NCBI GenBank assembly: GCA_965541585.1 | Contig: CBEUCH010000015.1 | Coordinates: forward strand, 7,120 to 71,119 | DNA from: an uncultured bacterium | Lineage (GTDB): Bacteria > Zixibacteria > MSB-5A5 > UBA10806 | Reading direction: 5' to 3' | DNA length: 64,000 nucleotides | Part shown: positions 1-64,000 of the stretch, one piece after another | Numbering within the stretch: the first letter of the stretch is position 1 | How the letters are laid out: every line of letters starts with the position of its first letter | Made by a program: the position numbers and the translations under genes | Notes under the pieces: generated by a model | The model's database searches: none | The model's input: the letters and a program-made list of their open reading frames with translations, nothing else | What the model was told of the DNA's origin: nothing

Positions 1-139
1 CGGCAAATTCCCCTCCACGGTCCAGCGCGGCAGAGAAAATCTTGTCGAAATTGTCCGCGGTCAATAGATGCTCGAATAACCTGAAGCCGGACCTGACGGT
101 GTCTGCAATCTCAATATCTGCGTACAGCTCTTTGATCAT
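1..139 (-). CDS. Partial CDS running off the left edge (N-terminal 46 codons; start ATG at 139-137)
   Basis: The reverse-strand frame from ATG 139 is open to the window edge (MIKELYADIEIADTVRSGFRLFEHLL...) with an AGGAA Shine-Dalgarno about 9 nt upstream. It has no recognisable family. Confidence 0.25.
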   Translation of the reverse strand, partial: MIKELYADIEIADTVRSGFRLFEHLLTADNFDKIFSAALDRGGEFA

Positions 140-361
140 CTGATTTTCCTATTCCTGCAAATAAGTGGGACCTTATCGCATCGCCTGATCAACCGAATCC
201 TGCACCCCGGCTGAGCCCACTCGCGGCCTTCCGCTTAATATGACAAATGGGCATACTGTTCAACAATGAAAAAACCTAAAAAGATCCGGCTGCAGGTATT
301 AGCCCGATAAAGCGCAGAAATTAGTGGTCGATAACAATAGCAAAACACTGAAGGGAATTGG

Positions 362-1675
362 ATGTCTCTAAGAAATAAGATATTGGCGCGGCTCGGTTCG
401 ATCGATGTTATCTCTGCTCCCCCGGCCATCATCTCCGAGGTTCTCTCGCTGTTGAACCAGGAGGATTCCTCCTCGGTGAAGCTCTCCCGGATTATTTTAA
501 AGGATCCCAACCTCACGGCAAGGGTTCTCAGGATCGCCAATTCGACATTCTATGGTTATCGCGGGCAGGTGAATAACGTCAATCAAGCCGTGATGATATT
601 GGGACAGAACATGGTAAAATGTCTTGTGCTGTCGATCTCGATTTATGATCAGGTCATATCGAAGGATCCCGGTAAAGAAAAAGAATTCAATAGACTCTGG
701 CAGCATTTTCTTGAGACTGCGACTGCTGCCAAGAACGTGGCGCTACATATAGGTTATGAGATGCTGGAGGAGGCCTATGTTGCCGGGTTGCTCCATGATT
801 TCGGGCGGCTCTTTCTTTTGAGATATTTTGGAAAGGAAACCTTTCAAGCAAACCGGCTTCTGGCTGACGGCATGACACTGATCGAGGCCGAGCAAAAATT
901 ATTCGGTATCGATCACCAGGAGATCGGGGGGATCATCGCCTCCCGATGGAATCTGCCGATTTCCCTGGTTCAGGCTATCGGAAACCATCATCCGCTTGAC
1001 GGGGAAACGCTCAAGGAGCTTCCTTTGCTCTCCAGAATAGTCGCCATCTCGGACAATCTTTCACATACCGGTAATGAATTGCCGGAAAACCTGGACGGCG
1101 CCGGATACAGGATTGAAATAATCGATGCCTGCTGCAGTTCCCTCGGGTTGGATATGGACAAGATCAAGAAAGTCTATTCCGCCATTCCGAGCGAAGTGCT
1201 TGGCAATGCCGAGGGGATGGGGCTGAATCTTGGAGAGGCTTTCGAATATCTCTCGCAGGTCAATGCGACGCTATTCAATCTCTATGTTGAACTGGCCGGT
1301 ATCTTCAGGGAACGGCAGGAGCTATCCCGCCGTCTGCTGAATGAAGAGCGGCTCGAGGGTACGCTGGAATCTCTTCACATCGCCCTGGCAACTCTCTCGC
1401 ATTATATTAATAATGCCATCATGAATATCTCCGGCCAGTGTGAAATCCTGCAGTTGCTGCATGGAAAAGGCGACAAAGAAGAGATATTTGAAAGGATACC
1501 TTCCTTGAGAGAGTCGATCAAATTATCGACCAAGAGGATAACGATGGTTCTGCGGGAGCTTTCGAACATAGCCAGTATGGAAAAGATCAGTTATTTCAAG
1601 AATTCCAGGGCAATAGACATAGAGAAATCACTAAAAGAGCGACTGGAAGACAGTCTTGTAGAAATCGAATCCTGA
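362..1675 (+). CDS. HDOD-domain signalling protein with an uncharacterised C-terminal half
   Basis: The N-terminal 200 aa match the HDOD pattern (LPPAIISEVLSLL..., LSRIILKDPNLTARVLRIANSTFYG, GLLHDFGRLFL). ORF is 437 aa. Confidence 0.6.
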   Translation: MSLRNKILARLGSIDVISAPPAIISEVLSLLNQEDSSSVKLSRIILKDPNLTARVLRIANSTFYGYRGQVNNVNQAVMILGQNMVKCLVLSISIYDQVISKDPGKEKEFNRLWQHFLETATAAKNVALHIGYEMLEEAYVAGLLHDFGRLFLLRYFGKETFQANRLLADGMTLIEAEQKLFGIDHQEIGGIIASRWNLPISLVQAIGNHHPLDGETLKELPLLSRIVAISDNLSHTGNELPENLDGAGYRIEIIDACCSSLGLDMDKIKKVYSAIPSEVLGNAEGMGLNLGEAFEYLSQVNATLFNLYVELAGIFRERQELSRRLLNEERLEGTLESLHIALATLSHYINNAIMNISGQCEILQLLHGKGDKEEIFERIPSLRESIKLSTKRITMVLRELSNIASMEKISYFKNSRAIDIEKSLKERLEDSLVEIES

Positions 1676-1721
1676 TCCGGTTCGCTCGATTTTATCTGTC
1701 CGATAATTATCTCTCACTGCG

Positions 1722-1768
1722 CGAAAATATATAAGAAACCGCCGCACCGATTATCACACATGCGGCGG
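1722..1768 (-). terminator. Intrinsic terminator hairpin between convergent genes
   Basis: An 8-bp GC stem (ccgccgca...tgcggcgg) is followed, on the minus strand, by a U-rich tract (tttcttatatatttt). It sits just downstream of the stop of the 1790..2554 minus-strand gene. Confidence 0.4.
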
Positions 1769-1789
1769 CAATACCAGATAAGAGCTGAT

Positions 1790-2554
1790 CTACTCCACGA
1801 CAGTTCCTTTGATTGGAATGGATATGCGCGATTCAGGCGCTCCTTCCGCCTCCAGGGTCAGTGATGAAACAAAAGGTCCGGGAGCCAATTCTGTCATGAG
1901 CTCAAGTTTCATGATAGTTGAGTTACCGGGGGCGAGAGCACTATTCTCGAATGAAACTCTGAGGACGTCATCCGGCGGCCTGTTCGGAGTAAACAGGCTT
2001 ATGGGATTCTCGCCGCGATTGGCAATATCAAGGGATAACTCTGCCCTTTCACTACCCTTAAATTCCCCGAAATCGGCCACCTGGGGATTTGACTGAATTG
2101 TCGCCAGCGTGTCATTGATCCTTGCCTTAATCGAGAGCTTCAAATATGGGCTTACCGGGTCGTTGCAATCGATCAAAATCGATTTTTTGACAGTGCCCTT
2201 GAGTTTCTTAGTATTGAGAGATGCTGATATCTCTGCCGTCTCTCCGGGAGCGATTCTATCCGATGACAGCGGAGCGGTGGTGCAGCCGCAGGTTGGCCTC
2301 ACCTTGGTAATCACCAGCGTATCGGAGCCGACGTTTTTGAAGACGAAGTCGTACTTGACAATAGATTCTATCGGAATGGAGCCGAAATCCCAGAGATCAT
2401 CGATGAATTCTATCCTCGCCTTGGATGCCGGATCGATTTCGATTTTCCACTTGCTCGCTTCAGAAGAGTCTTCCTGGGCTGTGGCAAGGGCAGAAAACAA
2501 AAGTAAAAGACCGGATAAAATAACGAAAACCATTGATTTTCCTGATCGTTTCAT
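1790..2554 (-). CDS. Secreted DUF1573-family protein
   Basis: It has a signal peptide (MVFVILSGLLLLFSALATAQ) and the characteristic VRPTCGCTTAP (CGC) motif of DUF1573, which is common in Bacteroidota and relatives. Confidence 0.5.
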   Translation of the reverse strand: MKRSGKSMVFVILSGLLLLFSALATAQEDSSEASKWKIEIDPASKARIEFIDDLWDFGSIPIESIVKYDFVFKNVGSDTLVITKVRPTCGCTTAPLSSDRIAPGETAEISASLNTKKLKGTVKKSILIDCNDPVSPYLKLSIKARINDTLATIQSNPQVADFGEFKGSERAELSLDIANRGENPISLFTPNRPPDDVLRVSFENSALAPGNSTIMKLELMTELAPGPFVSSLTLEAEGAPESRISIPIKGTVVE

Positions 2555-2607
2555 TCGTAATTCTCCTTTTTTATTTCAAATTACGCCCTATTCCGGAATT
2601 GTCAAGT

Positions 2608-3600
2608 TCAATTGGCGAATCCCATCCGGGTCATCCATTTATCGCTATAGATCTTCGATAAATAACGATCACCCGAATCCGCCAGTATCACCACTGGGAA
2701 TCTAATATCGGGGTCGTCTTGCAGGACCTGTCTGGTCGCCGCAATCACGGCCCCCGATGATCCACCGCAAAAAAGCCCCTCCGATTGGGCAAGCTCCCGG
2801 GTGGTAATGAACGCCTGCCGGTCGTTTATGGCGATGAACCTGTCTACGACATCAAAATCCATAGCCCTGACTATTTTGTCGCTGCCGATTCCCTCAACTT
2901 CATAGTGGAACGGTTCGATCAGCCTGCCGGTCTCAAAATACGTCTTGAATACCGACCCTACGGAGTCGACCGCAACGATTTTGATCGCGGGATTCTTCTC
3001 TTTTAAGTAACGTCCCACTCCTGAAACTGTCCCGCCCGTTCCGGCGCCGGCTATGAGGCAGTCAATCTCCCCGGCGGTTTGCCTCCATATTTCAGGGGCG
3101 GTTGTCGTATAATGGCAGTCGATATTCTCAGGATTATTGTATTGATCCAGATATATAGAATTCGGCAGTTCAGTGGCCAGCCGCTCGGCTGTTTTATAGT
3201 TGCTCTCAGGCTCGTCCGGTCTGGCGGTGTGCGGCGTAATTGTCAATTCCGCGCCGAAAAGCTCCATCATTTCGCACTTTTCCCGGGAGTTTTTATCACT
3301 CATGACTATTCTGGCTCTGAAGCCCTTGGCAGCGCAGATCCAGGAGACTGCAATTCCGGTGTTGCCCGATGTCACCTCTATCACCGTGCCGCCCGCTCTC
3401 AGGCTGCCGTCTTTCTCGGCAGACTCAATCAACCATTTTGCCAGCCGGTCTTTAATGGAGCCGCCGGGATTGAGCATCTCAGCCTTAGCATATATCGTGC
3501 AATTCGTCCCGCCCGCGGTTTTTTCCAAGGGGATAAGCGGCGTATCGCCGATCTGATCCAAGACTGACGATTGCATAATGGTAGCTTGCCGAACCAGCAT
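2608..3600 (-). CDS. cysK: Cysteine synthase (O-acetylserine sulfhydrylase), PLP-dependent. The true start is possibly the internal ATG at 3576.
   Basis: Motifs GDTPLIPL, GGSIKDRLA (PLP lysine motif) and TSGNTGIA are seen, and full-length similarity to CysK/CysM is recognisable. Confidence 0.8.
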   Translation of the reverse strand: MLVRQATIMQSSVLDQIGDTPLIPLEKTAGGTNCTIYAKAEMLNPGGSIKDRLAKWLIESAEKDGSLRAGGTVIEVTSGNTGIAVSWICAAKGFRARIVMSDKNSREKCEMMELFGAELTITPHTARPDEPESNYKTAERLATELPNSIYLDQYNNPENIDCHYTTTAPEIWRQTAGEIDCLIAGAGTGGTVSGVGRYLKEKNPAIKIVAVDSVGSVFKTYFETGRLIEPFHYEVEGIGSDKIVRAMDFDVVDRFIAINDRQAFITTRELAQSEGLFCGGSSGAVIAATRQVLQDDPDIRFPVVILADSGDRYLSKIYSDKWMTRMGFAN

Positions 3601-4034
3601 GCTTCATTATACCTGATATCCGCTTATAGGTTCAACCTAAATTTGCCATAAGACACTGGATTGTAATTCCCCTGACATCGATGATCTCCAAATCCGCTTT
3701 TCCGCTATGGATGGACATCGTTTTCACTTTCTCGGAACCACCCGAACCCGTTCAATTCTGCAACAGCCCTGAATTACTTTATTCCCGAATTCGGACCCGT
3801 TGACCTTTCGATATACGATATCCTCGGCAGGCACATCGATTGAGTTAATAATGCCTGTGCCATAAGTGGGCGGGAAGGTCAACTCCTTTCCACAGCGTAG
3901 AAAACCTCCGACCGTAAAAGTGCTACCAGCCCTGCTTGCTGACCCCTGCAAAGGGTGAGATTCCAATTCGCTCTAATGAGCCTCCAAATTAGCCCGACAC
4001 CTATAGTAAAACGTTAAACAGCACAGAATTGTGA

Positions 4035-6500
4035 ATGAGAAAAATGAAGATATCGTGCATTTTCATCCCGATTTTCATGGTTTCCACAACCGCTGCAGCG
4101 GCTATCCTCAACGTCCCGGGAGAATTTGCGACCATTCAAGAGGCGCTTGATACAAGAGCGATTTCCGACGGCGATACGGTGCTCGTACAACCGGGGATCT
4201 ATACCGAGAATATCAACTTCGGGGGACATAATGTTACAGTCGGCTCTCTGTTTCTTACCACCGGAGACAGATCATATATAACTTCGACTGTAATAGATGG
4301 CGATTCGTCGGGTTCGGTCTTGACCTTTGAAAATGATGAGGACAGCTCGGCCGCTATAATCGGGTTCACCATAACGAATGGCTACGCTGAAAACGGCGGC
4401 GGCATATTATGTATCAATTCCGGTCCTACCATCGAGGATAATATTATCATTGGAAATATCGCCGGCAGGGAGGGTGGAGGAATTTTCTGCAGCTATTCCA
4501 ATCCGGTGATCAGGTATAACAGGATCATGGCAAATGAGGCTGCGCTGGGTGGAGGTATCTGTTATAAGTATTACAATTCCGCAAACGGTGGCGGCAACGT
4601 GGATGATCAATTCATAACGAGGGAAAATTCGCTTCCGTCAATTGCAAACAACATCATCAGCGGAAATTCGGCGGAAGTCGGCGGCGGGATATATTGTCTG
4701 GGATCAAAACTGCTGATTTGCAACAGCACGATCACGGAAAACATAGCAGAAAGAGGAGGCGGTATATTCTGTCTCGATCCGGGCCTGGAGATAACAAGCA
4801 CAATTCTCTGGGGAAACTTAGCTGATGAAGGCCCTCAGATTGTCGGTGCTTCTATCGTAATAAATTATAGCAATATCGAAGGAGGCTGGAACGGTGACGG
4901 GAATATCGATCTCGATCCCTTATTCCGTGATGCCGGGAATGGCGATTTTCGGCTGATGAGCGCAGCTTGCGGCGACTCCGGTGACTCTCCATGTATCGAT
5001 GCCGGCAGCCCGGGTTTCATTGACAGGCTGGTAGATTGTTCATGGGGTCGGGGTACGGTTCTGTGTGATATCGGCGCCTATAGCGGCGGAGGAACGGCTC
5101 CTCCGCCGGAAACCGTTCACCGCGTTCCCTATGATCATCAGACTATCCAGCAGGGAATGAATGCCAGCTCCGATGGTGACACGGTTCTTGTATATCCCGG
5201 CACATATGTTGAAAACATCAATTTCGGCGGCCGTAAGATAACACTCGGTTCTTTATATCTGTTTACGCGAAATTATTCGCATATATCATCGACAGTCATC
5301 GATGGCAACTCCTCCGGGTCGGTAGTGACTTTTGAAAATGGCGAGGATAGCAGTAGCGTTATGGCGGGGTTCACAATAAGAAATGGACTGGCCGAAAACG
5401 GCGGTGGGATTTTTTGTTTCTATTCAGCCCCTCTGATCACCGAAAACATCATAAGCGAAAACAGAGCCAATTCGGAGGGCGGCGGAATTTTCTGTTTTTA
5501 TTCGAGTCCGTCAATAAAGAACAACGTCATTCGAGATAACAGCGCTACCTCCGGCGGCGGCATAAGCTGCCGTTACTCGAATCCTGTAATCAGCGATAAT
5601 CTGATAATCCAGAATGAAGTGTCATGGGAGGGCGGAGGTATATTTTGCCGAGACAACTCGACATCTCTTATCAAATATAATGAGATTCGCGAAAATCGGG
5701 CTGACAACGGCGGCGGGATTTTGTGCAGATATTCCAATCTCTTTATCAGCAATACCGTTATTTCCTCAAATATAGCCAATCAGGGGGGAGGCTTATTCTG
5801 CGTGGGTTCCACTCCATCAATAACCAACCTCGTAATTGCCGGGAATACCGCCGCATCCGGCGGTGGAATATTCTGCCTCAATTCCATGCCCATAATGACC
5901 AATACAATCCTGTGGTATAATGCCGCGGAAGAGGGATCGCAGATTTACGGCGATTCGCCTCTAATCAGATACAGCGACATACAGGGCGGTTGGGAAGGCC
6001 TGGGGAATATCGATCTTGACCCTCTGTTTCGAGATCCCGCAGGCGATGATTTCCACCTTATGGCTATCGCCTGTGGCGACTCCTCCGATTCTCCCTGTAT
6101 CGATACCGGCGATCCAAACGTCTCAGACAGTCTGCTGGACTGTTCCTGGGGCCTGGGAACAACGGACAGCGATATGGGCGCTTATGGAGGCGGAAATATT
6201 CTGACCGGAATCGATGAAATGAATCCCGACGTTTCTCGCCGCCTGGTTCTGGCCCGAAATTACCCCAATCCGTTCAATGTCTCAACATCTTTGGAATATA
6301 ATCTACCCGAGCCTTCTTATCTGACTATTGATATATATAATATCCTTGGCCGGCAGGTAGCTACCATATTCGAGGGCACCCAAGAAGCGGGCAAGCATAC
6401 CATCACCTGGGACGCTTCCGCTTTCCCCTCCGGCGTCTATTTCGCCCGGCTGAAAACAAAGAGACATTCCCGGACCATTAGACTGGTGCTTTTGAAATAA
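4035..6500 (+). CDS. Secreted right-handed parallel-beta-helix (PbH1) repeat protein with a T9SS C-terminal sorting domain. It contains an internal tandem duplication of a 320-aa module.
   Basis: It has a signal peptide and many N-x-x-x-GGGI(F/Y)C beta-helix rungs. The module ...DGDTVLVQPG.Y.ENINFGG... occurs twice (around residues 20-340 and 355-690). The C-terminus YPNPFN...IYNILGRQV...SGVYFARL...LVLLK is typical of a Por secretion CTD. Confidence 0.65.
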   Translation: MRKMKISCIFIPIFMVSTTAAAAILNVPGEFATIQEALDTRAISDGDTVLVQPGIYTENINFGGHNVTVGSLFLTTGDRSYITSTVIDGDSSGSVLTFENDEDSSAAIIGFTITNGYAENGGGILCINSGPTIEDNIIIGNIAGREGGGIFCSYSNPVIRYNRIMANEAALGGGICYKYYNSANGGGNVDDQFITRENSLPSIANNIISGNSAEVGGGIYCLGSKLLICNSTITENIAERGGGIFCLDPGLEITSTILWGNLADEGPQIVGASIVINYSNIEGGWNGDGNIDLDPLFRDAGNGDFRLMSAACGDSGDSPCIDAGSPGFIDRLVDCSWGRGTVLCDIGAYSGGGTAPPPETVHRVPYDHQTIQQGMNASSDGDTVLVYPGTYVENINFGGRKITLGSLYLFTRNYSHISSTVIDGNSSGSVVTFENGEDSSSVMAGFTIRNGLAENGGGIFCFYSAPLITENIISENRANSEGGGIFCFYSSPSIKNNVIRDNSATSGGGISCRYSNPVISDNLIIQNEVSWEGGGIFCRDNSTSLIKYNEIRENRADNGGGILCRYSNLFISNTVISSNIANQGGGLFCVGSTPSITNLVIAGNTAASGGGIFCLNSMPIMTNTILWYNAAEEGSQIYGDSPLIRYSDIQGGWEGLGNIDLDPLFRDPAGDDFHLMAIACGDSSDSPCIDTGDPNVSDSLLDCSWGLGTTDSDMGAYGGGNILTGIDEMNPDVSRRLVLARNYPNPFNVSTSLEYNLPEPSYLTIDIYNILGRQVATIFEGTQEAGKHTITWDASAFPSGVYFARLKTKRHSRTIRLVLLK

Positions 6501-6561
6501 ACTGCCTTATCCTGGGGCAAGTTAGTCTATTGCACCTTTGCCTGCTTGCGCGAATTTCGCC

Positions 6562-6623
6562 AAAAAAAAGCTTGACAAAATACAAGCCTTGATATATTTT
6601 TTTATTAAGGTAATTCAAGGAGG
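6562..6623 (+). promoter_or_regulatory. Sigma70-like promoter plus RBS for the S8 protease gene
   Basis: TTGACA at 6562, followed about 15-17 nt later by TATATT/TATTTT. AAGGAGG lies at 6617-6623, 5 nt before ATG 6629. Confidence 0.3.
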
Positions 6624-6628
6624 TTGTT

Positions 6629-8911
6629 ATGTGCAAAAGGGCAGGTATGAGCATATTGCCGGTATTGGCATTTGTGTCTTTTTGTCATCCCTCCCTATCC
6701 TACGGCTGCATAGACACGCTGTACACTGAACAGGGTGGGGAGTACATAAGGGTGTGGCCCCAGCAACCGGGCGTTGATTATGCTGTAGATCAACTAATCA
6801 TGAAAACGGGTGTAACCGCTATCAAACTCCCTGAAGGAGCAACCGAGGCTGATCTTAAATACTGTAAATTTAATAATGTCGAGTTGAAGAACGCCCTGAA
6901 GAATGCGAAGGCGTACTACATTAAAAAGGTCTTCCCTGATGCCAGCCCAAGTGATACAGTAGCTGTCCTTGACGACTCCACTACAATTCGATTAGCGATT
7001 CTTTCATCGATTTATAAGGTCCTTTTACTTCAAGATTCGGATGTCTATAATGCCATTGATTTGTTATGCCCGCTAGATGATGTAATCTGGGCGGAACCGA
7101 ATGTGATAATGGAGCCTCATAATACACCCAACGATGAATATTTCGATGTCCAGTGGAATCTAAAGGATACGGGCTATGGAATTAAGTGTGAATCGGCCTG
7201 GAATATTACCCAGGGAATTCCCGAAATTAAGATAGGTATGGTCGGTTCGGGGATCGATTTGAGCCACCCGGAATTCGCCGGAAAGATAGCGGGAGGAGGG
7301 AATTATAATGACCAATGCCCGGGCTGCGGTTATGACGACGATGGTTCGGGACACGAAACCAGGGTGGCGGGGATAGCCGCAGCATTAACAAATAACGGCA
7401 ATCCGGGCGGTTTTATAGCGGGCATAGCTGGCGGGTGGAACGGGGGCGGTAACGATATCGGCGCGGTCCTGTATTCGTTAAGGTCTACCGGTAACCCTGG
7501 CCACGATCACTTAGGCGATGACATAGCCCGCGCAATTTATAACGGAGTAAGAAGTCCATTGGACTGCGATATCATTAACATATCCTGGGGCCGTGAGGAA
7601 TACAGCGAGGTGCAACATGCTGCTATCGCATATGCGCAATCAAGAAGAAAAATAACTGTAATTTCTATGGGTAATGAGGGATTTGATGGTGGGCCTCCAG
7701 ATGGCCCTTGCGAGCCTCTTGAGTGCAGACGTGTTTATCCGGCTCAGTTCGATAACACATGGATCGTGGCTGTAGGTTCGTATGGCCAGGATGGTTTTAG
7801 GTGCGAAGATATATACAGGCAAAACTGTGGGAACCATCATTCCAGCTATGGCGGCCAGATTGATATCGTGGCCCCTGGCTATCTCATTCCGACCACTTCA
7901 CCCGGAGGTTACGATCCGATTTTTGGGAAAACCTCCGCGGCGGCCCCGCATGCCACAGGTGCAGCGGCGCTTGTTCTATCTCAAAAATCGCCTTTATGGT
8001 CTGAGGATATGGATTGGATTCTTAAATTTACTGCAGACGATCCCGGCGATGACGGTTACGACGAAGAGCATGGTTGGGGCCGTCTCGATGCCGCCGAGGC
8101 TGTGGCTAAGGTCTCATATCCTTCTTTCTATGACATATTTTACTATTCGGACGATTTCTTCTATTTCGATAGCACCAGCTCCTTCTATGTGGAAAGAGTG
8201 TGGTCGTTTTACAACGGCGATGACTATGACGACGATGATCCCGGGCCAATACCCGACGGCGAGTATACCGCCAGACGCTACGCAGTTTACTTTACGGTCA
8301 ATTATCCCTATCCCTTCTTCCCATATGTTGGCGCCTGGGGTAAAAGACATGCCTATGAAAACGGGGAGTTGGTTCAAACCAAAGGATGGTCGGGCGCCAG
8401 CCCTAACTTACAACGTGGGTATTGCGAGGTAGTTCCCGATACCGAAATCCCTTCCGGATGCGTGATAAAAACCTATACTTACCATATAGACAGAGGCGGT
8501 TACTGGGAATGGCAACCTTTTGATCCGGATTTCGTTCAGTGGGATCCGGTTAAGTTATGCTACGCGGTTTGGGGATTGCCCGCCGGGCACGGCCCCGGAG
8601 GACCCAAGGCAGGAGATACGGACACAGATGAGCCAATCGACTTTTCCCTTAGCTCTTACCCTAATCCGTTTAATAGCAGTGTGTTGATTAAGCTGGATCT
8701 CCCCATTCCTGATTTCGTCTCCGTTGATATTTACAACATCCTGGGGCGAAAAGTGAAAAATTTGATTTTCCAACGGCTCACGGCCGACTCATACGATATT
8801 AGATGGGATGGAACTGACAAGAACGGTGCCAACATTGGTTCCGGCATTTATTTGCTTAAAATCAAGGTTGGCGGTATAACCAGGACCGAAAGGATGGTCT
8901 TGATAAGATGA
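6629..8911 (+). CDS. Subtilisin-like serine peptidase (S8 family) with a T9SS C-terminal sorting domain
   Basis: Catalytic-triad contexts are present: Asp (MVGSGIDLSHPEF), His (GSGHETRVAGIAAA) and Ser (GKTSAAAPHATGAAALV). The C-terminal YPNPFNSS...IYNILGRKV...LIR is a CTD. Confidence 0.75.
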   Translation: MCKRAGMSILPVLAFVSFCHPSLSYGCIDTLYTEQGGEYIRVWPQQPGVDYAVDQLIMKTGVTAIKLPEGATEADLKYCKFNNVELKNALKNAKAYYIKKVFPDASPSDTVAVLDDSTTIRLAILSSIYKVLLLQDSDVYNAIDLLCPLDDVIWAEPNVIMEPHNTPNDEYFDVQWNLKDTGYGIKCESAWNITQGIPEIKIGMVGSGIDLSHPEFAGKIAGGGNYNDQCPGCGYDDDGSGHETRVAGIAAALTNNGNPGGFIAGIAGGWNGGGNDIGAVLYSLRSTGNPGHDHLGDDIARAIYNGVRSPLDCDIINISWGREEYSEVQHAAIAYAQSRRKITVISMGNEGFDGGPPDGPCEPLECRRVYPAQFDNTWIVAVGSYGQDGFRCEDIYRQNCGNHHSSYGGQIDIVAPGYLIPTTSPGGYDPIFGKTSAAAPHATGAAALVLSQKSPLWSEDMDWILKFTADDPGDDGYDEEHGWGRLDAAEAVAKVSYPSFYDIFYYSDDFFYFDSTSSFYVERVWSFYNGDDYDDDDPGPIPDGEYTARRYAVYFTVNYPYPFFPYVGAWGKRHAYENGELVQTKGWSGASPNLQRGYCEVVPDTEIPSGCVIKTYTYHIDRGGYWEWQPFDPDFVQWDPVKLCYAVWGLPAGHGPGGPKAGDTDTDEPIDFSLSSYPNPFNSSVLIKLDLPIPDFVSVDIYNILGRKVKNLIFQRLTADSYDIRWDGTDKNGANIGSGIYLLKIKVGGITRTERMVLIR

Positions 8912-10308
8912 GATTCCTGACTTTTGCCACGGCTCTTTTTACATTATTCTGTTTGTCCCCTCCGTCCTTCGCTGGCTGGACCAACCCGGTCTTTATAGAC
9001 TCCAGCGATAATCTTCTTACGCATGGTATAGAGGCAAGAAACGATTCCATTTTTGTCACTTATGGATCAGATCCCGGCAGATTCGTAAGAAGTCTCGATG
9101 GCGGGCTTACCTGGCAGGATGAATTCGTAAATGCGGAAGGCTTGGGTTGGGATATGTTCAAATTACAAGGAGATACCCTGGCCTTCTTTTTCGGTGCAGG
9201 CCAAAATATACAGTTTTATTTTTCTACTAACTTGGGAGCTACGTGGGAGGAACCCAGAAACTGTGGCGTCTATTCGTTTCTTGACAGCCCCTGGCCTGAC
9301 TTTAGCTCATCGCTTGTGACTATCTGCAGCGCCGAATACCTGTACGAAGTAACCACGATATTCTTGAAGCACTCCACCGATTTTGGAATTACCTGGGCCG
9401 AGCCGGAATCAATCTGGACCTATCCTCGCCCCGTTAACCCGTTTCTTGGTTATTTCTATGACCGCCCCTATATACTTTCCAGCGACTTTGACCTTATGAA
9501 TAATCATTCCCTTATAAAGCTTCTTTTCACCGTAGATGACGGAGAAAGCTGGATCAGTTACGATTCGATATCGGCACCCGGGGCGAACTGGGAACAAAGA
9601 ATGGATGCCTCACCGGGCGGTCAGATGGCCATAGTTTATATGGATTGGTTTTCACAGATGACAGACGAATCCAGCGTACTAGTCTGCCTGTCATCCGACT
9701 CGGGAATGACATGGACACCTCCAGTTGACCTGTCCGTAGCCGATGTAAACAGATATCCGCGAGTAGCCGTATCTGGCGATACAGTAATCGCGGCCTGGCA
9801 GGGAAACGTAGATACAACCGATCAATATAGCTCGGTTCTCCTGCGACGAACATACGATTTCGGGCAAACATGGCAGCCAGTGGAAGTCCTGTCAGAACCT
9901 GGATTAGGGGGGTTGCATCCGACCATAGAATTGGTTAACGGCAAAATACACCTGTTATGCTTCGGGCGATATGGGGGTGTTCCCGGCCTCTACTACCGCC
10001 GCTGGGAGCCGGAAACGGGTATTGAGGAAGAGATAGAAAAACCTGCGCATATATCGCTTCTAACAGCCTTTCCCAATCCCTTCAACGCCTCAACCACTAT
10101 CAGCTACGGTCTGCCTGAGGCTTCGGACGTTTGTATCGAGATCTACAATATCCTCGGCCAGCATGTGGAAACCGTTTTCGAAGGTGGAAAGCCAGCGGGT
10201 AATCACGTTATCACCTGGGATGCTTCCGCTTTCCCCTCCGGCGTCTATTTCGCCTGTCTGAATACTCTGAAAAGCTCGCAAAACATCAAGATGGTTTTGC
10301 TGAAATAG
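8908..10308 (+). CDS. Secreted BNR/Asp-box repeat (sialidase-like fold) protein with a T9SS CTD
   Basis: Its start overlaps the upstream stop (ATGA), and it has a signal peptide. It carries five S-x-D-x-G-x-T-W BNR motifs (SLDGGLTWQ, STDFGITWA, TVDDGESWI, SSDSGMTWT, TYDFGQTWQ). The CTD is FPNPFNAST...IYNILGQHV...SGVYFACL...MVLLK. Confidence 0.6.
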   Translation: MRFLTFATALFTLFCLSPPSFAGWTNPVFIDSSDNLLTHGIEARNDSIFVTYGSDPGRFVRSLDGGLTWQDEFVNAEGLGWDMFKLQGDTLAFFFGAGQNIQFYFSTNLGATWEEPRNCGVYSFLDSPWPDFSSSLVTICSAEYLYEVTTIFLKHSTDFGITWAEPESIWTYPRPVNPFLGYFYDRPYILSSDFDLMNNHSLIKLLFTVDDGESWISYDSISAPGANWEQRMDASPGGQMAIVYMDWFSQMTDESSVLVCLSSDSGMTWTPPVDLSVADVNRYPRVAVSGDTVIAAWQGNVDTTDQYSSVLLRRTYDFGQTWQPVEVLSEPGLGGLHPTIELVNGKIHLLCFGRYGGVPGLYYRRWEPETGIEEEIEKPAHISLLTAFPNPFNASTTISYGLPEASDVCIEIYNILGQHVETVFEGGKPAGNHVITWDASAFPSGVYFACLNTLKSSQNIKMVLLK

Positions 10309-10561
10309 ATAGGCTTATCTTTAGGCGCCTATTCGGGTGTTACATGATCTGCTCCTGAATTATCACATTTTTCTCTTGACATCATATCATATAGATGTTT
10401 ATTATATATGAGAATACATTCGCGAAGTGATTGACAGGTTTTAGGTATGATACTATCAGGGGCTTATGGGGAATTGGCATCTGAGGGTATTGAATATAAC
10501 ATATAGAGATCGATGCAGTTTCGCGGATATTGGCATTCACAGGATGAAAGGAGGTGGTTGA

Positions 10562-10663
10562 ATGGCTCAAAAGCCCGTTAATTTCAATAGGTTGGAAGAG
10601 AAATCACCGAGAAAGGGGGTGCGGAAAATAACCGGGACGCCGTCGATAGCTCCGGACAAATAG
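10562..10663 (+). CDS. Candidate small ORF (33 aa) in the long 5' leader of the next gene
   Basis: A perfect AGGAGG (10549-10554) lies 7 nt upstream of ATG 10562. The product is MAQKPVNFNRLEEKSPRKGVRKITGTPSIAPDK. No homology is recognisable, and it could be a chance ORF. Confidence 0.2.
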   Translation: MAQKPVNFNRLEEKSPRKGVRKITGTPSIAPDK

Positions 10664-10769
10664 ACCCATAAAAACCTATCGGGCCGGAGTCGGGACGCCC
10701 CGGGAAAAGTAAAGAACCGTTGTCATTCTAAAGATAGCATGAACTTGGAAAAAGTCAAGGAGGAATGTT

Positions 10770-11198
10770 GTGAGAACATTCATTTGCCTGATAATAATTG
10801 GCCTGCTGGCCGGGGTATTTGGGATTTTCCCCAATGTAGCGTCGGCTCAAATACAGTGCAAATACAAGGCGTCGATAGATTATGTCGGTATGTGGGGCCC
10901 CTACTACGACGCATGCGCGTCTGAAATGAAGACCACGTTTGAATACAATATTTCTGCTTTTGGTAGTTACAGAGTCATTTGGTGTCAGGTAGATAATACG
11001 CCCTATTCCGAACAGTATTGGGCTGGAGTCATTTGCGAAACTCCTCCATGTTCTGGATCAATAGTGGCGTATACGCATTGTTCAACATCATCTGATCATA
11101 GGTTACTCATGGATGTCGAGACGTGTAGTCCTAATGAGATAGGTTTTGTCTATCCATTTAAGTTGACCGCGGAGTACTACCTGTATACACCCGACTAA
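10770..11198 (+). CDS. Small secreted Cys-rich hypothetical protein (GTG start)
   Basis: It has a signal peptide (LIIIGLLAGVFGIFPNVASAQ), and AAGGAGG lies 6 nt upstream of GTG 10770. There are multiple Cys residues and no recognisable family. Confidence 0.4.
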   Translation: MRTFICLIIIGLLAGVFGIFPNVASAQIQCKYKASIDYVGMWGPYYDACASEMKTTFEYNISAFGSYRVIWCQVDNTPYSEQYWAGVICETPPCSGSIVAYTHCSTSSDHRLLMDVETCSPNEIGFVYPFKLTAEYYLYTPD

Positions 11199-11263
11199 AA
11201 AATCGATAACAGAAGATTACCCCCGGCGGACAAAAACCCGCCGGGGGGATTGAGGAGTGGCAA

Positions 11264-13555
11264 ATGCGTGAAGCTGGAACTGCGATAGTTGTTGTCAAGA
11301 TCTTGATAAGCATACAACTATGCCTAAGCCATGCCGTTGCCGACGAAGGACAGTGGTCAACGGCGGGGCCGGAAGGTGGAAGGATACGGACAATTGCTAT
11401 ACATGCCCAGGATAATCAGCGGCTTTATATAGGCACCATCGGCAAGGGCATATATCAAACAACCAACGGCGGCGAGGACTGGTTTCTGATGGAGGATGAT
11501 TCACTTGATCCGGTTATGCGCGATATCGTATTCCATCCGGCGGCCCCTGAGACGATGTATGCTGGTACATTAAATGGTATGTATAGAAGCTTTGATGAAG
11601 GGAACAACTGGGCCCTGATGAGGCCTCCGGGATACTGGTATAATAATATTAATGACCTCGAAATCCATCCCGTACATCATAATATAATATTTGCTGGGGG
11701 ATCATCCACAAACGTTAAATCAACCGATGGCGGTAATAGCTGGTATGATCTCGACCTACCCTGGGTGGCGGTAGTGGCCATAAGAACCGATCCTCTGCGC
11801 CCCGATACCATCTACCTGGCAACTCAATCGGCCCCGCAGGGCCTCTCGGTTTTCAGAAGCGAGGATCTCGGCGAGAACTGGTATCCGATTCACAACAACC
11901 TCGATAACTACCTCTGGGCCTGGTCCCTGGAGGTCGATCCCGTAAACAGCGATATTCTCTATCTGGGCGGAAGCAGTCATCCTGACGGAACGGGCATCTG
12001 TCTTGAAAAAACGACTGACGCCGGCGATTACTGGTTCGATATAACGCCGCCCGACCTGGCCAGCCCCTGGATATTCGATATAGCCATATCGCCTTCGGAT
12101 CATATGACAATCTACGCCTGCTCGGAAGCGGACGGCATTTTAAAAAGCACGGACGGCGGGGAGTCGTGGCGGGAGATCAACGAAGGCCTTAACGCCGCAA
12201 CGGTTATGGATGCCGAAATAGATCCCGTAACCGGTTTTATCTATATAGGAACGCTCTACTACGGTATTTATCGGTCTACCGACGGCGGCGGGAGCTGGCA
12301 GAAAATCAGCCATAACATTTATAGTTCGGAGTGCAGAGATTTCTCAGTTAATCCTCGAAACCCGGACTCGGTTTATGTTGCCACGATGAACGGCGTATAT
12401 CGCTCCATGGATGGGGCCCGGAGCTGGCAGGAGGTAGATCTGGAGTTCCCGGCTGACGACGAGCGGACCTACGGTGTGGCCATCGATCCTTACGATCCCG
12501 ATTTCATATACGTCAGCTTCTTCAACTATAGAGAACCGATAGAAGGCGGGATTTTCCGTTCCACCGACGGCGGCGACAGCTGGGAGATATTCTCCAACGG
12601 ATTGCCTGATGGCCGCTACTACGGCGACATAGAGGTGGCCGATTATGGAAATGGCACCCGACGGCTCTTTATGGCGGCCGTCGGGCTCTATTATTCCGAT
12701 GACCTGGGTGAAAGCTGGCATCTCTGCCAGGGCGGTTTGCCTGAGGATTTTTATTATGGAACGCTGGCAGTAAGCCCTGTAGATCCCGACTTAGTTTTCG
12801 TAAGCGATTGGGATGACCCCCGCCGGATATACAGATCCGAAGACGGAGGCCAGACGTGGCTCGAGTTTGAGGGGCCCCCCGGAACCGGCCTTTTGAACAA
12901 GATTACCTGCGATCCTGTCGACCCCGATCTGGTCTACTCATGCAGGTATTTCGAGGGGCTATTCATATCGACAGACAGGGGTCAGAGCTGGCAAGACATA
13001 AACAACAATCTGCCCCGGGACGCCGATTACTTCATCCCCTCGGGTCTTGCTATTAATCCTCTGAACCCTCAGAATCTTTATGTAAATGTAAGGTTCCGAG
13101 GTGTGTTTATCTCCTCTGACGGGGGCCAGAACTGGCAGGCTTTTAGCGATGGATTGAACATGGGATATTCCTGGGCGGTCACCTTAATAGCACCGTCGGA
13201 TACGAACAGGATCTGCCTGGCCACCGATTCCCGGTCGGTCTGGTCCATCACCCGAATTCCCACCTCAACCGAAAACGACGATGTTTCACCGAGGGAATAT
13301 TCGATTCTGTCAAACTATCCCAATCCCTTCAATTCTATCACCGTTATAAAGTACTCTCTATTGGAATCCGAGCCGGTTATTCTCTCTATATACAATCTCC
13401 TCGGCCAGAAAGTGACCACACTATTTGACGGTATACAACAGGCCGGCGAACACCACATCACCTGGGATGCTTCCGCTTTCCCCTCCGGCGTCTACTTCGC
13501 CCGGCTGAATACTCTGAAAAACTCGCAAAACATCAAGATGGTTCTGCTAAAATAG
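11264..13555 (+). CDS. Secreted BNR/Asp-box (Ycf48/sortilin-like) beta-propeller repeat protein with a T9SS CTD. This is paralog 1 of a tandem pair.
   Basis: It carries more than a dozen (S/T)xDGGxSW Asp-box repeats (TNGGEDWF, STDGGNSWY, SEDLGENWY, STDGGESWR...). The C-terminal YPNPFNSITVIKY...IYNLLGQKV...SGVYFARL...MVLLK is a CTD. Confidence 0.6.
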   Translation: MREAGTAIVVVKILISIQLCLSHAVADEGQWSTAGPEGGRIRTIAIHAQDNQRLYIGTIGKGIYQTTNGGEDWFLMEDDSLDPVMRDIVFHPAAPETMYAGTLNGMYRSFDEGNNWALMRPPGYWYNNINDLEIHPVHHNIIFAGGSSTNVKSTDGGNSWYDLDLPWVAVVAIRTDPLRPDTIYLATQSAPQGLSVFRSEDLGENWYPIHNNLDNYLWAWSLEVDPVNSDILYLGGSSHPDGTGICLEKTTDAGDYWFDITPPDLASPWIFDIAISPSDHMTIYACSEADGILKSTDGGESWREINEGLNAATVMDAEIDPVTGFIYIGTLYYGIYRSTDGGGSWQKISHNIYSSECRDFSVNPRNPDSVYVATMNGVYRSMDGARSWQEVDLEFPADDERTYGVAIDPYDPDFIYVSFFNYREPIEGGIFRSTDGGDSWEIFSNGLPDGRYYGDIEVADYGNGTRRLFMAAVGLYYSDDLGESWHLCQGGLPEDFYYGTLAVSPVDPDLVFVSDWDDPRRIYRSEDGGQTWLEFEGPPGTGLLNKITCDPVDPDLVYSCRYFEGLFISTDRGQSWQDINNNLPRDADYFIPSGLAINPLNPQNLYVNVRFRGVFISSDGGQNWQAFSDGLNMGYSWAVTLIAPSDTNRICLATDSRSVWSITRIPTSTENDDVSPREYSILSNYPNPFNSITVIKYSLLESEPVILSIYNLLGQKVTTLFDGIQQAGEHHITWDASAFPSGVYFARLNTLKNSQNIKMVLLK

Positions 13556-13742
13556 ATGGGCTTATGTTTAGGCGCTTAATCGGGTGTTACGTAGGCTCGT
13601 CCTGAAATATCACATTTTTCTCTTGACATCATATCATTTAAATGTTTATCATATAACAGAGTACATCCGCGAAGTGATTGACAGGTTTTAGATATGATAC
13701 CTCAAGGATTGCGGATTTTGACCCGCCGGGGGCATTGAGGAG

Positions 13743-16040
13743 TTGCAAATGAGTGAAGCACGATGTTCGCTGGTTGTTGCGACGATTCTTATATGCATAC
13801 AACTATGTTCTGGTCAAGCCATTGCCGATGAGGGTCGCTGGTCCAGCGGCGGGCCGCACGAGGCCAGGGTTCGGACCATAGCCATCCATCCGGACGATAA
13901 CCAACGGATATATATAGGGACTATTGAGAACGGCATCTACCAGACAACGGATGGCGGAGCCAATTGGTTCTTGATGGAGGATGATTCACTTGATATTACT
14001 ATACGCGATATAGTCTTCCATCCGGCGGCTCCGGAGACGATGTATGCGGGAACCCAAAGAGGTATGTATAGAAGCTTTGACGAAGGAAACAGCTGGAGCC
14101 TGATGAGGCCGCCGGGATACTGGTATAATAATATTAAGGACCTCGAGATCCATCCCGTAGATCATGATATAATATTTGCTGGCGGGTCATCCACAAACGT
14201 CAAATCGACCGATGGCGGTAATAGTTGGTACGATCTCGACCTACCCTGGGTGGCGGTAGTGGCCATAAGAACCGATCCTCTGCGCCCCGATACCATCTAC
14301 CTGGCAACTCAATCGGCCCCTCAGGGCCTGTCTGTTTTCAGAAGCGAGGATCTCGGCGAGAGCTGGTATCAAATTCATAATGACCTCGATTCTACCATGT
14401 GGGCCTGGGATCTGGCGATCGATCCAGTCAACAGTAATACCCTCTACCTGGGGGGCAGTAGTCACCCGCAAGGCACAGGCGTATGCCTGGAAAAGACGAC
14501 CGATGCCGGCGAGCACTGGTTCGATATCACCCCGCCGGGACTTGTCAGCCCGTGGATTATCACTATTACGATATCACCGTTTGACCACAGCACCGTATAT
14601 ATCTGCACTGAAGCCACTGGCGTTTTGAAAAGCACGGATGGCGGAGAAACCTGGCGCGAGATCAATGAAGGGCTTGATGCTCGAACTGCGGCGAAAGTGG
14701 AAATCGATTCGGTTACGGCGTATCTCTACCTTGGAACTTACTACCATGGTATCTATCGATCAACGAACGGCGGCGAGAGCTGGCAGAAAATTAGCAATAA
14801 TATCAATCAGGCCAATTGCGAGGATCTATCTATAAACCGGCACGATTCGGACTCGCTTTATGTGGCCAGCATAGGCGGCGTTTACCGTTCTGTTGACGGC
14901 GCTTCAAGCTGGCAGAATGTAGAGCTAGACTTTCCCTTCTACGAGACCAGGGCAAATGGCGTCCAGATTGACCCGTATGACCCGAATTATGTCTACGTAA
15001 GTTTCTACGATTACAGAGGCTTAGGCGAAGGCGGGATATTCCGTTCAACCGATGGCGGGGAGACCTGGGATATGTTTACCAACGGCCTGCCTGAAGGTGG
15101 CTATTACGGCAAATTCGCGGTGGCCGATTACGGAGACGGCTCCCGACGGCTCTTTCTTGGAGCTGTCGGGCTGTATTATTCCGATGATCTTGGCGAGAAC
15201 TGGGCTCTGTGCCAGGGCGGCCTGCCGTCTGATTTGTATTATGGAAGAATTGAGGTAAGCAACGTTGATCCCGATCTAATCTTTGTCTCTGACTGGGGTG
15301 ACCCCAGATTAGTTTACCGCTCCACTGATGGTGGTCAAACGTGGGCTGCTCTATCGAGCCCACCGGGGAACGGAGCTATAAACAGTATCGCCTGCGATCC
15401 TTTCAACTCTGATATCGTTTATGCCTGTAGATCCCATGAAGGAGTGTTCAGGTCCACTGACACCGGGCAGAGTTGGGTTGATATCAGCAATAATCTACCG
15501 AGAGATCCCGATTATTTTATCCCGTCTGGAGTTGCCATTAACCCTCTTAATCCCCAGATTCTTTATGTAAACTCGGCCCGTTACGGCATATTCGTCTCAC
15601 ATGACGGCGGGCGAAGCTGGGAGGATTTCAATGAAGGATTGCGAACCGGATATTCTCATGCCGTTACCGCCATTGCGCCCTCGGACACCAACAGGATTTT
15701 CCTTGCCACGAGCTCGCAGTCAGTCTGGACTATAACTAAGATCCCCACCTCGGTTGATAATGACGATGTTTCACCGAGGGAATATTCGATCCTGTCAAAC
15801 TATCCCAATCCCTTCAATTCTATCACCGTTATACAGTATTCTCTATTGGAATCCGAGCCGGTTATTCTCTCTATATATAATATCCTCGGCCAGCAAGTAG
15901 CTACCATATTCGAGGGATTGCAGCAGGCTGGGGAACATACGCCCACTTGGGACGCTTCCGCTTTCCCCTCCGGCGTCTACTTCGCCCGGATGAAAACCCT
16001 GAAAAGCTCGCAAAGCCTTAAGATGATTCTGCTCAAATAG
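13743..16040 (+). CDS. Secreted BNR/Asp-box beta-propeller repeat protein with a T9SS CTD. This is paralog 2.
   Basis: It is collinear with 11264..13555 over the whole length, with roughly 70-75% identity by eye. The same Asp-box repeats and CTD are present. Confidence 0.6.
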   Translation: MQMSEARCSLVVATILICIQLCSGQAIADEGRWSSGGPHEARVRTIAIHPDDNQRIYIGTIENGIYQTTDGGANWFLMEDDSLDITIRDIVFHPAAPETMYAGTQRGMYRSFDEGNSWSLMRPPGYWYNNIKDLEIHPVDHDIIFAGGSSTNVKSTDGGNSWYDLDLPWVAVVAIRTDPLRPDTIYLATQSAPQGLSVFRSEDLGESWYQIHNDLDSTMWAWDLAIDPVNSNTLYLGGSSHPQGTGVCLEKTTDAGEHWFDITPPGLVSPWIITITISPFDHSTVYICTEATGVLKSTDGGETWREINEGLDARTAAKVEIDSVTAYLYLGTYYHGIYRSTNGGESWQKISNNINQANCEDLSINRHDSDSLYVASIGGVYRSVDGASSWQNVELDFPFYETRANGVQIDPYDPNYVYVSFYDYRGLGEGGIFRSTDGGETWDMFTNGLPEGGYYGKFAVADYGDGSRRLFLGAVGLYYSDDLGENWALCQGGLPSDLYYGRIEVSNVDPDLIFVSDWGDPRLVYRSTDGGQTWAALSSPPGNGAINSIACDPFNSDIVYACRSHEGVFRSTDTGQSWVDISNNLPRDPDYFIPSGVAINPLNPQILYVNSARYGIFVSHDGGRSWEDFNEGLRTGYSHAVTAIAPSDTNRIFLATSSQSVWTITKIPTSVDNDDVSPREYSILSNYPNPFNSITVIQYSLLESEPVILSIYNILGQQVATIFEGLQQAGEHTPTWDASAFPSGVYFARMKTLKSSQSLKMILLK

Positions 16041-16129
16041 TTAGCCTGAACAAGGGCACGCCACCGGTTAAAAAAGTATTGATATTCCCCACAATCTTCT
16101 ATAATATAGAGCCTTAATCGGGGAGAGGT

Positions 16130-17413
16130 ATGAGAATCCTTGTAATTGGAAAAGGTGGTCGGGAACACGCCCTGGCCTGGAAGCTCTCGCAGTCGGACAA
16201 AGCGGAGAAGATCTTCGTGGCGCCCGGCAATGGCGGCATAGCAAAGCTGGCTGAGATTGTCCCCATCGCGGTCGATGATCTGACCGGCCTGGCCGATTTC
16301 GCCGGAAAAAACCGCATAGATCTGACCGTTGTCGGCCCGGAGCTGCCATTGACAATGGGTATCGTGGATATATTCGAGGAGCGCGGCTTGAAGATTTTCG
16401 GGCCCAACAAAGAGGCGGCCGAGATCGAAGGTTCGAAGGCCTTCGCCAAAAACTTCATGGATAAATATCATATCCCCACGGCGCGATTTAAGGTCTTCAC
16501 CAGCCACCTGGAGGCGATTGATTTCACGACATCGGCCAGTTATCCTCTGGTCATAAAAGCCGACGGTCTGGCTGCCGGTAAAGGGGCTGTGATCGTGAAT
16601 GATCCGGACGAAGCCAGATCGCAGATAGAAGAAATTATGGTAGATATGGTCTTTGGCGAAGCGGGTTCCAAGGTACTGGTCGAGGAATTTTTAACCGGGG
16701 AAGAGGTGACAGTAATGGCCCTAACCGACGGCGAGCGGGTTATTCCCATGGCTTCCTCCCAGGACCACAAGAGGATCGGAGAGGGTGACACCGGCCTGAA
16801 TACCGGCGGCATGGGAGCCTATGCCCCTACCAGCATCGTCAACGAAAAGATGCTGAAGCAGATTAACGATGAGATTCTCGAACCTACAATTAGAGGTCTG
16901 GCCGAGCAGGGCCGCAAATATACCGGTGTGCTGTACACCGGGCTGATGATCACCGATAGGGGACCGAAGGTGCTTGAATACAACTGTCGTTTCGGAGACC
17001 CGGAGACCCAGGCGGTTCTTCCCCTGCTCGAGAGTGATCTGGCCCGGATTTTCTCCGATATAGCAGACGGATATTTGAATATTGATGAGATCAAATGGAA
17101 AGACGCTCATGCGGCCTGTGTAGTGCTGGCGTCAAGGGGATATCCTGCGGCAGTGGAAAAAGGCATGGCGATTAAGGGGCTGGATAAGTTAGATTCTAAT
17201 AATTGCGTGGTATTCCATGCCGGCACGGCCAGACCCGGAAATCAATACATCACCGATGGCGGACGGGTCCTGGGTGTGACGGCAGTAGACAGGACTTTGA
17301 GTGGCGCTTTGTCCAGGGCATACGATACAATTAATAATATCCATTTCGATGGCATGCAATATCGGCGCGATATCGGTTGGCGCGCCGGAAAGGTAAACAC
17401 CAGCTATTTCTGA
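16130..17413 (+). CDS. purD: Phosphoribosylamine--glycine ligase
   Basis: It starts MRILVIGKGGREHALAWKL... and is similar to PurD across ATP-grasp lengths. AGGTATG starts the gene. Confidence 0.9.
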   Translation: MRILVIGKGGREHALAWKLSQSDKAEKIFVAPGNGGIAKLAEIVPIAVDDLTGLADFAGKNRIDLTVVGPELPLTMGIVDIFEERGLKIFGPNKEAAEIEGSKAFAKNFMDKYHIPTARFKVFTSHLEAIDFTTSASYPLVIKADGLAAGKGAVIVNDPDEARSQIEEIMVDMVFGEAGSKVLVEEFLTGEEVTVMALTDGERVIPMASSQDHKRIGEGDTGLNTGGMGAYAPTSIVNEKMLKQINDEILEPTIRGLAEQGRKYTGVLYTGLMITDRGPKVLEYNCRFGDPETQAVLPLLESDLARIFSDIADGYLNIDEIKWKDAHAACVVLASRGYPAAVEKGMAIKGLDKLDSNNCVVFHAGTARPGNQYITDGGRVLGVTAVDRTLSGALSRAYDTINNIHFDGMQYRRDIGWRAGKVNTSYF

Positions 17414-17880
17414 TGGGAAATATCGACGTTCTAATAGTCCTGGGGAGCAAATCGGATACTGAAACCGTTTCGGTATGCGGGGATATCCTGAGCAAATTCG
17501 GTGTGCCCTTCAAACAGGAGATAAGCTCCGCTCATCGTCAACCCGATAGGACCAAAAACCTTATTAAGGAAGCGGAATCCGGGGGCGTTAAAGTAATCAT
17601 AGCTGCCGCCGGTATGGCGGCACATCTGCCCGGCGTAGTGGCATCTTACACGACGTTGCCCGTCATTGGAGTCCCCCTGGCTGCCTCGGCTCTCTCTGGT
17701 ACAGATTCCCTTTATTCTATCGTTCAGATGCCCGCAGGTATCCCGGTGGCCTGTATGAGTATAGGATCTCACGGTGCAAAGAACGCCGCTTTATTAGCGA
17801 TCGAGATACTTGCCCTCTCCGACAGCGCTCTCAAAGACAAATTGAAAGCTTACCGCAAAGAGCTTGCCGGTGGACAATAA
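17413..17880 (+). CDS. purE: N5-carboxyaminoimidazole ribonucleotide mutase (PurE). An alternative upstream ATG lies at 17377.
   Basis: TGATG stop/start overlap with purD. Conserved VLIVLGSKSD, GVKVIIAAAGMAAHLPGVVA and LPVIGVP. Confidence 0.8.
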   Translation: MGNIDVLIVLGSKSDTETVSVCGDILSKFGVPFKQEISSAHRQPDRTKNLIKEAESGGVKVIIAAAGMAAHLPGVVASYTTLPVIGVPLAASALSGTDSLYSIVQMPAGIPVACMSIGSHGAKNAALLAIEILALSDSALKDKLKAYRKELAGGQ

Positions 17881-17963
17881 CGATCTGCCAGAATCTTCTG
17901 CACTCCGAATCTTGATGACAGGTATAAAATCATTCAGGTCTATGGCGCTGATGCTAAACCGGC

Positions 17964-18872
17964 ATGAACAGAAAGAGGAGACATCGTAGTATGCCGTCGA
18001 TCGGCCAGAGAATAAGCACCCCGGTGGCCTCCACCAAGATCTCAATGGTTTTCAATATCCTGTTATTGATATTGAAATTCTTTGGAGGATTCTTCGGGGG
18101 GAGCCGCGCCTTAATTGCCGATTGCCTTAACTCCCTTCTCGATATCGTGGCCAACTCCGCGGTCTGGATCGGGCTGAAATTGGCCGGAAAGCCCGCCGAT
18201 ACCGATCATCAATATGGTCATGGCAACGCCGACGTTATAGCAGCGTCATTTGTTGCGATCGTAATATTCACCACCGGGATTTATATCGGATATGATTCGA
18301 TTCATGTCATCCTCAACAGGAACTTCGGTATACCCAGTTATTTCGCTACCGGCGTGGCCGCCTTCACTATCATTGTGAAATCAGTCCTCTTCCGCTATAC
18401 AAAGAACGTGGGCGGAAAATTCAAAAGCGCCGCCGTCCTGGCAAATGCGCAGGATCATAAATCCGATGTTTACGCCTCTTCCGGGGCCCTGTTTGGCATC
18501 GTCGTATCCCAGATCGGCTATCCCATCCTGGATCCTATAGGAGGCTTATGGGTATCATTCTTTATTCTGAGAAACGCCGTAAACTTAATCCGGGATAATA
18601 TACACACGCTCATGAGCGGGGCTCCGGATAGGGAGCTTGTGGAGAGGGTCGAAAAGACCGCCGCTCAGATAGACGAGGTAAAAGGCATTTTAGCTACCAG
18701 GATGAGAACCCTCGGGTCCAGGCAATTCGTAGATCTCGAGATATTCGTGGATGGCAATCTAAGCGTTCGTGAAGGCCATAATGTCGCTCACCGGGTCAGG
18801 GATCTCTTGATCGCAAAATACGATGACATAACAGAGGTTATGGTTCATGTCGAACCCCGCATGGAGAATTGA
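17964..18872 (+). CDS. Cation diffusion facilitator (CDF) family metal efflux transporter
   Basis: It has a TM-rich N-terminus and CDF signatures (ALIADCLNSLLDIVAN, HGNADVIAASFVAI, DPIGGLWVSFFIL), plus a C-terminal cytoplasmic domain. Confidence 0.75.
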   Translation: MNRKRRHRSMPSIGQRISTPVASTKISMVFNILLLILKFFGGFFGGSRALIADCLNSLLDIVANSAVWIGLKLAGKPADTDHQYGHGNADVIAASFVAIVIFTTGIYIGYDSIHVILNRNFGIPSYFATGVAAFTIIVKSVLFRYTKNVGGKFKSAAVLANAQDHKSDVYASSGALFGIVVSQIGYPILDPIGGLWVSFFILRNAVNLIRDNIHTLMSGAPDRELVERVEKTAAQIDEVKGILATRMRTLGSRQFVDLEIFVDGNLSVREGHNVAHRVRDLLIAKYDDITEVMVHVEPRMEN

Positions 18873-18873
18873 G

Positions 18874-20109
18874 ATGAAAGTTGTTTTCTTTGAAGATCAC
18901 CATTATGCAAAATTCGATCCCATATCCCTTTCGCATCCAGTGTATATGCTGTTGCACGGGACATCGAAGCTATATTCGAAATGGATCACGGCCTTAAAAA
19001 GCAATGATTATTCGTTTTTGTGCAGGCCGCACTTAGCGGGCGTGCTCGCTTTCGAGACCGGCAGAGAAGTTAATGCAATCCCGGATGGGGATCTGCTATT
19101 CATAAATGGACGCTATTTGCCATCGGATAAGACCGTCTGGTTGGTGCAGGAGATTAAGAAGGGGGAAGCGCTCTCATGTGATGATGAGCTGGTTGCCTTC
19201 CGTATAGGCGATGACCGTCCGCCCAAACTTATAGAAATACTTGAAAAACTCTATGACACAAACACCAACGAGGAGTTGAAATCTTATCTGGCTATTGAAA
19301 AGATAAAAGCGGAGTGCGTTAACTATCTTTGGGATCTGGTCGATGGCAACGGAGCGATGATCGCCGGAGAATTCGCAGGGTTCAAGTCGCGATCTGCACT
19401 GGCCAGCGATAAAGCCAGCGGGGTGACAATCATAAAGCCGGAATCCGCATATATATCTCCTAATGCGGTGGTATCGTCTTCAGTCGTTATCGATGCCACC
19501 GAGGGCCCTGTCATTATTGATGATGACGTCTCAGTGGAGCCTTTTACCTTCATCCAGGGTCCTGTTTACGTTGGTCCGGGCTGCCTGTTGACCGGTGGGC
19601 GGATCAGGGGAGGATGCTCGCTCGGGCCTATGTGCCGGGTCGGCGGTGAGATCGAGGAATCGATTATGCTCGGCTATTGCAATAAATACCATGACGGTTT
19701 TCTGGGACACGCCTATCTCGGGGAATGGGTAAACTTAGGAGCCATGACGACTAATTCTGATCTCAAAAACAACTACGCACAGATAAAGGTGGCCGTAGGA
19801 AACGAGTTGGTGGATACAGGCCGGATCAAGGTGGGTTGTTTCATCGGAGATCATACCAAGACAGGTATTGGCACAATGCTTAATACCGGAATCTGTATAG
19901 GGTTCTCCTGCAATTTATACGGTTCGGGAATATTTGCTGAGAGGAGGATAAAATCTTTCGGCTGGGGGGCGTCCGGGAACCTCACTGAATACCGACTTGA
20001 TAGGGCGATCCGGACTGCCAGGGCGGCGATGTCTCGTCGAGAAGTTGAATTCACAGAAGTACATGAGAATCTATTTTCCGATATACAAAAGATCGATTCA
20101 GGGAATTAG
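18874..20109 (+). CDS. GlmU-like putative sugar nucleotidyltransferase with a left-handed beta-helix (hexapeptide) domain. The listed ORF starts at 18847; ATG 18874 avoids the overlap.
   Basis: The C-terminal half consists of hexapeptide repeats (VGPGCLLTGG, IGDHTKTGIGTMLNTGICIGFSCNLYG). The N-terminus lacks the canonical GlgC GGxGxRL motif. Product assignment is tentative. Confidence 0.45.
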   Translation: MKVVFFEDHHYAKFDPISLSHPVYMLLHGTSKLYSKWITALKSNDYSFLCRPHLAGVLAFETGREVNAIPDGDLLFINGRYLPSDKTVWLVQEIKKGEALSCDDELVAFRIGDDRPPKLIEILEKLYDTNTNEELKSYLAIEKIKAECVNYLWDLVDGNGAMIAGEFAGFKSRSALASDKASGVTIIKPESAYISPNAVVSSSVVIDATEGPVIIDDDVSVEPFTFIQGPVYVGPGCLLTGGRIRGGCSLGPMCRVGGEIEESIMLGYCNKYHDGFLGHAYLGEWVNLGAMTTNSDLKNNYAQIKVAVGNELVDTGRIKVGCFIGDHTKTGIGTMLNTGICIGFSCNLYGSGIFAERRIKSFGWGASGNLTEYRLDRAIRTARAAMSRREVEFTEVHENLFSDIQKIDSGN

Positions 20110-20276
20110 CATGCTGAGCGGCTTACGATTTGTATTGACAATGAATTCTGGTTTCAGCTATGATCGGCAACAGTTTCGATCCATTAAGGACGGGTCGAAT
20201 CAGACGATAATCTAAGAGAATGAGAATCTTTGAATCGATCTGGCCTCTTTGCGCATAAGCAATAGCTGGAGGATGA

Positions 20277-21269
20277 ATGCCCGAGCTTCGTAAAGATCCT
20301 GTGTTGGGGCGGTGGGTTATAATTTCCACCGAACGTGGCAAAAGACCCACTGATTTTCCCATCCAGTCGAGCAAACGTCAGGCAAAGCTTTGCCCGTTCT
20401 GCCCCAATAATGAATCATCCACTCCTCCTGAGATTTTTGCCGTCAGGGATAACGGTTCCGAGGCGGATTCACCGGGTTGGACATTGAGAGTTATTCCAAA
20501 TAAGTTCCCCGCCCTGAGGATTGAGGGCGATCTGAACCGGGAAGGCGAGGGATTATTCGATAAGATGAACGGCATCGGTGCGCATGAGGTGATTGTAGAA
20601 ACGGCTGCTCATGAGATGGACCTGGTCGATCTGAAGCCGGAGGAAATCAAGAATGTCATCGCAGCTTTCCGCGAGCGGATTATAGATCTCAAGAAAGACC
20701 CCCGATTCAAATACATAATGATCTTCAAGAATCAGGGTGAGGCGGCCGGTGCGTCGCTTGAACACTCTCACAGCCAACTAATTGCGACGCCGATCGTCCC
20801 AAAGAGAGTCCTCGAGGAGATGAACGGGTCGAGGGAATACTACGAATACAGAGAAAGATGCATTTACTGCGATATTGTAAAACAGGAAATCAAACAGGAT
20901 ATGCGAGTGGTGACGCGGAATGACCAATTTCTGGCTATTGCGCCCTTCGCCTCCAGGTTCCCCTTTGAGATATGGATTATCCCCCGGTTCCACAGTCCCC
21001 TGATTGAAGATATAAAAGATGAAGAAATGATGAATTTTGCATCAATAATCAAAGATACGTTAGGGAGGCTGACACGGGCTCTGAGCAATCCGCCGTACAA
21101 TCTAGTCATTCATTCATCTCCTGTAGAAAATAAATATCGAAAAGAATATCACTGGCATGTCGAAATAATGCCCAAACTGACGAAAGTCGCCGGCTTTGAG
21201 TGGGGGACCGGTTTCTATATCAATCCGACAACTCCTGAAGATGCCGCCAGGTTCTTAAAAGAGATCTAA
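20277..21269 (+). CDS. galT: HIT-family galactose-1-phosphate uridylyltransferase-like enzyme (GalT/ADP-glucose phosphorylase class)
   Basis: It has the zinc motif CPFCPNNE and the active-site HSHSQL (HxHxQ) in the usual GalT spacing, and is about 330 aa. Confidence 0.65.
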   Translation: MPELRKDPVLGRWVIISTERGKRPTDFPIQSSKRQAKLCPFCPNNESSTPPEIFAVRDNGSEADSPGWTLRVIPNKFPALRIEGDLNREGEGLFDKMNGIGAHEVIVETAAHEMDLVDLKPEEIKNVIAAFRERIIDLKKDPRFKYIMIFKNQGEAAGASLEHSHSQLIATPIVPKRVLEEMNGSREYYEYRERCIYCDIVKQEIKQDMRVVTRNDQFLAIAPFASRFPFEIWIIPRFHSPLIEDIKDEEMMNFASIIKDTLGRLTRALSNPPYNLVIHSSPVENKYRKEYHWHVEIMPKLTKVAGFEWGTGFYINPTTPEDAARFLKEI

Positions 21270-21325
21270 CCAGACCAATAAATGGGCTGATAGTTAGAGA
21301 TATAACGCTTGCTGGAGATCATACG

Positions 21326-22813
21326 ATGGGTCTTTTGAATATCTTAATAGCAACTCCCGAAGCCGTTCCCTTTGCCAAGACCGGGGGACTGGCAGATGTA
21401 GCCGGCTCGCTGCCGAAGGCCATCGCATCCCGGGAGCATACGGTCAGGCTTGTATTGCCGCTTTACCCTCATGTGGATCGCGAAAAGCACAAATTGCAGA
21501 TAATGGCTTCCGGACTGAAAGCTAAAATTGCAGGTCGCGAGGAGGTCTTCCAGGTTCAAAAATGCGATATGGACGGTACCGAGGTCTGGTTCATCGAGCA
21601 TGACGGTTTCTTTAACCGTCCCGAACTCTACCGTGATCCCTCTACCGGAGACGATTGGGCTGACAATGATGAACGGTTCGGATTCTTCGCTCGTGCTGTC
21701 CTTGAGGCCTGTCGCCGACTTCGCTTTATTCCCGATATAATTCATTGCAACGACTGGCAGACTGGTCTGATACCGGCCTTGCTGAAGATCGATGATAGTT
21801 ATGGCGATTTCGCTGATACTGCTACTTTGCTTTCGATACACAATCTTGCCTATCAAGGCAGTTTTCCATCGGAGAGTTTCGGCAAACTGGGACTGGATTG
21901 GTCTCTGTTCGCCCCGGGGGGAGGCTTTGAGTTCTGGAAAAAGTTGAGCTACCTGAAGGCAGGCATCTGGTATTCGGATCTGCTCAACACCGTATCCGAA
22001 ACCTACGCCGGGGAGATTCAATCATCAAACGAATTCGGCTATGGTTTCGAGGGTGTTCTGGCTGACCGATCCGATGATCTATTCGGGATTTTAAACGGCA
22101 TCGATTACGATGTCTGGAATCCGGCCACTGACGATCTTATTCCCGCCACGTTCACTCCGGAAAAGTTGGCGGGAAAGAAAAAATGCAAAAATGCTCTCAG
22201 GCGACAGGCTAAGTTACCAATGGTTCGTAGAGAAGTGCCGGTTATCGGGATTATATCGCGGCTGGCCGATCAAAAGGGGTTCGATCTCATCGCCGAGGCT
22301 GCCGATGATCTTCTGGCCCTCGATCTGCAGATCGTCCTTCTTGGCACCGGCGATCAGAAGTATCATGATCTGTTTGCGGCCTTGCATGAGAAGTATCCTA
22401 AGAAGATTGCGGCCTTCCTCGAATTTAATAATCAGATTGCGCACCTGATCGAGGCCGGCAGCGATATGTTTTTGATGCCTTCCCGCTATGAACCGTGCGG
22501 GCTAAACCAGATGTATAGCCTGAAATACGGCACCGTTCCCATTGTCAGGAAGACCGGCGGCCTGGCCGACACCATAGAGAACGCCAATCCCGTGAAGGGC
22601 ACGGGCAATGGTTTCGTCTTTACAAATTACGATTCCAGGGAGATGCTGAACGCCGTAAAGTTCGCTCTCGAGGTCTATCGCGACAAAAATGTCTGGGAGG
22701 TTATGATGCTTCGCGGCATGCGCCAGGATTTCTCTTGGGACGCCTCCGCCGGGAAATATGTGGAGTTATATAAAAAGGCCCTGGATAAGAAAAAAACGAC
22801 CGTAGAAGCATAA
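21326..22813 (+). CDS. glgA: Glycogen synthase (GT5 family)
   Basis: The N-terminal ATPEAVPFAKTGGLADVAGSLPKA (KTGGL motif) is present, and the C-terminal GT-B fold region is similar to GlgA. Confidence 0.85.
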   Translation: MGLLNILIATPEAVPFAKTGGLADVAGSLPKAIASREHTVRLVLPLYPHVDREKHKLQIMASGLKAKIAGREEVFQVQKCDMDGTEVWFIEHDGFFNRPELYRDPSTGDDWADNDERFGFFARAVLEACRRLRFIPDIIHCNDWQTGLIPALLKIDDSYGDFADTATLLSIHNLAYQGSFPSESFGKLGLDWSLFAPGGGFEFWKKLSYLKAGIWYSDLLNTVSETYAGEIQSSNEFGYGFEGVLADRSDDLFGILNGIDYDVWNPATDDLIPATFTPEKLAGKKKCKNALRRQAKLPMVRREVPVIGIISRLADQKGFDLIAEAADDLLALDLQIVLLGTGDQKYHDLFAALHEKYPKKIAAFLEFNNQIAHLIEAGSDMFLMPSRYEPCGLNQMYSLKYGTVPIVRKTGGLADTIENANPVKGTGNGFVFTNYDSREMLNAVKFALEVYRDKNVWEVMMLRGMRQDFSWDASAGKYVELYKKALDKKKTTVEA

Positions 22814-22836
22814 ATACTGAATTTATGGATATATAA

Positions 22837-22867
22837 GCCTCGCCAACTCCGGCGGGGCTTTTTTTGT
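22837..22867 (+). terminator. Rho-independent terminator after glgA
   Basis: An 8-bp GC-rich stem (gcctcgcc/ggcggggc) with a aactcc loop is followed by TTTTTTTTG. Confidence 0.5.
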
Positions 22868-23023
22868 TGACGGAATCTTATACTGTGTTATTTTGTTTAA
22901 TAGACGTATAGATTGATCTGTTCTTTTCAGGCTTTGCGGCAGAGGCGATTGGCCAAAACTTCGATGGATTGATCTGCGTATCAATGGATGGATGCTTGAA
23001 CTTGAATCCGAAATAAGGGAGGT

Positions 23024-24712
23024 TTGATGCGGGAGTTTTTATGTTTTTTGATGATCGGTTTTTTTGCGCTCTTTCAGCTGCCATCTTACGTGGCAGCGGG
23101 CGAGATCGATTACCCGAAACCGTTTCGGCTGTCTATTCTGGAGTATCCGAACTCGGATACGCCTGACGATCCCTGGGCCATCATCCTCGATGTGGATAAT
23201 ATCCAGATAAACAGCGACAACAGCGGCCGGGTGCAGAATGAGGAGATGGTCTGCATAAATCCTACCAATACGGCCAACGCTGTGGCCGTCTGGCGCGATT
23301 TCCGTCTCGACTACCGGCGCGTGGGTGTCGGCTATACCTTTGATGGCGGCCAGACATGGCACGATACCCTGCTCTTTGTTCCGCCGCATCCCCGTCAATC
23401 CGATCCCGTTCTGACGGTCGATGATGACGGCACCTTCTACGCCTGTACATTGACGCTTGAATGGTCAATGAACGAGCCGTCCGGAATCTATATTCAAAAA
23501 TCGACCGATGGCGGCGTGAGCTGGTCCGAACCTTATATTGCAATCGATTCCGTTCAAGGTGCTTTCGAGGACAAGCAGTGGATGACTCTCGATAGAACCA
23601 GCGGTTCCACCAATGGCAATATATATATCAGCTGGACACGATTCACCGATATCACCGAAATTCTCTTGGTCTCATCTACCGACGGAGGAGAAACCTATTC
23701 CGATCCGGTGTATGTTTCCGATGAAAACGGCGTTCAATGGTCGGTTCCCACGGTCGGTGTCTGGGGAGACGTATTTGTTGCCTGGTTCGACTATTATCCA
23801 ACCTCCGCGATTTTGATGGATGTTTCCACTGATCAGGGAGCAACTTTCGGGACAGACCGGGTAATCGTTGAAACCAACACCTGGGACGTTAATATCAACG
23901 GCGGCATCTGGGTTTTCCCCTATCCAGCCCTGAACTCCGACGTGAGCTTGCTCTCACCATATCTTGGCAACCTCTACCTGGCCTTTATGGACGAGAACGT
24001 TACAGATATGGATATCTTCTTTATGAAATCCGAGGATAACGGGGCCAGCTGGTCAGAGCCGATCAGGCTCAACGATGATCCGGAACATAACGGCGCAGAC
24101 CAGTTCCATCCCTGGATAACGGTGGACGAGACTGGATCAATCCATGCCATCTTCTACGACAGGCGGATGGATGAGCGAAACAGAAGTTTCGATCTCTATT
24201 ACACCAGGTCCGACGATGCCGGGGAAACCTGGCTGCCGAACGAGCGGATCACCACCGTCTCTTCCGACCCGAACGATGCTCGTCTGGCGGGCCTGATTGG
24301 GGAATATATCGGCCTCGACGCCTGGCAGGGCCAGGTTCAAATGGTATGGACCGATACCAGAAACGGCAACCAGGATGTTTTTTCAGGCAGAATGTCTCGC
24401 ACCGGTATCGAAGACGATATCGTGACCATTCCTGACAGACTGAGGCTCCATATGCCCCATCCAAACCCGTTTAATGCCTCTGTTTCTGTTACCTTTGAGT
24501 CTGATCAGGAGGCGCCGGTTAGTCTCGAGATCGTGGATATACTCGGCCGGAAGACGGCTGAGTTATTCGATGGCGTCTGCCGGACCGGCACAAACAGATT
24601 CGTCTGGGATGGCACCGATATGACCGGCGGCGAGGTCGCCAGCGGAACATATTTCGTCCGTATGAGCGGACCCGACGGTGTGCAGGTTGAGAAGGCCGTG
24701 CTGTTAAGATAA
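23024..24712 (+). CDS. Secreted BNR-repeat sialidase-like protein with a T9SS CTD
   Basis: It has a signal peptide and six BNR motifs (TFDGGQTWH, STDGGVSWS, STDGGETYS, STDQGATFG, SEDNGASWS, SDDAGETWL). The CTD is HPNPFNASVSV...IVDILGRKT...GTYFVRM...AVLLR. Confidence 0.6.
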   Translation: MMREFLCFLMIGFFALFQLPSYVAAGEIDYPKPFRLSILEYPNSDTPDDPWAIILDVDNIQINSDNSGRVQNEEMVCINPTNTANAVAVWRDFRLDYRRVGVGYTFDGGQTWHDTLLFVPPHPRQSDPVLTVDDDGTFYACTLTLEWSMNEPSGIYIQKSTDGGVSWSEPYIAIDSVQGAFEDKQWMTLDRTSGSTNGNIYISWTRFTDITEILLVSSTDGGETYSDPVYVSDENGVQWSVPTVGVWGDVFVAWFDYYPTSAILMDVSTDQGATFGTDRVIVETNTWDVNINGGIWVFPYPALNSDVSLLSPYLGNLYLAFMDENVTDMDIFFMKSEDNGASWSEPIRLNDDPEHNGADQFHPWITVDETGSIHAIFYDRRMDERNRSFDLYYTRSDDAGETWLPNERITTVSSDPNDARLAGLIGEYIGLDAWQGQVQMVWTDTRNGNQDVFSGRMSRTGIEDDIVTIPDRLRLHMPHPNPFNASVSVTFESDQEAPVSLEIVDILGRKTAELFDGVCRTGTNRFVWDGTDMTGGEVASGTYFVRMSGPDGVQVEKAVLLR

Positions 24713-24777
24713 AAGATCTTGACAAAGATGGCCGATTAAATAATTATGAAAACGCCCGGCAGCGCCGGGAAGCTTTT

Positions 24778-24850
24778 GCGGGAGTAGCTCAGCTGGTAGA
24801 GCACCACCTTGCCAAGGTGGCTGTCGCGAGTTCAATCCTCGTCTCCCGCT
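24778..24850 (+). tRNA. tRNA-Gly (anticodon GCC)
   Basis: The cloverleaf was folded by hand. The acceptor is GCGGGAG/CTCCCGC, the D-arm GCTC-AGCTGGTAGA-GAGC, the anticodon stem CCACC/GGTGG with loop TTGCCAA, and the T-arm GCGAG-TTCAATC-CTCGT. Confidence 0.8.
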
Positions 24851-24926
24851 TTTCTTTATTTTTGATATCTATAGGTCGGGTTCCGAAGAAACCCGACAAT
24901 AGCGCGGGGTTACCTTTCACAATCCG

Positions 24927-24973
24927 ATTGCCCATAGATTGGAAAACTTGTCTTAGCAGCTGAGGGACGGAGG
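24927..24973 (+). promoter_or_regulatory. Conserved 47-nt upstream motif (copy A) preceding the PbH gene 25043
   Basis: attgcccatagattggaaaacttgtcttagcagctgagggacggagg recurs at 26357..26403 with 4 mismatches. It lies just upstream of a -35-like element. Confidence 0.35.
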
Positions 24974-25042
24974 CCAGAAATCTCTTGCCGAACCCGGAGA
25001 ATTTCCTATTATTATCATAGGCTGCATCGATCGGGAGGACTT

Positions 25043-26176
25043 TTGAAAAGTGTATACATTATAGCTATTGCGTTGGCTTGCTATGCCTATCTGCCTGTTT
25101 CAGCTACGATCATCAACATCCCCGGTGACCACCCGACCATACAAGATGGCATAAATGCCTCCACCGATGGTGACACCGTGCTGGTACAGCCAGGAACATA
25201 TGTGGAGAACATCAATTTCCAGGGGCATAATATCGTGCTGGGGTCGCTGTTTTTGACTACGGGGGATACTGATTATATCTCATCGACAATAATCAATAGT
25301 AATGGTTATGGGTATGGGAGTGTTGTATCTTTTTTTAATGGTGAAGATAATAGCGCTGTTATTACCGGATTCACGATTCAAAATGGTTATACTTCGTGGG
25401 GCGGCGGGATTCATTGCTTGGGTAATTCCAACCCTATGATAAGCTACAATACCATAAGCGGAAATTCAGCCATCGATTTCGGCGGCGGGATTCTTTGCGA
25501 CAATTCCAGTCCGACGATCGACCACAATACCATCAGCGGAAATTCAGCTGGCATTGACGGCGGCGGGATTTATTGCCATGATTCCGATCCCACGATCAGC
25601 AATAACACCATCAGCGGAAATTCAGCCGACTTCTTCGGCGGCGGGATTCATTGCTGGGATTCCAATCCGGTAATAACCAACACCATCTTCTGGGCTGATA
25701 GCGCCCCAGGTGGATCGGAGATTTCTTTAGAATGGTCATTTCCGGTGATTACCTACTGCGACGTTCAAGGCGGCTGGGCAGGCGACGGGAACATCGATTG
25801 CGATCCTGAATTTTGTTTTCCGGATACGGGGAATTATTATTTGACAGAAGGTTCCTGCTGCCTTGGCGGAGGCGAAGGTGGGGCTGACATTGGCGCATTC
25901 GGTCAGGGTTGTTGCCCTTACATTGCAGGAGATGTTAATTACAACACTATGCCGTTCGAACTTGTTGACGTTATGGCTATGATCCGATGCTATCACGGGG
26001 CGCCGCCGTATTACACCTGCGATTGTCCCCCTCATGGCTCCGATTTTCCGGCGACGGCCGACCCCAACGGCAACTGCGTGGCCAACGAACTTAACGATGT
26101 GGTCACTGAGATTGCAGCCTACAGAGGTTCAACCACGGTATCCGGATGTATAGATTGTCCGGTTTCGGGAAGATAA
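25043..26176 (+). CDS. Secreted parallel-beta-helix repeat protein with a dockerin-like C-terminal tandem (no T9SS CTD). It has a TTG start.
   Basis: GGGAGG lies 6 nt before TTG 25043, and there is a signal peptide. The N-terminal module is about 70% identical to the modules of 4035..6500 and 26523..27839. NTISGNSA...GGGI.C rungs are present. The C-terminal GDVNYNTMPFELVDVMAMI and DPNGNCVANELNDVVTEIAAY resemble the two calcium-binding segments of a type I dockerin. Confidence 0.5.
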   Translation: MKSVYIIAIALACYAYLPVSATIINIPGDHPTIQDGINASTDGDTVLVQPGTYVENINFQGHNIVLGSLFLTTGDTDYISSTIINSNGYGYGSVVSFFNGEDNSAVITGFTIQNGYTSWGGGIHCLGNSNPMISYNTISGNSAIDFGGGILCDNSSPTIDHNTISGNSAGIDGGGIYCHDSDPTISNNTISGNSADFFGGGIHCWDSNPVITNTIFWADSAPGGSEISLEWSFPVITYCDVQGGWAGDGNIDCDPEFCFPDTGNYYLTEGSCCLGGGEGGADIGAFGQGCCPYIAGDVNYNTMPFELVDVMAMIRCYHGAPPYYTCDCPPHGSDFPATADPNGNCVANELNDVVTEIAAYRGSTTVSGCIDCPVSGR

Positions 26177-26295
26177 TTTTCAGGTAATGGAAGCCAAGCG
26201 GCGGATTGAGATTCCTGCAGTGGTCGTTTACGAGCAGTAAAAAAGGGCTGCCGAAACAACCCCTTTTAACTTATACATCAAAACGCCTATATCCT

Positions 26296-26338
26296 ATCCC
26301 CCGGACTCAGCCGCCTGTGGCGGGATTTGTGCACGTGG
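26296..26338 (+). repeat. GC-hairpin repeat element, copy R1 (ccgcc-tgt-ggcgg followed by tttgtgcacgtgg)
   Basis: Related copies occur at 28304..28339 and 28442..28474, and the sequences are alignable. It may act as a terminator for the 25043 gene. Confidence 0.35.
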
Positions 26339-26356
26339 TTGCACACCAACTACCTT

Positions 26357-26403
26357 ATTGCCCATAGATTGGAAGACTTGTCTTAGCGGCTGAGGGATGG
26401 GGG
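26357..26403 (+). promoter_or_regulatory. Conserved 47-nt upstream motif (copy B) preceding the PbH gene 26523
   Basis: It has the same motif as 24927..24973. It is followed by TTGACA at 26431 and an AT-rich -10. Confidence 0.35.
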
Positions 26404-26522
26404 TATACTCTCGCAAACGCCGAAAATCCTTGACATTTAAGTAGAATTGTGTATTCATATTAATGGACAGACGTAATTTTCATCTGTGATCGGCACTAGG
26501 ATAAATACCTCGATGGGAGGAT

Positions 26523-27839
26523 ATGATGAAACTGGTTACGGTTTTTACGACGGTTATCGTAGTCATTGCCTTTGCTGCTGCGACGGCAACGATTATAAAC
26601 GTTCCTGATGATTATCCCACCGTTCAGGAAGGCATAAATGCTTCCACCGACGGCGACACAGTCCTTGTGCAGCCGGGGACGTACGTGGAGAACGTCGTCT
26701 TCAACGGCCATAATATTGTTCTTGCGTCGTTGTTCTTGACCACAGGGGACGCATCCTACATATCCTCCACGATACTGGACGGTAACTCATCGGGGGCTGT
26801 AATTACGCTTACAGACGGGGAAGATAATTCAGCAATGATTATCGGCTTTACCATTACGAATGGAATCTCAGTTTTTGGCGGCGGTATTAATGCCTGGTTT
26901 ACTTCTCCTACAATACTTCATAATATAATCAGAGGTAACAAAGGAACATGGTATGGGGGGGCGATCAGTCTTGAACAATCACCGGGTACGGCCATAGTAC
27001 AATATAATGTTTTGACGAAAAATCAGGCTGAACTCGGAGGAGGACTGAGAGCCTCGTATGGCGATCCTTTTATCGGAAACAACCTCATTATTAATAATTA
27101 TGCGGAGGAATGGGGCGGCGGTATGTATGTAAACAACAACACGCCCCTAATTATCAATAATATTATTTCAGGCAATGAGGCGGATGAAATGGGAGGGGGA
27201 TTAAGAACGGGAAATGCGTCACCCAATGTTGTAAATTGTATTTTTTATGGTAATTCTGCCCCCGACGGACCCGAGATTTCGCCCTGGGGTTCCCCGGTAT
27301 TTTCATATTCGGATATACAGGGAGGATATGAGGGGGAGGGGAATATCGATGCCGATCCGCTCTTCCGTGATCCTGAAAACGGCGATTTTCATCTAATGTC
27401 AATCGAATGCGGCGATCCCTCCGACTCTCCCTGCATCGACGCCGGCGATCCGTCTATCTTCGATTATCTGCTCGAATGTGATTGGGGCTTAGGAGGCCAG
27501 CGGAGCGATATGGGCGTCTACGGCGGCCAGGCCATCCCCACCGATATCAGGGAGGAGCATCCCCCGACAATTCCCGTGGCATACGGCCTCCCTCAGAATT
27601 ACCCCAATCCGTTTAATGCTTCAACCGTCATTCGATATAACCTACCCACAGCTTCCGATATAACCATCTCCATCTACGACATCCGCGGCCGCAAAGTTGA
27701 AACGCTGGTTCAGGGAGAACAGCAGGCCGGGTATCATCAGATTATCTGGGATGCCAGCGATCATTCCTCCGGCATGTATTTTTATAAGATTCAGGCGGGG
27801 AAATATGCTGAGACGAGGAAGATGGTGCTGTTGAAGTAA
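26523..27839 (+). CDS. Secreted parallel-beta-helix repeat protein with a T9SS CTD
   Basis: It has a signal peptide, an N-terminal module shared with 4035 and 25043, and beta-helix rungs. The CTD is YPNPFNASTVIRY...IYDIRGRKV...SGMYFYKI...MVLLK. Confidence 0.65.
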   Translation: MMKLVTVFTTVIVVIAFAAATATIINVPDDYPTVQEGINASTDGDTVLVQPGTYVENVVFNGHNIVLASLFLTTGDASYISSTILDGNSSGAVITLTDGEDNSAMIIGFTITNGISVFGGGINAWFTSPTILHNIIRGNKGTWYGGAISLEQSPGTAIVQYNVLTKNQAELGGGLRASYGDPFIGNNLIINNYAEEWGGGMYVNNNTPLIINNIISGNEADEMGGGLRTGNASPNVVNCIFYGNSAPDGPEISPWGSPVFSYSDIQGGYEGEGNIDADPLFRDPENGDFHLMSIECGDPSDSPCIDAGDPSIFDYLLECDWGLGGQRSDMGVYGGQAIPTDIREEHPPTIPVAYGLPQNYPNPFNASTVIRYNLPTASDITISIYDIRGRKVETLVQGEQQAGYHQIIWDASDHSSGMYFYKIQAGKYAETRKMVLLK

Positions 27840-27861
27840 AGACCATTCATTTAAGCAATTA

Positions 27862-27896
27862 AGGGGCTACCATCACGATAGCCCCTTTACTTTTTA
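27862..27896. terminator. Bidirectional intrinsic terminator between convergent genes
   Basis: A perfect 8-bp stem (aggggcta/tagcccct) is followed by ttacttttta. Confidence 0.45.
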
Positions 27897-27932
27897 CTCT
27901 CGGCAAGACATGCTTTACGGAAACCAGGATTC

Positions 27933-28205
27933 TTAAACAGATACGTCTTGTTTCGATTCTTTCTTTTCCAAAGATGTTTTTGAGGGAATTAATCGCTCAA
28001 GTTGAGCTTTAAGTTCTTTGTTGGCCTCAAGAAGCTTTTCTTTGTCCCCTTGTTTGCTTAACATATTCGCCCTGAGGAGAAGTCCGAGCGAAGTAAGCAT
28101 AAACAAGGCTGGACTAACACTTCTGAATAGTTGACCATAATTATAAATGGAATCAAGAAGCGCCAGAATAGCAAGACCGAAAAGCACTAAACCCCAGACT
28201 ATCAT
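27933..28205 (-). CDS. Small two-TM membrane protein (hypothetical)
   Basis: The 90-aa ORF has two hydrophobic helices and a charged C-terminal tail. No family is recognised. Confidence 0.3.
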   Translation of the reverse strand: MIVWGLVLFGLAILALLDSIYNYGQLFRSVSPALFMLTSLGLLLRANMLSKQGDKEKLLEANKELKAQLERLIPSKTSLEKKESKQDVSV

Positions 28206-28303
28206 CAGTCCTCCTTGTTGAGGATAAATATATGGATCCAGTAATATTATCGGCAGGATCAGATTGGCCTTAATTGGCCATACCCTTATTCAACCAAATC
28301 CGA

Positions 28304-28474
28304 TCTCCCGCTGACAGCCGCCTGTGGTAGATTCGCAGGCCTTCCTGGTTGACGGTCTGATTGATGTAGCGTTGGGTAGTGTTCGGATTGCTACTGCTTA
28401 AGAGGAATCTCGAATAAAGTTGATCGGCGGGCGTCTTCGTCTATCCCGCCTATGGCGGGATTGGTGCACGTGAA
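28304..28474 (+). repeat. Two further copies (R2a 28304..28339, R2b 28442..28474) of the GC-hairpin repeat seen at 26296
   Basis: cagccgcctgtggtagattcgcagg and cccgcctatggcgggattggtgcacgtg are alignable to R1. Confidence 0.3.
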
Positions 28475-28498
28475 CATACACGGATAACCGAAACGAAT

Positions 28499-29770
28499 CT
28501 ATTTCAATTTCTTCTTTAGCTTCTCCGTTTTTTCTTCTATGAACTTTCTATTTTCCTCTGGAATATCGGCGGCTATTATCCATTCCTCGATATCGTCGTA
28601 AGACCACGTTAGAGCAATATCCTCTTTAAGAATCTCTTCAAGCTCTGCCTCCGCTTCCATTGTATCCTTACTTGAGAGTTTTTGGGCAATGCACTTTAGA
28701 TAGAGTAAAACAGCTTTTTCTTTGGATTCTTTGGGTTGAATCATAGCTTTCTCTATTCTTCCAATAGCCAAATCGTGCTCTCCCCTAAAGATGAGCAATT
28801 CGGCCATATTTTCATAAGCAATGATATTTCCAGGATCGAGTTCGATGGCTATATCGTAATCGGCTAAAGCCTTCTCGTATTTCTTCAGTCGCAAATATGT
28901 AAGCCCCCTATTGTTGTATGGCTCGGACTTATTTGGATCGAGTTCGATGGCTATATCGTAATCGGCTAAAGCCTTCTCGTATTTCTTCAGTTGCGAATAT
29001 GTAAGCCCCCTATTGTAGTATGCTATCGCATTTTTTGGATCTTTTTCAATCGCTTTGCCATAATATTCATTGGCTTCTTTATAATTCCCCTTTAGATACT
29101 CACTGGTCCCTTTTAATTCCCAATCAATCGAAGTGTATTGTTCTTCGCGCTTAATTGATAGCAGCTTTTCCTCAAATTTCTCATATTTTTCGGACCGCTC
29201 TTCTGGTGATGGCTCTTTCATGGCAAGACTATCCTTCATTTGAAGTAACTCATCTTTCAATCGCGAATATTCTTCCCGCTCCTTTTCTAGTTTATTCAGT
29301 CTTTCGGTTAAAGAACTTTCATATTCCTCGGTTTTTTGTTCTGCAAATTTTTGAAAGATGTCTGCCCATGTTTTTTCCAATTCTTTTTCCGTAATTTCAT
29401 TTACTTTCTCATTAATTTTATCCTTAATCCAGTTAACCATTGTTTTCGCGCCCAAAAACCTTAGAAGAAATGCAATAAAAACTAATACCAGACTTCCGCC
29501 CCAAAAATACAGATCTATTCTTTTTTCCAATTCCTTTGTCCTCAACTCAATCTCACTTTTCCGGGCGTTATCTCTGTATCCAATTTCGTTTCTAATTGCT
29601 TCAAGTTTCGTCTCGTTGTTTTTATTCTGTTGCTTTAACCGCTCCTCCAGCACTCTGATATCGGAACTGTCCTGTGCAGTAGACTTATCCGGAATTTGCG
29701 CTACTGATGTTGCGGCAAAAAGCATCAACATTGCCGCGGCCTTTACAAAGATCTTAAATAAAGTAGCCAT
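28499..29770 (-). CDS. TPR-repeat protein with an N-terminal signal/TM segment and a long coiled-coil. The listed ORF extends to 29851; the probable start is ATG 29770.
   Basis: It contains several 34-aa TPR units (AIAYYNRGLTYSQLKKYEKALADYDIAIELDP). One unit is duplicated by a near-perfect 102-bp tandem repeat (28833..28934 and 28935..29036). Confidence 0.55.
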   Translation of the reverse strand: MATLFKIFVKAAAMLMLFAATSVAQIPDKSTAQDSSDIRVLEERLKQQNKNNETKLEAIRNEIGYRDNARKSEIELRTKELEKRIDLYFWGGSLVLVFIAFLLRFLGAKTMVNWIKDKINEKVNEITEKELEKTWADIFQKFAEQKTEEYESSLTERLNKLEKEREEYSRLKDELLQMKDSLAMKEPSPEERSEKYEKFEEKLLSIKREEQYTSIDWELKGTSEYLKGNYKEANEYYGKAIEKDPKNAIAYYNRGLTYSQLKKYEKALADYDIAIELDPNKSEPYNNRGLTYLRLKKYEKALADYDIAIELDPGNIIAYENMAELLIFRGEHDLAIGRIEKAMIQPKESKEKAVLLYLKCIAQKLSSKDTMEAEAELEEILKEDIALTWSYDDIEEWIIAADIPEENRKFIEEKTEKLKKKLK

Positions 29771-29999
29771 ATATCTATCCCTGCTTACTGGGATTATTAT
29801 TTTCATTTTCCACGGAGCGTCCTTATTTAATTTTTTCCTACAGTTTTTCAAAACTGTAACTGATCCAAAAGAATTACAGCAAACTCCAGGGGGGAATTAT
29901 CAGCAAATATAGACTCTGAAGTCGGAAAGTCAATATCTTTATAACTACTTGCGTATATTATCTTGGCGGGTGCCCAGATCCCACTTCATGGCCGGCTTC

Positions 30000-30434
30000 T
30001 TACAAATGCAAAATCTCAGTTGCCCCATCAGCCATCTTGCTGAGTTCCGCAGCCACCGCCCGCCTGTGGCATCTATTCACGTCCCGCTCATAACAGAGCA
30101 GGCATACGGTTTCTCGTTTTGCCAGATCCAGGAGGGTCTTTAAGGCCTCGGCCTGTTCCTCGAGATATTCACGGTATTTATCGAAGAAGTAATCGTAATC
30201 GTCGTCGGCCCTTACTTTATCCCTGAGCTCCTTCGGGCCTCCCAGATCGATCAGGTGGATATATTCTATTCCAGCCACGGCAAGTTTGGCGGGCAACTGC
30301 TTCTTAGAGAATTCCTTTCGCCTCGAATAAGGGACGGCCCGTATATCAGCTAAAACGGCAATCCGGTTATCTGAGAGTACCTCGAAAAACTCATCGGTAT
30401 CCCTTTTTTCATAGCCGATTGTAAATAGCTTCAT
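30000..30434 (-). CDS. DUF488 family protein
   Basis: The N-terminal MKLFTIGYEKRDTDEFFEVLSDNRIAVLADIRAVPYSRR matches the DUF488 consensus. It is 144 aa. Confidence 0.55.
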   Translation of the reverse strand: MKLFTIGYEKRDTDEFFEVLSDNRIAVLADIRAVPYSRRKEFSKKQLPAKLAVAGIEYIHLIDLGGPKELRDKVRADDDYDYFFDKYREYLEEQAEALKTLLDLAKRETVCLLCYERDVNRCHRRAVAAELSKMADGATEILHL

Positions 30435-30603
30435 TTCAGATCCTCTGTCGCCGGGACATGTTCATGTTTGCTGGTATCAACTTAATGGCTAAGACGCCCG
30501 AAAAAAAGGGCTTTTCCCCTTATTGTTAAAGAATTGAACCTATTTCGATATCTTCCGATAGCAGTAAGTAAGGGAAGACGGTTGAGGGGGGCGCCGTTTT
30601 CCC

Positions 30604-30640
30604 TTGACTCTAAGATCTTTCAAATCTATTTTCCGAATAG
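30604..30640 (+). promoter_or_regulatory. Putative promoter of tRNA-Cys
   Basis: TTGACT, then 17 nt, then TATTTT, ending about 15 nt before the tRNA 5' end. Confidence 0.3.
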
Positions 30641-30646
30641 ACTTAC

Positions 30647-30718
30647 GGCGGCTTAGCCAAGTGGTAAGGCGGAGGTCTGCAAAACCTCTATTCTCCGGTT
30701 CGAATCCGGAAGCCGCCT
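30647..30718 (+). tRNA. tRNA-Cys (anticodon GCA)
   Basis: Hand fold. The acceptor is GGCGGCT/AGCCGCC, the anticodon stem-loop GGAGG-TCTGCAAA-CCTCT, and the T-arm CCGGTTCGAATCCGG. Confidence 0.8.
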
Positions 30719-30766
30719 TATTTTTATGCCGGAATTGCGGAAAACGAGGCGATTCGATCTACCATT

Positions 30767-32881
30767 CTATCTCGAAAGCATTCTCTGTAGATATGTGTAT
30801 TCAAGAGCATGTCTTTTCGCTCTCTGAGCGTTATCAGCCGATGCCGCATGCCCACCCTCCATTTCCTCGTAATAATAAACCTTATTTCCGAATTCCTCCA
30901 TCCTGGCCGCCATTTTCCTGGCATGCCCCGGATGGACCCGGTCGTCCCAGGTGGAGGTCACGAATAATACGTCGGGGTAATCAACTCCCTTTTTTAGGTT
31001 CTGATACGGAGAGTATCTGGCGATATATTCCCTCATCTCGGGTATATCGGGATCGCCGAATTCAGCCATCCACGATGCTCCCGGCGGAAGCTTGTGATAT
31101 CTGAGCATATCCAATAGCGGCACTTGGCATACCACCGCGTTATAGAGATCGGGTCTCTGGGTCAATACTGCCCCGACCAGCAGTCCGCCGTTACTGCCGC
31201 CCATGATCCCCAGATGATCCGGCGATGTTATTTTTCGATTTATCAAATCCTCGGCGACGGCAATAAAATCATCGAAAGCGCGTTGCCTGTTTTCCAGAAG
31301 GGCTGCTTTATGCCATCTCGGCCCGAACTCCCCACCGCCTCTGATATTCGCCAACGCGAACACGCCTCCTGTTTCGAGCCATAGCTTTCCTATCGTCGCC
31401 GAGTAAAACGGAGTTTGTGGATTTCTAAATCCCCCGTAACCGTAAAGCAGGGTAGGGTTGCCGCCGTCCGTTTCCAGATCCTTTGCCGAAACCAGAAAAT
31501 ATGGTATTACGGTACCATCCTTACTCAGAGTCTCGAGTTGACTTACTTTCAAGTTGTTGGCGTCGAACATGGGAGGGACCGATTTGATCACTCTGGGTGT
31601 TTCCTTCGGATCGGAAAAAATGTATAGATTGCTTGGGATCAGAAAACTCGCGAACGAAATCATCAGCCTGTTATCGAATGCGCTATATGAACGTACCTTG
31701 ACCGATCCGAAATCGGGAAGATTTATGGCGCCTCCTGTCCATTCGGGTTTCTCGGAAGAGCCTGCCAGCGAAAAATAACGGACTTTACCTATCACGTTTT
31801 CAAGCAGGGATACGATTATATAATCCCTGGTGGGATGGACCGACCTGATCGTGCTCTTTTCATCCGGTCGGAATAAAACTTCAATGTCGGATTTGAGATC
31901 ATCCGATTCGAGATCATCTATTTTTAATGCTATTAGAGAACCCTGCGTGATATCTAGCCAGTCGGAATGAAGAAGAACGACAATATAACCTTTGAAAAAA
32001 GCCTCTATCGTGGCGTCTTTGGGGATCGGGATTTCGCGTTTTTCGAGATTTTCATCCAGAAGCCATTGAGTGGATTCCCAGAAGGATATATATCTGCCCA
32101 CAGATACATATTTCCCCTCGGGTCTGTGCTCAATATACCCGTAGATAGAAACGTCCGTTTCCTCTCCTTCAAGAAGGGTTATAGCCTCCGAAAGAGGCGT
32201 TCCTCGCTTCCATAATTTGGCGATCCTCGGATAGCCCGACGTTGTCAATGAACCGGGACCGAAATCGGTATCCACAATCAAATTGTCATCATCGTACCAG
32301 GCCACAGTGCTTTTGGCCTCGGGAAGATAAAAGCCGTCGCCCACGAACGACTTAGTTTCATAATCAAACTCCCTGACAAATATGGCGTCCTTACCGCCTT
32401 CGGAGAAGTAAATCATGCATCTTGCATAATCGGGCGGTAAATTGGCCGTTCCCTTATAGACCCAGCTTCTTCCTTCTTTCTCATTGAGTTCGTCGATATC
32501 GAGGAGAATCTCCCATCGGGGATCTTTCTTCTGGTATTCTTCCAGGGTGGCTCTTCTTATGATCCCCCTGACGTGCTGGTCATCCTGCCAGAAATTGTAA
32601 ACGTATTCACCCTTAATAGTCCCATACGGTATCCTGTCTTTTGAATTTAGAATATTCAGAGCTTCATTTTGAAATTCCAGGAAATTGGGATCGTTGCCCA
32701 GATCATCCATTGTGGCCTTGTCATGCTCTGTTACCCATTTGAGGGGTCTTTCTCCTTCCACCTCTTCTAGCCAGATATAAGGATCATCATGCGTATCGAT
32801 CGCGTCCTGCGCCGTCGGACAGGTATTCGGTTTAACTATGAATATAAATACAATAGAGGATAGGATTCTTAGAGCCTTCAT
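30767..32881 (-). CDS. Prolyl oligopeptidase (S9A family) with a signal peptide. The listed ORF extends to 33019; the likely start is ATG 32881.
   Basis: It has an N-terminal beta-propeller region and a C-terminal alpha/beta hydrolase with the nucleophile elbow GGSNGGLLVG typical of POP. The catalytic Asp and His are in the expected order. Confidence 0.8.
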   Translation of the reverse strand: MKALRILSSIVFIFIVKPNTCPTAQDAIDTHDDPYIWLEEVEGERPLKWVTEHDKATMDDLGNDPNFLEFQNEALNILNSKDRIPYGTIKGEYVYNFWQDDQHVRGIIRRATLEEYQKKDPRWEILLDIDELNEKEGRSWVYKGTANLPPDYARCMIYFSEGGKDAIFVREFDYETKSFVGDGFYLPEAKSTVAWYDDDNLIVDTDFGPGSLTTSGYPRIAKLWKRGTPLSEAITLLEGEETDVSIYGYIEHRPEGKYVSVGRYISFWESTQWLLDENLEKREIPIPKDATIEAFFKGYIVVLLHSDWLDITQGSLIALKIDDLESDDLKSDIEVLFRPDEKSTIRSVHPTRDYIIVSLLENVIGKVRYFSLAGSSEKPEWTGGAINLPDFGSVKVRSYSAFDNRLMISFASFLIPSNLYIFSDPKETPRVIKSVPPMFDANNLKVSQLETLSKDGTVIPYFLVSAKDLETDGGNPTLLYGYGGFRNPQTPFYSATIGKLWLETGGVFALANIRGGGEFGPRWHKAALLENRQRAFDDFIAVAEDLINRKITSPDHLGIMGGSNGGLLVGAVLTQRPDLYNAVVCQVPLLDMLRYHKLPPGASWMAEFGDPDIPEMREYIARYSPYQNLKKGVDYPDVLFVTSTWDDRVHPGHARKMAARMEEFGNKVYYYEEMEGGHAASADNAQRAKRHALEYTYLQRMLSR

Positions 32882-33281
32882 AATCTCTCCCGGCATTGGT
32901 GCTTTAATCTTCCGATGATCATTCCAAGTTCGAAAAAACAGGGTAGCGACGATTATGTCAAGCGCAAAAGCCGCTCTTATAGTATCTTCAGGATTGTCGA
33001 TAACTCTTGCAGAGAACAAAGGAGGAGCGAGGAAATGGAGGCTTGTTTCGAAGCAATTTTAAGAAAGCCGAAAGCGTCAAACGGCCTCTAAATAACCGAA
33101 GTAAAGACGATCGATGATTCACATACTTTCTCCATCCAATGAGGATATTTCATGACCACCCCTGAATAGTTGCTCGTTTTTTTTACTCGGTTGCATTTCA
33201 AGAGCTTGCCGTGCCTGCAGAAAAAGTGAGAACTCACTTGTGTCTTTTTTATTATTATCGTAACTTAAAATGTAGATTATT

Positions 33282-33367
33282 GCCGGAATGGCGGAATAGG
33301 TAGACGCAAGGGACTTAAAATCCCTCGGTCCGTATGGACTGTGCCGGTTCGATTCCGGCTTCCGGCA
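33282..33367 (+). tRNA. tRNA-Leu (anticodon TAA), class II with a long variable arm
   Basis: Hand fold. The acceptor is GCCGGAA/TTCCGGC, the anticodon loop CTTAAAA, the extra arm CGGTCCGTATGGACTG, and the T-arm GCCGGTTCGATTCCGGC. Confidence 0.8.
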
Positions 33368-33476
33368 TTATAAATCACTACGAGTGAACGGGTTGCAAAA
33401 TGTGCATCGCAACCCGTTTTTTGGTGGATTGTAGGCAAGTCCTACATGAGTCCACACTTTTTGCGGTTTTTACCAG

Positions 33477-34550
33477 TCAATAAGGAAGTTTTGCCACCAT
33501 GTCGGTCTTGTATTTTTCCGCAAGATGAGCGTATATTTCTGTGGTTTTGATGGAGGAATGACCCAATAGTTCCTTTATTGCGTATAGCGGCACTCCTGCC
33601 ATCGCAAGATGTGAGGCATAGGAAAAACGTAGGGAATGGCAGCTAGCCCAGTCCAGGCCTATCGAGGAACAGGTCTTACTGATTTTCCGGCTTACTGTAT
33701 CGGGTTTCCATTGTGGGAGTTCCTTTCCTTTTTCATCCCGGGAACCAAAAACTTTATTGTCTTTTCTCCTTTGAAGTGAACCAAGCATTTTCCCAAGACC
33801 ACTTTTTTTATCAAACCCAAGGTATCTATACCTTCTACTCTTCGAATTTGACGCCCTTATTGTAATCTGGCATTTATTGAAATCAATGTCATCCCAGGTT
33901 AATGATAAGGCCTCGCGAAGCCTAACGCCCGTCCATAAATAAAAATTCACAACATCTTGGAAAACAGTTCCTTCAAACGCTTCGCGTAACTTCTCAATTT
34001 CGTCTACTTCAAGATACTTTGGTCGAGGCGCACCTTGGCTCCGTAGCATTTTGATCCTTCTAAAAGGGCTCGTTTCCATTAGCCCCCAGCTAAGAGCGGT
34101 ATTAAATATTGCCTTAAGATGACGAAGCTCTAGATTTACCGTCGATTCTGAAATATGTGAGTTTTTTCTATTTGACGGCTGGCTGAGTCTGTGTCTAACA
34201 TAACCATCAACGAGGGCGCTATTGATTGTTTTCAATTCAACGTTTCCGATGTATTTCGCAAACAATCTCAATACTCTTTCTTCTCTGTTTAAAGTCGATG
34301 GCCTCTTTACAAGACTGCAGTGATTTAAATAATCACGCATAAAATCTTCGAGTAGAATATTCTCAAATTGCCCTACTGTAGATTTGCCTTCAACAAGCTG
34401 GCTGCAAAACTTATGGTACTCTTTTTGAGCAGTCCGTTTATCAACTTCACCGATTGTTTTTAATTGATCTCTGCCATTCAATCTGTAACGAATTACCCAC
34501 ACAGATCTCCCCGTCCTGTAATTTCTTTTTTGCAATGAGGCCATCAACAC
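33477..34550 (-). CDS. int: Tyrosine site-specific recombinase (phage integrase family)
   Basis: The C-terminal catalytic region has HSLRFSYASHLAMAGVPLYAIKELLGHSSIKTTEIYAHL (R..H..R..Y signature). The N-terminus has a SAM-like core-binding domain. Confidence 0.85.
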   Translation of the reverse strand: MLMASLQKRNYRTGRSVWVIRYRLNGRDQLKTIGEVDKRTAQKEYHKFCSQLVEGKSTVGQFENILLEDFMRDYLNHCSLVKRPSTLNREERVLRLFAKYIGNVELKTINSALVDGYVRHRLSQPSNRKNSHISESTVNLELRHLKAIFNTALSWGLMETSPFRRIKMLRSQGAPRPKYLEVDEIEKLREAFEGTVFQDVVNFYLWTGVRLREALSLTWDDIDFNKCQITIRASNSKSRRYRYLGFDKKSGLGKMLGSLQRRKDNKVFGSRDEKGKELPQWKPDTVSRKISKTCSSIGLDWASCHSLRFSYASHLAMAGVPLYAIKELLGHSSIKTTEIYAHLAEKYKTDMVAKLPY

Positions 34551-34565
34551 TCACCTCCTTTCCGG

Positions 34566-34793
34566 CTATTTGATAAAGTTGATTTTTTGTTTGAATTCGT
34601 TTTCCTCGATGAAATGAACGACCTGGTCGTAGGTGAAACAGATTGAATTTCGGCCGTATCGAGTACAGGTGATCCGCCCGGACTTTATCCAGCGAATGAC
34701 CGTGTTATAGTGGACACCCAGGAGATCAGCCACCTCACGTAAGGTCTTGGTCAATTTACCGTCGGGCCAGGTGTTCATCTCCTTATACCTCAA
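34566..34793 (-). CDS. Excisionase-like / MerR-type HTH DNA-binding protein
   Basis: It is a 75-aa protein with the HTH LREVADLLGVHYNTVIRWIKSGRI, positioned directly upstream of int, which is the classic xis position. Confidence 0.5.
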   Translation of the reverse strand: MRYKEMNTWPDGKLTKTLREVADLLGVHYNTVIRWIKSGRITCTRYGRNSICFTYDQVVHFIEENEFKQKINFIK

Positions 34794-34874
34794 AAATTAA
34801 TCCCAAAATCACCTCCCGGCGAAAAATATAGCCCAAAAAAACACCGGGAGGCTTCGGAACGCCTACAAACGTTC

Positions 34875-35339
34875 CTACGTTTGACTGCCTGACGGACTAT
34901 TTTTTAGTCCGTGGCCGAATTCGATGAACAATTTATTGGCATTGACCAGATGCTCAAACATGTCCCGCATATCGCCAATCAATCTCTCAAGCGATTTTCC
35001 GATTTCATCAACCGATTCGAACCTATGCTCCTTAGCTATATGATGAGATAAATTCCCAATGATGATCGTCCATTCATGCAAAAAACCTCGAGTGAGAGAT
35101 TCATAATTCTTCAGATCATCCAAGGATTGGAATTCTCTGGCTGAAGATGCGAGTTGATCCAGCCTGGGGAGGATGTAATCAGTATATGCTCGAACCGAGA
35201 TATACGTTTCGCCATTTTTATCCTCCAGGGCATCCGCGTCAGCAAGGATGTCCATCGCAGCTCTGCGCTGACTATCATCAAGGCGGAGCGCTTTAAAATG
35301 GTCTTCCAACAGTACGTGGAAATCGCCTTTATCTTTCAT
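34875..35339 (-). CDS. Hypothetical protein, member A of a divergent paralog pair
   Basis: It is alignable to the 35433..35924 product (DADALEDKNGETYISVRAYTDYI vs DKADALSQENEIEYISFKTYSTFM; the C-terminal regions are also collinear). It matches no known family. Confidence 0.4.
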   Translation of the reverse strand: MKDKGDFHVLLEDHFKALRLDDSQRRAAMDILADADALEDKNGETYISVRAYTDYILPRLDQLASSAREFQSLDDLKNYESLTRGFLHEWTIIIGNLSHHIAKEHRFESVDEIGKSLERLIGDMRDMFEHLVNANKLFIEFGHGLKNSPSGSQT

Positions 35340-35432
35340 TGTTTTACCTCCATTTTTGGTTTGTAAGAATGTCAGCGTTTTTTTAGGGTCGCCCTAGTCG
35401 CCGCAATAAAGACGGCGACTAGAGCAGTAAGG

Positions 35433-35924
35433 TTATTCGCATTCATGCAAGTTATGGCCTTCCGCGTAAGCCCTTAGGATCTCATCCGACGGAGGTGGGG
35501 CACCCATATCAAAGAGGATTTTGTGGCTGGATATGCAATGGTCGACCAGGCTTTTCAACTCAGAATTTACGGTCACCCACGCCTGAAAAAGGTCGCTCCT
35601 GATGGCACTATTACGTGGATCAACCGCCATGTTCATTATATCCACGCCGAATAACATCCATTCCTTCACCAGCTTGGCCGCCAGCGACGCATAAAAACTG
35701 TAGTCCTCCTCGGTCTGCGACTCAACTGCCATATTCTCCAATCCACTTAGGGCGTCATGCATAAATGTTGAATAGGTCTTGAATGAAATGTATTCGATTT
35801 CGTTTTCTTGGGATAAGGCGTCAGCTTTATCGAATACGGCACGGATTGATTTACGGCAATTGTCGCATTTTCCTTTAGTGTGGAGATCAAAAGGGATTAA
35901 GACGTCTTTTTCTAATCTTGTCAT
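35433..35924 (-). CDS. Hypothetical protein, member B of the paralog pair. The listed ORF extends to 35987; ATG 35924 has AAGGA 6 nt upstream.
   Basis: See 34875..35339. It adds an N-terminal CDNC Cys pair. Confidence 0.4.
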   Translation of the reverse strand: MTRLEKDVLIPFDLHTKGKCDNCRKSIRAVFDKADALSQENEIEYISFKTYSTFMHDALSGLENMAVESQTEEDYSFYASLAAKLVKEWMLFGVDIMNMAVDPRNSAIRSDLFQAWVTVNSELKSLVDHCISSHKILFDMGAPPPSDEILRAYAEGHNLHECE

Positions 35925-35998
35925 TTTTTTCCTTTCATTTTTGTACCCGGTCGCCTCATAGTGGTGGCGACAGGAACCTGATCGCATTCAAGTGCAAA

Positions 35999-36868
35999 TC
36001 AGACATCGTACATCGTGCCAGGGCCAACAAACCTTACCCTGATTTCCTTTATCCTTTCTCCCCAGCCTTCTACCTCACCGATCAAAGCTTCGACGTCGTA
36101 AGCACCATCGCCGAGCCCAGCTGGGATCAGAACCGCAATTCCTTCTCCTATCTGGTAGCCTCTCTTAAAGCCATCCACAATCTCTTGTATTGGATGGATA
36201 TCACTGTGGAAATGACATGGATCGAAGACCATGACATACCCGCTATCAACATTAATCTGGCCAATCGTGGTCCACATGTCCTCTACGGCTGTCTCCTTGT
36301 TCGTTGTCGCAGATACCGGTTCTCCTCCAGAGTGATATTTTTTCGCTGTTCCTTCACGCTTCCTGTTCTCAAGGAAGGAATCGACCCGTTTTTTCTCCTC
36401 GGGGATGAGCTTTCCAAGACGATCCTCAGCCTCTTCTAATGTCTTCAGATCTGCATCGAGCTCGCCATAAACATCGCGGTATTCATGAGCGAGATCCAGC
36501 CGCTTACCAGGGTCATCTTCCTGTAGCATCTTGCTGAAGGTTTCTTTTAGCTTAATTTCTTTTAACAAGGATAGGGTGGCCAATCGATAAGTAATGCCTC
36601 GAAGTTTACCGATGGAATTGATCGTATTAACTATTTTGGACGGCTCGATAATTCCCCTGCCAGTCTGCCCTGGGGACTTGAGTTCGCCCAGCTGTCCCAG
36701 AAGTAGGGACGATAAACGTATGTAATTGTTCTCGCCTATTCTGATAAGAGCGTCGTGAATTGAGGCTTGGATCTCCAGGGTTTTCTGATCAATGCCAGAT
36801 ACATTGGAGTAAGCTTCTGCCAACACGAGGTCGCCGAAAACATCAAGTAGTTTGTTTTGATTTTCCAT
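35999..36868 (-). CDS. Hypothetical protein (289 aa)
   Basis: The ORF is long and open, and tightly packed with its neighbours on the same strand. No motif is recognised (no GGDEF/CD-NTase/mCpol signatures were seen). Confidence 0.4.
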   Translation of the reverse strand: MENQNKLLDVFGDLVLAEAYSNVSGIDQKTLEIQASIHDALIRIGENNYIRLSSLLLGQLGELKSPGQTGRGIIEPSKIVNTINSIGKLRGITYRLATLSLLKEIKLKETFSKMLQEDDPGKRLDLAHEYRDVYGELDADLKTLEEAEDRLGKLIPEEKKRVDSFLENRKREGTAKKYHSGGEPVSATTNKETAVEDMWTTIGQINVDSGYVMVFDPCHFHSDIHPIQEIVDGFKRGYQIGEGIAVLIPAGLGDGAYDVEALIGEVEGWGERIKEIRVRFVGPGTMYDV

Positions 36869-36940
36869 TTATTTCGTTCTCCTATTTTTATGCCCGGCGC
36901 CGGATGGAACGGCGACGCGGGCGTTAATGGTCAACAGTTA

Positions 36941-37480
36941 CTACTTGACTGGCTCGGCGACAGGTGTCGCTCCTTCTTCCGGACCTCCATCCTCGGCAGA
37001 GTCGTTAGCTTCCAAATCGTCAAGCATCGCTCTTCGCTCAGCCTGTACGCGTTTCAAACCCTGCGTGGCATCTTCGAGATTCTTGCGGTGGCGTTCAAGA
37101 TCGGTCTCCAATGTGCTTTTCTCCCCGCGTAAACTGTAGATCTCGTCATCGGAGGTAGCGTCTTTAAGCAAGGCTTCGATTGCTTTTAGCCTCCGCTCTT
37201 TCTTCTTAATGATGTCAGGCAATCTTTTCAGATTCGATTTGAGGATGCCGATCTGTTTGGTATCCGCCAAGGTCTTGCCGGTCTTCGAGCGTTCGCTTAC
37301 TTTGGAATTGAATGCCCTCAGAACGTTGGCATCCCACTCCTCCAGGCAGATATGTGGCGCCCCGGCATACTCGAAGAGAATACCGGCTTTCGATGCCTCC
37401 TCGGTCACTTTATCAACATCAGAATATTCCCGAAGTTCGGCCAACTGTTGAATTGTTAAAATTGTCTTTGGGGATTTCAA
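36941..37480 (-). CDS. Hypothetical coiled-coil protein (179 aa)
   Basis: The central region is charged and heptad-like (KKKERRLKAIEALLKDA...LETDLERHRKNLEDATQGLKRVQAERRAML). Confidence 0.35.
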   Translation of the reverse strand: MKSPKTILTIQQLAELREYSDVDKVTEEASKAGILFEYAGAPHICLEEWDANVLRAFNSKVSERSKTGKTLADTKQIGILKSNLKRLPDIIKKKERRLKAIEALLKDATSDDEIYSLRGEKSTLETDLERHRKNLEDATQGLKRVQAERRAMLDDLEANDSAEDGGPEEGATPVAEPVK

Positions 37481-37859
37481 AGAAAACCTCCTATGATAAA
37501 AGTTAAATTTTCATTATCTCATCTACTTGATAGTAGAAACGGGTTGTAGTGGGGTTCCTCCTTTCAGTCAGCATTCATTGACGATTAATTGGTCCATCCT
37601 TAATAATGTGACCGGTCACGAAAGCTCGACTCCTTCCCTGATAATTTCAAAACCTCCGAGATTCACAGGGGCAATCGTTCCATCAGCGCTTGCACATTCT
37701 TCTAACTAAAAAATTATCGGGGTTCACAAAATATAATGGATGATGTAAGCCACTATCTTGTGCTATAAACACTTAGAGAGAAAAAATAATTATAAAAAAA
37801 AAGATAATATTTTATTTGTATTATTGGAGGCTAATTACGGAGAGATAAACTACAAAATA

Positions 37860-39758
37860 TCAGCGATCAGAGCGCCGATAAATCTTAAATATTGAACAAT
37901 AATAACCCATATCCCTATCGCATTCTATTAGATTTTCTTCTATTTTGAAAAAATGGCGCAATCGCTCATTTGTTTCTGAAATGTTTACTATTAAAGTGGC
38001 ATCAGTCTTCTTATAATGTAATATTCCGTTACTATCAGCCAGCTTACCCAGCACCTCTTCGTAAGGCCTAATTGAATTTCTTTTTGATTTTATATTCTGA
38101 AAACCCATCTCCTTAAACGTTCTAATTTCTGTTGGATGCTTTTTCCTAACATCATTGATATCAAATTTACATGAATCGTCTGCGAAACCAACTACAAGCT
38201 GCTTCCATTCAATTCCGGGTGGCAATATAAATGGGATTATTGAATCAATCGCTTCTTGTGGGATAGACGGTTTTTTCTCTTTGGCTTTTTGTTCTCTATC
38301 TATTAATAAACTATCTGGAAGTTCAGTCAAAGTGTTTTCATTATCATCAGCGAGGAGTACTGTTCGTTCAATTACTGACCGCAGTTCCCTTATGTTGCCC
38401 TCTTTCCAGCTGTGTAATTTTAGTTTCTTTAATAGATCTTTGGAAACTTTCCGGATATTTTTCCTGAATTGTTTCGAGAATTCAGCAATAAACAGGTTAA
38501 CAAACTTTTCAATATCGTCGCTTCTTTCTCTTAAAGGAGGTATATGTATCTCATAAGTATTTATCCGATGATAAAAATCCTCTCTCATAATGTTATTATC
38601 TATTAAGTGACGTGGTTTTTTGCTCAATGTCATAACTATTTTAATATCTGTTTTTATACTCTTGGTAAAGCCCTGTTCCTGTATTTCCCCCTTATCTAAA
38701 AACCTCAGCATCTTTCCCTGAAAATCATAAGGCATATCATTGACATTATCTAAAAATACTGTCCCTTTATCAGCCTGTTCAAAGATGCCCTTTTGATTGT
38801 GTATCCCTTCCAAAAAAGGTCTATTCTTGGCGCCGAATAGATAATACTCGAATGCAGCATTTGCAATCTCGGAGCAGTAAACAACATAGAACGGTTCCCT
38901 GTTTCTATTACTTTTGCCATGAAAATAGCGCGCAATAACATCTTTTCCGGTTCCGGGCTCACCGTTAAGTAATATGATTTTTGCTTCATCATACTTAGCG
39001 ATTTTTTCAACCTCTGATAAAACATTCTTAAAATTTGGAGCATCCCCGATTATAGTGAAAGGCTGATCAGCTATTTTCATAATTGCCGGTTTTGCCTGGT
39101 CAACATATGTCTGAATATTCCCGACGAGATCAGAATAACTGTCCGTATCTCCGAGAATATTAGCATACTTTTCACCAAGCCGGGCGAATGGGATTTCCTC
39201 AAGAGCGATATCGGCATTCTCACCCTTCCGCGGATAGAAATAATCTGGTGTCATGATGCCCTCGGGGTGTCGAAGGTAATAAAGATGATCTTGTTTTCTG
39301 CCTAATATTGTTAAGGCGAGTCCCAAATAAACGGACATTATTCTTCTTCCGCCCGCATATATACAGTGTAATTCTGTATCGGGGTCTTTTGTCAAGTTCC
39401 TAAGTAAATTCGCAATTTTATTCGCGGTCATTTCAAATTGTTCTGGAGTCTTTATATCATCCTGGATATTTCCTTTCTCATCTTCAATCATATAGATATC
39501 TTCTTCAGTAAATTTGGGGAATGTTTTATATTCCGCGCAAAACTTGCTGAAGACTTTGTTTTCGCCGAGTAAAGGGGGCATACCTGTTCTAGGATTACCC
39601 ATAAAGAGTTCGTCCCTGCCAATTGATGTTGTGATTAAGACTATTCTTTCAATATCGATGGGTCGCGGCCGTTTTCGGGTTCTAAAATACCAAAGCGACA
39701 GTGTTATAACGTTAGGGATGTTACCGAAGACGCCAAATAGCAAGTGCATCTTTTTCAT
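37860..39758 (-). CDS. Three-part protein: an N-terminal CARF-like Rossmann sensor domain, a degenerate sigma54-activator-type AAA+ core (GAFTGA absent, Walker B DE changed to DN), and a C-terminal 170-aa unknown domain with no Fis HTH
   Basis: The AAA+ core shows Walker A GEPGTGKDVIARYFH, an EYYLFG...RPFLEG segment replacing ESELFGHEKGAFTGA, Walker B VFLDNV, and IHIPPLRERSDDI plus SWKEGNIRELRSVIERTVLL (sensor II). The N-terminus has IVLITTSIG and IYAGGRRIMS, resembling CARF motifs hTLGTS and DxTSGTKAMS. Confidence 0.6.
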   Translation of the reverse strand: MKKMHLLFGVFGNIPNVITLSLWYFRTRKRPRPIDIERIVLITTSIGRDELFMGNPRTGMPPLLGENKVFSKFCAEYKTFPKFTEEDIYMIEDEKGNIQDDIKTPEQFEMTANKIANLLRNLTKDPDTELHCIYAGGRRIMSVYLGLALTILGRKQDHLYYLRHPEGIMTPDYFYPRKGENADIALEEIPFARLGEKYANILGDTDSYSDLVGNIQTYVDQAKPAIMKIADQPFTIIGDAPNFKNVLSEVEKIAKYDEAKIILLNGEPGTGKDVIARYFHGKSNRNREPFYVVYCSEIANAAFEYYLFGAKNRPFLEGIHNQKGIFEQADKGTVFLDNVNDMPYDFQGKMLRFLDKGEIQEQGFTKSIKTDIKIVMTLSKKPRHLIDNNIMREDFYHRINTYEIHIPPLRERSDDIEKFVNLFIAEFSKQFRKNIRKVSKDLLKKLKLHSWKEGNIRELRSVIERTVLLADDNENTLTELPDSLLIDREQKAKEKKPSIPQEAIDSIIPFILPPGIEWKQLVVGFADDSCKFDINDVRKKHPTEIRTFKEMGFQNIKSKRNSIRPYEEVLGKLADSNGILHYKKTDATLIVNISETNERLRHFFKIEENLIECDRDMGYYCSIFKIYRRSDR

Positions 39759-40343
39759 GTTTGGCTCTCCTTAAAAATGCTCCACGTACCTTGAATGTGA
39801 TATCTGCCTCTGATCTATTCTACATTTTCAATCGGGCGAGATCGCCTTTTCTAATCGCAAATTCATTTTAGCTCAAATCAGTAAGATTGTAAAGCGGATC
39901 TCGTAACGCTAAGTGTCTGATTCATCAAACTCTCCATTTATCGTATTAGAATAGCGCTTTTATGGCTTATTTCTAACGATTCTGTGGCCAATGCGATTTA
40001 TTATTTGCGTCACTATCATGTTTCTTCCCCCTCGTTTTTATGGCACCACGGCAAAGGCCTCTGAGGCGCAATCGCCAGCCGGTTTGCCATAGTATCCGCC
40101 GTTAACTCGATACGACTGATTTGCAATTCTATGTCTGCCAATGGCTTATGTTTGCTGCATCGGGGTCCGAAACCAACCCGACCATCTACCAACGACTTAT
40201 GGGGATCGACGGGTGGCCCCAGAGTGCCTCCGAAATTTCAAACCGCTCAGGGACGATTTTGGGCCGTCTTCTCGTGACATCGAAATTCCATAAAATCTAC
40301 ACTAAATCGAGCTAGCGGGAAGAAGAAAAAGTAAAAAAACATT

Positions 40344-40372
40344 TGACAAAGCTACAATGTTTTAGTATAATT
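40344..40372 (+). promoter_or_regulatory. Consensus sigma70 promoter giving a leaderless transcript for the XRE gene
   Basis: TTGACA, then 17 nt, then TATAAT. The predicted transcription start is at or about 1 nt before ATG 40378. Confidence 0.45.
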
Positions 40373-40377
40373 AGTAT

Positions 40378-40824
40378 ATGAAAGAAACCCCTGATTTGAA
40401 ATCGCTCCGTCTGGCGCAAAAGCTAACCTTGGCCGAAGTGGCACTACGCATGGACGTTTCCAAAGGTTTTGTATGCCATCTGGAGAACGGAATCAGAAGA
40501 CTAAACGATGATCTGACCAAGCGGCTGGCAGCGGCTCTGGACTGTCCGGAAAACGAGGTATGGAAAGCCAGCCAACGTTCTGGCGAAAAGAATACGATTT
40601 CCAATAGCTGGATCTCTCAGGTAAGGATCAATGGCTATCCAGTTTTCGATGCTTTCAAGTATCATCTTGAAGCGAAGAAGAAAAAACCTGATGTCAGAAA
40701 TAGGGCAAGGCTCAGAAAACAGCTCGCACAATTCATAAGTGAGAACCTGCCGTTTTCGGTGATGGCTGAACTTTCAGAGAATGACATATTGCTGGACCAG
40801 GTTGTTGAGCACTGCAAAAAGTAA
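40378..40824 (+). CDS. XRE-family HTH transcriptional regulator (repressor-like) with a C-terminal extension
   Basis: The HTH is LTLAEVALRMDVSKGFVCHLENGIRRLNDDLTKRLAAAL (Cro/C1 type). It is divergent from the minus-strand operon, as phage repressors usually are. Confidence 0.6.
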   Translation: MKETPDLKSLRLAQKLTLAEVALRMDVSKGFVCHLENGIRRLNDDLTKRLAAALDCPENEVWKASQRSGEKNTISNSWISQVRINGYPVFDAFKYHLEAKKKKPDVRNRARLRKQLAQFISENLPFSVMAELSENDILLDQVVEHCKK

Positions 40825-40948
40825 CCTCTAGCCAATTCCACTACATCCAAACATTGAAATCATGGAAGGCCAGCTTGGCTGGTTGATGATTGATTGAAAC
40901 TAACCAGAGAGCCTCATCATTGGGGCGCTCGAAACCAAACAATAAATT

Positions 40949-41176
40949 ATGAATACAAAAGACATGAACTACGCAGCATATTTGCTGGCGAATAATCAAA
41001 AATTAGAAAACTGCTATGCTGAAGGACGCCGATTCTGGTTTGTGTTTTCGGATGATAAGGTTATTAATACGCTTGAAGAGCAGTATTATATGAATACTGG
41101 GGCTATTAAACCTCAGCACTTTATTAACGCGCAGAAAATATTGAAAAATCTGATAAGAAACTTCCGACCAGTATAG
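40949..41176 (+). CDS. Small hypothetical protein (75 aa)
   Basis: It is an open frame between the repressor-like gene and the primase. No motif is recognised. Confidence 0.3.
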   Translation: MNTKDMNYAAYLLANNQKLENCYAEGRRFWFVFSDDKVINTLEEQYYMNTGAIKPQHFINAQKILKNLIRNFRPV

Positions 41177-41241
41177 GTAGCGAAATATGAATATGAACAC
41201 TTGGAATATTAAAAACGAGTCATGCCATGACTTAGCCCTGA

Positions 41242-43767
41242 ATGTTTTGGGGCTTGAATATGAAGACTTTATCCAATTTAATTATTATGAACAGAAGTCT
41301 AATTTACGAGATTTTTTCACAACTTCAGGAAGGAGAGTACATCAGGTTAGCCTGGGAAGATAAAAATGAAGAGTTTCACTGGCAAGGAATAGACAACTAT
41401 GAACAATTTATAGCGAAAGTTAATGAATTAAGATCCAATCCCCATATAGCCAGTATCTGGTTTACGCCTCATCCGAGCAATTCGGAAACATCCCATGAAA
41501 ACGACAACGTTAAACATGTTCAATGGGTTTATGTCGATATCGATGATATTTCGACCGAAGATTTTATAAAGAACTACAATTTCATAAGACCAACATATAT
41601 TATTGCTACAGGTCACGGCGTTCAGCTTTATTGGCAGTTGAAGCAGCGTATAGCAGCACCTTTTGATGAATGGCGTTATGTCGAAAAGGCCATAGAGAAA
41701 AAGCTTAATGGAGAAAAAGGTTACCCTTGTGCTTTGCTTCGCGTTCCCGATACACCCAACAGAAAACATCTCATCGAGAAACATCGCAAAAAGGGATATA
41801 CAGTAGAAACCGATTGCAAGGTCATTGAATTTAATGATGTTGCCTACGGCCTTGATGATTTCATACAGGCCGGTTTGAAAATCAACGCTAAACCTGCTCC
41901 TACTATTCAAAGTAATGAATCTAAGCTGACAATCTCCGATCTAACGTGTATTCGTCAACACTGCGCTGCCGTAGACTCGGCGTTTAAATCTATTGAAAAT
42001 GACTCGGATAATGATAAAACGGCCGGTCACAATAAGCGTCTAACCGCTGCCAGCATCATAAAGCATACCGTTGATGATGAAGATTATGTGTTAAAGCTGT
42101 TCGGTAACACTGCTGATTTTAAAAAGGATGTCACGCTAAAGAACTATCAAAGTATAAAACAAAAACCAATCACTTGTAGGCAATTGCAGGAATGGAATCT
42201 TTGCTTCAAACCTTGCCAACTGATCCAAGACCTGAACAAGAAAAGCCCTATAGTATTTGCCTACCGCAAAGGAGTTCAGCTTAAGCGGACTAACGAATTA
42301 TTAAGCGACACTGAAAACGATGCCTGTTTTGAAGAACTTATGAAGCGGGCCAAAACAGTAGAAAATCCCGTTAATCAGTTAAAACTTATCAACAGAATAC
42401 AGGCTACAACCGGATTGAATAAAGCGGAAATCAGCCATTATATGCGTCGGGTCAAGGTTTTCGATGAATTAAATTCATATATAGTCAATGCCCAAGTGGA
42501 TCCTGTAAGAGCGGCAAAATACATAATCAAAAAATATCAACTGATGCGTTTTCAACAGGACTTTTATCAATTTGATGACGGCATATGGGAGCATAAACCG
42601 CAGGAAGAAACCGAATCACTTATTCATCACGAAATTGAAAAATACTCGGACAACCATACAATCAGCGAAGTCATTAACGCCGTAAAACGCGAATCATTGA
42701 TTACACATATACAAGTTGAGGATGCCCAGGATACTTATGTGATCGCGGCCGGTAACGGCTTATTAGATGTTCGTAATGACTCGCTTCGAGATTTTAAACC
42801 CGAAGATTATAGATTTGGGAAAATGGGTGCTGGTTATAATCCCGATGCCGATTGTCCGGCATTTAAGGATTTCATTAAAGAGCTGTTTCTTTTTGATGTT
42901 GACGCGTCAGATAAAAGGCTATTGGTGCAGGAGATATTTGGATATCTTTTAATCCCTGATTATACTTTGATAAAAAAGATGTTTTATTTCTACGGCCCTA
43001 AAGCCAACAACGGCAAATCCAGCCTAATTGAAATCATCCGATCGATTATGGGACCGGGCTACTTTGACAGCGTTCCTATGGATAAAATGAATGGTTTTCT
43101 GTTAAAACGCCTAATGGGAAAACATGCAAACGTCGTAGGAGATCAGGATGCTTACACTAAAGTTCCTGATGGAGTATTGAAACAGCTTATTGGCGGCATG
43201 GACGAAATTACCGCAGATGTGAAGTATAAAGATGCAATTAGCTTTATCAATCATGCCAGGCTGATATTCGCAGTAAACAAACTCCCATATTCTGAAGCGA
43301 AGGATGAGGGATACTTTACCAGGGCGGTTATTCTAACATTCAACAATCAATTTCTTATTAATCCAGACAAGAAGGATCCGCGGCAGATGAAAGCTGATAT
43401 TGAAAAGATACAGTACATAAAGGATAACGAAAAGGAGGGCATCCTAAATTGGATGCTGGAAGGTTTGAAAAGGCTATTGGTAAATAAGAAATTGACAATC
43501 CCGGCAACTTCGGCAACTGCCTTGAAGGACTACAAAACGAACAATAACAGCATATTACTATTTGTTAGTGATAGATGTCAGCTTGGATCATCATTTGAAG
43601 TGAGTCAATCTGAGTTGTATACCGATTATAAGGCATGGTGCTTAGATCAGGGATTTAAATTCTATGCAAATGCAATTACTTTCTGTGATCTACTTGAGCG
43701 GGAGTATAACGTAGCCCGCCAGAGGAATAAAAATTCACGACAGCTGTTAGGAATTCAAATGGCATAA
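41242..43767 (+). CDS. Primase-polymerase / D5-like helicase replication protein (phage/plasmid primase, P4 family C-terminal domain)
   Basis: The C-terminal NTPase has Walker A FYFYGPKANNGKSS and the surrounding conservation of the P4 alpha / poxvirus D5 family. The N-terminal half resembles a bifunctional prim-pol domain. Confidence 0.65.
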   Translation: MFWGLNMKTLSNLIIMNRSLIYEIFSQLQEGEYIRLAWEDKNEEFHWQGIDNYEQFIAKVNELRSNPHIASIWFTPHPSNSETSHENDNVKHVQWVYVDIDDISTEDFIKNYNFIRPTYIIATGHGVQLYWQLKQRIAAPFDEWRYVEKAIEKKLNGEKGYPCALLRVPDTPNRKHLIEKHRKKGYTVETDCKVIEFNDVAYGLDDFIQAGLKINAKPAPTIQSNESKLTISDLTCIRQHCAAVDSAFKSIENDSDNDKTAGHNKRLTAASIIKHTVDDEDYVLKLFGNTADFKKDVTLKNYQSIKQKPITCRQLQEWNLCFKPCQLIQDLNKKSPIVFAYRKGVQLKRTNELLSDTENDACFEELMKRAKTVENPVNQLKLINRIQATTGLNKAEISHYMRRVKVFDELNSYIVNAQVDPVRAAKYIIKKYQLMRFQQDFYQFDDGIWEHKPQEETESLIHHEIEKYSDNHTISEVINAVKRESLITHIQVEDAQDTYVIAAGNGLLDVRNDSLRDFKPEDYRFGKMGAGYNPDADCPAFKDFIKELFLFDVDASDKRLLVQEIFGYLLIPDYTLIKKMFYFYGPKANNGKSSLIEIIRSIMGPGYFDSVPMDKMNGFLLKRLMGKHANVVGDQDAYTKVPDGVLKQLIGGMDEITADVKYKDAISFINHARLIFAVNKLPYSEAKDEGYFTRAVILTFNNQFLINPDKKDPRQMKADIEKIQYIKDNEKEGILNWMLEGLKRLLVNKKLTIPATSATALKDYKTNNNSILLFVSDRCQLGSSFEVSQSELYTDYKAWCLDQGFKFYANAITFCDLLEREYNVARQRNKNSRQLLGIQMA

Positions 43768-44004
43768 TTGTCACCTTTGTCACCCTCTGTCACCGCCTAA
43801 GTCGTTGTGTAACAAGAGAAATGACAAAATGACAAGAAAATAGCCTAGAAAAGTATTACAGGAAAATTGATAGACACACAAATACAGGAGAATAGTTTTT
43901 TACGGTCATTTTTGTCACCCGGGCACTAAAAAGTTGTTAACTTGCTGCATATCAATTGATTGCGGCGAAAAAACAGGGTGACAAAAAGGTGACAAAGGTG
44001 ACAG
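43768..44004. repeat. Iteron cluster (putative ori): 3x TGTCACC direct repeats (43768-43794), a single copy at 43913, and 3x inverted GGTGACA (43977-44004) at roughly 10-11 bp phasing
   Basis: Read directly: ttgtcacctttgtcaccctctgtcacc ... ttttgtcacccggg ... gggtgacaaaaaggtgacaaaggtgacag. It lies immediately 3' of the primase gene. Confidence 0.55.
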
Positions 44005-44303
44005 AAATATATCATGACGTACAGAAAGAAATTCATACCCGAAGCTAATCTGAGGAAGATAATAAAACATCCAAACCATCCAAGACTTGATAACGAAGAG
44101 AAACCTAAACCACAATATGAGGACGGTAGTGGTTTCTTGGCCGAGATGCGCCAGCTTGACTTTGCAGCTGACGAAGCCCTCAAATCCCACGCGGCGACTA
44201 CAAGTTAAGGGGGGTACACGCCATTAACCAGAGAATATTAGAAGAACACTTATGAAATAATATCCAAGCAGGTAATGTTCAACAATTTAACCAGCAATAA
44301 ATA

Positions 44304-44786
44304 ATGCTAATAAACCATAACGGCATCATATGCCACATATCAAAAATAGACCAGCCTCACAGGATCTGGTACCATATTTGGGTAGACCTTGAAAGATACG
44401 GGGAAGACTATATACGCGAAAAGTTCGGCGTAACAGATCCCAGAATCCAGCGTAAAATACAGGACGAGTTTTATCGCGCCGTCATATCCTATAGGTCGAA
44501 GCCGACCGAGATATTGGAGGAGCATGCCCTTCGGCTGGATAAAACGGATTACCCATTCTATTTGACCGATAAAACCAAGGATTCAGTTACGGTATTTATG
44601 GAGAAAGGACTATTTACGTTGTATCCTGGTCAGCCAAACGGCATGGATCGGCCTCCTAATGGATATCCCTGGGCGATCATCTATAACACCGACACACCTG
44701 AAATCATCCAAGCCAAGTTGTATGATCACAGGAAGCGGTTTGGCCCAGCTATGCGAAAGAAGCTCTGGAAAGTCTGCGGTTGGTAG
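44304..44786 (+). CDS. Hypothetical protein (160 aa)
   Basis: An open frame, followed by a strong terminator. No family is recognised. Confidence 0.35.
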   Translation: MLINHNGIICHISKIDQPHRIWYHIWVDLERYGEDYIREKFGVTDPRIQRKIQDEFYRAVISYRSKPTEILEEHALRLDKTDYPFYLTDKTKDSVTVFMEKGLFTLYPGQPNGMDRPPNGYPWAIIYNTDTPEIIQAKLYDHRKRFGPAMRKKLWKVCGW

Positions 44787-44794
44787 CCCAACCT

Positions 44795-44832
44795 CCACCC
44801 CGCCCCTGCCTTTTGGTGGGGGCGTTTTTTTA
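44795..44832 (+). terminator. Rho-independent terminator
   Basis: A GC-rich hairpin (ccaccccgcccc...ggtgggggcg) is followed by TTTTTTT. Confidence 0.5.
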
Positions 44833-44932
44833 TTGCCCGGTATCAAAAACAGCTTGCATAAGACTATAGCCGAGTATAACTTGGATTATTAACATACGTT
44901 AACCCCATTTTGCGAGGGCTAAGATAGATAAT

Positions 44933-46483
44933 ATGGCGAAAAAGGATATCAAAAAGAATTCCGAAAGTTTCGAAAAAACACTATTTAAAGCAGCGGACAA
45001 ATTAAGAAAAAACATAGACGCGGCTGAGTATAAGCATATTGTACTCGGCCTTATTTTTTTGAAGTATATTTCTGACTCATTTGAGGAATTACACATAAAC
45101 CTCCTGGCAGGCAAAGGCGAATACAAAGGAGCCGATCCTGAAGATGCCGATGAATACCGTGCTGAGAATGTCTTCTGGGTTCCCAAGGTTGCTCGCTGGT
45201 CGCATCTTCACTCACGAGCCAAACAGCCAACTATCGGAAAAGATGTTGACGATGCAATGGAGGCAATCGAAAAAGAGAACAAGACCCTCAAAGGTATCCT
45301 CCCCAAAGTTTTCGCCAAACCAAATCTCGACAAGACTTCATTAGGTGGGCTGATTGACATGATCGGCAACATTGCTCTTGGTGATGAGGCTTCAAAGAGC
45401 AAAGATATACTTGGTCGAGTCTATGAGTATTTTCTTGGCGAATTTGCTTTGGCAGAAGGCAAGAAAGGCGGACAGTTCTTTACTCCCAAGTCAATCGTCC
45501 AGACTATGGTCGAAATGATCGCACCCTACAAGGGCAGGGTATTTGACCCCTGCTGTGGTTCTGGCGGAATGTTTGTAATGAGTGAGAAGTTCGTTGCCAG
45601 CCATAAAGGTAAGGTCAACGATATTTCCATATACGGTCAGGAAAGCAACCAGACTACTTATCGCTTGTGCAGAATGAACCTGGCATTGCGTGGCATCGAT
45701 GGCTCGCAGGTTAAGTGGAACAATGAAGGCTCCTTTCTAAAGGATGAACACAGGGACTTGAAGGCCGATTTCATTCTGGCTAATCCGCCATTCAATGATA
45801 GTGACTGGAGCGGTCAACTCCTGAGAAAAGACCCTCGTTGGCAGTACGGCGCACCACCCACTGGGAATGCCAACTATGCGTGGATGCAACACATGATTTA
45901 TCATTTGTCCCCAAAAGGGATTATGGGATTGGTGCTTGCCAATGGGTCGCTCTCTTCGAATACATCTGGCGAAGGGGACATCCGTAATAGTATTATAGGT
46001 GCTGACTTGGTGGATTGCATTGTCGCTCTGCCAAAGAATCTTTTCTATAACGTCACTATTCCTGCGTGCCTTTGGTTTCTTTCCCGTAAACGGACAGGCA
46101 ATGGTAATAGGAAACGCTCGGGCGAGATTCTTTTCATAGATGCTACCGAAGTAGGCCACATGATTGATCGCACTCATCGGGTGTTTACCGATGAGGATGT
46201 GTTGAGACTTGCCAACACCTACCATGAGTGGAGAAAAGAGAATGGCAACTATGAAGATATCAAGGGCTTTTGCAAATCTGCCGCACTCAAGAACGTAGAA
46301 AAGCACAAATTCGTCCTCACACCAGGGCGTTATGTCGGCATTCCCGACGAAGAAGATGACGGTATTCCTTTTGATGAAAAGATGAAATCGCTTACTGGTG
46401 AATTGGCCCAACAAATGTCAGACGAAAAGCGGCTCGATAGTGAGATACAGAAGCAGCTAAAGAATGTCGGGTATAACATTTAG
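44933..46483 (+). CDS. hsdM: Type I restriction-modification system DNA methyltransferase subunit
   Basis: It has the HsdM N-domain ([15 protein letters not shown]), AdoMet motif I ([13 protein letters not shown]) and motif IV (NPPF, in [12 protein letters not shown]). Confidence 0.85.
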
Positions 46484-46503
46484 CCGAGAACTAACTTGAG
46501 GTT

Positions 46504-47367
46504 ATGGCAAAATTAGGCATTTCAGAGTTTTCATTCAGCTTTTCTTTTCTGCATGAGCAGGTAAATAGAAATGGTAGACCATTCTGTGTTCCTGTATTAC
46601 CCTCTCTGCGTAGAGAATCTGATGTAGGGTATGATGCTAAGCTTCCTAAAAAGGGGATTGACTACTATTTCCAATTCAAAATGAGTGATTACTTGCGAGG
46701 TGGAAATGCCAAATTTATTAAGGATGGCACATATAGAAGTCTTTACTATCGAATTGCTCTGCATAAGGCCAAGAAGAACAAACAGCACAATCTTCTCTAT
46801 ATGCTTTCTCAAAAGAACCCATATGTTTACTACGTTGCACCTAAGCTAAGAACAGATCAGTCATTTTATGATGCTTGTGTAAGAAGGTTAGTTACGGTGA
46901 GTTCAATGATGATTCCAGTGGATTCCTGTGGTTATGTCAGCGATTCGCTTCAACACTTTGTGACATATCCAGAATTTGGCTATGAGTGGCATTTCCATTC
47001 AAAGCCCAAGCGATTTGATAATGCAATTGAAGGGGAGCGGATAGTTTCGCACTTCGCAGAAAGTTCTAAGAACTGGGTGGCTATCAACAAGGAATTCGCT
47101 TTGAATGTTTATGAACGAATAAAGCAATCAACATATGTATATCAGAGTGGTGATTTTGAAGGGATAGAAGATAATACGAGGAAAGCTATAGGCGATGACA
47201 AAAGATTAGGTATCGTAGGCGTAGAAACCAAAAAGCCAACTTTCAATGTTGAAGAGTTCTTTGATCGGAATATAAAAAAGTCAGATACTTTTACGATATT
47301 GCAGAGAGCATCCGCTATTGCGATGATGTTATATGGTTCAGCACTGATGATAGTCGGTGAAAACTAA
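46504..47367 (+). CDS. Hypothetical protein inserted between hsdM and hsdS
   Basis: It is a 287-aa open frame within the R-M operon, with 20-bp gaps either side. No motif is recognised. Confidence 0.4.
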   Translation: MAKLGISEFSFSFSFLHEQVNRNGRPFCVPVLPSLRRESDVGYDAKLPKKGIDYYFQFKMSDYLRGGNAKFIKDGTYRSLYYRIALHKAKKNKQHNLLYMLSQKNPYVYYVAPKLRTDQSFYDACVRRLVTVSSMMIPVDSCGYVSDSLQHFVTYPEFGYEWHFHSKPKRFDNAIEGERIVSHFAESSKNWVAINKEFALNVYERIKQSTYVYQSGDFEGIEDNTRKAIGDDKRLGIVGVETKKPTFNVEEFFDRNIKKSDTFTILQRASAIAMMLYGSALMIVGEN

Positions 47368-47372
47368 CAATT

Positions 47373-48542
47373 ATGAACAAGACTGATTCAAAGCAAATAC
47401 CTGATGGATGGAAAGAAACAACATTGGGAGCACTTGTTACCTTTCAACGTGGTCATGATTTGCCGAGATCTAAAATGGTTGATGGTTCTTTTCCAATCAT
47501 GGGGTCAAATGGTATTATTGGATTTCATAACCAAAGTACAACAAAAGCTCCAGGCGTGACAATCGGTAGAAGTGGTAATATTGGAAGAGCCTTTTTAGTG
47601 AAAAGAGATTATTGGGCGCATAACACAACATTATATTCCAAACAGTTTCATGATTCGGATCCTGTTTTTGTATATTATTTAGTGAAAAACCTAAAATTTG
47701 AAAGATTCAATTCGGGTAGTGCTGTTCCAAGTTTAAATAGAAACTTCATTCATCCGATTCAGCTAAATGCTCCAATTATCTTTGAACAAAAAGCCATTGC
47801 CAGGGTTTTATCCTCTCTCGATGACAAGATTGAGTTGCTACGCAAGCAGAATGAAACCCTTGAAGCGATAGCACAGACAATCTTCAAAGAGTGGTTTGTG
47901 AACTTCAACTTCCCTGACAAAAATGGAAAGCCGTTCAAGGACGGCGGCGGCAAGATGATCGACTCCGAGCTGGGCGAGATTCCTGACGGGTGGAGAGTGG
48001 GTAAACTCGGCGACGAGTTTGGCATACTAATGGGGCAATCGCCACCTGGAACAAGCTACAATGAAGAAAGCGAAGGGGTTGTATTTTTTCAGGGCAGAAC
48101 TGATTTTCAAGAACGATTTCCAAAAGTTAGGCTCTATACAACAGAACCCAAGAGAATCGCTGAAGCATTTGATGTATTGGTAAGCGTAAGAGCACCAGTC
48201 GGTGATGTTAATGTTGCCATTGAAACCTGCTGCATTGGTCGAGGTCTAAGCTCTGTAAGAGGACAGCAACAATCCTACACATTGTACAAAATGAAGTTTT
48301 TGGGAGACGTATTGCGACGATTCGATGCAGAAGGGACAGTTTTTGGGTCAATTAGCAAAGATGATTTCAAGAGTATTGAAGTCCTGACACCGATGGAAGA
48401 ATGGATAAACTCATTTGAGAACACAGTCAATCCATTGGATCAGAAAATACTCTCAAATTATAAGCAAATACAAACATTAACTCGACTACGAGACATTCTG
48501 CTGCCCAAGTTGATGAGTGGGCAGGTGAGGGTGAGGATGTAG
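47373..48542 (+). CDS. hsdS: Type I R-M specificity subunit with two target-recognition domains
   Basis: The central conserved coiled region ELLRKQNETLEAIAQTIFKEWFVNFNFPD and the repeated TRD architecture are present. It is 389 aa. Confidence 0.8.
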   Translation: MNKTDSKQIPDGWKETTLGALVTFQRGHDLPRSKMVDGSFPIMGSNGIIGFHNQSTTKAPGVTIGRSGNIGRAFLVKRDYWAHNTTLYSKQFHDSDPVFVYYLVKNLKFERFNSGSAVPSLNRNFIHPIQLNAPIIFEQKAIARVLSSLDDKIELLRKQNETLEAIAQTIFKEWFVNFNFPDKNGKPFKDGGGKMIDSELGEIPDGWRVGKLGDEFGILMGQSPPGTSYNEESEGVVFFQGRTDFQERFPKVRLYTTEPKRIAEAFDVLVSVRAPVGDVNVAIETCCIGRGLSSVRGQQQSYTLYKMKFLGDVLRRFDAEGTVFGSISKDDFKSIEVLTPMEEWINSFENTVNPLDQKILSNYKQIQTLTRLRDILLPKLMSGQVRVRM

Positions 48543-48557
48543 AAGGAGGGAATCAAA

Positions 48558-48923
48558 ATGGAAAGGTATATTCTAACAACCTATGATAAGAACAGATTAA
48601 GCTCCTATCCTATGATAATTTCAATACACGGTAAATCGTGGTGTTGTAAGCAGGCTCGAATCCTTGTTCAAAGTATGGATGGTGGTTTCATAACTGCTAA
48701 CTGTATGAAATGTAATAATAAAACGAATGTATTGATTGACGAATTTCAATCTTTTGATAGAGACGTAAACTGTCCCAAATGTGGTATGGTTATGTCTCCT
48801 GCTTATGTCCCTGATGGAAGTAAAATTGAAGAACGTAACTATGGTTTTAAGTGCATGAAATGTGATATTTATATATGGGCATCTGATTTAATTCCATATT
48901 ATGAAGATTTTCCATATAGATAA
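48558..48923 (+). CDS. Small zinc-ribbon protein (four CxxC pairs) inserted between hsdS and hsdR
   Basis: CC-KQ, CMKCNNK, CPKCGM and CMKCD motifs are present. AGGAGGG lies 6 nt before ATG 48558. Confidence 0.4.
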   Translation: MERYILTTYDKNRLSSYPMIISIHGKSWCCKQARILVQSMDGGFITANCMKCNNKTNVLIDEFQSFDRDVNCPKCGMVMSPAYVPDGSKIEERNYGFKCMKCDIYIWASDLIPYYEDFPYR

Positions 48924-48931
48924 TAAGAAAC

Positions 48932-51900
48932 ATGACAAGAGACAAAATCACAGAAGATGCAGTCGAACAGGTAGCCATAGAGCTACTCGAAGAGCAGGGA
49001 TACCACTACCTCACTCCCGAACAGTGGGAGGCTGAACGAGGGGACCTATCCAATGTTCTCTTGAGGGATCGTCTGAAAACTGCCATTGATAAACTTAACC
49101 CGATAATTCCGCAGGAAGCGAAAGAACAAGCCTTACGAGTAGTGTCGAATCTTCCCAGTCAGAATTTGGTGGAGAACAACGAGACGTTTCATCGGATGTT
49201 GACCGATGGAATTGACGTTGAATATATGGGAGATGATGGCATTAAAGGTGATAAGGTCTGGCTTATTGATTTCAAAGAACTCACCGAAAATGACCTGGTC
49301 GTTTGTAATCAGTTTACGGTTATCCAGGACAGCCTCAACAAACGCCCAGACGTGGTGCTGTTTGTTAATGGATTGCCACTTGTTGTGATAGAGTTGAAAA
49401 ATCCAGCTGATGAAAACGCTACTGTTAAGAAAGCATATACCCAGCTCCAGAATTACAAGAACGCAATCCCCAATCTGTTTTATTATAATGGAATTTTAAT
49501 AGCTTCTGATGGCCTGGACGCAAAGGTTGGATCATTGACTGCAGGTTGGTCTCGGTTCATGGTCTGGAAAACGAGCGATGGAGCCAAGGAAGATAAGGTC
49601 ACTATTCCTCAAATGGAAACCGTCATCAGAGGTATGCTGAGACCCGATGTACTGTTTGACCTTATAAAGCAGTTCACTGTCTTTGAAAAAACCAAAAAAG
49701 AGGACACCAAGACCAGATTCACAACAATAGAAACAGCTAAGAAGATAGCGGCATATCACCAGTATTATGCCGTCAAGAAAGCAGTTGAATCTACCAAGCG
49801 GGCCGCCAGTGATAATGGAAGTAGAAAAGGTGGCGTTGTCTGGCATACGCAAGGCAGCGGTAAATCTCTTTCCATGGTGTTCTATTCAGGACAGACAGTA
49901 TTAGAACTTGATAACCCAACGATTGTAGTAATTACCGATAGAAATGATCTTGATGATCAGCTATTTGATACTTTCGCGGGTTGTAAACAGCTATTAAGAC
50001 AAGAGCCAGTACAGGCGGAGAATCGGGAACACCTAAAAAAACTACTCAAGGTTGCTGGCGGCGGTATCGTATTCACGACAATTCAGAAGTTCTCGCCTGA
50101 AGACGGCGGAGATGTATTTGATCTATTATCTGACAGAAAAAACATCGTTGTAATAGCCGACGAAGCCCATAGGAGCCAGTACGGATTCGGCGCCAAGACT
50201 ATCGTGCGAAATAATGAAGCATATACCAGTTATGGCTTCGCTAAGTATCTCAGGGATGCCCTTCCAAAAGCGACCTTCATTGGATTTACAGGCACACCTA
50301 TTGAAAAAGAAGACAGATCAACGCGAGCAGTCTTTGGCAATGAAATTGATATCTATGATATTTCTCAGGCTGTCAAAGACGGAGCAACTGTTCGTATTTA
50401 CTATGAATCCCGATTAGCTAAAGTCCACCTGAAACCCGAGGAGAAAGATAAGCTCGACGCTGAAGTTGAAAGAATAACTGAAGGTGAAGAATCGACTGCG
50501 AAGGAAAAGGCAAAAGCCAAATGGACTCAACTCGAAGCAATAGTTGGGCATCGGGATAGGCTAAAATCTGTCGCCAAAGATATTATCGATCATTTTGAGA
50601 GGCGGGAGGAAGTATTTGACGGTAAGGCCCTAATTGTGACTACGAGCCGTCGCATAGCTGTTGAGTTATACGAAAAAATAATGGCCTTACGTCCACATTG
50701 GCATGGCGACGATAAGAGAAAAGGCGAGATCAAGGTAATAATGACCTCCAGTTCCAGCGATCCTCAAAGCTGGCAAAAGCATAATACAACAAAGCAGGAC
50801 AGAAAAGACATTGGGGAAAGGTTCAAAGACCCGAATGATAGGCTGAAATTCGTTATAGTTAGGGATATGTGGCTTACAGGCTTTGATGCCCCTTGTCTCC
50901 ACACCATGTACGTTGATAAGCTGATGCGAGGACATAACCTAATGCAGGCCATAGCGCGCGTGAATAGGGTTTTCAAAGATAAACCTGGCGGCCTCATTGT
51001 TGACTATATCGGAATTGGATACGATCTCAAAAAAGCGATGGCAACCTATTCTGAAAGCGGTGGGGAGGGTGAACCAACTTTGGATATTGATGAAGCTATC
51101 GCGACAATGCTGGAGAAGTACGAAATCGTTGCTCAAATGTTTGATGGTTTTGATTATAAGCGATATTTTACAGCCAATACTAAAGACAAGATGACAATCA
51201 TCTTGGAAGCCCAGGAGCATATTCTCGGTCTGGACGACGGCAAGAACAGATTTGTAAGACAGGTGATTCTGCTTTCAAAAGCCTTTGCCCTATCCGTGCC
51301 AAATGAAGAGGCAATGGCGATTAAGGATGATATTGGCTTCTTTCAAACGGTAAAGGCTCGTCTCACGAAATTCACTCCAACAGGAGGCGGTAAGTCTGAC
51401 GAGGAGATAGAAACAGCAATACGGCAGATTGTCGATAAAGCCATAGTTTCAGAAGGAGTAGTCGATATATTTGCTGCTGCTGGTATCAAGAAGCCTGATA
51501 TTTCGATATTGTCGGATGAATTTATGGCTGAAATTAAAGGTATGAAACGAAAGAACCTAGCTTTTGAATTATTAAAGAAAATCTTGTCCGACGAAATCAG
51601 GCTCAGATTGACCAGAAACCTAATTCATGGCAAAAAGCTATCTGAACTGTTGGAAAACGCTATTAAGAAATACCAGAATAACCTCCTGACCGCGTTTCAA
51701 GTTATTGAAGAATTGATTGAACTGGCTAAACACATCAAGTCCGAAGATGAGCGCGGCAAAGAGATGAATTTGTCCGCAGATGAAATTGCATTCTACGATG
51801 CTTTGGCAGATAACGATAGCGCAAAAGAAGTTCTCGGCGATGACACACTACGAGAGCTTGCTAGAATATTGGTCGAGAAAGTTCGCGCTAATACGTCAAT

Positions 51901-52054
51901 TGACTGGACAATTAAGGAGAGTGTTCAGGCCAAATTGCGGACAATAATCAAGAGAACGCTACGCAAGTTCGGCTACCCGCCTGATAAGCAGTTGTTGGCA
52001 ACCGAGAATATTCTTAAACAAGCGGAGTTGTTTGCAAATGAATGGGCTGCGTAG
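48932..52054 (+). CDS. hsdR: Type I restriction enzyme R subunit (SF2 helicase-nuclease)
   Basis: The HsdR N-terminal nuclease region, Walker A HTQGSGKSLSMV, DEAH box VVIADEAHRSQ and motif VI region are present. It is 1040 aa. Confidence 0.85.
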   Translation: MTRDKITEDAVEQVAIELLEEQGYHYLTPEQWEAERGDLSNVLLRDRLKTAIDKLNPIIPQEAKEQALRVVSNLPSQNLVENNETFHRMLTDGIDVEYMGDDGIKGDKVWLIDFKELTENDLVVCNQFTVIQDSLNKRPDVVLFVNGLPLVVIELKNPADENATVKKAYTQLQNYKNAIPNLFYYNGILIASDGLDAKVGSLTAGWSRFMVWKTSDGAKEDKVTIPQMETVIRGMLRPDVLFDLIKQFTVFEKTKKEDTKTRFTTIETAKKIAAYHQYYAVKKAVESTKRAASDNGSRKGGVVWHTQGSGKSLSMVFYSGQTVLELDNPTIVVITDRNDLDDQLFDTFAGCKQLLRQEPVQAENREHLKKLLKVAGGGIVFTTIQKFSPEDGGDVFDLLSDRKNIVVIADEAHRSQYGFGAKTIVRNNEAYTSYGFAKYLRDALPKATFIGFTGTPIEKEDRSTRAVFGNEIDIYDISQAVKDGATVRIYYESRLAKVHLKPEEKDKLDAEVERITEGEESTAKEKAKAKWTQLEAIVGHRDRLKSVAKDIIDHFERREEVFDGKALIVTTSRRIAVELYEKIMALRPHWHGDDKRKGEIKVIMTSSSSDPQSWQKHNTTKQDRKDIGERFKDPNDRLKFVIVRDMWLTGFDAPCLHTMYVDKLMRGHNLMQAIARVNRVFKDKPGGLIVDYIGIGYDLKKAMATYSESGGEGEPTLDIDEAIATMLEKYEIVAQMFDGFDYKRYFTANTKDKMTIILEAQEHILGLDDGKNRFVRQVILLSKAFALSVPNEEAMAIKDDIGFFQTVKARLTKFTPTGGGKSDEEIETAIRQIVDKAIVSEGVVDIFAAAGIKKPDISILSDEFMAEIKGMKRKNLAFELLKKILSDEIRLRLTRNLIHGKKLSELLENAIKKYQNNLLTAFQVIEELIELAKHIKSEDERGKEMNLSADEIAFYDALADNDSAKEVLGDDTLRELARILVEKVRANTSIDWTIKESVQAKLRTIIKRTLRKFGYPPDKQLLATENILKQAELFANEWAA

Positions 52055-52154
52055 ATGTCAGGAATTTATTTATGAATATTTTGAACCAAACATAACTTGA
52101 AGTCCACGAGCAGAAGATAAAAACAAAATAGGCGAGGTTTGGGGGGAATGACAT

Positions 52155-54647
52155 ATGATAAATAAAATAATTAAATTGAACAATCTTGGTCTCTTCAAAG
52201 GATCAACATGGGCAGATAGTGATCTCCAGTTTGGGAAGGTCAATCTCCTTTACGGATTTACTGGGAGCGGGAAAACAATGCTTTCCAATGTTCTAAGGAT
52301 GTTCAGCAAAGACTTACCCAGTGATGAACAATGTGCGATCCTGGACCAACTGCGCAATAAGGAGAGTGTGGATGTTGAGATTGAGCTACTATGGGATAGT
52401 AAAAAGGTAAGATCCTTCTCTGAAAGAAAGAGCATTTTCGTGTTCAACTCACATTTTGTGAATGAACATGTCTATGACGGCTCAAGCTCAAAGCTAAAAC
52501 ACTTTAAGGCAAGTGTTGTTACAACAGAGCATCTCAAGAATCCAGAAATAAAAAAATCGGAGGACTCTATATCAGTTAAGCAACAACAGTATGAGCAGAA
52601 TCAGAAGCAGATCACGCAGTTGTCCGAGCTGGCGCGTACAACAAGGGCTAATCTCTCAAACCTGTGGAACGCGTCTATTTCTGGTCCCAGACTACCGCAA
52701 AATCTAAATCTCAACAATCCCGAGATCATCCCTCATGGGGCCTCAGAAATTACGCTTGATGAACTTGAGAACCAATTGGCGGATCATTATCGAAAGTTCA
52801 AGGTCACAAAAAGTAATTATGATCTGCAAAAGGATGAAAAAACACTGGAAGAAAGGACCTTTGAAAAACTCACCATCCCATTAGCAATAGAGTCACAACT
52901 ACAAAAGGATATTTCGCAGGAGGCCTACAAGAAAATAAAGGGGAGGCTGGACACTCTCAAAGAGTCAGAACTCAAGCATTCAAGCGTTCAGGAATGGTTT
53001 GAAGACGGTGTTGTGCTCCTGACTGACTCAAAGGATAGGCAGAAATGCCCTCTTTGTGATAGCGACATTCCCAATATAAGAGAGATCATCGAGGACTATA
53101 ACAGTTTCTTCAATGAGGAATTTGTAGGACTTCAAAAGGCCCTCGCTGCGGAAGTGCAGCAATTGAACACAATCTTAGAAACGGCAAGGAATGATAAGGA
53201 CCGATTTGATATTCTTAGCAAGATTATTCATAAATATCAGTTTATAGAGAAACTCACAAAGGACCAGAAATCCTTGCTACAGGAATATTCCATTATCGAG
53301 CTTGAAGACGTTGTAAATTCTGCCAAGAACCTTGTTGTTAAGAAACAAAAACAACTGGAAACGCTGTTCTTCGATAAGGACTTAGCCCCGATCCGTGATG
53401 CACTAGAAGAAATCAGAGCATACAACAAGACCATTGATAAGATTGAAACTCTTAGGAAAAAAGCACTGGTTGAGTTGAAGAGGAGTAGCTTCAATCTCAA
53501 TACGGCAAAAGAGACCGCAAAAGATTGTTTCTGGAAGAAATTCGATACCCTCGGGCATGTCTATGCAAAGAAATACGCGAGGAGCAACGAAGGTAAGAAA
53601 ACAGATCAGATGGGAGGAATCGAATTCTACAAATACCTGATTGAAATAAATGAGTGCTTAAGCAGGGAAATAGGGCAATGTAGGAAAGACAAGCTAGTTT
53701 TATTATCAAAACTGAAGAAAGAATCAGAGTTTGTGAATTCATTTCTCCAGCAGTTGTGTATTGCAAACTTCAAGATCAGAGTCGGCGATAAGGAAGAAGA
53801 CGATATAGAGGTTATATACGGTGACGGTGTAACCAAGAAAGGAATAAAGTATTCGTTAAGTGAGGGGGAGAAAACTGCTCTCGCTTTCGCGTATTTTCTC
53901 AGTAAGGTCAAGTATGAAATTTTAGATAACACACAGAGTAGACTGAAAGACCATGTAATGGTCATTGACGACCCAGTATCAAGTCTTGACGAAAACAGGC
54001 TATTCTCAACAGCATTACTCATAAAAGCAATGTTTGCTAGAGATTCAAAGCAATTATTCGTATTCAGCCATAATCTTGTGTTTTTGAAATTTATGGGCAG
54101 CGTTCTCGGGAAAGTGGATAATGAGGAGCGAAAGGATTTCTATCTGGAGAATGGGAAGATTGAGGGATTGCCAAAAACATTGCAGAACTTTCAAACATCG
54201 TACTTTTACAAGCTTGGAAGATTACAGGCCTATCTTGATGGGGAAGTGGATTACGAATCCGCGAAGGACGTGATTCCGAATTGTGCGCGAATAGTCTTGG
54301 AGTCATTTCTTTCTTTCAAATTGTGCCGTCTGAAGCAGGGTAGCGGTGCGAGTAACAGGTATAAGTCCGCTGGATTGGACAGGTTGATACCGGCAATAGA
54401 TGGCGTTAGCCTAACTGGTTTTACGCCGGTTGGCAATATCAATGACAAAAAAAGTCTGGTTCAAACGCTGTGCGAGATTAAGAACAGGGTGGATCCTGAA
54501 AGTCATGGAACGCCACAGGATATCACTGAGTTTGAGTTCCTGCCTGAATCTGAACTAAAGAAAGTCACCCATAATACTCTCGATGTAATTGCATTCTTAG
54601 ATCAGATCCATATTCGGGAGGTAAGCCGACTGGGCACACAAGGTTAG
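52155..54647 (+). CDS. RloC/PrrC-like ABC-type ATPase (AAA_13-like) with a long coiled-coil insert carrying a CxxC zinc hook. It is a putative anticodon-nuclease-type abortive infection protein.
   Basis: It has Walker A GFTGSGKTM, an ABC signature LSEGEKTALAF, Walker B/D-loop VMVIDDPVSSLDENR and an H-loop FSHN. Between Walker A and the signature lies about 500 aa of heptad-rich sequence with QKCPLCDSD at its midpoint. The C-terminal 170 aa includes ARIVLESF (an R-x3-E pair as in the PrrC ACNase motif). Confidence 0.5.
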   Translation: MINKIIKLNNLGLFKGSTWADSDLQFGKVNLLYGFTGSGKTMLSNVLRMFSKDLPSDEQCAILDQLRNKESVDVEIELLWDSKKVRSFSERKSIFVFNSHFVNEHVYDGSSSKLKHFKASVVTTEHLKNPEIKKSEDSISVKQQQYEQNQKQITQLSELARTTRANLSNLWNASISGPRLPQNLNLNNPEIIPHGASEITLDELENQLADHYRKFKVTKSNYDLQKDEKTLEERTFEKLTIPLAIESQLQKDISQEAYKKIKGRLDTLKESELKHSSVQEWFEDGVVLLTDSKDRQKCPLCDSDIPNIREIIEDYNSFFNEEFVGLQKALAAEVQQLNTILETARNDKDRFDILSKIIHKYQFIEKLTKDQKSLLQEYSIIELEDVVNSAKNLVVKKQKQLETLFFDKDLAPIRDALEEIRAYNKTIDKIETLRKKALVELKRSSFNLNTAKETAKDCFWKKFDTLGHVYAKKYARSNEGKKTDQMGGIEFYKYLIEINECLSREIGQCRKDKLVLLSKLKKESEFVNSFLQQLCIANFKIRVGDKEEDDIEVIYGDGVTKKGIKYSLSEGEKTALAFAYFLSKVKYEILDNTQSRLKDHVMVIDDPVSSLDENRLFSTALLIKAMFARDSKQLFVFSHNLVFLKFMGSVLGKVDNEERKDFYLENGKIEGLPKTLQNFQTSYFYKLGRLQAYLDGEVDYESAKDVIPNCARIVLESFLSFKLCRLKQGSGASNRYKSAGLDRLIPAIDGVSLTGFTPVGNINDKKSLVQTLCEIKNRVDPESHGTPQDITEFEFLPESELKKVTHNTLDVIAFLDQIHIREVSRLGTQG

Positions 54648-54817
54648 GTGTTGAATTGGATGAACCTCATCACAGTTTTGTGGATATTATAGCGCAGTTG
54701 TTTTGCTCGGAAGATATCTGGCTTTGAAAAAGGTTCGAACATCCTTATCCGAATCGATCATTATGGTATAACTCGCCCCGTTTAATAGCCGACGATGGTG
54801 CCATCAGTAACTTCAGG

Positions 54818-54843
54818 CCGCCTCCATTTGATGGTATAAGAAT
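54818..54843 (+). promoter_or_regulatory. Promoter-like direct repeat copy 1 (GCCGCCTC-N-TTGATGGTATAAGAA; extended -10 TGgTATAAG)
   Basis: It lies about 170 bp upstream of the GIY-YIG gene. A near-identical element is found at 57037..57063. Confidence 0.35.
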
Positions 54844-55014
54844 GAAGCTTGCTTCACACGAGGTCTGCTATTTTTGGATGCAATAAGATACGATCTGGAT
54901 CGATCAATCTGGGCCGTATAACCGCAATAAAATCCTTGCCGTATGGGCCATGTTTCTCCTAGAATTTCCACAATAAAGGCGTTTGAGCATTTGAGAATAG
55001 ACTAGGAAACCAAA

Positions 55015-55743
55015 GTGACAGTCAAAAAAAAGAAGACTCGGCGGAGCAGGCAATTAGTTCTAGGCCATTTAGAACGGATTTCGAGTAAAGTATTTTCTGA
55101 CTTCCCAAAGCAACTTACAGATTTAGTGAGCAAACAACACGGTGTTTACGCCCTTTATAAGGGCAACCGTCTCTATTATGTTGGGCTTGCCAGCAATTTG
55201 AGAAATAGAATCAGACATCATTTGCGAGACAGACATGCAGGGAAGTGGGACAAATTCAGCCTTTATCTGGTAAGAAAAGCTGATCATATAAAAGAGCTTG
55301 AATCATTGATCTTGCGAATTGCGGATCCAACAGGAAATGCAATAAGGGGGGGATTGGCCCGAGCCGAGAATTTGAGATTTGAACTTCAGGCAAAAATAAA
55401 AGCAGCCCAGGAGAAACAACTATTTAGCCTACTTGGCGCCAAGAAGAGGATAAAACTAAAGCAGAGAAGGTCTCGACCGCAAAGAAAGGTCAAGATGGCT
55501 TCTAAACCTGCTTTAGCTCCCTACGTCAAAAGGCGTTTTAAGATTCGTGCCAGAGATCGTGGAAAATTGTTCGAAGCGAGAGTTAGGAGCAATGGCACAA
55601 TCAATTTCAACGGGAATCTTTTTAATTCACCGTCTGGCGCTGGAAAGGCCGCAACCGGTCGTTTAAAAAATGGATGGTGGTTCTGGCATTTCAAGAATAA
55701 GAAAGGTGAATGGGTGCGTCTGAGGGAGTTGAGGCGTAAGTAG
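55015..55743 (+). CDS. GIY-YIG nuclease-domain protein with a basic C-terminal region
   Basis: The N-terminal GVYALYKGNRLYYVGLASNLRNRIRHH is a GIY-(10)-YVG...R...N signature. The C-terminal NGWWFWHF...GEWVRLRELRRK resembles the small domain often fused to GIY-YIG in R-M-associated proteins. Confidence 0.5.
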   Translation: MTVKKKKTRRSRQLVLGHLERISSKVFSDFPKQLTDLVSKQHGVYALYKGNRLYYVGLASNLRNRIRHHLRDRHAGKWDKFSLYLVRKADHIKELESLILRIADPTGNAIRGGLARAENLRFELQAKIKAAQEKQLFSLLGAKKRIKLKQRRSRPQRKVKMASKPALAPYVKRRFKIRARDRGKLFEARVRSNGTINFNGNLFNSPSGAGKAATGRLKNGWWFWHFKNKKGEWVRLRELRRK

Positions 55744-55765
55744 GTAATACAGAAGGAGGTTTGTA

Positions 55766-55879
55766 ATGGCAGCTAAAAGAAGAGTCCGTTGCTCGGGCAA
55801 GACATCAGCAGGCAAAAGGTGTAAACGCAAGGTGGCGCTTCCTGCGAAACGCTGCCATCTTCACAAGAGACAAAGATAA
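55766..55879 (+). CDS. Small basic Cys-rich ORF (37 aa), likely co-transcribed with the GIY-YIG gene
   Basis: AAGGAGG lies 6 nt upstream of ATG. The product is MAAKRRVRCSGKTSAGKRCKRKVALPAKRCHLHKRQR (C-x9-C-x10-C-H-x-H). Confidence 0.3.
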   Translation: MAAKRRVRCSGKTSAGKRCKRKVALPAKRCHLHKRQR

Positions 55880-56076
55880 TGACCTGTCTTAGGCGGTTGG
55901 ATTCATTCCAGCCGCCTTTTTAAATGATTATGGCATATTACCTTGACAGTATAGTTGTCTAAATATTATGGTTTAGAAATGGCTGAATTCTGCGGAGAAT
56001 GCTGGGAAAAGATGGGAGCACCTCCAAAGGTCAACAGAATTTGACGCTTTTATAAGTGTTTGGAGAGTGAGGCATG

Positions 56077-56904
56077 TTATTCACCTGGTTCACTTTCGTC
56101 AAGCGCAGAATTATCCGTTTTTGATTTTTCTTCTTGAAAGATAAGAATTGAAAGCGGTATTAACAACAAAATTACTAAAGTGAACGCGATAAATGCTAGG
56201 GAATTGTTTCCCACCCAAGCCTTAAAGCCATGTAATTCGGTTGGGTAATCAATCTTTACAGACCCAGACGAAAAACTAACCCGAGTATCTTTTTCATCAA
56301 ATTTGCTGTCGAGCTTATCTGCCCAGCAAACGACTCTGATTCCTTCTCCAGGCAATAGTGAACCTAAATCAATCCTGTGGTCATATTTCTCATTTCTATC
56401 CTCTTTTCCGATGTGCTCTATGAAACAGTAACCTGAAGAAGGTAGTTGCAAAACAAGCCCTTTTACTTCCCTGCTACCGTCATTTTGAATTCTAAAGGTC
56501 CAATACGACCTCAAATCATATATAACGTCACTATAATCGGGTAATCTACTTCGTAGGAAAGCGGAAATATTATTGCCGTGATCTTGGGGAGATAAACAGC
56601 TGTCTACCTCGATTCGTAGAACGGAGTCTATACTATCAGAGTATTCACGGCCTAGGACATTATTAATGAAATCAACAATCGGGTAAGGATCATAATGCTC
56701 ATGATGGGAGCCTGTTGCTTTGATGTCGAAATCTTTCGTAAATATTACGCCGTATAATTGAATTGCGTAATACACTGATCCAGGAATACCAAAAACAGCA
56801 ATGATCCATGGAAGCCAAAATTTGACTCTAAAATTCATCACTTTTCCTTCCTTAAAAGGACTTACGACCTCTATGAATTTATCAAATTTGAACAAGACTG
56901 TCAA
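56077..56904 (-). CDS. Hypothetical membrane protein (N- and C-terminal TM helices)
   Basis: It has the hydrophobic segments FWLPWIIAVFGIPGSVYYAIQLYGVIF and LAFIAFTLVILLLIPLSILIF. Internal ATG 56838 is an alternative start. Confidence 0.35.
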   Translation of the reverse strand: MTVLFKFDKFIEVVSPFKEGKVMNFRVKFWLPWIIAVFGIPGSVYYAIQLYGVIFTKDFDIKATGSHHEHYDPYPIVDFINNVLGREYSDSIDSVLRIEVDSCLSPQDHGNNISAFLRSRLPDYSDVIYDLRSYWTFRIQNDGSREVKGLVLQLPSSGYCFIEHIGKEDRNEKYDHRIDLGSLLPGEGIRVVCWADKLDSKFDEKDTRVSFSSGSVKIDYPTELHGFKAWVGNNSLAFIAFTLVILLLIPLSILIFQEEKSKTDNSALDESEPGE

Positions 56905-57036
56905 ATAAAAGCTAAAAATCTAATATGAGCACTTGGATATGCGGGAGTTGTACCTATATTCCCTTAAAACCGTCCTCATGCCTTCGTCGGCTGCCAAATT
57001 GACAAAGAACCTTATGCTATAAGGGTGGCACATCAA

Positions 57037-57063
57037 GCCGCCTCTTTTTAGTGGTATAAGAAC
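57037..57063 (+). promoter_or_regulatory. Promoter-like direct repeat copy 2 (GCCGCCTC-N-TTAGTGGTATAAGAA)
   Basis: It lies about 80 bp upstream of ATG 57142, and the same element is found at 54818. Confidence 0.35.
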
Positions 57064-57141
57064 CCTGATAGCCGCCTATCCCTTGCCATTTCATCAATAT
57101 ACGAATCAATCATTTCCAAAGCCCATAGAAAGGAGTCATCA

Positions 57142-57864
57142 TTGGATGATAAAATGTTGAAGACAGGCCAAATCCAGAAAGCCTTGGTCGAAGCTGGCTT
57201 TAATCCCGAAGAGGAACTGCTGAATCTGGAATCATCCGGCAGTGGTTTTGAAGTCCCTAGGATTAGGATCGATCATAAAGACTCGGGAAAACACCGTATC
57301 TATATTGACCACGGAGAGAACTACCTTGGCGGGGACACCCAGGAAGAGACCCTACCCGAGAGCACATTTCAGGCAGTCGTATTCGCGGAGCAGGACATCA
57401 GGGCCCTTTGGACAGATGGTATAGCACTGCCAATCTGCAGTGGAATAGACGGAAAGCCGATGGTGAACGATCCGGTTAGCCCGAGCTGTATGAATTGCGA
57501 GGAAGCAATCATCAACCGGGGCAAGTGCAAACCGAAAATCAGACTATGGCTGCTTCTCGAAAAAGAGGGACAGATCAGGCCATTTGTAATGAGCCTGAGT
57601 CCGACATCGATCAAACACTGGAACCAGCATAAAAGAAAGCTGAAGAGGTCGAGGCTTCCTGTCGTTGCGGTAACCACTGTCTTCAGTCTTCAGGACGTAA
57701 AGAAGAACAGCTACAGATGGGCGGAAGTCCTGTTTGACGTTGCCGGGAGGCCATCGATGGATACGCTTCAGATGGCCAAACAGGCCCGGGATGAGTTGGA
57801 TCGGGTGATGCAGGACATCACGGTCAGAGACTTTGAGGATTCTGGGGAACAGTCTGGGAGCTAA
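57142..57864 (+). CDS. Hypothetical protein (240 aa), upstream partner of the large helicase gene
   Basis: An open frame with a CSGIDG...CMNCEE...CKPK Cys cluster. No family is recognised. Confidence 0.4.
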   Translation: MDDKMLKTGQIQKALVEAGFNPEEELLNLESSGSGFEVPRIRIDHKDSGKHRIYIDHGENYLGGDTQEETLPESTFQAVVFAEQDIRALWTDGIALPICSGIDGKPMVNDPVSPSCMNCEEAIINRGKCKPKIRLWLLLEKEGQIRPFVMSLSPTSIKHWNQHKRKLKRSRLPVVAVTTVFSLQDVKKNSYRWAEVLFDVAGRPSMDTLQMAKQARDELDRVMQDITVRDFEDSGEQSGS

Positions 57865-58049
57865 GGGAAGAAGCCGGCCTCGTAAGGGGTCGGTTTCATC
57901 ATTCGCAAAATGAACTTGATGTTTGATTCTCGAAAATTTGCCTTTACATACGATTCGACCCACATTATTATGTATGAAATTCCGTAATTCTGTCAGACGC
58001 CTTGTAGGTCAACTGTTGTCTTAATAGCCACCAAATTAAGAGGCAACAA

Positions 58050-61000
58050 ATGGAAAATGAAAAATATGATAAAGGCGAAAGCGCAATGAAGGCCTGGTTT
58101 GATTCCTTCCGAATAAGAGACTGGATTGACATGGCAGAGCTAACCGAGAGGATTTCAGTATTTTCCGAAAAGGAATCACAATTTCTCCACAAAATGGCGG
58201 AATTGGCTGAGCAAGGTCCCCCTCCCACTGTTAAGCAAATTGGATTTGCTCAGAGTATTGTCGATAAGATTGGACTATCAAGAGGCGACCGTCCGATATC
58301 TGGCGAAATAAAGGTGGAGAAGATACTGGACAATAAAACCGCAGACAAAACTATGCACCTGACAGTACGCCTTGCTTGGCACTCTGACGGATGGAATGGA
58401 AACATATGTACCGCACCCGATAAGAATGATTACTGCGTAGGAGAACATTCGCTGTTATCAAAGAGGGTGAGGGAAAACAGAAACCTAGCAACTGAGTCAG
58501 AGCTCGCTGGGTGCAAATGTGACGAAGGCCACAATAAAGACTATCAGGCTCCATGTTACTGGTCCATCAATGCGTTGGGTGACTCTCCTATTCATTGTCA
58601 GCACGAACACGCAATTGAGAGAGGAGCACCTAAAATCGGAGAAGATCTTCCTCCCTATTCGGTTTTCACATGGCCTTTCAAACTATTTTTTTCCAGAAGC
58701 AAAGAGGAAAAGGAAAAAAACGGTAAATACCCTCCTATGCAGGAAGACAAGGCAATGCGCTTCTTCGGTAAATTTTCAGAAGGAAATTCTATAGTATTCC
58801 TTTATTGTAATTACGACAATCCGATTTCGGGTGACGACCAAAAATATCTGTTAGTCGGCTGTGGGTTGCTTAAAGGGAAAGGCAAATTAAGCCATTTTAA
58901 TATATCACGCGAGCGAATGAGTTGGTGGCAAGCTAAAAAAGAATTTAAAAACTTCTCCAATCTGAATTGGAGTTATAGAATCTCAATGGATCTGCCTAAG
59001 ATGGGCGTAATTATCCCGTATCACAATTATCTCAGACACGCCGTAGAAAATGATAATTACGCTTATCTCAACGAAATAAAGATAATAATTGATGAACCGG
59101 AGCTTATACCCGGCTTCAAATATGTGGCTATGGATATTGATGACGATCAGGCGATATACCTGCTTACTAAGATAAGAAAAAGCCTTTATAAGATGAAGGA
59201 ACAAGCTTTCTTAACAAAAACTGAATTTAATCTGGATGATGCAATAAGAAAGGCAGAATACTTGCTGGGTCTATGTTGGAACAAGAGAGGTTATCTTCCT
59301 GGTCTGGGGAAACTCGCACGGATATTTCTGGATCGCAGCAAGGCCGAGCCACTTAGATTAGACGAGTTATTTTCAACTATGACAGGCAGTGCAGATGCAG
59401 TTGAAGAGCTTATAAGTCTGCTAAATGATCCAGAAAACCTCCCCGATGAAATGGATGATTATTATGACGAGTTATCTGACTTGCACGATACGATAAGGTC
59501 TAAAGGTTTATCAACAGAGGAATTCATTCGGCTCTCAGCGTTAGACCTTACTGATCATCAATTTAGACGAATTGTACAAGGTAGGATCTCCGATAATGGT
59601 GTTGGGCTCAAGGATATATGCAATAATCCCTATGTCCTTTGCGAGGAATATCAGATAAGTGATTATGATCATATAGAGGACCCAATAACGGGTGACCAGA
59701 TCGATGGGTTGATACACGTATTTAAAATAGATATCGCATATTATCCTGATGTAAGATTTCAAAAGAAGCTAAAGTTGCTTCACAGGATGACGAGTGATGA
59801 TCCTCGAAGGATAAGAGCGCTAGCGATATCTTATCTTAGGGGAGTAGAGGAAAGCGGTGATTGTTTTGAAAGTGGAGTCGAACTGGGAAAGAGGCTCATG
59901 GAATATCCTTTGTTTTACAAATCTATTTATCTATTGCGAGAAGATATCTTAACTCATCCCGACAGGCCTCTGGAGAGCCATTTAGCAGAGAAGATAGTAA
60001 TAGAAAGAGATACTGAAAATCAAAGGATATTTTATTATTTAAAAGAAATCTATGAAGCTGAAAGATCCGTTGAAGATGCCATTAACTTTCTTCTCAGGCA
60101 GCCAGATATTGAAATCGCTCCACAATTGGGCGTCGGTGAATCGGCAACGTATCTTAAAAATAAACTGGGAGAAAGATTCAGGGAAGGACAATTTCTATTG
60201 GAACGCAGTAAGCTCTATGAGAAGATTCTAAAGAAAAGGGTTTTTGTTCTTTCTGGAGGACCAGGAACTGGTAAGTCGTTTGAACTTTTAAAGTTAATAG
60301 ATGTACTCAAGCAGGACGGGCAAAATTATCTGCTGCTTTGTCCCACAGGCAAGGCCACGTTACGACTTAAGAATAATGATGAGGGATTTGGAAATATCAT
60401 TGCTCGGACAATTGACAAATTCTTTGCCGAAAGAAAAAAGGAAAAGAATAGCAGATATGTCGTCGAAAACCTAATAATTGATGAATTTTCCATGGTAGAC
60501 TTGAAAAAAATGAGGGATTTGCTTGATATAGTAAGAGTGAAATCCCAGGATTTCAAGAGACTTATATTAGTTGGTGACGAGCATCAGCTTCCACCAATCG
60601 GGTATGGAAGAGTCCTTTATGATATAGTTAATTATTTGAAGAGAGATGCCCGCTATGAGGCTAATAATTATATTCGTCTGGAAACCAATTGCCGCCAAGA
60701 GTATGATGAAAACATAGTAAAGTTTGCTAGAATATTCTCCAGACAAGAAAGAAATCCGGAGCATTTACTGACGAAGATGGCTAAAGGCGGGAACGTATCA
60801 AAAGGATTATTAATACAATATTGGAACTCTCGAGAACAGCTATATGAGTTAATAACCTCGACATTTGCAAATATATTCGGAGACCAAAATACCGGCATCG
60901 ATCTTGATCTTTTGATAAACACAGTGTTTGGCTTAGAACAGGACGGAACCATCGATGAGAGTGACTCCCGATTCAATGAAAGTCTTAAAGTTGATAGGTT

Positions 61001-61964
61001 CCAAATAATATCTCCATACAGAACCGGGTTCTTCGGGGCGCTGGGTTTGAACAACTATGTTCAAGAGAAATTCAAAGGTAAGCAGAGTTTCATTCCTCGC
61101 CTTTCTTTGAAGCACGGGGATAAAATAATGCAGATTGAGAATATGTATAGTAATGATGGTAGAGAACTACTAATATCAAATGGCTCCCTCGGTGTTGTCC
61201 AGCAAAGAGGACAGTATGGAAAGTCGTTTTACTTTCTGGAAAGATCCAAACCTTTCACCCGCCTCAAAGAGGAGTCATTTGAGTTGGCCTATGCCATCAC
61301 GGTGCATAAGTCCCAGGGCAGTGGCTTTGACCATGTATTCTTCATTGTACCTTCAAAAAGCACGCTGCTGTCAAGAGAGCTAGTTTACACTGCTATGACC
61401 AGGTCTAAATTAGGCATTTCTATTTTTGTACACGATGCAGGGAAGATTGAAAGTAGGGCTAATAAATTCCACGAGATCATCAACAAATCAAGCGTAGAAT
61501 TACGTAAAACAAGCCTAATGGGAAAATATTACTGGGAATTTTCTTTGAATCCTGCTCCCGATGTGTATGTGAGATCTAGAGCAGAATATATCATTTATAA
61601 AAGCCTTTTAGAATTCAAAAAACAGGAAAGCAGTTTCTCGTTCGCCTACGAGAATCCTCTTGAGATTGATGAAGAATTATCTATAAAACCAGATTTCATA
61701 CTGATTACCCCGAAGGGCGAATTCTATTGGGAACACCTAGGCCGCCTTGGTGACATACACTACGAAGGATCTTGGCAAAGTAGGCGAAAGTTATATGAAA
61801 GAAAGGGTCTAATTGACAATTTGATTACCACCGACGAGCTTCTTGGCATACACGATAGCAAGATCAAAAAGATAATATTTCAAATTTGTCGTGGAAAGCT
61901 ATCTTCAGATAGAGAAGATGAAAAGTACTCATTACACCATTATCAGCTATCAGATTATTCTTAA
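58050..61964 (+). CDS. Large multidomain protein: an N-terminal 650-aa Cys/His-rich unknown region, a RecD/TraA-like SF1 helicase core, and a C-terminal Vsr/DUF559-like (PD-(D/E)xK) nuclease fold
   Basis: The helicase motifs are VFVLSGGPGTGKS (I), LLCPTGKATLRL (Ia), LIIDEFSMVD (II), LILVGDEHQLPPIG (III) and AITVHKSQGSGFD (V/VI). The C-terminal SRAEYIIYKSLLEF...KPDFILITPKGEFYWEHLG resembles a DUF559/Vsr-type endonuclease. Confidence 0.6.
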   Translation: MENEKYDKGESAMKAWFDSFRIRDWIDMAELTERISVFSEKESQFLHKMAELAEQGPPPTVKQIGFAQSIVDKIGLSRGDRPISGEIKVEKILDNKTADKTMHLTVRLAWHSDGWNGNICTAPDKNDYCVGEHSLLSKRVRENRNLATESELAGCKCDEGHNKDYQAPCYWSINALGDSPIHCQHEHAIERGAPKIGEDLPPYSVFTWPFKLFFSRSKEEKEKNGKYPPMQEDKAMRFFGKFSEGNSIVFLYCNYDNPISGDDQKYLLVGCGLLKGKGKLSHFNISRERMSWWQAKKEFKNFSNLNWSYRISMDLPKMGVIIPYHNYLRHAVENDNYAYLNEIKIIIDEPELIPGFKYVAMDIDDDQAIYLLTKIRKSLYKMKEQAFLTKTEFNLDDAIRKAEYLLGLCWNKRGYLPGLGKLARIFLDRSKAEPLRLDELFSTMTGSADAVEELISLLNDPENLPDEMDDYYDELSDLHDTIRSKGLSTEEFIRLSALDLTDHQFRRIVQGRISDNGVGLKDICNNPYVLCEEYQISDYDHIEDPITGDQIDGLIHVFKIDIAYYPDVRFQKKLKLLHRMTSDDPRRIRALAISYLRGVEESGDCFESGVELGKRLMEYPLFYKSIYLLREDILTHPDRPLESHLAEKIVIERDTENQRIFYYLKEIYEAERSVEDAINFLLRQPDIEIAPQLGVGESATYLKNKLGERFREGQFLLERSKLYEKILKKRVFVLSGGPGTGKSFELLKLIDVLKQDGQNYLLLCPTGKATLRLKNNDEGFGNIIARTIDKFFAERKKEKNSRYVVENLIIDEFSMVDLKKMRDLLDIVRVKSQDFKRLILVGDEHQLPPIGYGRVLYDIVNYLKRDARYEANNYIRLETNCRQEYDENIVKFARIFSRQERNPEHLLTKMAKGGNVSKGLLIQYWNSREQLYELITSTFANIFGDQNTGIDLDLLINTVFGLEQDGTIDESDSRFNESLKVDRFQIISPYRTGFFGALGLNNYVQEKFKGKQSFIPRLSLKHGDKIMQIENMYSNDGRELLISNGSLGVVQQRGQYGKSFYFLERSKPFTRLKEESFELAYAITVHKSQGSGFDHVFFIVPSKSTLLSRELVYTAMTRSKLGISIFVHDAGKIESRANKFHEIINKSSVELRKTSLMGKYYWEFSLNPAPDVYVRSRAEYIIYKSLLEFKKQESSFSFAYENPLEIDEELSIKPDFILITPKGEFYWEHLGRLGDIHYEGSWQSRRKLYERKGLIDNLITTDELLGIHDSKIKKIIFQICRGKLSSDREDEKYSLHHYQLSDYS

Positions 61965-62100
61965 AAGACGGGATGGCATTTATATCTGAGCTGTCAAAAA
62001 GAGAAAGGCGTTGAAGTGCAATAGCCATGCGCTTGAGATACCCATACTTATCTGAGAGCGACCTCATCTTTACGCGAAAATGACTTAGAAAAAGGTAAGA

Positions 62101-62838
62101 ATGTCTAAAAGGGAACGCGGCAGCCGTAAACATATTCTGGAACTTGTCAATAAATCGGATTTCGTTAATGTAATGAACGATCTGCTGGATTCTCATGGAA
62201 TTGTATTCGCAGGTCAGGATCGACAACAGCCCAATACGAATAGTAAAGAAGAGTGGACACTCCGTCAATTCTGCAGTCAGCATTGCCAGGATTCCTTTGA
62301 TTTCGCCAGCTTTGACAAATGGTGGGTACCGGATAAATATAAGAATCCGACGTGGGATTTATTATCGACATGCGTCATTAAGGGACGACCAGGCCTACTA
62401 CTGGTCGAAGCTAAAGCGCATGAGGAGGAGCTGCATTTTGAAGGCAAAGAACTCGGAAACAACGCTTCGGAGCAATCCCGAAAAAACCACGAGCGGATTC
62501 GTCAATGCATAGAACAAGCCAACAAATCGTTAAATGAAAGGCGTGGAGGTTTCAATATTAGTATCGATAAATGCTATCAACTTAGTAACCGAGTGGCATC
62601 CGCCTGGAAGCTTGCGGAATGCGGTTTGCCAACAGTACTACTTTATTTGGGTTTCATTGGAGACAAGTACTTCGAAAATTATTTCATTGATTATGGCCAT
62701 TGGCAGAGGATGATGGGCGCACATATTATAAATGTCGTGCCGCTTTCGTTTCCCAGCAAAAATTTAGAATTTGAAAAAGAAGTGACTTTAATGATGTTAA
62801 TAAAATCATTACCAATCTTATCTGAGGGTATTTCTTAA
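62101..62838 (+). CDS. Hypothetical protein with a possible PD-(D/E)xK nuclease core
   Basis: TWDLLSTCV...GLLLVEAKAHEEE could be a D...(E)VEAK restriction-endonuclease-like motif. The evidence is weak. Confidence 0.3.
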   Translation: MSKRERGSRKHILELVNKSDFVNVMNDLLDSHGIVFAGQDRQQPNTNSKEEWTLRQFCSQHCQDSFDFASFDKWWVPDKYKNPTWDLLSTCVIKGRPGLLLVEAKAHEEELHFEGKELGNNASEQSRKNHERIRQCIEQANKSLNERRGGFNISIDKCYQLSNRVASAWKLAECGLPTVLLYLGFIGDKYFENYFIDYGHWQRMMGAHIINVVPLSFPSKNLEFEKEVTLMMLIKSLPILSEGIS

Positions 62839-62842
62839 TTTA

Positions 62843-63811
62843 TTGGTTATACCGCTTATATTTAGGTTTGCGGGGAACGCTATCAGAATTATGAAGCTTA
62901 AAAAAGACCAAAGATGGGATGGTTGGCCCGCAATTGATGAAGAATACTTTGATTCCCTCGCGGCGAACTTAACATTAAGACCAGAAATACCAAAACAGAT
63001 CCACCGCCTCATTAAACAAATGAAGTCGGTCTTAAGATTTTGCTATTTTGATTACGAATTGATTGGAATTACTAATCTTTTATCAGTGCTCGCATTTGAA
63101 ACTGCATTGAATCTTAAGTATCAAGAAATGGTTCCTGCGGAAGACCAAAATGCAAAAATTAGTCTTTTTCAGCTTATCAAATGGGGTGAAAGGGAAAATC
63201 TGTTTGAAGAGCACATAGATTCACTCCATTCGTTAAGGAAGGTTCGCAATATGTATGCTCACCCAAAGGATGCTATGATTTTTGGAATCATGGGGATTCA
63301 TTCAACAATAAAAATAATTGATTTAATCAATGGAATATATGATAGCCGGATAGATTATAGAATTAAACGTAAAAGAAAGACAGATAGGATTAATCGAGTT
63401 CTTTTCCACCGTTCGAAAGAAGGATTGATTCTCCAATTAGAGGATTTACGGCTTATCGTTTTTGATTCACGCCTTATTCTCTATAATAACCTCTCTTCAG
63501 ATCCAGAATATTATTTTTGGATATATCCGATATTTGAAATCAAAGAAGACGCGACAGAAGTAGATGAGAAGAAGCCGATTATACTGCACTGTAAATCCAT
63601 CAAATTTAAGAAATCAAGCGATGGTTGGAAGATGGTTATTGGAGAATCAACCTTGACAGAGATTGCTGGAAAAGAGGATAAGGAAAAATTCCGCCTCTGG
63701 CAAGAAAAACTCAATTCCTGTAAACTGCCTATTAAGTTTGCTATTGATCAAAGATACAATGATTTACGACGAGAGCTAATGTCGGATAAAATATACAAGT
63801 GGGCAGATTAA
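62843..63811 (+). CDS. HEPN-domain protein of Abi_2/AbiD-like type (R-x2-RN-x2-AH motif)
   Basis: SLRKVRNMYAHP matches the Rx4-6H HEPN catalytic motif in the RNxxAH form seen in AbiD/AbiF-type abortive infection proteins. It is 322 aa. Confidence 0.4.
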   Translation: MVIPLIFRFAGNAIRIMKLKKDQRWDGWPAIDEEYFDSLAANLTLRPEIPKQIHRLIKQMKSVLRFCYFDYELIGITNLLSVLAFETALNLKYQEMVPAEDQNAKISLFQLIKWGERENLFEEHIDSLHSLRKVRNMYAHPKDAMIFGIMGIHSTIKIIDLINGIYDSRIDYRIKRKRKTDRINRVLFHRSKEGLILQLEDLRLIVFDSRLILYNNLSSDPEYYFWIYPIFEIKEDATEVDEKKPIILHCKSIKFKKSSDGWKMVIGESTLTEIAGKEDKEKFRLWQEKLNSCKLPIKFAIDQRYNDLRRELMSDKIYKWAD

Positions 63812-63857
63812 GTATATTGATCAAGGTTGTTTAGGGTATAAGGAACTTTAATGATTC

Positions 63858-64000
63858 TTATTTTCTGCGGACCCTGGTTTTAAATATAACCTCCGCAACC
63901 TCCCTAACCATCACAACATCATCAGCAGACTTCCGCTTCAATAGCTTCATCAAATCATCCAGAGCAAACTGAGCCTTCGTCTTCTTCTCCGGAAAATCAA
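63858..64000 (-). CDS. Partial CDS (C-terminal 47 codons) entering from the right edge
   Basis: The minus-strand frame is open from the window edge to stop TAA at 63860-63858 (…DFPEKKTKAQFALDDLMKLLKRKSADDVVMVREVAEVIFKTRVRRK). Identity is unknown. Confidence 0.2.
   Translation of the reverse strand, partial: DFPEKKTKAQFALDDLMKLLKRKSADDVVMVREVAEVIFKTRVRRK

Follow-up and report, generated by a model that had tools for sequence, protein, structure and literature searches.

An uncharacterised gene module recurring directly upstream of xis-int in related mobile islands

Between a regulator gene and the excisionase and integrase genes of a mobile island in an uncultured Zixibacteria bacterium lie four genes that are real, new and uncharacterised. 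Their products are non-enzymatic in appearance, acidic and fast-evolving under purifying selection. What these proteins do we infer from their setting. The explanation that we tentatively prefer, at somewhat less than an even chance, is that the module is a conserved accessory operon of the island backbone, linked to the island's induction or excision. We give such a core operon better odds than a defence system of the CARF-effector type.

The four genes and database searches

We use "the window" for the whole stretch of 64,000 nucleotides that was analysed. The first-pass annotation had placed four co-directional reading frames here, and all four are present on the minus strand, between a gene for a CARF/sigma54-type AAA+ protein and xis-int. 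The first gene of the module encodes a coiled-coil protein of 179 aa, here called cc (36941..37480, with a TTG start). It is followed by the gene of a 289-aa fusion protein (35999..36868) that joins a cc-like N-terminal part, a linker and a beta domain, and by two members of a paralog family of about 155 aa, namely a 163-aa protein (35433..35924), nearest to what we call the 162-type subfamily, and a 154-aa protein (34875..35339), for which both an AF2 model and orthologues are available.

The genes had been described as tightly packed, with gaps down to 11 bp. The close spacing stands, with gaps of 72, 74 and 93 nt when the homologue-supported starts are used, but the 11-bp gap arises only if the 163-aa gene starts, improbably, at another ATG, 35987, which would lengthen its product to 184 aa; the homologues align from the start at 35924. 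Another 81 nt separate the 154-aa gene from xis, and 379 nt lie between the module and the AAA+ gene (37860-39758). Spacing alone suggests that the genes from cc to int are co-transcribed, xis-int included. Hairpins are found 3' of the 163-aa and the 154-aa genes. Compared with orthologues, the module genes are under purifying selection, with dN/dS values of 0.2-0.6.

That the last two genes form a diverged homologous pair is confirmed by BLASTP (E=1e-10, 23% identity over 122 aa) and by a single collinear family alignment that takes in both proteins. Furthermore, there is a second homologous pair: the first 165 residues of the 289-aa protein are related to cc (hhalign with the cc family, 93.6%, E=2.1e-7).

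Database searches agreed with the earlier remark that no nuclease, cyclase or toxin can be recognised: Pfam, NCBIfam, PADLOC and PHROGs place none of the four proteins in such a family. Pfam and NCBIfam gave no family match at all for them, and the only PHROG match was that of the beta domain. In PADLOC-DB 2.0 three of the proteins had no match, and cc had weak coiled-coil matches only, with E values of at least 0.0018. We were not able to find an effector domain (nuclease, protease, pore, NADase or other) or a transmembrane-type match in any of the four, and neither HEPN, PD-(D/E)xK, deaminase nor like effector families were found in Pfam, NCBIfam or PADLOC. The same holds for the 155-aa family at large, 34 members of which had no match in Pfam or PHROGs. 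No relatives among solved structures were found for the three family profiles. The 154-aa protein is absent from 50,697 phage records, 72,556 plasmid records and IMG/VR, and cc is absent from the phage records.

Gene order in related loci

The gene order was compared in 13 distinct related loci, some of them assigned to Zixibacteria MAGs (labels such as L014 denote these loci). The module genes, which had been proposed to act together, are found together across the related loci. The recurring order is a variable regulator, cc, one to five paralog copies, optional extras, xis, int and then, where seen, a tRNA or tmRNA gene. With the respective side of the locus present, cc stands directly ahead of the paralog array (9 of 9 loci) and the module stands directly upstream of xis-int (10 of 10 loci). 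The paralog array itself varies from 1 to 5 copies, among them two-copy and three-copy fusions, and the islands combine diverged subtypes. The module shares the strand of the regulator gene and of xis-int, and its gaps are short. The targets adjoining int are a tmRNA gene and the genes of tRNA-Leu, Met, SeC and Asp. In all loci with a visible right arm, this arm carries the same set of XRE gene, 75-aa gene and D5 primase gene.

The module is seen in one mobile-element backbone only. Since it also adjoins xis-int without exception, it fits core island genes better than a portable defence system, and the idea of a portable system loses ground. Potentially, there is a problem with reading too much into synteny: all loci share a common ancestry, and the conserved order could reflect inheritance instead of functional coupling.

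According to our preferred reading, the islands would be a rare family integrating at tRNA and tmRNA genes, equipped with a primase, a satellite-like gene set and defence cargo. Their accessory operon would consist of a coiled-coil protein, a tandemly duplicating family of about 155 aa and an optional beta domain of about 95 aa, the version in the window being cc, a cc-beta fusion and two paralogs. The upstream regulator, in the window probably a CARF sensor fused to an AAA+ domain of the enhancer-binding-protein type, would switch on the leftward operon upon sensing a signal. The coiled-coil protein and the paralogs may then act through protein-protein contacts, as assembly or adaptor factors while the island is induced, excises or goes through later stages of its life cycle, and would be neither toxins nor catalytic effectors.

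A possible parallel is known from CTnDOT, in which RteB is a regulator of the NtrC family. In this integrative element a regulatory cascade of RteB and RteC turns on the excision operon xis2c-xis2d-orf3-exc, whose several small proteins include the uncharacterised Orf3 (PMC3809561). Our module would be comparable as a set of small proteins that is linked to excision and stands under a regulator. On the other hand, there is no sequence relationship between the two operons, our module has no topoisomerase-like Exc, and the window shows no conjugation genes. Moreover, Xis2c and Xis2d are described as excision and regulatory proteins, whereas the module proteins are acidic.

Properties of the module proteins

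The 155-aa family is small, with 59 clusters among 1.84 billion representatives; orthologues of the 154-aa protein are 55-86% identical to it. Only A37, L57, L60, A134 and L137 are near-invariant in the family. The conserved residues are thus hydrophobic, and there is no conserved polar residue. This gives no support to the effector role that had been considered for the genes: no effector chemistry is seen, the paralogs keep hydrophobic core residues only, and all four products are acidic helical or beta proteins. An AF2 model of the 154-aa protein, built on the family alignment, reached a pLDDT of 87.4. It predicts a beta-alpha-alpha-beta-beta domain (residues 8-48, with pLDDT above 90) followed by a three-helix bundle (residues 49-147). 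The 163-aa protein has a pair of cysteines in its N-terminal domain.

The order of elements in the N-terminal domain is predicted to be that of the excisionase/MerR-like winged helix (HTH_17), and the module adjoins a true HTH_17 xis. With Foldseek, the N-terminal 50 or so residues of the 154-aa model weakly matched small HTH proteins and excisionases of phages, with E of at least 0.05 in every case, and the remainder matched generic helical bundles. However, no HTH_17 match was found by Pfam in the four proteins or in 34 members of the 155-aa family, and a three-helix bundle is appended here. An hhalign comparison of the Xis alignment with the cc family (E=0.15) and with the 155-aa family (E=0.47) was not significant, the probability being below 1%. 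Furthermore, the N-terminal domains are net negative, with pI values of 4.6-5.7 as against 9.5 for the neighbouring Xis, and no basic DNA-binding surface is present. Because the N-terminal domains are acidic and the Xis profile match is not significant, a DNA-binding, Xis-like role is unsupported. A JGI name, given to the homologue P0038, suggests a MazG-like all-alpha NTP pyrophosphatase. We rejected this assignment: the acidic residues expected from the ExxE...ExxD pattern are not conserved, none of the 34 members matched a MazG family, and none of the fold matches listed was to MazG.

The cc protein starts with an acidic N-terminal domain of about 60 aa, followed by the motif TxQxGIxxSNLKRLP, a coiled coil of about 90 aa and an acidic tail. 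The motif is invariant across islands, and cc identity between islands is about 50%. At the equivalent position, L001, L006, L009 and L017 have homologues with 46-51% identity, and L014, L015 and L016 have matches to the cc HMM. The possibility that cc is a PspA-like negative regulator was discarded, there being no PspA/IM30 match in Pfam.

In the 289-aa protein, residues 1 to about 175 are cc-like and are followed by a linker and by the beta domain of about 95 aa (residues ~196-289), which has the motif DSG..DP..GDGxY..VEA. This protein has only 9 homologues among 5.8 billion proteins, and its AF2 model is too poor for a structure search (pLDDT 45). Several islands lack the 289-aa gene and the beta domain; in L017 and L018 the beta domain is a stand-alone gene. 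The domain matches phrog_5209 (E=1.4e-8), the function of which is uncharacterised. The phage proteins of this PHROG stand alone, whereas in the 289-aa protein a cc-like N-terminal half precedes the domain. We also found matches to small hypothetical proteins of Mycobacterium phages such as Bongo and PegLeg (E=3e-4) and weaker ones to small proteins of Streptomyces and Moraxella phages (E 0.08-0.6). A relationship to DUF4241, considered on account of the motif GDGxY, was dropped, as Pfam gave no match at E <=1.

Several of these properties could also be expected of anti-defence or host-takeover proteins, that is, small, acidic, fast-evolving and duplicated proteins that would be expressed early and neutralise proteins of the host or of competitors, in the manner of the anti-CRISPR and anti-restriction arrays known from other mobile elements. 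Temperate elements often keep genes of the anti-defence type in the "early-left" operon by int (the lambda-type layout), which is the position that the module genes occupy, and the beta domain occurs among the small early-region genes of phages as well. All four proteins are acidic; the 155-aa family has a median pI of 5.0, and 81% of its members are below pI 6. The combination of diverged subtypes, the copy number of one to five, the fusions and a purifying selection relaxed to dN/dS values of up to 0.6 point in the same direction. However, the proteins are not similar to known anti-defence families, and the module is a fixed part of the backbone, unlike anti-defence loci, whose content usually varies strongly. 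The level of cc conservation between islands, along with its invariant motif, suggests a fixed partner and not an arms race. We regard an anti-defence function as unlikely, although it fares better than the other alternatives.

The upstream regulator and the 379-nt gap

The regulator gene (37860..39758, minus strand) was characterised with Pfam, PADLOC and NCBIfam. Its 632-aa product consists of a CARF domain that is Cas_NE0113/CARF5-like (residues 5-230), a sigma54-interaction AAA+ domain (236-495) and a C-terminal domain (489-631), with matches to PF00158 (E=1.8e-42), AAA_lid_14 (E=1e-18) and the PADLOC model RtcR_PspF2 (E=1.9e-62). The C-terminal domain is uncharacterised and is shared with the proteins L015_293 and L016_801, in which it sits on unrelated N-termini. 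The GAFTGA loop of the window's protein is degenerate (the matching stretch, read by eye, is NRPFLEGI); that of L001_585 is intact. Pfam finds no Fis-type HTH in the 632-aa protein.

The four genes had been noted to share the strand of a CARF-like AAA+ gene. A regulator gene, often one with a sigma54-type AAA+ domain, is indeed present, but its type is not conserved: among the nine islands in which the upstream gene is visible, CARF is found in the window only (1/9) and a recognisable sigma54-type AAA+ domain in four (4/9). A scan of ten regulators encoded by seven other islands showed no CARF, and in L006 the upstream position is without a regulator gene.

The 379 nt that separate the AAA+ gene from the module (37481..37859, minus strand) are non-coding and presumably regulatory. 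This gap shares 83% identity with its counterpart in L015 and contains the Shine-Dalgarno-like motif GGGAAGGAG at 37630-37638 and the palindrome GTGACCGGTCAC at 37608-37619. We were not able to find a sigma54 -24/-12 element (TGGCACG-N4-TTGCW) within 37481-37859 at up to three mismatches. The best score in the gap, 8/12, was reached by 1346 of 2000 shuffled sequences. Only L014 has a good -24/-12 site, TGGCACACCTAATGCT, whose score was reached by 25 of 2000 shuffles. A structured RNA or riboswitch was also considered for the gap and rejected (no Rfam match; folding energy z=0.27 relative to shuffles), as were small leader ORFs, none of which was convincing or conserved.

The arrangement resembles the regulons of the RtcR/PspF type, with a gene for a CARF and sigma54-interaction AAA+ protein upstream of a co-directional operon. 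The differences are several: the downstream genes are neither rtcBA nor psp, the window has no intact GAFTGA, Fis-type HTH or -24/-12 promoter, the CARF domain is of the Cas_NE0113/CARF5 and not of the RtcR type, and in the sister islands unrelated proteins replace the regulator. The degenerate loop and the lack of a -24/-12 element, with no promoter found in the window, count against our preferred reading as well, and so do the hairpins behind the two paralog genes.

A defence function of the four proteins, as effectors or partners of the CARF-AAA+ sensor and possibly in abortive infection, appears less probable than anti-defence. A CARF ligand would activate the ATPase, the downstream proteins would be induced or remodelled, and the phage would be stopped. 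For such a mechanism speak the variable sensors ahead of a constant module, which resemble conflict systems, and the wealth of defence cargo in the island. There are also precedents in the literature. RtcR-like CARF-AAA+ proteins outside rtc operons have been noted beside R-M systems, with the proposal that they switch on the genes downstream of them once infection occurs (PMC4012209). RtcA and RtcB are reported to bind the CARF of RtcR, which shows that the products of an operon can be partners of its sensor (PMC9650030). On the other hand, neither CARF nor the AAA+ domain is general among the islands, effector domains, transmembrane-type matches and PADLOC assignments are missing, the 155-aa family is devoid of conserved polar residues, and the module is confined to one island backbone, next to xis-int. 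Furthermore, a scan of ten large ORFs of the chromosomal flank showed no cas10-type gene. The subset of window ORFs that was scanned includes no cyclic-oligonucleotide synthase (Cas10, CD-NTase).

The island and its likeness to satellites

Returning to the module as a part of the island backbone, we note that the island starts at its left end with the integration target, a tRNA-Leu(taa) gene (33281..33368, plus strand; ARAGORN, Rfam). The tyrosine integrase (357 aa; 33477..34550, minus strand; Pfam Phage_integrase, E=1.1e-23) and the excisionase/AlpA-type HTH_17 protein (75 aa, pI 9.5; 34566..34793, minus strand; Pfam HTH_17, E=1.1e-9) follow. On the plus strand, the divergent right arm (40378..43767; Pfam, PHROGs) holds an XRE repressor-like gene (40378-40824), the gene of a 75-aa protein (40949-41176), whose 88%-identical counterpart in L009 has the Pfam domain DUF5659, and a D5-type primase-helicase gene (41242-43767) that is 86-90% identical in L002 and L009. 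As attR we looked for a second copy of the 3' end of the tRNA-Leu gene; the window has none, and therefore the island extends past position 64000.

The backbone recalls P4-like satellites, in which a divergent two-operon layout is likewise found. Both have a tyrosine integrase, an HTH_17/AlpA-type protein, a D5-type primase-helicase and a repressor region, a divergent operon of small, non-enzymatic and partly coiled-coil proteins, and defence cargo. In contrast to P4, no homologue of Sid, Delta or Psu is seen, an AAA+ regulator stands where P4 has Delta, the bacterium that carries the island is Zixibacteria-like, and neither a helper phage nor a cos site is known here.

The module could also do what Sid, Delta and Psu of P4 or TerS and Cpm of PICIs do, namely redirect packaging or remodel the capsid of a helper phage. 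The 289-aa protein would then be a small-terminase-like component in which a helical hairpin for oligomerisation links a small N-terminal domain to the beta domain at the C-terminus. We consider this the least probable of the alternatives. In its favour are the P4-like core set of int, AlpA-type HTH_17, XRE and primase-helicase, the layout that may be P4-like, the lack of any capsid, tail or conjugation genes in the window, the small size of some related islands (the backbone and module of L014 measure about 11 kb) and the secondary structure predicted for the 289-aa protein, whose three-part order is compatible with TerS, as far as a model with a pLDDT of 45 tells. Against it, Psu, Sid, Ogr/Delta and terminase families, TerS included, are unmatched in Pfam and PHROGs, the fold matches listed include neither P4 Psu nor a terminase, several islands lack the 289-aa gene and the beta domain, the loci have no known helper phage, and IMG/VR contains none of them.

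A bolder version of the accessory-operon reading combines several of these elements, and we give it prospects as poor as those of the helper-phage reading. A satellite-like island might time its excision or action through interchangeable sensors, the CARF one maybe hearing the immune alarm that the host gives by cyclic oligoadenylates, and execute it through a coiled-coil organiser and an expandable set of acidic paralogs with an excisionase-like fold, which would serve as decoys or adaptors on the integrase and excisionase or on helper-phage proteins.

If the module turned out to be lineage-specific filler, the value of these observations would be limited to a better annotation of the islands. 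If, on the other hand, it controls or accompanies induction, it would define the central machinery of a family of mobile islands not described before, and three protein families would be new, one of which has a fold modelled with confidence. Sensors exchanged in front of a constant module, CARF among them, would then offer a natural experiment on how environmental or immune signals are coupled to the life cycle of a mobile element. The islands ferry defence systems (type I R-M, PrrC-like, type I-C CRISPR-Cas) in poorly studied bacteria of the FCB group, and their cargo differs; for example, the window carries type I R-M and PDC genes, and L006 carries type I-C cas genes.

The module at the integrase end of an island

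An integrated island occupies the window from ~33.3 kb to the window end. At its left end we find a tRNA-Leu(taa) gene (33281-33368), and from this tRNA the leftward strand carries a tyrosine integrase gene (int, 33477-34550), an HTH_17 excisionase/AlpA-type gene (xis, 34566-34793), the four module genes (34875-37480), a 379-nt gap and the gene of a 632-aa protein, in which a CARF domain (Cas_NE0113/CARF5-like) is fused to a sigma54-interaction AAA+ domain (37860-39758), all on the minus strand. An XRE-type gene, a 75-aa gene and a D5-type primase-helicase lie on the plus strand, divergent from the CARF-AAA+ gene. The tRNA 3' end occurs only once in the window, so the island must be longer than 30 kb.

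The right arm (44933-61964) is a defence cargo region. It contains the type I R-M genes HsdM (44933-46483), HsdS (47373-48542) and HsdR (48932-52054) with two unknown ORFs between them (46504-47367, and 48558-48923 with a weak SIR2-like match), followed by a PrrC-like AAA_13 protein (PDC-S06, 52155-54647), a GIY-YIG-RAMA protein (PDC-S14, 55015-55743) and a large helicase of 1304 aa (PDC-S68, 58050-61964). Zixibacteria MAGs contain relatives of the island. The chromosomal flank (4035-27839) encodes a series of secreted proteins (BNR/sortilin, subtilase and others) that carry T9SS sorting domains at the C-terminus, which is consistent with a host from the FCB group.

Protein families of the module

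The first-pass annotation had proposed four packed genes with a diverged paralog pair, and all four ORFs were found in the window sequence: a 179-aa coiled-coil protein (cc, 36941..37480) and proteins of 289 aa (35999..36868), 163 aa (35433..35924) and 154 aa (34875..35339). The start of the third gene at 35924 is backed by homologue alignments and gives intergenic gaps of 72, 74 and 93 nt within the module and 81 nt to xis. The dN/dS values against orthologues lie between 0.2 and 0.6, which indicates that the genes are expressed and constrained.

None of the four proteins has a family match in Pfam, NCBIfam or PADLOC, and neither has any of 34 members of the 155-aa family (the family of the 163-aa and 154-aa proteins), scanned one by one. 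The sole notable PHROG match of the module is phrog_5209 (unknown function, E = 1.4e-8), covering residues 199-280 of the 289-aa protein. The protein families of the module are new; their genomic setting is of a known kind.

The 163-aa and 154-aa proteins are indeed homologous and diverged (BLASTP E = 1e-10, 23% identity over 122 aa), and both are collinear with the other family members in the alignment. The family is scarce (33 proteins in an index of 5.8 billion sequences; 59 clusters at 50% identity among 1.84 billion representatives), and several members are two-copy or three-copy fusions. Its near-invariant residues (A37, L57, L60, A134 and L137) are without exception hydrophobic. An AlphaFold2 model of the 154-aa protein, based on a 34-sequence alignment, is confident (pLDDT 87.4, pTM 0.77) and predicts a strand (8-10), two helices (11-18 and 22-34) and a hairpin (38-48), followed by three long helices spanning 49-147. 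Foldseek found no match to this model at E <= 0.001; several weak BFVD matches, about 50 residues long, point to phage excisionases or small HTH proteins, and GntR- and PadR-type winged-helix-plus-helical-domain regulators head the list of weak PDB matches. The named members of the family come from Zixibacteria MAGs, apart from P0014, whose record names a 'Candidatus Hodarchaeales archaeon' (Asgard) MAG as its source; this assignment could be a binning error or reflect a broader host range.

There is a second paralogy in the module, between cc and the N-terminal ~165 residues of the 289-aa protein (profile-profile comparison, 93.6%, E = 2.1e-7, 148 columns). The counterparts of cc in sister islands are 46-51% identical and share an invariant motif around 'GIxxSNLKRLP'. 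Furthermore, a 37-column N-terminal segment of the 155-aa family aligns with the cc family (hhalign E = 1.4e-4, probability 53%). This is not proof, but it suggests that one small N-terminal domain may be common to all four genes; the direct comparison of the 155-aa family with the 289-aa protein was not significant. The start codon of cc is TTG in the window (37478-37480) and in at least three sister islands (L006 8849, L009 9398, L014 10001) and GTG in L015, so that a non-ATG start seems to be kept across islands.

The 289-aa protein ends in a separate domain of ~95 residues (beta domain), which is a stand-alone gene in islands L017 and L018 and, weakly, in L006. Small hypothetical genes of Mycobacterium phages, Bongo and PegLeg among them, also encode it (E = 3e-4); matches to Streptomyces and Moraxella phages are weaker (E 0.08-0.6). 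The phage relatives are small hypothetical genes in early regions: gene 128 of Bongo (L019) lies two genes from the serine integrase, and the relative in Moraxella phage Mcat17 (L020) lies between VirE-type primase and terminase genes. The full-length 289-aa model is poor (pLDDT 45); by its predicted secondary structure, a small N-terminal domain is followed by a helical hairpin (81-171), a linker and the beta domain.

All four module proteins are acidic (pI 4.9-5.5), N-terminal domains included, and the Xis next to them has a pI of 9.5. A profile comparison of the module families with this Xis was not significant.

Conserved synteny and a variable regulator

Using three queries (the 289-aa protein, the 155-aa family and cc) we obtained 13 distinct related loci, across which the module genes recur together. 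Searches of IMG/VR, of 50,697 phage records and of 72,556 plasmid records gave no member. One strand of the related islands carries the primase, the 75-aa gene and XRE; the opposite strand carries the variable regulator gene(s), cc, one to five copies of the 155-aa family, optional extras, xis and int, with a tRNA or tmRNA gene after int wherever the flank is visible (Leu, Met, SeC, Asp, tmRNA). Where visible, cc immediately precedes the paralog array (9/9 loci) and xis-int follow the module (10/10), whose place in this one island backbone is constantly the xis-int end. There are two integrase lineages and two xis types, the cargo varies from island to island, and diverged paralog subtypes are combined differently in different islands.

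The optional extras are the cc-beta fusion or a free beta domain, a CxxCxxCC protein and a Gly-rich peptide. The CxxCxxCC protein (PF03692, ~260 aa) lies right before xis (L001 8184-8981, L003 11-793, L016 12247-13029), and L001 and L017 have Gly-rich peptides (48-91 aa) in a similar slot; the window has neither.

The upstream regulator is a mosaic. CARF is present in one of nine loci (the window), and a recognisable sigma54-type AAA+ in four (the window, L001, L009 and L014); L016 has a degenerate relative, and L002, L006, L015 and L017 have no AAA+ in this position. The C-terminal ~140 aa of the window regulator (residues 489-631; 37860-38294) are a separate, unannotated domain that recurs in L015 (3444-4325, 79% identity) and L016 (7270-9675, 40%) behind unrelated N-termini without CARF or intact AAA+. 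This domain has the appearance of a constant 'output' end in a mosaic regulator.

In the window AAA+ the GAFTGA loop is replaced by a degenerate stretch ('NRPFLEGI') and no C-terminal HTH (Fis-type) was detected, so this protein may not be a classical sigma54 activator. No -24/-12 match in the 379-nt gap is better than chance; the gap has no Rfam match, its fold is not unusually stable, and none of its small ORFs is conserved. The L001 regulator (515-2272) has an intact GAFTGA, and L014 has a near-consensus sigma54 promoter 5' of cc (25 of 2000 shuffles reach its score); judged from these sequences, sigma54-dependent control may hold in some sister islands.

Possible role of the module

The earlier reading, as candidate effectors or partners within an undescribed system, is only partly supported: the new families and the kept synteny agree with it, but a CARF or AAA+ partner is not conserved, and we see no catalytic signature. 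The first-pass observation is confirmed and extended by the second paralogy, the domain fusion, the fold model and the conserved synteny. According to one proposal, CARF-AAA+ proteins near R-M systems switch on downstream genes once infection has occurred (PMC4012209). It is possible that the module proteins are defence effectors. An anti-defence array is possible too, as is satellite-type helper exploitation.

Given the constant xis-int-end position, the non-conserved CARF/AAA+ partner, the lack of a catalytic signature and the acidic helical/beta character of the proteins, we favour the module as a core accessory operon of the island, putatively acting via protein contacts at induction, excision or later steps. 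A known precedent is CTnDOT: its excision operon, which has several genes and includes small proteins whose roles are partly unknown, is turned on by a regulatory cascade (PMC3809561).

Minor sequence elements

In 6/9 islands a purine-rich, SD-like GGRAAGGAG(G) precedes the cc start by 27-165 nt (window 37630-37638, minus strand; L009, L014, L016, L006 and L002); L015 and L001 have a degenerate version, and L017 lacks the motif. In L002 it is where the RBS of a cc-like gene would be, and in the other islands no conserved small ORF follows it. The 379-nt gap also contains a perfect 12-bp palindrome, GTGACCGGTCAC (37608-37619), which is not kept in L015 although the gap is otherwise 83% identical. 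Between the paralog genes there is a hairpin (35394-35422) with a 10-bp perfect stem, CTAGTCGCCG ... CGGCGACTAG, and no T-run follows on the coding strand. Another hairpin, weaker and terminator-like, lies 3' of the 154-aa gene (~34805-34848).

Follow-up and report, generated by a model that had tools for sequence, protein, structure and literature searches.

A probable iteron-type replication origin directly downstream of a primase-helicase gene in a tRNA-Leu-associated defence island

This analysis concerns a window of 64 kb (the whole stretch of DNA that was examined), in which the interval 43768–44004 is probably the vegetative replication origin, an iteron ori, of an integrative element situated beside a tRNA-Leu gene. 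Judged by comparative and structural inference, the assignment is well supported. An earlier note on this DNA had put the region forward as an origin or initiator-binding region of the satellite or plasmid type, and its candidacy is strengthened here by the position of the arrays in 14 of 14 readable related loci, by the homology of the neighbouring protein to PriRep5, and by a layout of the SaPI/PICI kind. Origins of this layout are already known from the SaPIs and PICIs and from P4, and the window is a further case that leaves the understanding of such origins unchanged. What it offers, for integrative defence islands of a family seen solely in metagenomes, is a precise prediction of an origin and of the initiator that goes with it. 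It also indicates that the origin layout of SaPIs/PICIs and P4, that is, opposed short iterons with an AT-rich core directly 3' of a gene that encodes a self-loading SF3 helicase, occurs with initiators of the prim-pol type as well.

Repeat arrays and spacer

Seven exact copies of the heptamer TGTCACC/GGTGACA are found within 235 bp of the interval 43768–44004, which is half of the 14 copies in the window. Three of them make up the left array on the + strand, at 43769–43775, 43778–43784 and 43788–43794, with starts 9 and 10 bp apart, and the first begins 1 nt past the TAA stop (43765–43767) of the primase-helicase gene. The right array (43977–44003) has the opposite orientation to the left (43769–43794) and consists of three copies of GGTGACA on the − strand, at 43977–43983, 43988–43994 and 43997–44003, with starts 11 and 9 bp apart. 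The gap between the two arrays is 182 nt and holds a lone TGTCACC at 43913–43919 (+). The earlier note had described opposed triplets of TGTCACC and GGTGACA right after the primase gene, phased at about one helical turn and roughly 180 bp apart with a single copy between them, and this description proved accurate in position, spacing and number.

The arrays include a perfect 16-nt inverted repeat (TGTCACCTTTGTCACC / GGTGACAAAGGTGACA), and the sequence TTTTTGTCACCC at the internal copy is a perfect inverted match of GGGTGACAAAAA at 43976–43987. Two degenerate, inward-facing copies with the sequence AATGACA are located on the − strand at 43820–43826 and 43828–43834 (8 bp apart), inside a block (43797–43845) that is invariant in an alignment of the window with three related loci, L001, L002 and L003. 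The AATGACA columns are unchanged even in L001, which has just 70% protein identity to the window and a spacer that has diverged in its centre, the heptamers being intact. All three loci retain 2–3 heptamers in the left array and 2–3 in the right (arrays of 2 or 3 copies being the rule among close relatives), and all three conserve the lone internal copy.

The AT-rich spacer (43798–43912, no strand assigned) is the candidate region for melting and helicase loading. Its GC content of 30.4% compares with 46–57% in the arrays, 39% in the primase coding sequence and 41.6% in the island, although it is not the most AT-rich 60-mer of its neighbourhood. The earlier note had suggested looking for both an AT-rich unwinding element and DnaA boxes nearby; the former stands with the qualification just given, but for the latter no match with up to two mismatches was found in 43368–44105, and the window-wide count is not above chance. 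The absence of DnaA boxes is to be expected, because the predicted initiator is a self-loading helicase.

The clustering of the heptamer is extreme. Its total of 14 copies compares with 3.97 ± 2.24 in dinucleotide-preserving shuffles of the 64-kb window, none of which (0 of 100) reached 14, and a Poisson estimate for at least seven copies in 235 bp, where about 0.015 would be expected, is ~3e-17. No second heptamer cluster is present across the 64 kb, even with one mismatch permitted. An Rfam scan of 43600–44400 at a permissive threshold returned no RNA family. Scans of the interval for promoters and terminators gave weak 9-of-12 promoter matches only, and no terminator was found between the primase gene and the arrays. 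When 43760–44012 is folded as single-stranded DNA, the arrays pair with each other and the z-score is −5.3, a value that cannot separate the possible explanations because inverted repeats themselves produce it. The cumulative GC skew reaches its lowest point near 40 kb, at a switch in gene orientation and away from the repeats, and is uninformative for an element this small.

The predicted initiator and its relatives

The gene upstream of the arrays (41242–43767, +) specifies a protein of 841 aa that combines an archaeo-eukaryotic-type (AEP) primase, a D5_N domain, an SF3 helicase (DUF5906) and a C-terminal Pox_D5/winged helix. The ATG at 41287 is probably where the protein really starts; homologues begin at residue 16. 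Pfam places D5_N at residues 427–549, DUF5906 at 583–692 and Pox_D5 at 767–824, finds no domain in the first 420 residues, and PHROGs annotates the protein as 'DNA primase'. A single-sequence search of the PDB with the 841-aa protein gave no match, and the family profile alone reached a structure, the top match being 7OLA, the PriRep5 protein of SaPI5 (E 2.7e-17). The helicase core is also related to that of P4 alpha (23% identity, E 9e-11). Among annotated phage and plasmid proteins, even the nearest reach no more than 27% identity to the 841-aa protein, so there is no annotated origin with which the interval could be compared directly.

A structural model of the N-terminus (residues 16–235, pLDDT 86) matched the AEP domain of the cyanophage S-2L PrimPol (E 2.5e-7, TM 0.73) and also the RepB' primase of RSF1010. 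Within this domain are the segments VDIDD and GHGVQLYW, which we take to resemble AEP catalytic motifs; the second has the form G-x-G-x-Q-L-Y-W, and D99 and D101 of the first are invariant in the family. The invariant aspartates and GHGVQLYW fit an AEP assignment of the N-terminus. The label 'prim-pol/D5' that the earlier note had given to this protein was correct, as seen from the N-terminal model and the Pfam matches to D5_N and DUF5906.

The proposed iteron-recognition domain is the C-terminal winged helix, at about residues 780–841 (coding region 43579–43764, +). The last 117 residues were modelled; pLDDT exceeds 90 in the last 70 and the topology is that of a winged helix (H-H-beta-beta). 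The best Foldseek match of this model is the DNA-binding domain of RFX1 on DNA (1dp7; TM 0.74, rmsd 1.9 Å over 73 columns), followed by the C-terminus of the primase-helicase of African swine fever virus (ASFV) and then by ORC/Cdc6 winged helices; the origin-binding domain of P4 (1ka8) was absent from the top 50 matches. The winged helices of RFX, P4 alpha (1ka8) and pRN1 ORF904 have been aligned with one another and share two conserved tyrosines in helix alpha2 (PMC2777425). Y793 and Y796 form an invariant tyrosine pair in the family and may correspond to those two residues.

The protein family is rare, with 16 matches among 5.8 billion clusters, and this limits what statistics can say about covariation. 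A scan of genome contigs gave one related locus and a scan of metagenomes five. The related loci have 44–88% protein identity to the window, except for L013, which shares the primase domain alone. Close relatives all come from metagenome assemblies, and among them just L001, a Zixibacteria metagenome-assembled genome (MAG), carries an organism name. Fourteen loci could be read past the gene (L001–L006, L008, L010, L012, L013 and L071–L074), and in every one of them opposed arrays of a short repeat start no more than 25 nt past the homologous gene's stop codon. This gene is the sole homologous neighbour common to all loci and precedes the arrays in each.

The repeat itself differs between lineages. 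It is TGTCACC in the window, L001, L002 and L003; TGTCAC[GA] in L008; CTGTCA[TC]C in L012; CTGGCAG in L004; GTGGCAG in L010; TTGGCA[GT] in L005 and L071; TGCCCT in L006 and L072–L074; and GTGAAAG in L013. The order and orientation of arrays also vary (e.g., ++/--/+++ in L004 and +++/+++/--/++ in L012), and AT-rich centres recur in L005, L010, L012, L073 and L074, as well as in distant viral relatives. A fixed position combined with a lineage-specific motif is the pattern that a cis-acting site co-evolving with a trans-acting binder should leave in these sequences.

A wider set consisted of 56 relatives on viral contigs, with 23–33% identity, of which 54 were analysable. In 15 of these the 400 nt past the gene are the stretch of the locus richest in 7-mer repeats, against about 0.8 expected by chance, and the examples inspected have opposed arrays flanking an AT-rich dip. 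The layout is thus general for D5/SF3 initiators with a C-terminal winged helix.

The comparison of relatives also bears on which part of the protein reads the repeats. The earlier note had nominated the N-terminal domain of the primase as the binder. Both homology and the case of L013 make the C-terminal winged helix likelier: the AEP domain survives in L013 (56% identity over residues 2–393), but the C-terminal half and the iteron of that locus are unrelated to those of the window, which disfavours the N-terminal domain as repeat reader. The last 61 residues are 69–97% identical to those of the window protein where the iteron is the same and 30–39% where it is different, and whole-protein identity to the loci with a different iteron is 44–59%. 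At the position of I811 of the window, where the predicted recognition helix (xNAxTF) first varies, loci of the TGTCA type have I, V or T, those with TGGCA-type motifs H or K, and those with TGCCC R. This pattern is chemically sensible and stays at the level of a suggestion because the groups are few and related. In the same way, the covariation of winged helix and iteron over about eight phylogenetically nested specificity groups is suggestive. Taken together with the homologies, it is likely that the C-terminal winged helix, rather than the N-terminal AEP domain, is the part that binds the repeats. The eight or so natural pairs of iteron and winged helix could be used to study the evolution of initiator specificity or to build orthogonal replicons.

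Known origins and alternative readings

The ori of SaPIs consists of 6–12 iterons directly 3' of the rep ORF, with at least two on each side in opposed orientation and an AT-rich centre; Rep uses the winged helix in its C-terminal domain to read the iterons and loads itself, and ATP is not required for its binding and melting of the ori (PMC9371898). The PICIs of Gram-negative bacteria have the same ori organisation, and for EcCICFT073 a plasmid maintenance test of pri-rep-ori has been reported (PMC6092414). As far as can be read from the DNA, the window region has every feature of an origin of this type (SaPI1, SaPIbov1, SaPI5, EcCICFT073). It too is directly 3' of the initiator ORF; its seven heptamers and two degenerate copies fit the range of 6–12 iterons of 5–7 nt; a 30%-GC spacer has three + copies to its left and three − copies to its right; and the presumed initiator joins an SF3 helicase to a winged helix at its C-terminus, with a primase that is sometimes fused to it in SaPIs/PICIs also. 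The differences concern the sequence of the protein, which has low identity to SaPI5 PriRep5 and reached it by profile search alone; the host, which is a Firmicute or an enterobacterium for SaPIs/PICIs, in contrast to the Zixibacteria MAG that is the window's named relative; and the island, which is more than 30 kb long compared with ~10–15 kb for a PICI and is laden with defence genes, with no packaging or capsid-remodelling genes detected. With no packaging genes detected and with its excessive size, the element falls outside the definition of a PICI and is not a demonstrated one.

Satellite P4 is similar in that repeats in both orientations, with 9–10 bp spacing, are found directly past the gene of an initiator (alpha) that likewise unites a primase, an SF3 helicase and a domain of winged-helix type, the helicase cores being homologous. 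In the GenBank record of P4, crr (4291–4590) is directly past the alpha gene and ori (9086–9809) is 4.5 kb away. The type-1 repeats of crr are GGTGAACA/TGTTCACC in both orientations, and the octamer TGTTCACC equals the TGTCACC of the window with one inserted T. On the other hand, the primase domain of alpha is of the bacterial DnaG/Toprim type (PMC2777425), in contrast to the AEP domain of the window protein; P4 needs two cis sites, ori and crr, whereas the window has one cluster; and crr is a 120-bp tandem duplication, which the window region is not. Lacking a Toprim primase and a second cis site, the window element falls outside the definition of a P4 replicon.

The archaeal (Sulfolobus) plasmid pRN1 encodes ORF904, a protein composed of prim-pol, D5_N/SF3 helicase and winged-helix parts; 3' of the gene lies its ori, reported to be a stem-loop of ~100 nt without iterons (PMC4234260). 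ORF904 and the window protein have an identical domain order, including an RFX-like winged helix with two conserved tyrosines (PMC2777425), and both origins are 3' of the gene. The difference is that the window has phased iterons in place of a stem-loop.

Classical iteron plasmids resemble the window in having an element-encoded initiator and repeated sites that adjoin an AT-rich region. In these plasmids (pPS10, R6K, RK2, F, P1) the iterons are direct repeats of 17–22 bp in one orientation. Their initiators, such as RepA, pi and TrfA, are dimers or monomers with two winged helices and without helicase or primase, and the origins use DnaA boxes and loading of the host DnaB/DnaC. The window differs from them in its opposed 7-mers, the lack of DnaA boxes, and an initiator that is itself a helicase-primase. 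The origins of SV40 and papillomaviruses have inverted short repeats (GAGGC pentamers in SV40) and an AT-rich tract, on which the large T antigen or E1 assembles as head-to-head SF3 hexamers. Their origin-binding domain has a different fold and is N-terminal to the helicase, and these viruses have no fused primase; their likeness to the window is in mechanism only.

Homology to SaPI Rep/PriRep and P4 alpha allows a mechanism to be proposed for the window as well, in which the winged helix binds, the DNA melts, two rings are loaded and primers are made. The 841-aa protein would act as a self-loading initiator, the winged helix of each protomer binding one TGTCACC heptamer, and the spacing of 9–11 bp would set the protomers along one face of the DNA. 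The opposed arrays and the inward-facing inner copies would nucleate two helicase rings flanking the 30%-GC spacer, which would then melt (43798–43912), whereupon the rings would load and move apart. Primers would be made by the AEP domain and extended by the host polymerase, and replication would presumably follow excision of the element by its integrase and Xis.

Position past the gene is in itself insufficient to prove that initiation starts at the arrays, because the equivalent site of P4 is the auxiliary crr and the main ori is elsewhere. The arrays could accordingly bind the primase-helicase as a crr-like, copy-control (handcuffing) or autoregulatory site while initiation occurs at another place. 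Besides P4 itself, where the iteron region directly past alpha is crr and the annotated rep_origin is 4.5 kb off, the end of the right array only 10 nt short of the next ORF is in keeping with this, as binding there could modulate downstream expression. Such a role is nevertheless unlikely: with one mismatch permitted there is no other heptamer cluster in the 64 kb, the close relatives also have nearly all their copies in the one post-gene interval (6 of 7 in L001, 7 of 7 in L003, 7 of 10 in L004), and SaPIs/PICIs, including the closest solved homologue, use their single site as ori. Even the crr of P4 has been termed the cognate ori site of alpha in the PICI literature (PMC6092414). A different binder is posited if the heptamers are operators of the XRE, DUF5659 or 64-aa protein that control read-through into, or a promoter of, the downstream cargo, with no role in replication. 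The arrays do lie between two co-oriented genes, with the last copy just before the 64-aa ORF, and opposed operator arrays are able to loop DNA. Yet of 10 related loci searched by tblastn, just two gave an XRE homologue, five gave DUF5659 and six the 64-aa ORF, while arrays are present in every readable locus; the XRE promoter at 40343–40371 is without a heptamer array, the interval has no convincing promoter or terminator, and the change of motif follows the C-terminus of the primase-helicase, which counts against other element-encoded binders. For XRE operators in particular, which the earlier note had itself offered as the alternative, some contigs end upstream but at least five of the XRE-negative loci have readable upstream sequence without the gene, and that alternative is disfavoured. 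An operator function is thus very unlikely.

There is even less reason to think that the arrays act as a structure, folding into a long stem-loop or cruciform that the initiator would recognise, as has been suggested for pRN1, and not as individual sequence-specific sites. ORF904 of that plasmid, with the same domain order, does have a stem-loop ori 3' of its gene (PMC4234260), and the fold of 43760–44012 (z-score −5.3) pairs both arrays. That score, however, is built in by the inverted repeats, and the loop would be ~180 nt; array number and orientation differ among relatives (L004, L012) such that no single stem is preserved, and tandem spacing of ~10 bp with internal copies is typical of protein-binding iterons. 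A structural role is therefore highly improbable. Inverted symmetry alone would speak for the repeats having arisen by chance or as low-complexity sequence, or for their bounding an invertible segment or small transposon, and we give this scarcely any credence, as the comparative data effectively refute it. Chance is at odds with the extreme enrichment and with a position kept in 14 of 14 readable loci and in many distant ones. The orientation of the spacer is the same in all four loci of the TGTCACC type, and no recombinase or transposase is adjacent, the only integrase being 9 kb off, by the tRNA. A replication origin read by the winged helix of the upstream protein remains the favoured interpretation of the arrays.

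The host island

The element lies beside tRNA-Leu(taa) at 33281–33368, across which the GC content falls from 48.7% to 41.6%, and the low-GC island starts at 33.4 kb and reaches at least 64 kb, i.e., over more than 30 kb. No repeat of the tRNA end of 13 nt or longer, as expected for attR, was found downstream in the window. Next to the tRNA gene is a tyrosine integrase (33477–34550, −), and past it on the same strand (−) are an HTH_17 Xis-like gene and then four ORFs without an assigned role. A reading of the heptamers as integrase arm sites was considered and then dropped. A gene for a fusion of CARF and a sigma54 activator follows (37860–39758, −); no convincing sigma54 promoter was found near it or near the replication genes.

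The gene order on the + strand opens with the XRE gene (from 40378), behind a perfect sigma70 promoter at 40343–40371 that lacks a heptamer array, and continues with the DUF5659 gene, the primase-helicase and the arrays. The conserved 64-aa ORF (44014–44208, +) starts 10 nt past the last iteron and marks the right edge of the origin, being itself outside the origin proper. It has no Pfam or PHROG match. By tblastn, homologues of this ORF are found directly past the arrays in L001–L004, L008 and L013; searches of L005, L006, L010 and L012 gave none. A partition centromere had also been considered for the arrays and was dropped, since the ORFs scanned include no partition ATPase and loci without the small ORF still have arrays.

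After the 64-aa ORF comes a conserved ORF of 160 aa (+) and then the cargo, which includes a type I restriction–modification system, a PrrC-like AAA_13 protein (PDC-S06), a GIY-YIG/RAMA protein (PDC-S14) and a RecD-like protein of 1304 aa (PDC-S68). Pfam and PHROGs comparisons of the ORFs tested between 34.8 and 63.8 kb found no capsid, terminase, packaging or helper-interference genes (terS, cpm, ppi, capsid-size redirection). The integrase, the tRNA, the replication module and the defence cargo together identify the setting as an integrative defence island of more than 30 kb.

It could be speculated, although we consider it quite unlikely, that these loci represent a new lineage of self-replicating, integrase-bearing defence islands, with a PICI-like pri-rep-ori module but without packaging genes, with at least eight orthogonal specificities, and with induction coupled to the CARF–sigma54 activator. 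If true, such an island lineage would exist in uncultivated bacteria, with one relative in a Zixibacteria MAG, and rapid co-diversification of winged helix and iteron would have given rise to many mutually orthogonal replicon specificities, at least eight among the loci seen here. The neighbouring CARF–sigma54 activator would then tie induction of the island to cyclic-oligonucleotide signalling.

Sequence conservation and P4 likeness of the putative origin

Within the putative origin that directly follows the primase-helicase gene, a block at 43797-43845 (TAAGTCGTTGTGTAACAAGAGAAATGACAAAATGACAAGAAAATAGCC) is near-invariant, including in the related locus L001, in which the protein has 70% identity. 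Conservation here exceeds that of the last part of the coding region, which points to an additional function, for example in priming, in binding a host factor or as inner iterons. Further along, the sequence TATCAATTGATTG at 43949-43961 agrees, by our reading, with the E. coli IHF consensus WATCAANNNNTTR; the related locus L002 retains this IHF-like sequence, and it is missing from L003 and L001. The heptamer of the opposed arrays, TGTCACC (43769-44003), is the type-1 iteron of the phage-plasmid P4, TGTTCACC (L009, 4291-4590), minus one T. Across the helicase core the window and P4 proteins are only 23% identical, and no significant alignment was found between their C-termini.

Possible module exchange and origin shortening in related loci

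The related locus L013 (4001-7200) specifies a protein of 967 aa, P0014, whose likeness to the window protein is limited to the AEP primase domain (56% identity over aa 2-393); its C-terminal half is unrelated to that of the window protein and was without a Pfam hit. The iteron downstream of the P0014 gene, GTGAAAG, also differs from that of the window, and it looks as if the helicase and DNA-binding module of L013 was exchanged together with the origin. A different kind of change is suggested by L006 (8553-8660), which, when compared with L073 (3415-3700) and L074 (2430-2720), lacks the AT-rich centre as well as the inner iterons, and has the appearance of a deletion derivative of the longer origin present in those two loci.

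Gene start and upstream regulators

The longest ORF of the primase-helicase begins at 41242, but the true start is probably the ATG at 41287 (MNRSLI...; region 41242-41290), because all close homologues start at the position of M16. Upstream, a perfect sigma70 promoter (TTGACA-17 nt-TATAAT; 40343-40380) ends 6 nt ahead of the ATG of the XRE regulator gene, an arrangement implying that the predicted transcript would be leaderless and repressor-like; the TGTCACC array is absent at this promoter. On the opposite strand (37860-39758, -) lies a fusion of a CARF domain (aa 5-230, Cas_NE0113/Csx1-like) to a sigma54-activator AAA+ domain (PADLOC RtcR_PspF2--CARF_AAA_HTH, E 1.9e-62), possibly a signal-sensing regulator of the island. 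In L002, L006 and L013, too, sigma54-activator genes lie close to the primase module, but the window alone yielded a CARF domain.

Downstream ORFs and defence cargo

Directly after the putative origin are two conserved ORFs, of 64 aa (44014-44208) and 160 aa (44304-44786), neither with a match in Pfam or PHROG. The pair occupies this position in the window and in L001, L002, L004, L008 and L013, and is absent from L005, L006, L010 and L012; in L003 the start of the 64-aa ORF is present before the contig ends. Beyond these, the defence cargo (44933-61964) consists of a type I RM system split by two unknown ORFs (46504-47367 and 48558-48923), a PDC-S06/PrrC-like AAA_13 protein (52155-54647), a PDC-S14 GIY-YIG/RAMA protein (55015-55743) and a PDC-S68 RecD-like protein of 1304 aa (58050-61964).

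Follow-up and report, generated by a model that had tools for sequence, protein, structure and literature searches.

This study identified, in the window (the whole stretch of 64,000 nucleotides that was analysed), a gene whose 830-aa product is probably a divergent anticodon nuclease (ACNase) of the RloC family acting in abortive-infection phage defence, an activity predicted from the sequence. RloC was defined by Davidov and Kaufmann in 2008 by three features: ABC ATPase motifs, an insert of coiled coil bearing a CX2C zinc hook and, at the C-terminus, the triad Arg-X3-Glu...(Ser)His (PMC2610378). All three are present and conserved in the 830-aa protein, the triad with a wider Glu-to-His spacing than published, in line with the earlier note on this DNA, which called the protein RloC-like. 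The locus is an example of an already known type of phage defence and not a new one: what it contributes is a divergent subgroup within that family, and our understanding of the working of these systems stays as it was. The positions of all features are collected in Table 1.

Table 1. Positions of the features discussed, numbered from the first letter of the window.
Feature	Position	Strand	Basis or remark
Type I R-M genes hsdM, orf287, hsdS, orf121, hsdR	44933..52054	+	Pfam; upstream of the 830-aa gene
hsdM	44933-46483	+	Pfam N6_Mtase/HsdM_N
hsdS	47373-48542	+	Pfam Methylase_S
hsdR	48932-52054	+	Pfam HSDR_N/SWI2_SNF2/T1RH-like_C
RloC-family ABC ATPase gene with zinc hook and HEPN domain (probable)	52155..54647	+	ORF, 830 aa, ATG start
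Walker A / P-loop GFTGSGKT, aa 34-41	52254..52277	+	Motif scan; next residue Met, not Arg
Ascending helical arm of insert, aa about 130-291	52542..53027	+	AlphaFold2 secondary structure, heptad score
Zinc-hook motif CPLC (predicted), aa 298-301	53046..53057	+	Motif scan, conservation
Descending helical arm of insert, aa about 308-533	53076..53753	+	AlphaFold2, heptad score, Foldseek
ABC signature LSEGEK, aa 568-573	53856..53873	+	Motif scan
Walker B and D-loop VIDDPVSSLD, aa 603-612	53961..53990	+	Motif scan
H-loop FSHN, aa 637-640	54063..54074	+	H639 conserved
C-terminal HEPN-fold domain, aa 672-830 (predicted anticodon-nuclease module)	54168..54644	+	
R712-x3-E716 (RIVLE), triad residues 1-2	54288..54302	+	Alignment
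R778-x5-S783-H784 (RVDPESH), HEPN-type Rx4-6H motif including the triad His	54486..54506	+	
Terminator-like hairpin	55891..55917	+	Consensus scan only

Family assignment and the hook-bearing ATPase

The N-terminus of the protein (MINK...) coincides with that of its homologues, supporting the start of the reading frame. With reference to family models, the protein matched Pfam AAA_13 over residues 22-730 (E 1.6e-54) and PADLOC PDC-S06 (E 3.6e-48), apparently the set of RloC-like models in PADLOC, with a PDC-S06 score of 163 bits compared with 800-950 bits for typical RloC-like proteins. No match to a PADLOC model by the name of RloC was obtained for the 830-aa protein or for 10 typical relatives. 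An identical protein is present in NCBI, Logan and ENA sources without a name; cluster look-ups returned no informative name, the NCBIfam search no meaningful family, and a plasmid search only partial and distant matches to 'AAA family ATPase' proteins, with no named reference among them. Neither the protein nor a 10-sequence profile gave anything significant in searches of PDB sequences, Rad50 and SMC included, and no RloC or PrrC relative was met there. Residues 121-480 of Geobacillus kaustophilus RloC (GkaRloC), rebuilt as a query from a machine reading of Supplementary Figure 1, found no match either; this reading is of poor quality, the same text recurring from row to row, and short matches of hook fragments were accordingly given little weight.

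We observed that the ABC ATPase motifs common to RloC and PrrC are all present in the protein, and that Walker A, LSEGEK, DDP…SSLD and the H-loop stand where the earlier note implied, far beyond chance. Among the 10 closest homologues, G34, G37, G39 and K40 of Walker A as well as S569 and E572 of the signature are invariant, while in an alignment of 82 relatives D605, D606, S609, Q633 and H639 were found in every sequence and D612 in 72. The residue that follows Walker A is not the Arg that is present in PrrC and absent from RloC (PMC3458546).

Between these two halves of the head lies the helical insert. It had been described as about 500 aa of heptad-rich sequence, a figure that fits the distance from Walker A to the signature (526 aa) but not the helical insert itself, which covers about 400 aa (130-533). 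Its heptad-rich character was borne out only moderately by a crude heptad score, in which windows of 28 residues were compared with the 95th percentile of shuffles: that level was exceeded by 12-19% of the windows in the two arms and by 7% of those in the head's C-terminal half, but by 0% in the N-terminal head or in the C-terminal domain. The AlphaFold model likewise places long helices in the insert (130-172, 308-360, 407-443, 448-476 and 488-533). In this model the CPLC motif occupies the loop that joins helices 278-291 and 308-360; all 10 of the closest homologues keep C298, P299 and C301, and in 59 of 59 relatives a CxxC falls 0.48-0.53 of the way from Walker A to the signature, so that the central location ascribed to the motif stands. 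CPLC is thus the predicted zinc hook at the midpoint of a Rad50-like insert. A Foldseek search with the full model matched the heads of SMC, Rad50 and SbcC (5xei, 7.6e-6; 7zr1_C, 2.5e-5 over 828 columns), and the descending arm matched coiled-coil-bearing heads of SMC and Rad50, in keeping with the SbcC/Rad50-like architecture proposed before.

Genomic setting and the link to restriction

The type I restriction-modification (R-M) operon that had been reported beside the gene was confirmed by Pfam, which identified hsdM, hsdS and hsdR directly upstream. From 44824 to 55891 there are no strong terminator-like sites (8 or more G-C pairs) but only weak ones, all within coding sequence; the hairpin listed in Table 1 may end a putative transcription unit running from hsdM to a GIY-YIG gene, and, judging by gene order, the 830-aa gene is probably co-transcribed with hsdMSR. 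The setting is an integrative (mobile) defence island, and hsdMSR loci also house about 10 of 80 relatives. The tRNA-Leu 3' end does not recur (as attR) anywhere in the window, and no sigma-54 promoter was detected near an RtcR-like gene.

By analogy with GkaRloC, the protein would dimerise through its ATPase heads, with the zinc hooks keeping the RNase silent until DNA-end binding and ATP hydrolysis release it. The HEPN RNase would then cut tRNA anticodon loops in a metal-free reaction, possibly excising the wobble nucleotide, and translation in the infected cell would be halted. A wobble-excising ACNase gated by a zinc hook and a DNA-dependent ATPase is known for GkaRloC alone (PMC2610378, PMC3458546). 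Gene order further suggests that this nuclease would step in as a second defence once restriction has failed or been alleviated, and a role as suicidal backup to hsdMSR is plausible on the same ground.

The same neighbourhood raises an arrangement closer to PrrC, in which the RNase would be silenced by association with the adjacent HsdMSR and freed by a phage anti-restriction protein hitting the complex, the zinc-hook and DNA-end switch playing a lesser part. prrC is always R-M linked and its product is silenced by EcoprrI (PMC3458546), and here hsdR ends only 100 bp upstream on the same strand with no predicted terminator between. Both of the closest homologues (55% and 50% identity) lie directly behind R-M genes, and, the 830-aa gene in the window included, all three members of the closest clade do so; in the locus of homologue P0002 an ArdC-N anti-restriction gene comes next. 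However, the R-M genes preceding the clade members belong to different families, P0002 following an hsdR only 26% identical and P0003 an HsdM-like methyltransferase gene, and with partners so unrelated a specific protein-protein interface is less likely. Where identity falls to 41% or less, homologues stand alone without R-M linkage, so the family can do without functional coupling to hsd. The protein also keeps the full zinc-hook insert, which gives GkaRloC its autonomous switch (PMC3458546), and lacks the PrrC-marking Arg. The RloC literature stresses this internal switch and not silencing by Hsd (PMC3458546), and we consider PrrC-style control of the present protein unlikely, though worth keeping in view.

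The RloC reading, if correct, would make the locus a natural case of a suicidal tRNase of this type genetically tied to type I restriction, a linkage that Davidov and Kaufmann met in only 8 of their 72 RloC specimens (PMC2610378). One could then use it to examine whether the state of a restriction enzyme influences RloC, for instance through restriction alleviation, anti-restriction proteins or HsdR-made DNA ends.

The C-terminal domain and its RNA target

The C-terminal domain displays the all-alpha fold together with the Rx4-6H motif by which HEPN domains are recognised. In RloC, the C-terminal triad reads Arg-X3-Glu-X36-52-His, often with Ser before the His, and GkaRloC, whose catalytic residues are R692, E696 and H737, lost both ACNase activity and toxicity when the triad was mutated (PMC2610378). 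The ARIVLE stretch at aa 711-716, likened to this Arg-x3-Glu pair in the earlier note, bore the comparison well: R712 is present in 81 of the 82 relatives, and the position of E716 is E in 72 and D in 9 of them, with N709 kept in 77. H784 is invariant (82/82) and is preceded by S783 in 76; a basic residue stands at -7 of the triad His in 64 of the 82, whereas the 830-aa protein has its R at -6. When the C-domain was aligned by hhalign with those of typical RloC-like proteins (98.5%, E 3e-15), the triad columns and the PNxxRxxLE, SH and DxxH motifs were in register, the R712/E716 pair falling on the PNxxR[RK]xLE of typical members, and the catalytic residues are conserved in these alignments. 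A 10-sequence alignment had placed L753 at X37, as though the canonical His were lost; this reading was ruled out by the 82-sequence alignment and hhalign, which put H784 on the invariant Ser-His and explain the long spacing by insertions. The active-site loop (783-792) is a low-confidence part of the AlphaFold model.

The Glu-to-His spacing amounts to 67 residues, compared with the published 36-52. Helicobacter pylori proteins classed as RloC orthologues show X72-74 in the same alignment, so the published range is apparently too tight to serve as a criterion, and the 830-aa protein need not be an outlier. An 819-aa protein of H. pylori encoded beside fmt, which its genomic context equates with entries 46-48 of Table S1 (PMC2610378), belongs to the same long-linker subgroup, which carries 20-30 extra residues, including a predicted beta-hairpin, between the RxxxE helix and the Ser-His, and comprises about 112 clusters at 50% identity. 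A C-domain profile searched against 1.84 billion proteins recovered only 112 clusters, none of them obviously PrrC-sized and complete, and the same C-domain was found in all full-length relatives. The C-domains alone, of this protein and of typical relatives, found no match to the PADLOC PrrC model by HMMER, and the link to PrrC therefore stays at the level of motif and fold, as in PMC2610378.

The insertions of the long-linker subgroup bear on a reading in which the protein, though an ABC-ATPase/HEPN defence RNase, would be no anticodon nuclease, its HEPN domain having been retargeted to mRNA, rRNA or other RNA. LsoA, RnlA and Csm6, HEPN RNases that cut mRNA or other RNAs, are among the fold matches of the C-domain and agree with such a shift. 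Against it, the catalytic and flanking motifs remain in register with typical RloC-like proteins, PMC2610378 includes H. pylori proteins of this subgroup among the RloC orthologues, and GkaRloC is itself promiscuous among tRNAs (PMC3458546); we therefore regard a target other than tRNA as improbable. A bolder and quite speculative proposal, which we would favour little, is that the long-linker clade, with its extra HEPN insert and with its closest members repeatedly placed right behind unrelated R-M genes, forms a functionally distinct branch of RloC, in which the Rad50-like head would sense the DNA ends or stalled translocation of the neighbouring restriction enzyme and so link restriction events directly to the RNase, the substrate of the RNase might not be the tRNA wobble position, and PrrC-type external control would be combined with RloC-type internal control.

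That the protein is a DNA repair ATPase of the SMC, RecN or SbcC type without any nuclease role is hardly credible: it does have a head and coiled coil of SMC-, Rad50- and SbcC-like structure, and Pfam SMC_N matches it weakly (E 3.2e-7, under the gathering score), but it bears a conserved HEPN domain with an invariant His that Rad50, SbcC and T4 gp46 lack (PMC2610378), the PDB sequence searches point to no Rad50 or SMC relative, no SbcD- or Mre11-like gene is adjacent, and its homologues are AAA_13/PDC-S06 proteins with the same C-terminal domain.

Comparison with known systems

Lamassu LmuB, PtuA of Septu and retrons, and ABC-HEPN proteins of the APECO1_4465 type are, like the predicted nuclease, SMC-like sensor ATPases coupled to a toxic effector, and they occur among the fold matches; in those systems, however, the effector mostly resides in another protein or in a domain of a different kind. 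PADLOC LmuB, AriA and AbiL are matched weakly by relatives of the 830-aa protein, not by the protein itself. With Rad50, SbcC and SMC proteins, its best structural matches, it shares the split ABC head, the antiparallel coiled-coil arm and the apical CxxC zinc hook, but it has much shorter arms and an added HEPN RNase domain, with neither significant sequence similarity nor an Mre11/SbcD partner. PrrC likewise joins an ABC-type NTPase to a C-terminal HEPN-class RNase with an Arg-x3-Glu...His triad. Its gene, too, is linked to hsdMSR, and PrrC backs up restriction by abortive infection, the role suggested for the present protein. PrrC differs in its size (341-416 aa), in having no coiled-coil/zinc-hook insert and in its Arg after Walker A; a feature called the PrrC Box has also been described for it. 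The PADLOC PrrC model covers only the ATPase half of the 830-aa protein (residues 519-691, profile 100-258 of 372).

Comparatively, the closest likeness is to RloC: a length of 830 aa against 658-897 aa (PMC2610378), the ABC motifs, the helical insert with its central CX2C, the Arg-x3-Glu...Ser-His residues and the missing Arg after Walker A. The differences from RloC are the longer Glu-to-His distance with its extra HEPN segments, and the position of the gene directly after hsdR where most RloC genes are not R-M linked. Embedding among type I R-M genes occurs occasionally in RloC and is the source of its name, and the long-linker C-domain is common to this protein and to H. pylori members of the RloC cohort.

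Architecture of the RloC-type protein

The RloC-type gene is an intact open reading frame with an ATG start, and all the motifs that an earlier note, made from the sequence alone, had named in its product were found (see the table). An unnamed protein identical to it exists in public data, a word-based search retrieved just nine other relatives with 25-55% identity, and no significant sequence similarity to solved structures was observed. Pfam AAA_13 (PF13166) matched residues 22-730 with an E-value of 1.6e-54, and SMC_N gave a sub-threshold score.

Features of the window (nucleotide positions) and of the RloC-type protein (residues, marked aa)
Feature	Position	Strand	Remarks
tRNA-Leu(taa)	33281-33368
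Tyrosine integrase	33477-34550	-
Four ORFs downstream of the RtcR-like gene	36941-37480, 35999-36868, 35433-35987, 34875-35339	-
CARF and sigma-54-activator (RtcR-like) protein	37860-39758	-	631 aa; Cas_NE0113 CARF, sigma-54 interaction domain, AAA lid
HTH protein	40378-40824
D5-type primase-helicase	41242-43767
hsdM, orf287, hsdS, orf121, hsdR			in that order, after the primase-helicase and before the RloC-type gene
Terminator-like hairpins	44801-44824, 55891-55917
orf287	46504-47367	+	287 aa
orf121	48558-48923	+	121 aa
RloC-type gene	52155-54647	+	830 aa
GIY-YIG/RAMA protein	55015-55743	+	242 aa; PADLOC candidate PDC-S14 E 1.1e-15; N-terminal GIY-YIG motif, C-terminal RAMA
RecD/SF1B-helicase-like protein	58050-61964	+	1304 aa; PADLOC candidate PDC-S68 end-to-end, 1400 bits
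Walker A GFTGSGKT	aa 34-41
Zinc-hook motif CPLC	aa 298-301
ABC signature LSEGEK	aa 568-573
Walker B and D-loop VIDDPVSSLD	aa 603-612
H-loop FSHN	aa 637-640
ARIVLE	aa 711-716
ESHG	aa 782-785
N709	aa 709		77/82 proteins
R712	aa 712		81/82 proteins; the exception is a deletion
E716	aa 716		72 Glu and 9 Asp among 82 proteins
S783	aa 783		76/82 proteins
H784	aa 784		82/82 proteins
H819	aa 819		75/82 proteins

The AlphaFold2 model, built from a 10-sequence alignment (mean pLDDT 73), displays a beta-rich head of residues 1-129 and 536-671; residues 130-533 form a helical insert that splits this head and includes several helices 40-50 residues long, and the CPLC loop lies between helices 278-291 and 308-360. 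In a Foldseek comparison with the PDB, the top matches were SMC, Rad50 and SbcC heads (5xei, 7.6e-6; 7zr1_C, 2.5e-5 over 828 columns; 7yzp_C), followed by retron/Septu PtuA and Lamassu LmuB. C298, P299 and C301 do not vary among the closest homologues, and in all 59 more distant relatives in which both landmarks could be located a CxxC was noticed 0.48-0.53 of the way from Walker A to the signature, which is the apex position expected for a Rad50-type zinc hook. The proposed SbcC/Rad50-like split ABC head with a central CPLC is thus borne out. The insert had also been called heptad-rich, which a crude heptad score supports moderately: in its two arms, 12-19% of windows scored higher than the 95th percentile of shuffles; in the N-terminal head and in the C-terminal domain the share was 0%, and in the head's C-terminal half 7%.

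The C-terminal domain and family membership

In GkaRloC, the RloC of Geobacillus kaustophilus, activity and toxicity need each of R692, E696 and H737 (PMC2610378). With 80 relatives gathered from species-representative genomes, we aligned 82 proteins over everything from Walker B onwards to the C-terminus; R712, E716 (Asp in 9 proteins) and H784 are retained almost throughout, in agreement with the suggestion that ARIVLE holds a putative Arg-x3-Glu catalytic pair. Replacement of the canonical His by Leu753, as read from the 10-sequence alignment, was rejected by this alignment and by profile-profile comparison. Glu and His are spaced by 34-47 residues in most relatives and by 54-74 in a long-linker subgroup, to which the RloC-type protein (67) belongs together with its close homologues, the proteins of loci L001-L012 and L057, and those of H. 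pylori loci L024 and L043 (72 and 74). When 80 long-linker and 58 typical C-domains were compared by hhalign (probability 98.5%, E 3e-15), PNxxRxxLE, Ser-His and DxxH fell in register, and two insertions account for the extra length. The fold of the domain matched AbiA (8.7), HEPN toxins (7.6-7.8), LsoA (6.2) and Csm6 (6.0), and at lower values HepS (5.8), Las1 (5.7) and RnlA (5.1), in line with the literature, where the nuclease domains of both PrrC and RloC are placed in the HEPN superfamily (PMC3710099). The HEPN Rx4-6H motif corresponds to R778-x5-H784, and Arg or Lys occupies position -7 in 64 of the 82 relatives.

With the PADLOC model PDC-S06, apparently RloC-like, typical relatives score 800-950 bits and the RloC-type protein 163 bits. 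In several full-length typical relatives the match to the PrrC model extends into its nuclease part, as far as profile positions 341-351 of 372; the match of the RloC-type protein ends at position 258, covering the ATPase only, and isolated C-domains, whether from this protein or from typical relatives, gave no match to this PADLOC model. A profile search of 1.84 billion representatives with the long-linker C-domain yielded only 112 clusters, whose complete proteins are nearly all 790-870 aa long with this domain C-terminal. A GkaRloC query (residues 121-480) rebuilt from the machine-read text of Supplementary Figure 1 (supplementary file 1 of PMC2610378), a text unreliable as sequence owing to fragments repeated across rows, returned no protein at E <= 1e-10. 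At L024, the 819-aa H. pylori protein is followed by methionyl-tRNA formyltransferase, the same flank as Table S1 of PMC2610378 gives for RloC orthologues 46-48 of H. pylori, so that long-linker proteins were already counted as RloC by the original authors; this supports their membership of the RloC cohort. The observation of an RloC-like protein is confirmed and its interpretation supported, as a rather divergent addition to the known family.

The island and its restriction-modification genes

Near 28 kb of the window, GC content drops from about 0.49 to about 0.40, and the stretch 33281-64000 looks like an integrative defence island at tRNA-Leu(taa). No second att copy or tRNA-Leu 3' end was found within the window, so the island would span at least 30 kb and extend past the window end. 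The two hairpins flank the stretch from hsdM to the GIY-YIG gene. Between them, strong terminator-like sites, with at least 8 G-C pairs, were not detected, and the weaker ones all lie within coding sequence; co-transcription of hsdM through GIY-YIG is plausible. The GIY-YIG/RAMA gene, 367 bp past the RloC-type gene and ahead of the second hairpin, may belong to its transcription unit.

The hsd operon harbors two extra restriction-linked ORFs: orf287, in the hsdM-hsdS gap, matched nothing in Pfam, NCBIfam, PADLOC or PHROGs, and orf121, in the hsdS-hsdR gap, has weak zinc-ribbon-like matches (PADLOC PDC-M14A, E 9e-6; S27e and Sir2 zinc modules sub-threshold). The RecD-like gene is a further single-gene defence candidate. 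The CARF, sigma-54 interaction and AAA lid domains form what we take to be the RtcR architecture; RtcB and RtcA genes and a TGGCAC-N5-TTGC promoter were not found nearby, and the four downstream ORFs contain no Pfam family and one weak PHROG match of unknown function. The island pairs a regulator of RNA-damage-sensing type with a predicted tRNA nuclease, and this regulator beside unknown genes on an RNase-toxin island may merit a separate look.

As the earlier note had stated, the gene adjoins a type I operon, with hsdM, hsdS and hsdR directly upstream. All three hsd genes are present in about 10 of the 80 loci, usually with the RloC-type gene between hsdS and hsdR; at L009 and L011 it follows hsdR, as in the window. 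Among close homologues, P0002 (55% identity) lies immediately after an hsdR just 26% identical to that of the window, and downstream of it (locus L081) lie an ArdC-N anti-restriction gene (7112-7897) and ssb, suggesting carriage on a conjugative element; ArdC linkage was reported for two RloC orthologues (PMC2610378). P0003 (50%) starts 1 nt past an HsdM-like methyltransferase whose C-terminus carries a long extension, and a PD-(D/E)xK protein comes next downstream of P0003. P0004-P0007 (41% or less) show no R-M linkage, and toxin-antitoxin and defence genes surround P0004 and P0005.

Mechanism and relation to known systems

Sequence and structure prediction show the domain architecture, the conserved catalytic residues, the position of the hook and the order of the genes. 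By analogy with GkaRloC (PMC2610378, PMC3458546), the ATPase heads would dimerise, the zinc hook would silence the RNase, and DNA ends with ATP hydrolysis would activate it for a metal-independent cut in tRNA anticodon loops; the wobble nucleotide may be excised, and the damage would arrest translation and abort the infection. A PrrC-like silencing of the RNase by the Hsd complex is the main alternative. The closest clade is R-M-linked in 3/3 cases with an unrelated partner each time, a pattern more readily reconciled with defence-island clustering or a modular link in function than with a dedicated interface between the proteins. Second comes a modified HEPN domain aimed at a different RNA target. 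An SMC/RecN repair ATPase, for all the likeness of the head to SMC structures, is effectively excluded.

The RloC reading is the one we retain. Arg after Walker A is a mark of PrrC, the anticodon nuclease of the E. coli prr locus (PMC3458546), whereas the RloC-type protein has Met there. Linkage to R-M is not new for RloC, being already in the family name, and the locus offers a natural system in which to ask whether RloC listens to the neighbouring restriction enzyme.

What the first reader, a model, noticed from the sequence alone, without database searches (positions are those of the whole stretch)
57142..61964. Two-gene cassette encoding a 1304-aa Cys/His-rich RecD-like helicase with a Vsr/DUF559-like nuclease tail
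The large protein combines (i) a 650-aa N-terminal region with clustered Cys/His (…WHSDGWNGNICTAPDKNDYCVGEH…AGCKCDEGHNKDYQAPCYWS…IHCQHEH) and no family match, (ii) a complete SF1B RecD/TraA-type helicase motif set, and (iii) a C-terminal 150 aa matching the Vsr-like endonuclease fold (…E..I.YKSLLEF…PDFIL…GEFYWEH). Helicase-nuclease single-chain proteins are a recurring theme in anti-phage systems (Nhi-like, Hachiman and others), but this domain order and N-terminus appear distinct. A 240-aa Cys-containing protein precedes it, behind a promoter-like repeat shared with the GIY-YIG cassette.
Basis: partly seen in the sequence, partly recalled or inferred. Interest (0 to 1): 0.8.

Follow-up and report, generated by a model that had tools for sequence, protein, structure and literature searches.

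The report
Catalogued single-gene helicase–nuclease defence candidate
The 1304-residue protein is real and belongs to PDC-S68, a widespread but experimentally untested anti-phage candidate family that joins a new N-terminal domain (a possible DNA-base reader), a RecD-type motor and a Vsr-like nuclease; the small gene in front of it is not its partner.

Summary
Both ORFs exist as described (57142..57864, 240 aa; 58050..61964, 1304 aa). The large protein matches PADLOC model PDC-S68 end to end (1400 bits). PDC models are single- and multi-gene candidates predicted from being embedded in R-M, BREX or DISARM operons. No paper in the searched library mentions PDC-S68 or tests it.

Its three modules are conserved in 73 full-length relatives from bacteria and archaea:
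- **Helicase:** complete RecD2-like SF1B motif set.

Relatives sit in restriction contexts, often hsdM-hsdS-[gene]-hsdR, and almost never on plasmids or phages.

The "two-gene cassette" fails. The 240-aa protein has no homolog near any of 80 relatives. Elsewhere it is the third gene of a DUF932-PDDEXK_1 module on integrative elements.

Most likely this is an autonomous ATP-driven helicase-nuclease restricting foreign DNA, possibly modification-dependent. It is a new member of a known, uncharacterised kind.

The parts
58050..61964 (+). Gene for the 1304-aa PDC-S68-family helicase-nuclease (stop codon included)
   Evidence: ORF. PADLOC PDLC05064 at 1400.5 bits, residues 24-1300 against model positions 6-1272 of 1273. 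247 homologs at E <= 1e-10, most of them 1150-1330 aa.
58050..58334 (+). Residues 1-95: four-helix N-terminal leader followed by a disordered linker (79-97). Present in only part of the family.
   Evidence: Model helices 10-18, 22-34, 40-55 and 61-78, with pLDDT below 50 at 79-97. Many relatives start directly at the next domain.
58344..59309 (+). Residues 99-420: family-specific N-domain. A beta-rich core has a Cys/His-bearing insertion of about 70 residues. It is a candidate PUA-like (EVE/YTH/ASCH-type) base reader with a candidate C3H metal site (H111, C120, C129, C169).
59310..60215 (+). Residues 421-722: helical linker with winged-helix and HhH-like elements. From about residue 580 it aligns with the N-terminal part of RecD2.
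60216..61439 (+). Residues 723-1130: RecD2-like SF1B helicase core (domains 1A and 2A plus an SH3 insert)
   Evidence: AAA_19, AAA_30, SH3_13 and UvrD_C_2. RecD 1w36_D and RecD2 3e1s. Invariant G736, G741, K742, D811/E812, D843, Q846, R882, H1086, Q1089 and R1118.
61524..61961 (+). Residues 1159-1304: Vsr-like PD-(D/E)XK endonuclease domain
57943..57971 (+). Promoter-like site (TTTACA-17-TATTAT) in the 185-nt gap upstream of the helicase gene. Consensus match only.
   Evidence: The number of promoter-like sites in the region is not above chance (23 against 16.9 +/- 4.6).
57142..57864 (+). Adjacent 240-aa gene. NOT part of the system: it is a backbone gene of an integrative element, here without its usual DUF932 and PDDEXK_1 neighbours.
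   Evidence: 174 homologs; the 120 listed are mostly 234-241 aa. DUF932-PDDEXK_1-[240 aa] order in three independent contigs. Absent from all 80 relatives' loci. The window has no DUF932 or PDDEXK_1 homolog.
57030..57062 (+). Second copy of a 33-nt repeat (first copy 54810-54842, upstream of the GIY-YIG gene). It contains TGGTATAAGAA and overlaps a hairpin plus T-run at 57023-57043. It lies upstream of the 240-aa gene, not the helicase gene.
   Evidence: Absent from all other loci fetched.

Best explanation
The 1304-aa protein is an autonomous, single-polypeptide, ATP-driven helicase-nuclease of the PDC-S68 family. It is carried as cargo on a tRNA-Leu-integrated island, downstream of a type I R-M operon, and it most likely restricts invading DNA.

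Proposed mechanism:
1. The RecD2-like SF1B motor loads on DNA and translocates 5'->3'. This is inferred from family membership of the motor.
2. The family-specific N-domain inspects bases. It is a divergent PUA-like barrel with many invariant aromatic residues and a candidate C3H metal site. It would read a modification or another non-self feature. This is inferred from the fold only and is the weakest step.
3. A positive read licenses the C-terminal Vsr-like PD-(D/E)XK endonuclease (E1179, D1215, E1228, H1229) to nick or cut. The fold and the conservation are shown; the activity is inferred.

Riding inside or beside type I R-M operons would then give complementary cover. The R-M system attacks unmodified DNA and this enzyme attacks DNA that escapes by modification, as shown experimentally for the type I-embedded TgvAB system. 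The upstream 240-aa gene plays no part.
For: - Family identity: full-length PDC-S68 hit. PDCs were defined by embedding in type I R-M, BREX or DISARM systems.
- Independent context analysis of 80 species-level loci. An N6-methyltransferase lies within 10 kb in 31 of 80 (20 of the 43 with full flanks). hsdM plus hsdS occur in 21. hsdS is immediately upstream in 11, hsdR starts within 50 nt downstream in 9, and both hold in 6. Other neighbours are SauUSI-like PLD-helicase-DUF3427, SNF2, a sacsin-type ATPase, a type ISP-like MTase and SRA-HNH.
- No conserved partner gene on either side.
- All three modules are under strong constraint across bacteria and archaea, down to 27% identity.
- N-domain fold nearest EVE/YTH/ASCH/THYN1/VcaM4I. 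EVE, ASCH and DCD readers are known to associate with type I R-M operons (PMC7641849).
- Nuclease fold.
- Helicase core.
- Precedent for a type IV system embedded in a type I operon (PMC11411939).
- The family is rare on plasmids (4 of 72,556) and phages (1 fragment), and on the two plasmids inspected it is again next to R-M genes.
Against: - No experiment exists for any family member in the searched literature.
- Tight coupling to methyltransferase genes in some loci fits a partner-dependent model as well as a type IV one.
- RecD-type motors need a 5' single-stranded entry site, which points equally to sensing of ends or replication intermediates.
Confidence: 0.55

Rival explanations
1. Damage-, end- or replication-intermediate-sensing helicase-nuclease, working like Nhi, Hna, Hachiman or Gabija. 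The SF1B motor loads on phage DNA ends or single-stranded replication intermediates and the nuclease degrades them, or degrades all DNA as abortive infection. The N-domain would be regulatory or autoinhibitory rather than a base reader.
For: RecD-type motors act from 5' single-stranded ends (established knowledge; core identity). Single-chain helicase-nucleases with this logic are known defence systems. The PUA-like call is not corroborated by Foldseek. Half of the loci with full flanks have no methyltransferase nearby.
Confidence: 0.25
2. Partner-dependent restriction module. The protein supplies motor and nuclease to a neighbouring methyltransferase/specificity module (HsdM/S or a type ISP-like MTase-TRD protein). 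The N-domain would read the m6A mark as the self signal.
For: The gene is wedged between hsdS and hsdR with gaps of 0-50 nt in several loci. On Paracoccus plasmid p7 a type ISP-like protein directly precedes it by 19 nt; Pfam finds only N6_Mtase and Type_ISP_C in that protein and no helicase or nuclease domain, though its first 300 or so residues are unassigned. A similar MTase is adjacent in L078 and L054. All associated methyltransferases identified are of N6-adenine types, and YTH domains are m6A readers (established knowledge).
Against: 23 of the 43 loci with full flanks have no such methyltransferase within 10 kb. In this window four unrelated genes and 6 kb separate it from hsdR. Embedded loci keep an intact hsdR, so a second motor-nuclease is not needed. 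Tight embedding is largely confined to Bacteroidota (titles combined).
Confidence: 0.12
3. One reading: a two-gene cassette in which the 240-aa Cys-containing protein is a functional partner of the helicase-nuclease.
For: Same strand and adjacent, 185 nt apart.
Against: tblastn finds no 240-aa homolog in any of 80 relatives' loci, nor in L084-L086. The 240-aa family instead follows DUF932 and PDDEXK_1 genes next to varied cargo on integrative elements. The gap contains its own promoter-like site.
Confidence: 0.03
4. A housekeeping or mobile-element DNA-processing helicase (RecD of RecBCD, RecD2 repair helicase, or TraA/TraI-type conjugative helicase) rather than a defence protein.
For: Helicase-core similarity to RecD, RecD2 and TraA models.
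Against: All NCBIfam scores are far below cut-off: RecD2 228 against 500, RecD 200 against 310, TraA_Ti 73 against 590. There is no relaxase domain. None of the recurrent neighbour clusters that were annotated is a recB/recC or transfer gene; they are R-M and defence genes. The family is found on 4 of 72,556 plasmids, 3 of them non-mobilizable.
Confidence: 0.03

Closest known systems
PADLOC PDC-S68 (single-gene 'phage defence candidate'; PDC set of Payne et al. 2024, bioRxiv 10.1101/2024.01.29.577857)
   Same: Full-length profile match at 1400 bits, single gene, found in or beside R-M operons.
   Different: Nothing differs in kind; this is a member, 58% identical to its nearest relative. The family has no published domain analysis or experimental test in the searched library.
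RecD2 (Deinococcus radiodurans, PDB 3e1s) and RecD (E. coli RecBCD, 1w36_D)
   Same: SF1B motor with SH3 insert and an HhH-type N-terminal element. All helicase motifs are present.
   Different: It has an extra 580 or so N-terminal residues and a C-terminal nuclease. Scores are below the equivalog cut-offs. The genomic context is R-M/defence rather than repair.
Hhe (single-gene helicase-nuclease defence protein, annotated DUF4011)
   Same: One polypeptide with helicase and nuclease domains, and experimentally anti-phage. From my own knowledge, Hhe's helicase is SF1 and its nuclease is also Vsr/DUF559-like.
   Different: No DUF4011 match here, and only a sub-threshold AAA_11 hit (26.4 against 27 bits). 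Hhe is about 1630 aa, with a different (in my recollection Upf1-like) motor and no equivalent of the N-domain.
SauUSI and other modification-dependent enzymes that pair a reader domain with a nuclease (PUA/EVE-HNH such as VcaM4I; McrBC)
   Different: Here the motor is SF1B and the nuclease is Vsr-like. SauUSI uses PLD, an SF2 motor and DUF3427.
TgvAB (GmrSD-like type IV system embedded in the Vibrio cholerae type I R-M operon)
   Same: Same genomic habit: it sits inside a type I R-M operon. The paper suggests the two systems are complementary (PMC11411939).
   Different: Unrelated proteins, and a two-gene system.
Vsr endonuclease / DUF559 / I-Bth0305I / Bax1 / RAP branch of PD-(D/E)XK nucleases
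   Different: No HMM-level membership. Here the domain is fused to a helicase, as in ARMADA YprA helicases (PMC12458937).

Membership tests
PADLOC PDC-S68 | Full-length match to the family HMM | tested here: met
   PDLC05064 at 1400.5 bits, E = 0, residues 24-1300 against positions 6-1272 of 1273. Two further PDC-S68 models score 596 and 525 bits.
PADLOC PDC-S68 | Single-gene system (no obligatory partner) | tested here: met
   No neighbour of the window gene is shared with any of 86 relatives' loci. Clustering of neighbours finds only R-M/defence genes, each present in a minority of loci.
PADLOC PDC-S68 | Occurs embedded in type I R-M, BREX or DISARM operons (the basis of the PDC set) | tested here: met
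   hsdS immediately upstream in 11 loci, hsdR immediately downstream in 9, both in 6. The criterion is as described. In this window the gene lies 6 kb downstream of hsdR and is not embedded.
PADLOC PDC-S68 | Confers anti-phage protection | not testable with these tools
   No experimental report found.
SF1B RecD-like helicases | Walker A, Walker B and the remaining SF1 motifs, plus the SH3 insert | tested here: met
   AAA_19, AAA_30, SH3_13 and UvrD_C_2. K742, D811/E812, D843, Q846, R882, H1086, Q1089 and R1118 are invariant.
RecD2 / RecD orthologs (NCBIfam equivalogs) | Score above the curated cut-off | tested here: not met
   TIGR01448 at 227.8 against 500; TIGR01447 at 200.4 against 310.
TraA/TraI conjugative relaxase-helicases | Relaxase domain, score above cut-off, transfer-operon context | tested here: not met
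   TraA_Ti at 73 bits against 590, helicase part only. The family is on 4 of 72,556 plasmids, 3 of them non-mobilizable; on the two inspected it sits next to R-M genes.
Vsr (PF03852) / DUF559 (PF04480) | Sequence-profile match | tested here: not met
   No such hit for any of 20 C-terminal domains at E <= 10. No PDB sequence hit for the profile.
Vsr-like branch of the PD-(D/E)XK fold | Fold similarity, with acidic/His residues conserved at the expected alpha1, beta2 and beta3 positions | tested here: met
PUA-like superfamily (EVE / YTH / ASCH) | Sequence-profile match to EVE, YTH or ASCH | tested here: not met
   No Pfam hit for 19 N-domains at E <= 10. No PDB sequence hit.
PUA-like superfamily (EVE / YTH / ASCH) | Fold similarity | tested here: inconclusive
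Hhe | DUF4011 domain | tested here: not met
   No DUF4011 hit in Pfam at E <= 0.1. Hhe is annotated DUF4011.
Nhi | Match to the Nhi model beyond the P-loop, with an N-terminal nuclease | tested here: not met
   26 bits, model positions 175-344 of 470 only.
Type IV (modification-dependent) restriction enzymes | Cleavage requires a modified base in the target | not testable with these tools
   Inferred only from the tentative reader fold and the genomic habit.

The most novel reading that the evidence does not exclude
PDC-S68 proteins form a new architecture of restriction enzyme. An SF1B (RecD-type) translocase-nuclease would use a previously unrecognised, YTH/EVE-like, metal-stabilised N-domain to read N6-methyladenine written by the type I or type ISP-like methyltransferase it sits beside. 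It would use that mark as the self signal and so act as an alternative restriction arm of those R-M systems, rather than as an independent type IV enzyme.
Probability: 0.1. Interest if true: 0.8.

Novelty: new member of a known kind. Interest (0 to 1): 0.45.

Why it matters
PDC-S68 is widespread: about 1,000 clusters at 50% identity, and 267 species-level genomes from many bacterial phyla and several archaeal lineages. It has no experimental or structural description. This analysis gives it a testable anatomy: a family-exclusive N-domain with a possible base-reader fold and a candidate C3H site, a RecD2-like motor, and a Vsr-like nuclease with a defined catalytic set. It also shows the gene can be tested on its own. 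That would help explain why such genes nest inside type I R-M operons.

Tried and rejected
- **Partner search.** tblastn of the 240-aa protein, the 275-aa minus-strand protein, the GIY-YIG protein and the 245-aa and 322-aa downstream proteins against 80, then 86, relatives' loci found no shared neighbour. The two-gene model was rejected.
- **Sequence family for the N-domain.** Pfam at E <= 10 on 19 members, and a profile search against PDB sequences, found nothing.
- **Other architectures carrying the N-domain.** An exhaustive profile search found only this architecture among the listed hits. The proteins of about 780 aa proved to be contig-truncated fragments ending inside the helicase.
- **Sequence family for the nuclease.** No Vsr or DUF559 hit. 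Only weak DUF7200 hits appeared, in 8 of 20 members with best E 1.2e-3, and these were not followed.
- **Foldseek confirmation of the PUA-like fold.** Negative.
- **Literature.** No paper mentions PDC-S68, and the supplements of the source preprint do not contain the term.
- **Conjugation or plasmid role.** Rejected.
- **Fe-S cluster idea (C120, C129, C169, C605).** Dropped, because C605 is conserved in only 37 of 74 sequences.
- **Shared repeat.** It is absent from other loci, has no Rfam match, and was not called as a sigma-70 promoter by the scan.
- **Second att copy of the tRNA-Leu 3' end.** None in the window, so the island's far end lies beyond 64 kb.
- **Source contig look-up.** A look-up by exact protein failed.
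Full report
**Observation**

Both ORFs are present as stated. One is 57142..57864 (+, 240 aa, TTG start 6 nt after GAAAGGAG). The other is 58050..61964 (+, 1304 aa, ATG after AAGAGG). They are separated by 185 nt. That gap holds a promoter-like TTTACA-17-TATTAT site at 57943-57971. Such sites are not enriched over chance in the region, so this is weak evidence.

The shared repeat is real. Copies at 54810-54842 and 57030-57062 are 27/33 identical and contain TGGTATAAGAA, with two copies in the window against none in 100 shuffles. The repeat precedes the GIY-YIG gene and the 240-aa gene, not the helicase gene. The second copy overlaps a hairpin plus T-run. It is absent from every other locus fetched and matches no Rfam family.

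**Identity of the large protein**

Pfam finds only the helicase core: AAA_19/AAA_30 at 723-898, SH3_13 at 1000-1052 and UvrD_C_2 at 1079-1120. NCBIfam matches RecD2, RecD and TraA models, but all far below their cut-offs, and the TraA matches cover the helicase part only. PDB sequence hits are RecD and RecD2.

PADLOC gives a full-length match to PDC-S68: PDLC05064 at 1400.5 bits, residues 24-1300 against positions 6-1272 of 1273. The PDC set consists of 145 candidate systems derived by "guilt-by-embedding" in type I R-M, BREX and DISARM operons, and they are untested (bioRxiv 10.1101/2024.01.29.577857). No paper in the library mentions PDC-S68. It is not among the PDCs tested in PMC12881386, and the source preprint's text and supplements do not name it.

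**Distribution**

- 247 proteins match at E <= 1e-10, nearly all 1150-1330 aa. The nearest is 58% identical.
- 267 confirmed loci occur among GTDB species representatives. They include Bacteroidota, Bacillota, Pseudomonadota, Myxococcota, Planctomycetota, CPR lineages and archaea such as Nitrosopumilus, Thermococcaceae, Methanosuratincola and Bathyarchaeia.
- The host of this window is probably a member of candidate division Zixibacteria. This is judged from the best named homologs of a flanking chromosomal gene on the same 86-kb contig, and is a weak inference.

**Anatomy**

AlphaFold2 models were built from family alignments. Residues 1-700 gave pLDDT 89.7 and pTM 0.83. In the model of residues 1120-1304, residues 1165-1304 score above 90.

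1. *Residues 1-95* form a four-helix leader followed by a disordered linker. Many relatives lack it.
2. *Residues 99-420* form a beta-rich domain with an insertion of about 70 residues.
   - No Pfam model matches any of 19 members even at E <= 10, and the profile finds no PDB sequence.
   - Foldseek against the PDB gives nothing significant, with best E 0.2. I therefore treat the PUA-like assignment as tentative, at roughly 0.6.
   - An exhaustive profile search finds the domain in 1039 representative clusters. Every listed hit that I checked has this same architecture, and the shorter hits are fragments truncated inside the helicase.
3. *Residues 421-722* are helical, with winged-helix and HhH-like elements. 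They align to the N-terminal part of RecD2 from about residue 580.
4. *Residues 723-1130* are the SF1B core.

**Conservation**

In an alignment of 73 full-length relatives plus the window protein, down to 27% identity:

- *N-domain.* H103, R107, W110, H111, W115, G117, C120, C129, C169, W208, Y252, W307 and Y327 are invariant, and Y324 is kept in 73 of 74.
- *Helicase.* All the motif residues checked are invariant or nearly so.
- *Nuclease.* S1176, E1179, D1215, F1216, E1228, H1229, G1231 and Y1238 are present in all 73 sequences that align there.
- *Not conserved.* H185 and C605 vary. The only family-wide Cys/His set is H103/H111 plus C120, C129 and C169. This is a candidate C3H metal site, not an Fe-S cluster.

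All three modules are therefore under selection together.

**Context of relatives**

I clustered the ORFs within 10 kb in 80 loci.

- The recurrent neighbours are HsdM (29 loci by HMM), HsdS (23) and HsdR (18). YgjP, a common type I companion, recurs in 6 loci.
- HsdS is immediately upstream on the same strand in 11 loci. HsdR starts within 50 nt downstream in 9. Both hold in 6.
- An N6-methyltransferase lies within 10 kb in 31 of 80 loci, and in 20 of the 43 with at least 5 kb on both sides.
- Tight embedding is mostly seen in Bacteroidota. Looser association occurs in Pseudomonadota, Bacillota and on plasmids.
- Other neighbours are SauUSI-like PLD-ResIII-DUF3427, SNF2 plus a sacsin-type GHKL ATPase, and PLD-SNF2 plus a type ISP-like MTase.
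- In the closest relatives with context, the order is hsdR-hsdM-hsdS-AAA_21-363 aa-[gene]-168 aa-322 aa-SRA/HNH.
- Only 4 of 72,556 plasmids (3 non-mobilizable) and one unannotated fragment in the phage collection carry the N-domain. On a Paracoccus plasmid the gene follows a type ISP-like MTase-TRD gene by 19 nt. On a Bartonella plasmid it adjoins a type I R-M locus.

**Context in the window**

The gene order is as follows:

- tRNA-Leu (33281-33368)
- integrase (33477..34550, -)
- a CARF-sigma54 regulator
- an HTH protein
- a D5/DUF5906 primase-helicase
- hsdM, a 287-aa ORF, hsdS, a 121-aa ORF, hsdR
- an AAA_13/PDC-S06 (PrrC-like) gene
- a GIY-YIG+RAMA (PDC-S14) gene
- a 275-aa membrane ORF (-)
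- the 240-aa gene
- the PDC-S68 gene
- two ORFs with no matches

G+C falls from about 0.49 to about 0.40 across this stretch. The gene is therefore cargo of an integrative island. It lies downstream of, but not inside, a type I operon.

**The 240-aa gene**

It belongs to a well-conserved family: 174 hits, the 120 listed mostly 234-241 aa, with no Pfam domain and only weak PHROG matches. In three independent contigs it is the third gene of DUF932 - PDDEXK_1 - [240 aa]. These contigs carry defence or other cargo genes (KAP NTPase; GmrSD plus type III R-M; an FtsK_SpoIIIE-domain protein with a weak MAD7 hit); one also carries integrases and a DUF5906 primase-helicase.

No homolog lies near any relative of the helicase, and the window lacks DUF932 and PDDEXK_1 genes. 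It is a mobile-element backbone gene that happens to be adjacent. The two-gene cassette is not supported.

**Mechanism**

Shown: the architecture, the joint conservation of three modules, the absence of a conserved partner, and the restriction/defence neighbourhood.

Inferred: the RecD2-like motor translocates 5'->3'. The N-domain reads a base modification or other non-self feature. The Vsr-like nuclease cuts.

Rivals:
- Sensing of ends or replication intermediates, as in Nhi, Hna or Hachiman (0.25).
- Dependence on a neighbouring methyltransferase/specificity module (0.12). This is suggested by the MTase-TRD gene without a recognisable helicase or nuclease domain directly upstream on the Paracoccus plasmid, but contradicted by the 23 of 43 loci with no methyltransferase nearby.
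- The two-gene model (0.03).
- A housekeeping or conjugative helicase (0.03).

**Comparison and verdict**

The gene is a member of PDC-S68 and meets all testable criteria for it. It works like other single-chain helicase-nucleases (Hhe, Hna, Nhi, SauUSI) but belongs to none of them. There is no DUF4011 match, the Nhi match covers only the P-loop region, and the motor and nuclease types differ. It is not an ortholog of RecD or RecD2, and not a relaxase. Its nuclease is Vsr-like by fold but not by sequence family.

This is a new member of a catalogued, uncharacterised candidate family. It is of moderate interest because the family is large, crosses the bacteria-archaea divide and now has a testable domain model.

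Noticed in passing
window 57142-57864; L081 6293-8723; L082 6211-8726: The 240-aa protein belongs to a family with no Pfam or NCBIfam match. Elsewhere it always follows DUF932 and PDDEXK_1 (Cas4/RecB-like) genes, on contigs with varied defence cargo; L082 also carries integrases and a DUF5906 primase-helicase. This may be a recombination or anti-restriction module. Here it has lost both partners.
   Followed up: partly
window 54810-54842 and 57030-57062: A 33-nt direct repeat (82% identical) containing TGGTATAAGAA lies upstream of two unrelated genes, the GIY-YIG gene and the 240-aa gene. The second copy overlaps a hairpin plus T-run at 57023-57043. It is not found in any related locus and has no Rfam match. 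It could be a shared regulatory site or a scar at a cargo-module junction.
   Followed up: partly
window 44933-52054: The window's own type I R-M operon is interrupted twice. A 287-aa ORF (46504..47367, no hits) lies between hsdM and hsdS. A 121-aa ORF (48558..48923) lies between hsdS and hsdR, with weak PADLOC PDC-M14A (E 9e-6) and SIR2 (E 1e-3) hits. These are further 'embedded' candidates.
   Followed up: partly
window 52155-55743: Directly after hsdR come an 830-aa AAA_13 ATPase (PADLOC PDC-S06, weaker PrrC match) and a 242-aa GIY-YIG plus RAMA protein (PDC-S14). These are two more catalogued but untested single-gene candidates in the same island.
   Followed up: partly
window 33281-43767: Start of the island: tRNA-Leu, then an integrase (33477..34550, -), a CARF (Cas_NE0113) - sigma54 activator of RtcR type (37860..39758, -), an HTH protein and a D5_N/DUF5906 primase-helicase (41242..43767). 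G+C drops from about 0.49 to about 0.40. No second copy of the tRNA 3' end occurs in the window, so the far boundary lies beyond 64 kb.
   Followed up: partly
window 62101-63811 and 56077-56904 (-): Two adjacent ORFs downstream of the helicase gene (245 aa and 322 aa, 4 nt apart) and a 275-aa ORF on the other strand, which looks like a membrane protein from its hydrophobic stretches, have no significant match in Pfam, NCBIfam, PADLOC or PHROGs and no homolog in any fetched locus.
   Followed up: partly
L087 5629-12606 (Paracoccus plasmid p7); L078 6082-13627; L054: In a distant branch of the family the gene directly follows (14-19 nt) a type ISP-like protein. In the Paracoccus copy Pfam finds only N6_Mtase and Type_ISP_C, with no helicase or nuclease domain, although the first 300 or so residues are unassigned. 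This could be a split R-M arrangement in which the PDC-S68-like protein supplies the motor and nuclease.
   Followed up: partly
L052, L063, L068, L072 (about 3.6 kb upstream to 14-96 nt upstream of the match): Four distant relatives share a three-gene order: an SNF2 helicase (about 1030-1100 aa), a sacsin/HATPase_c_3 protein (about 1190 aa) and then the PDC-S68-like gene. This resembles an Hma-type helicase/ATPase system.
   Followed up: no
C-terminal domain alignment A5 (residues 1157-1304): Eight of 20 C-terminal nuclease domains give weak hits to Pfam DUF7200 (best E 1.2e-3). This may be the nearest sequence family, but it was not examined.
   Followed up: no
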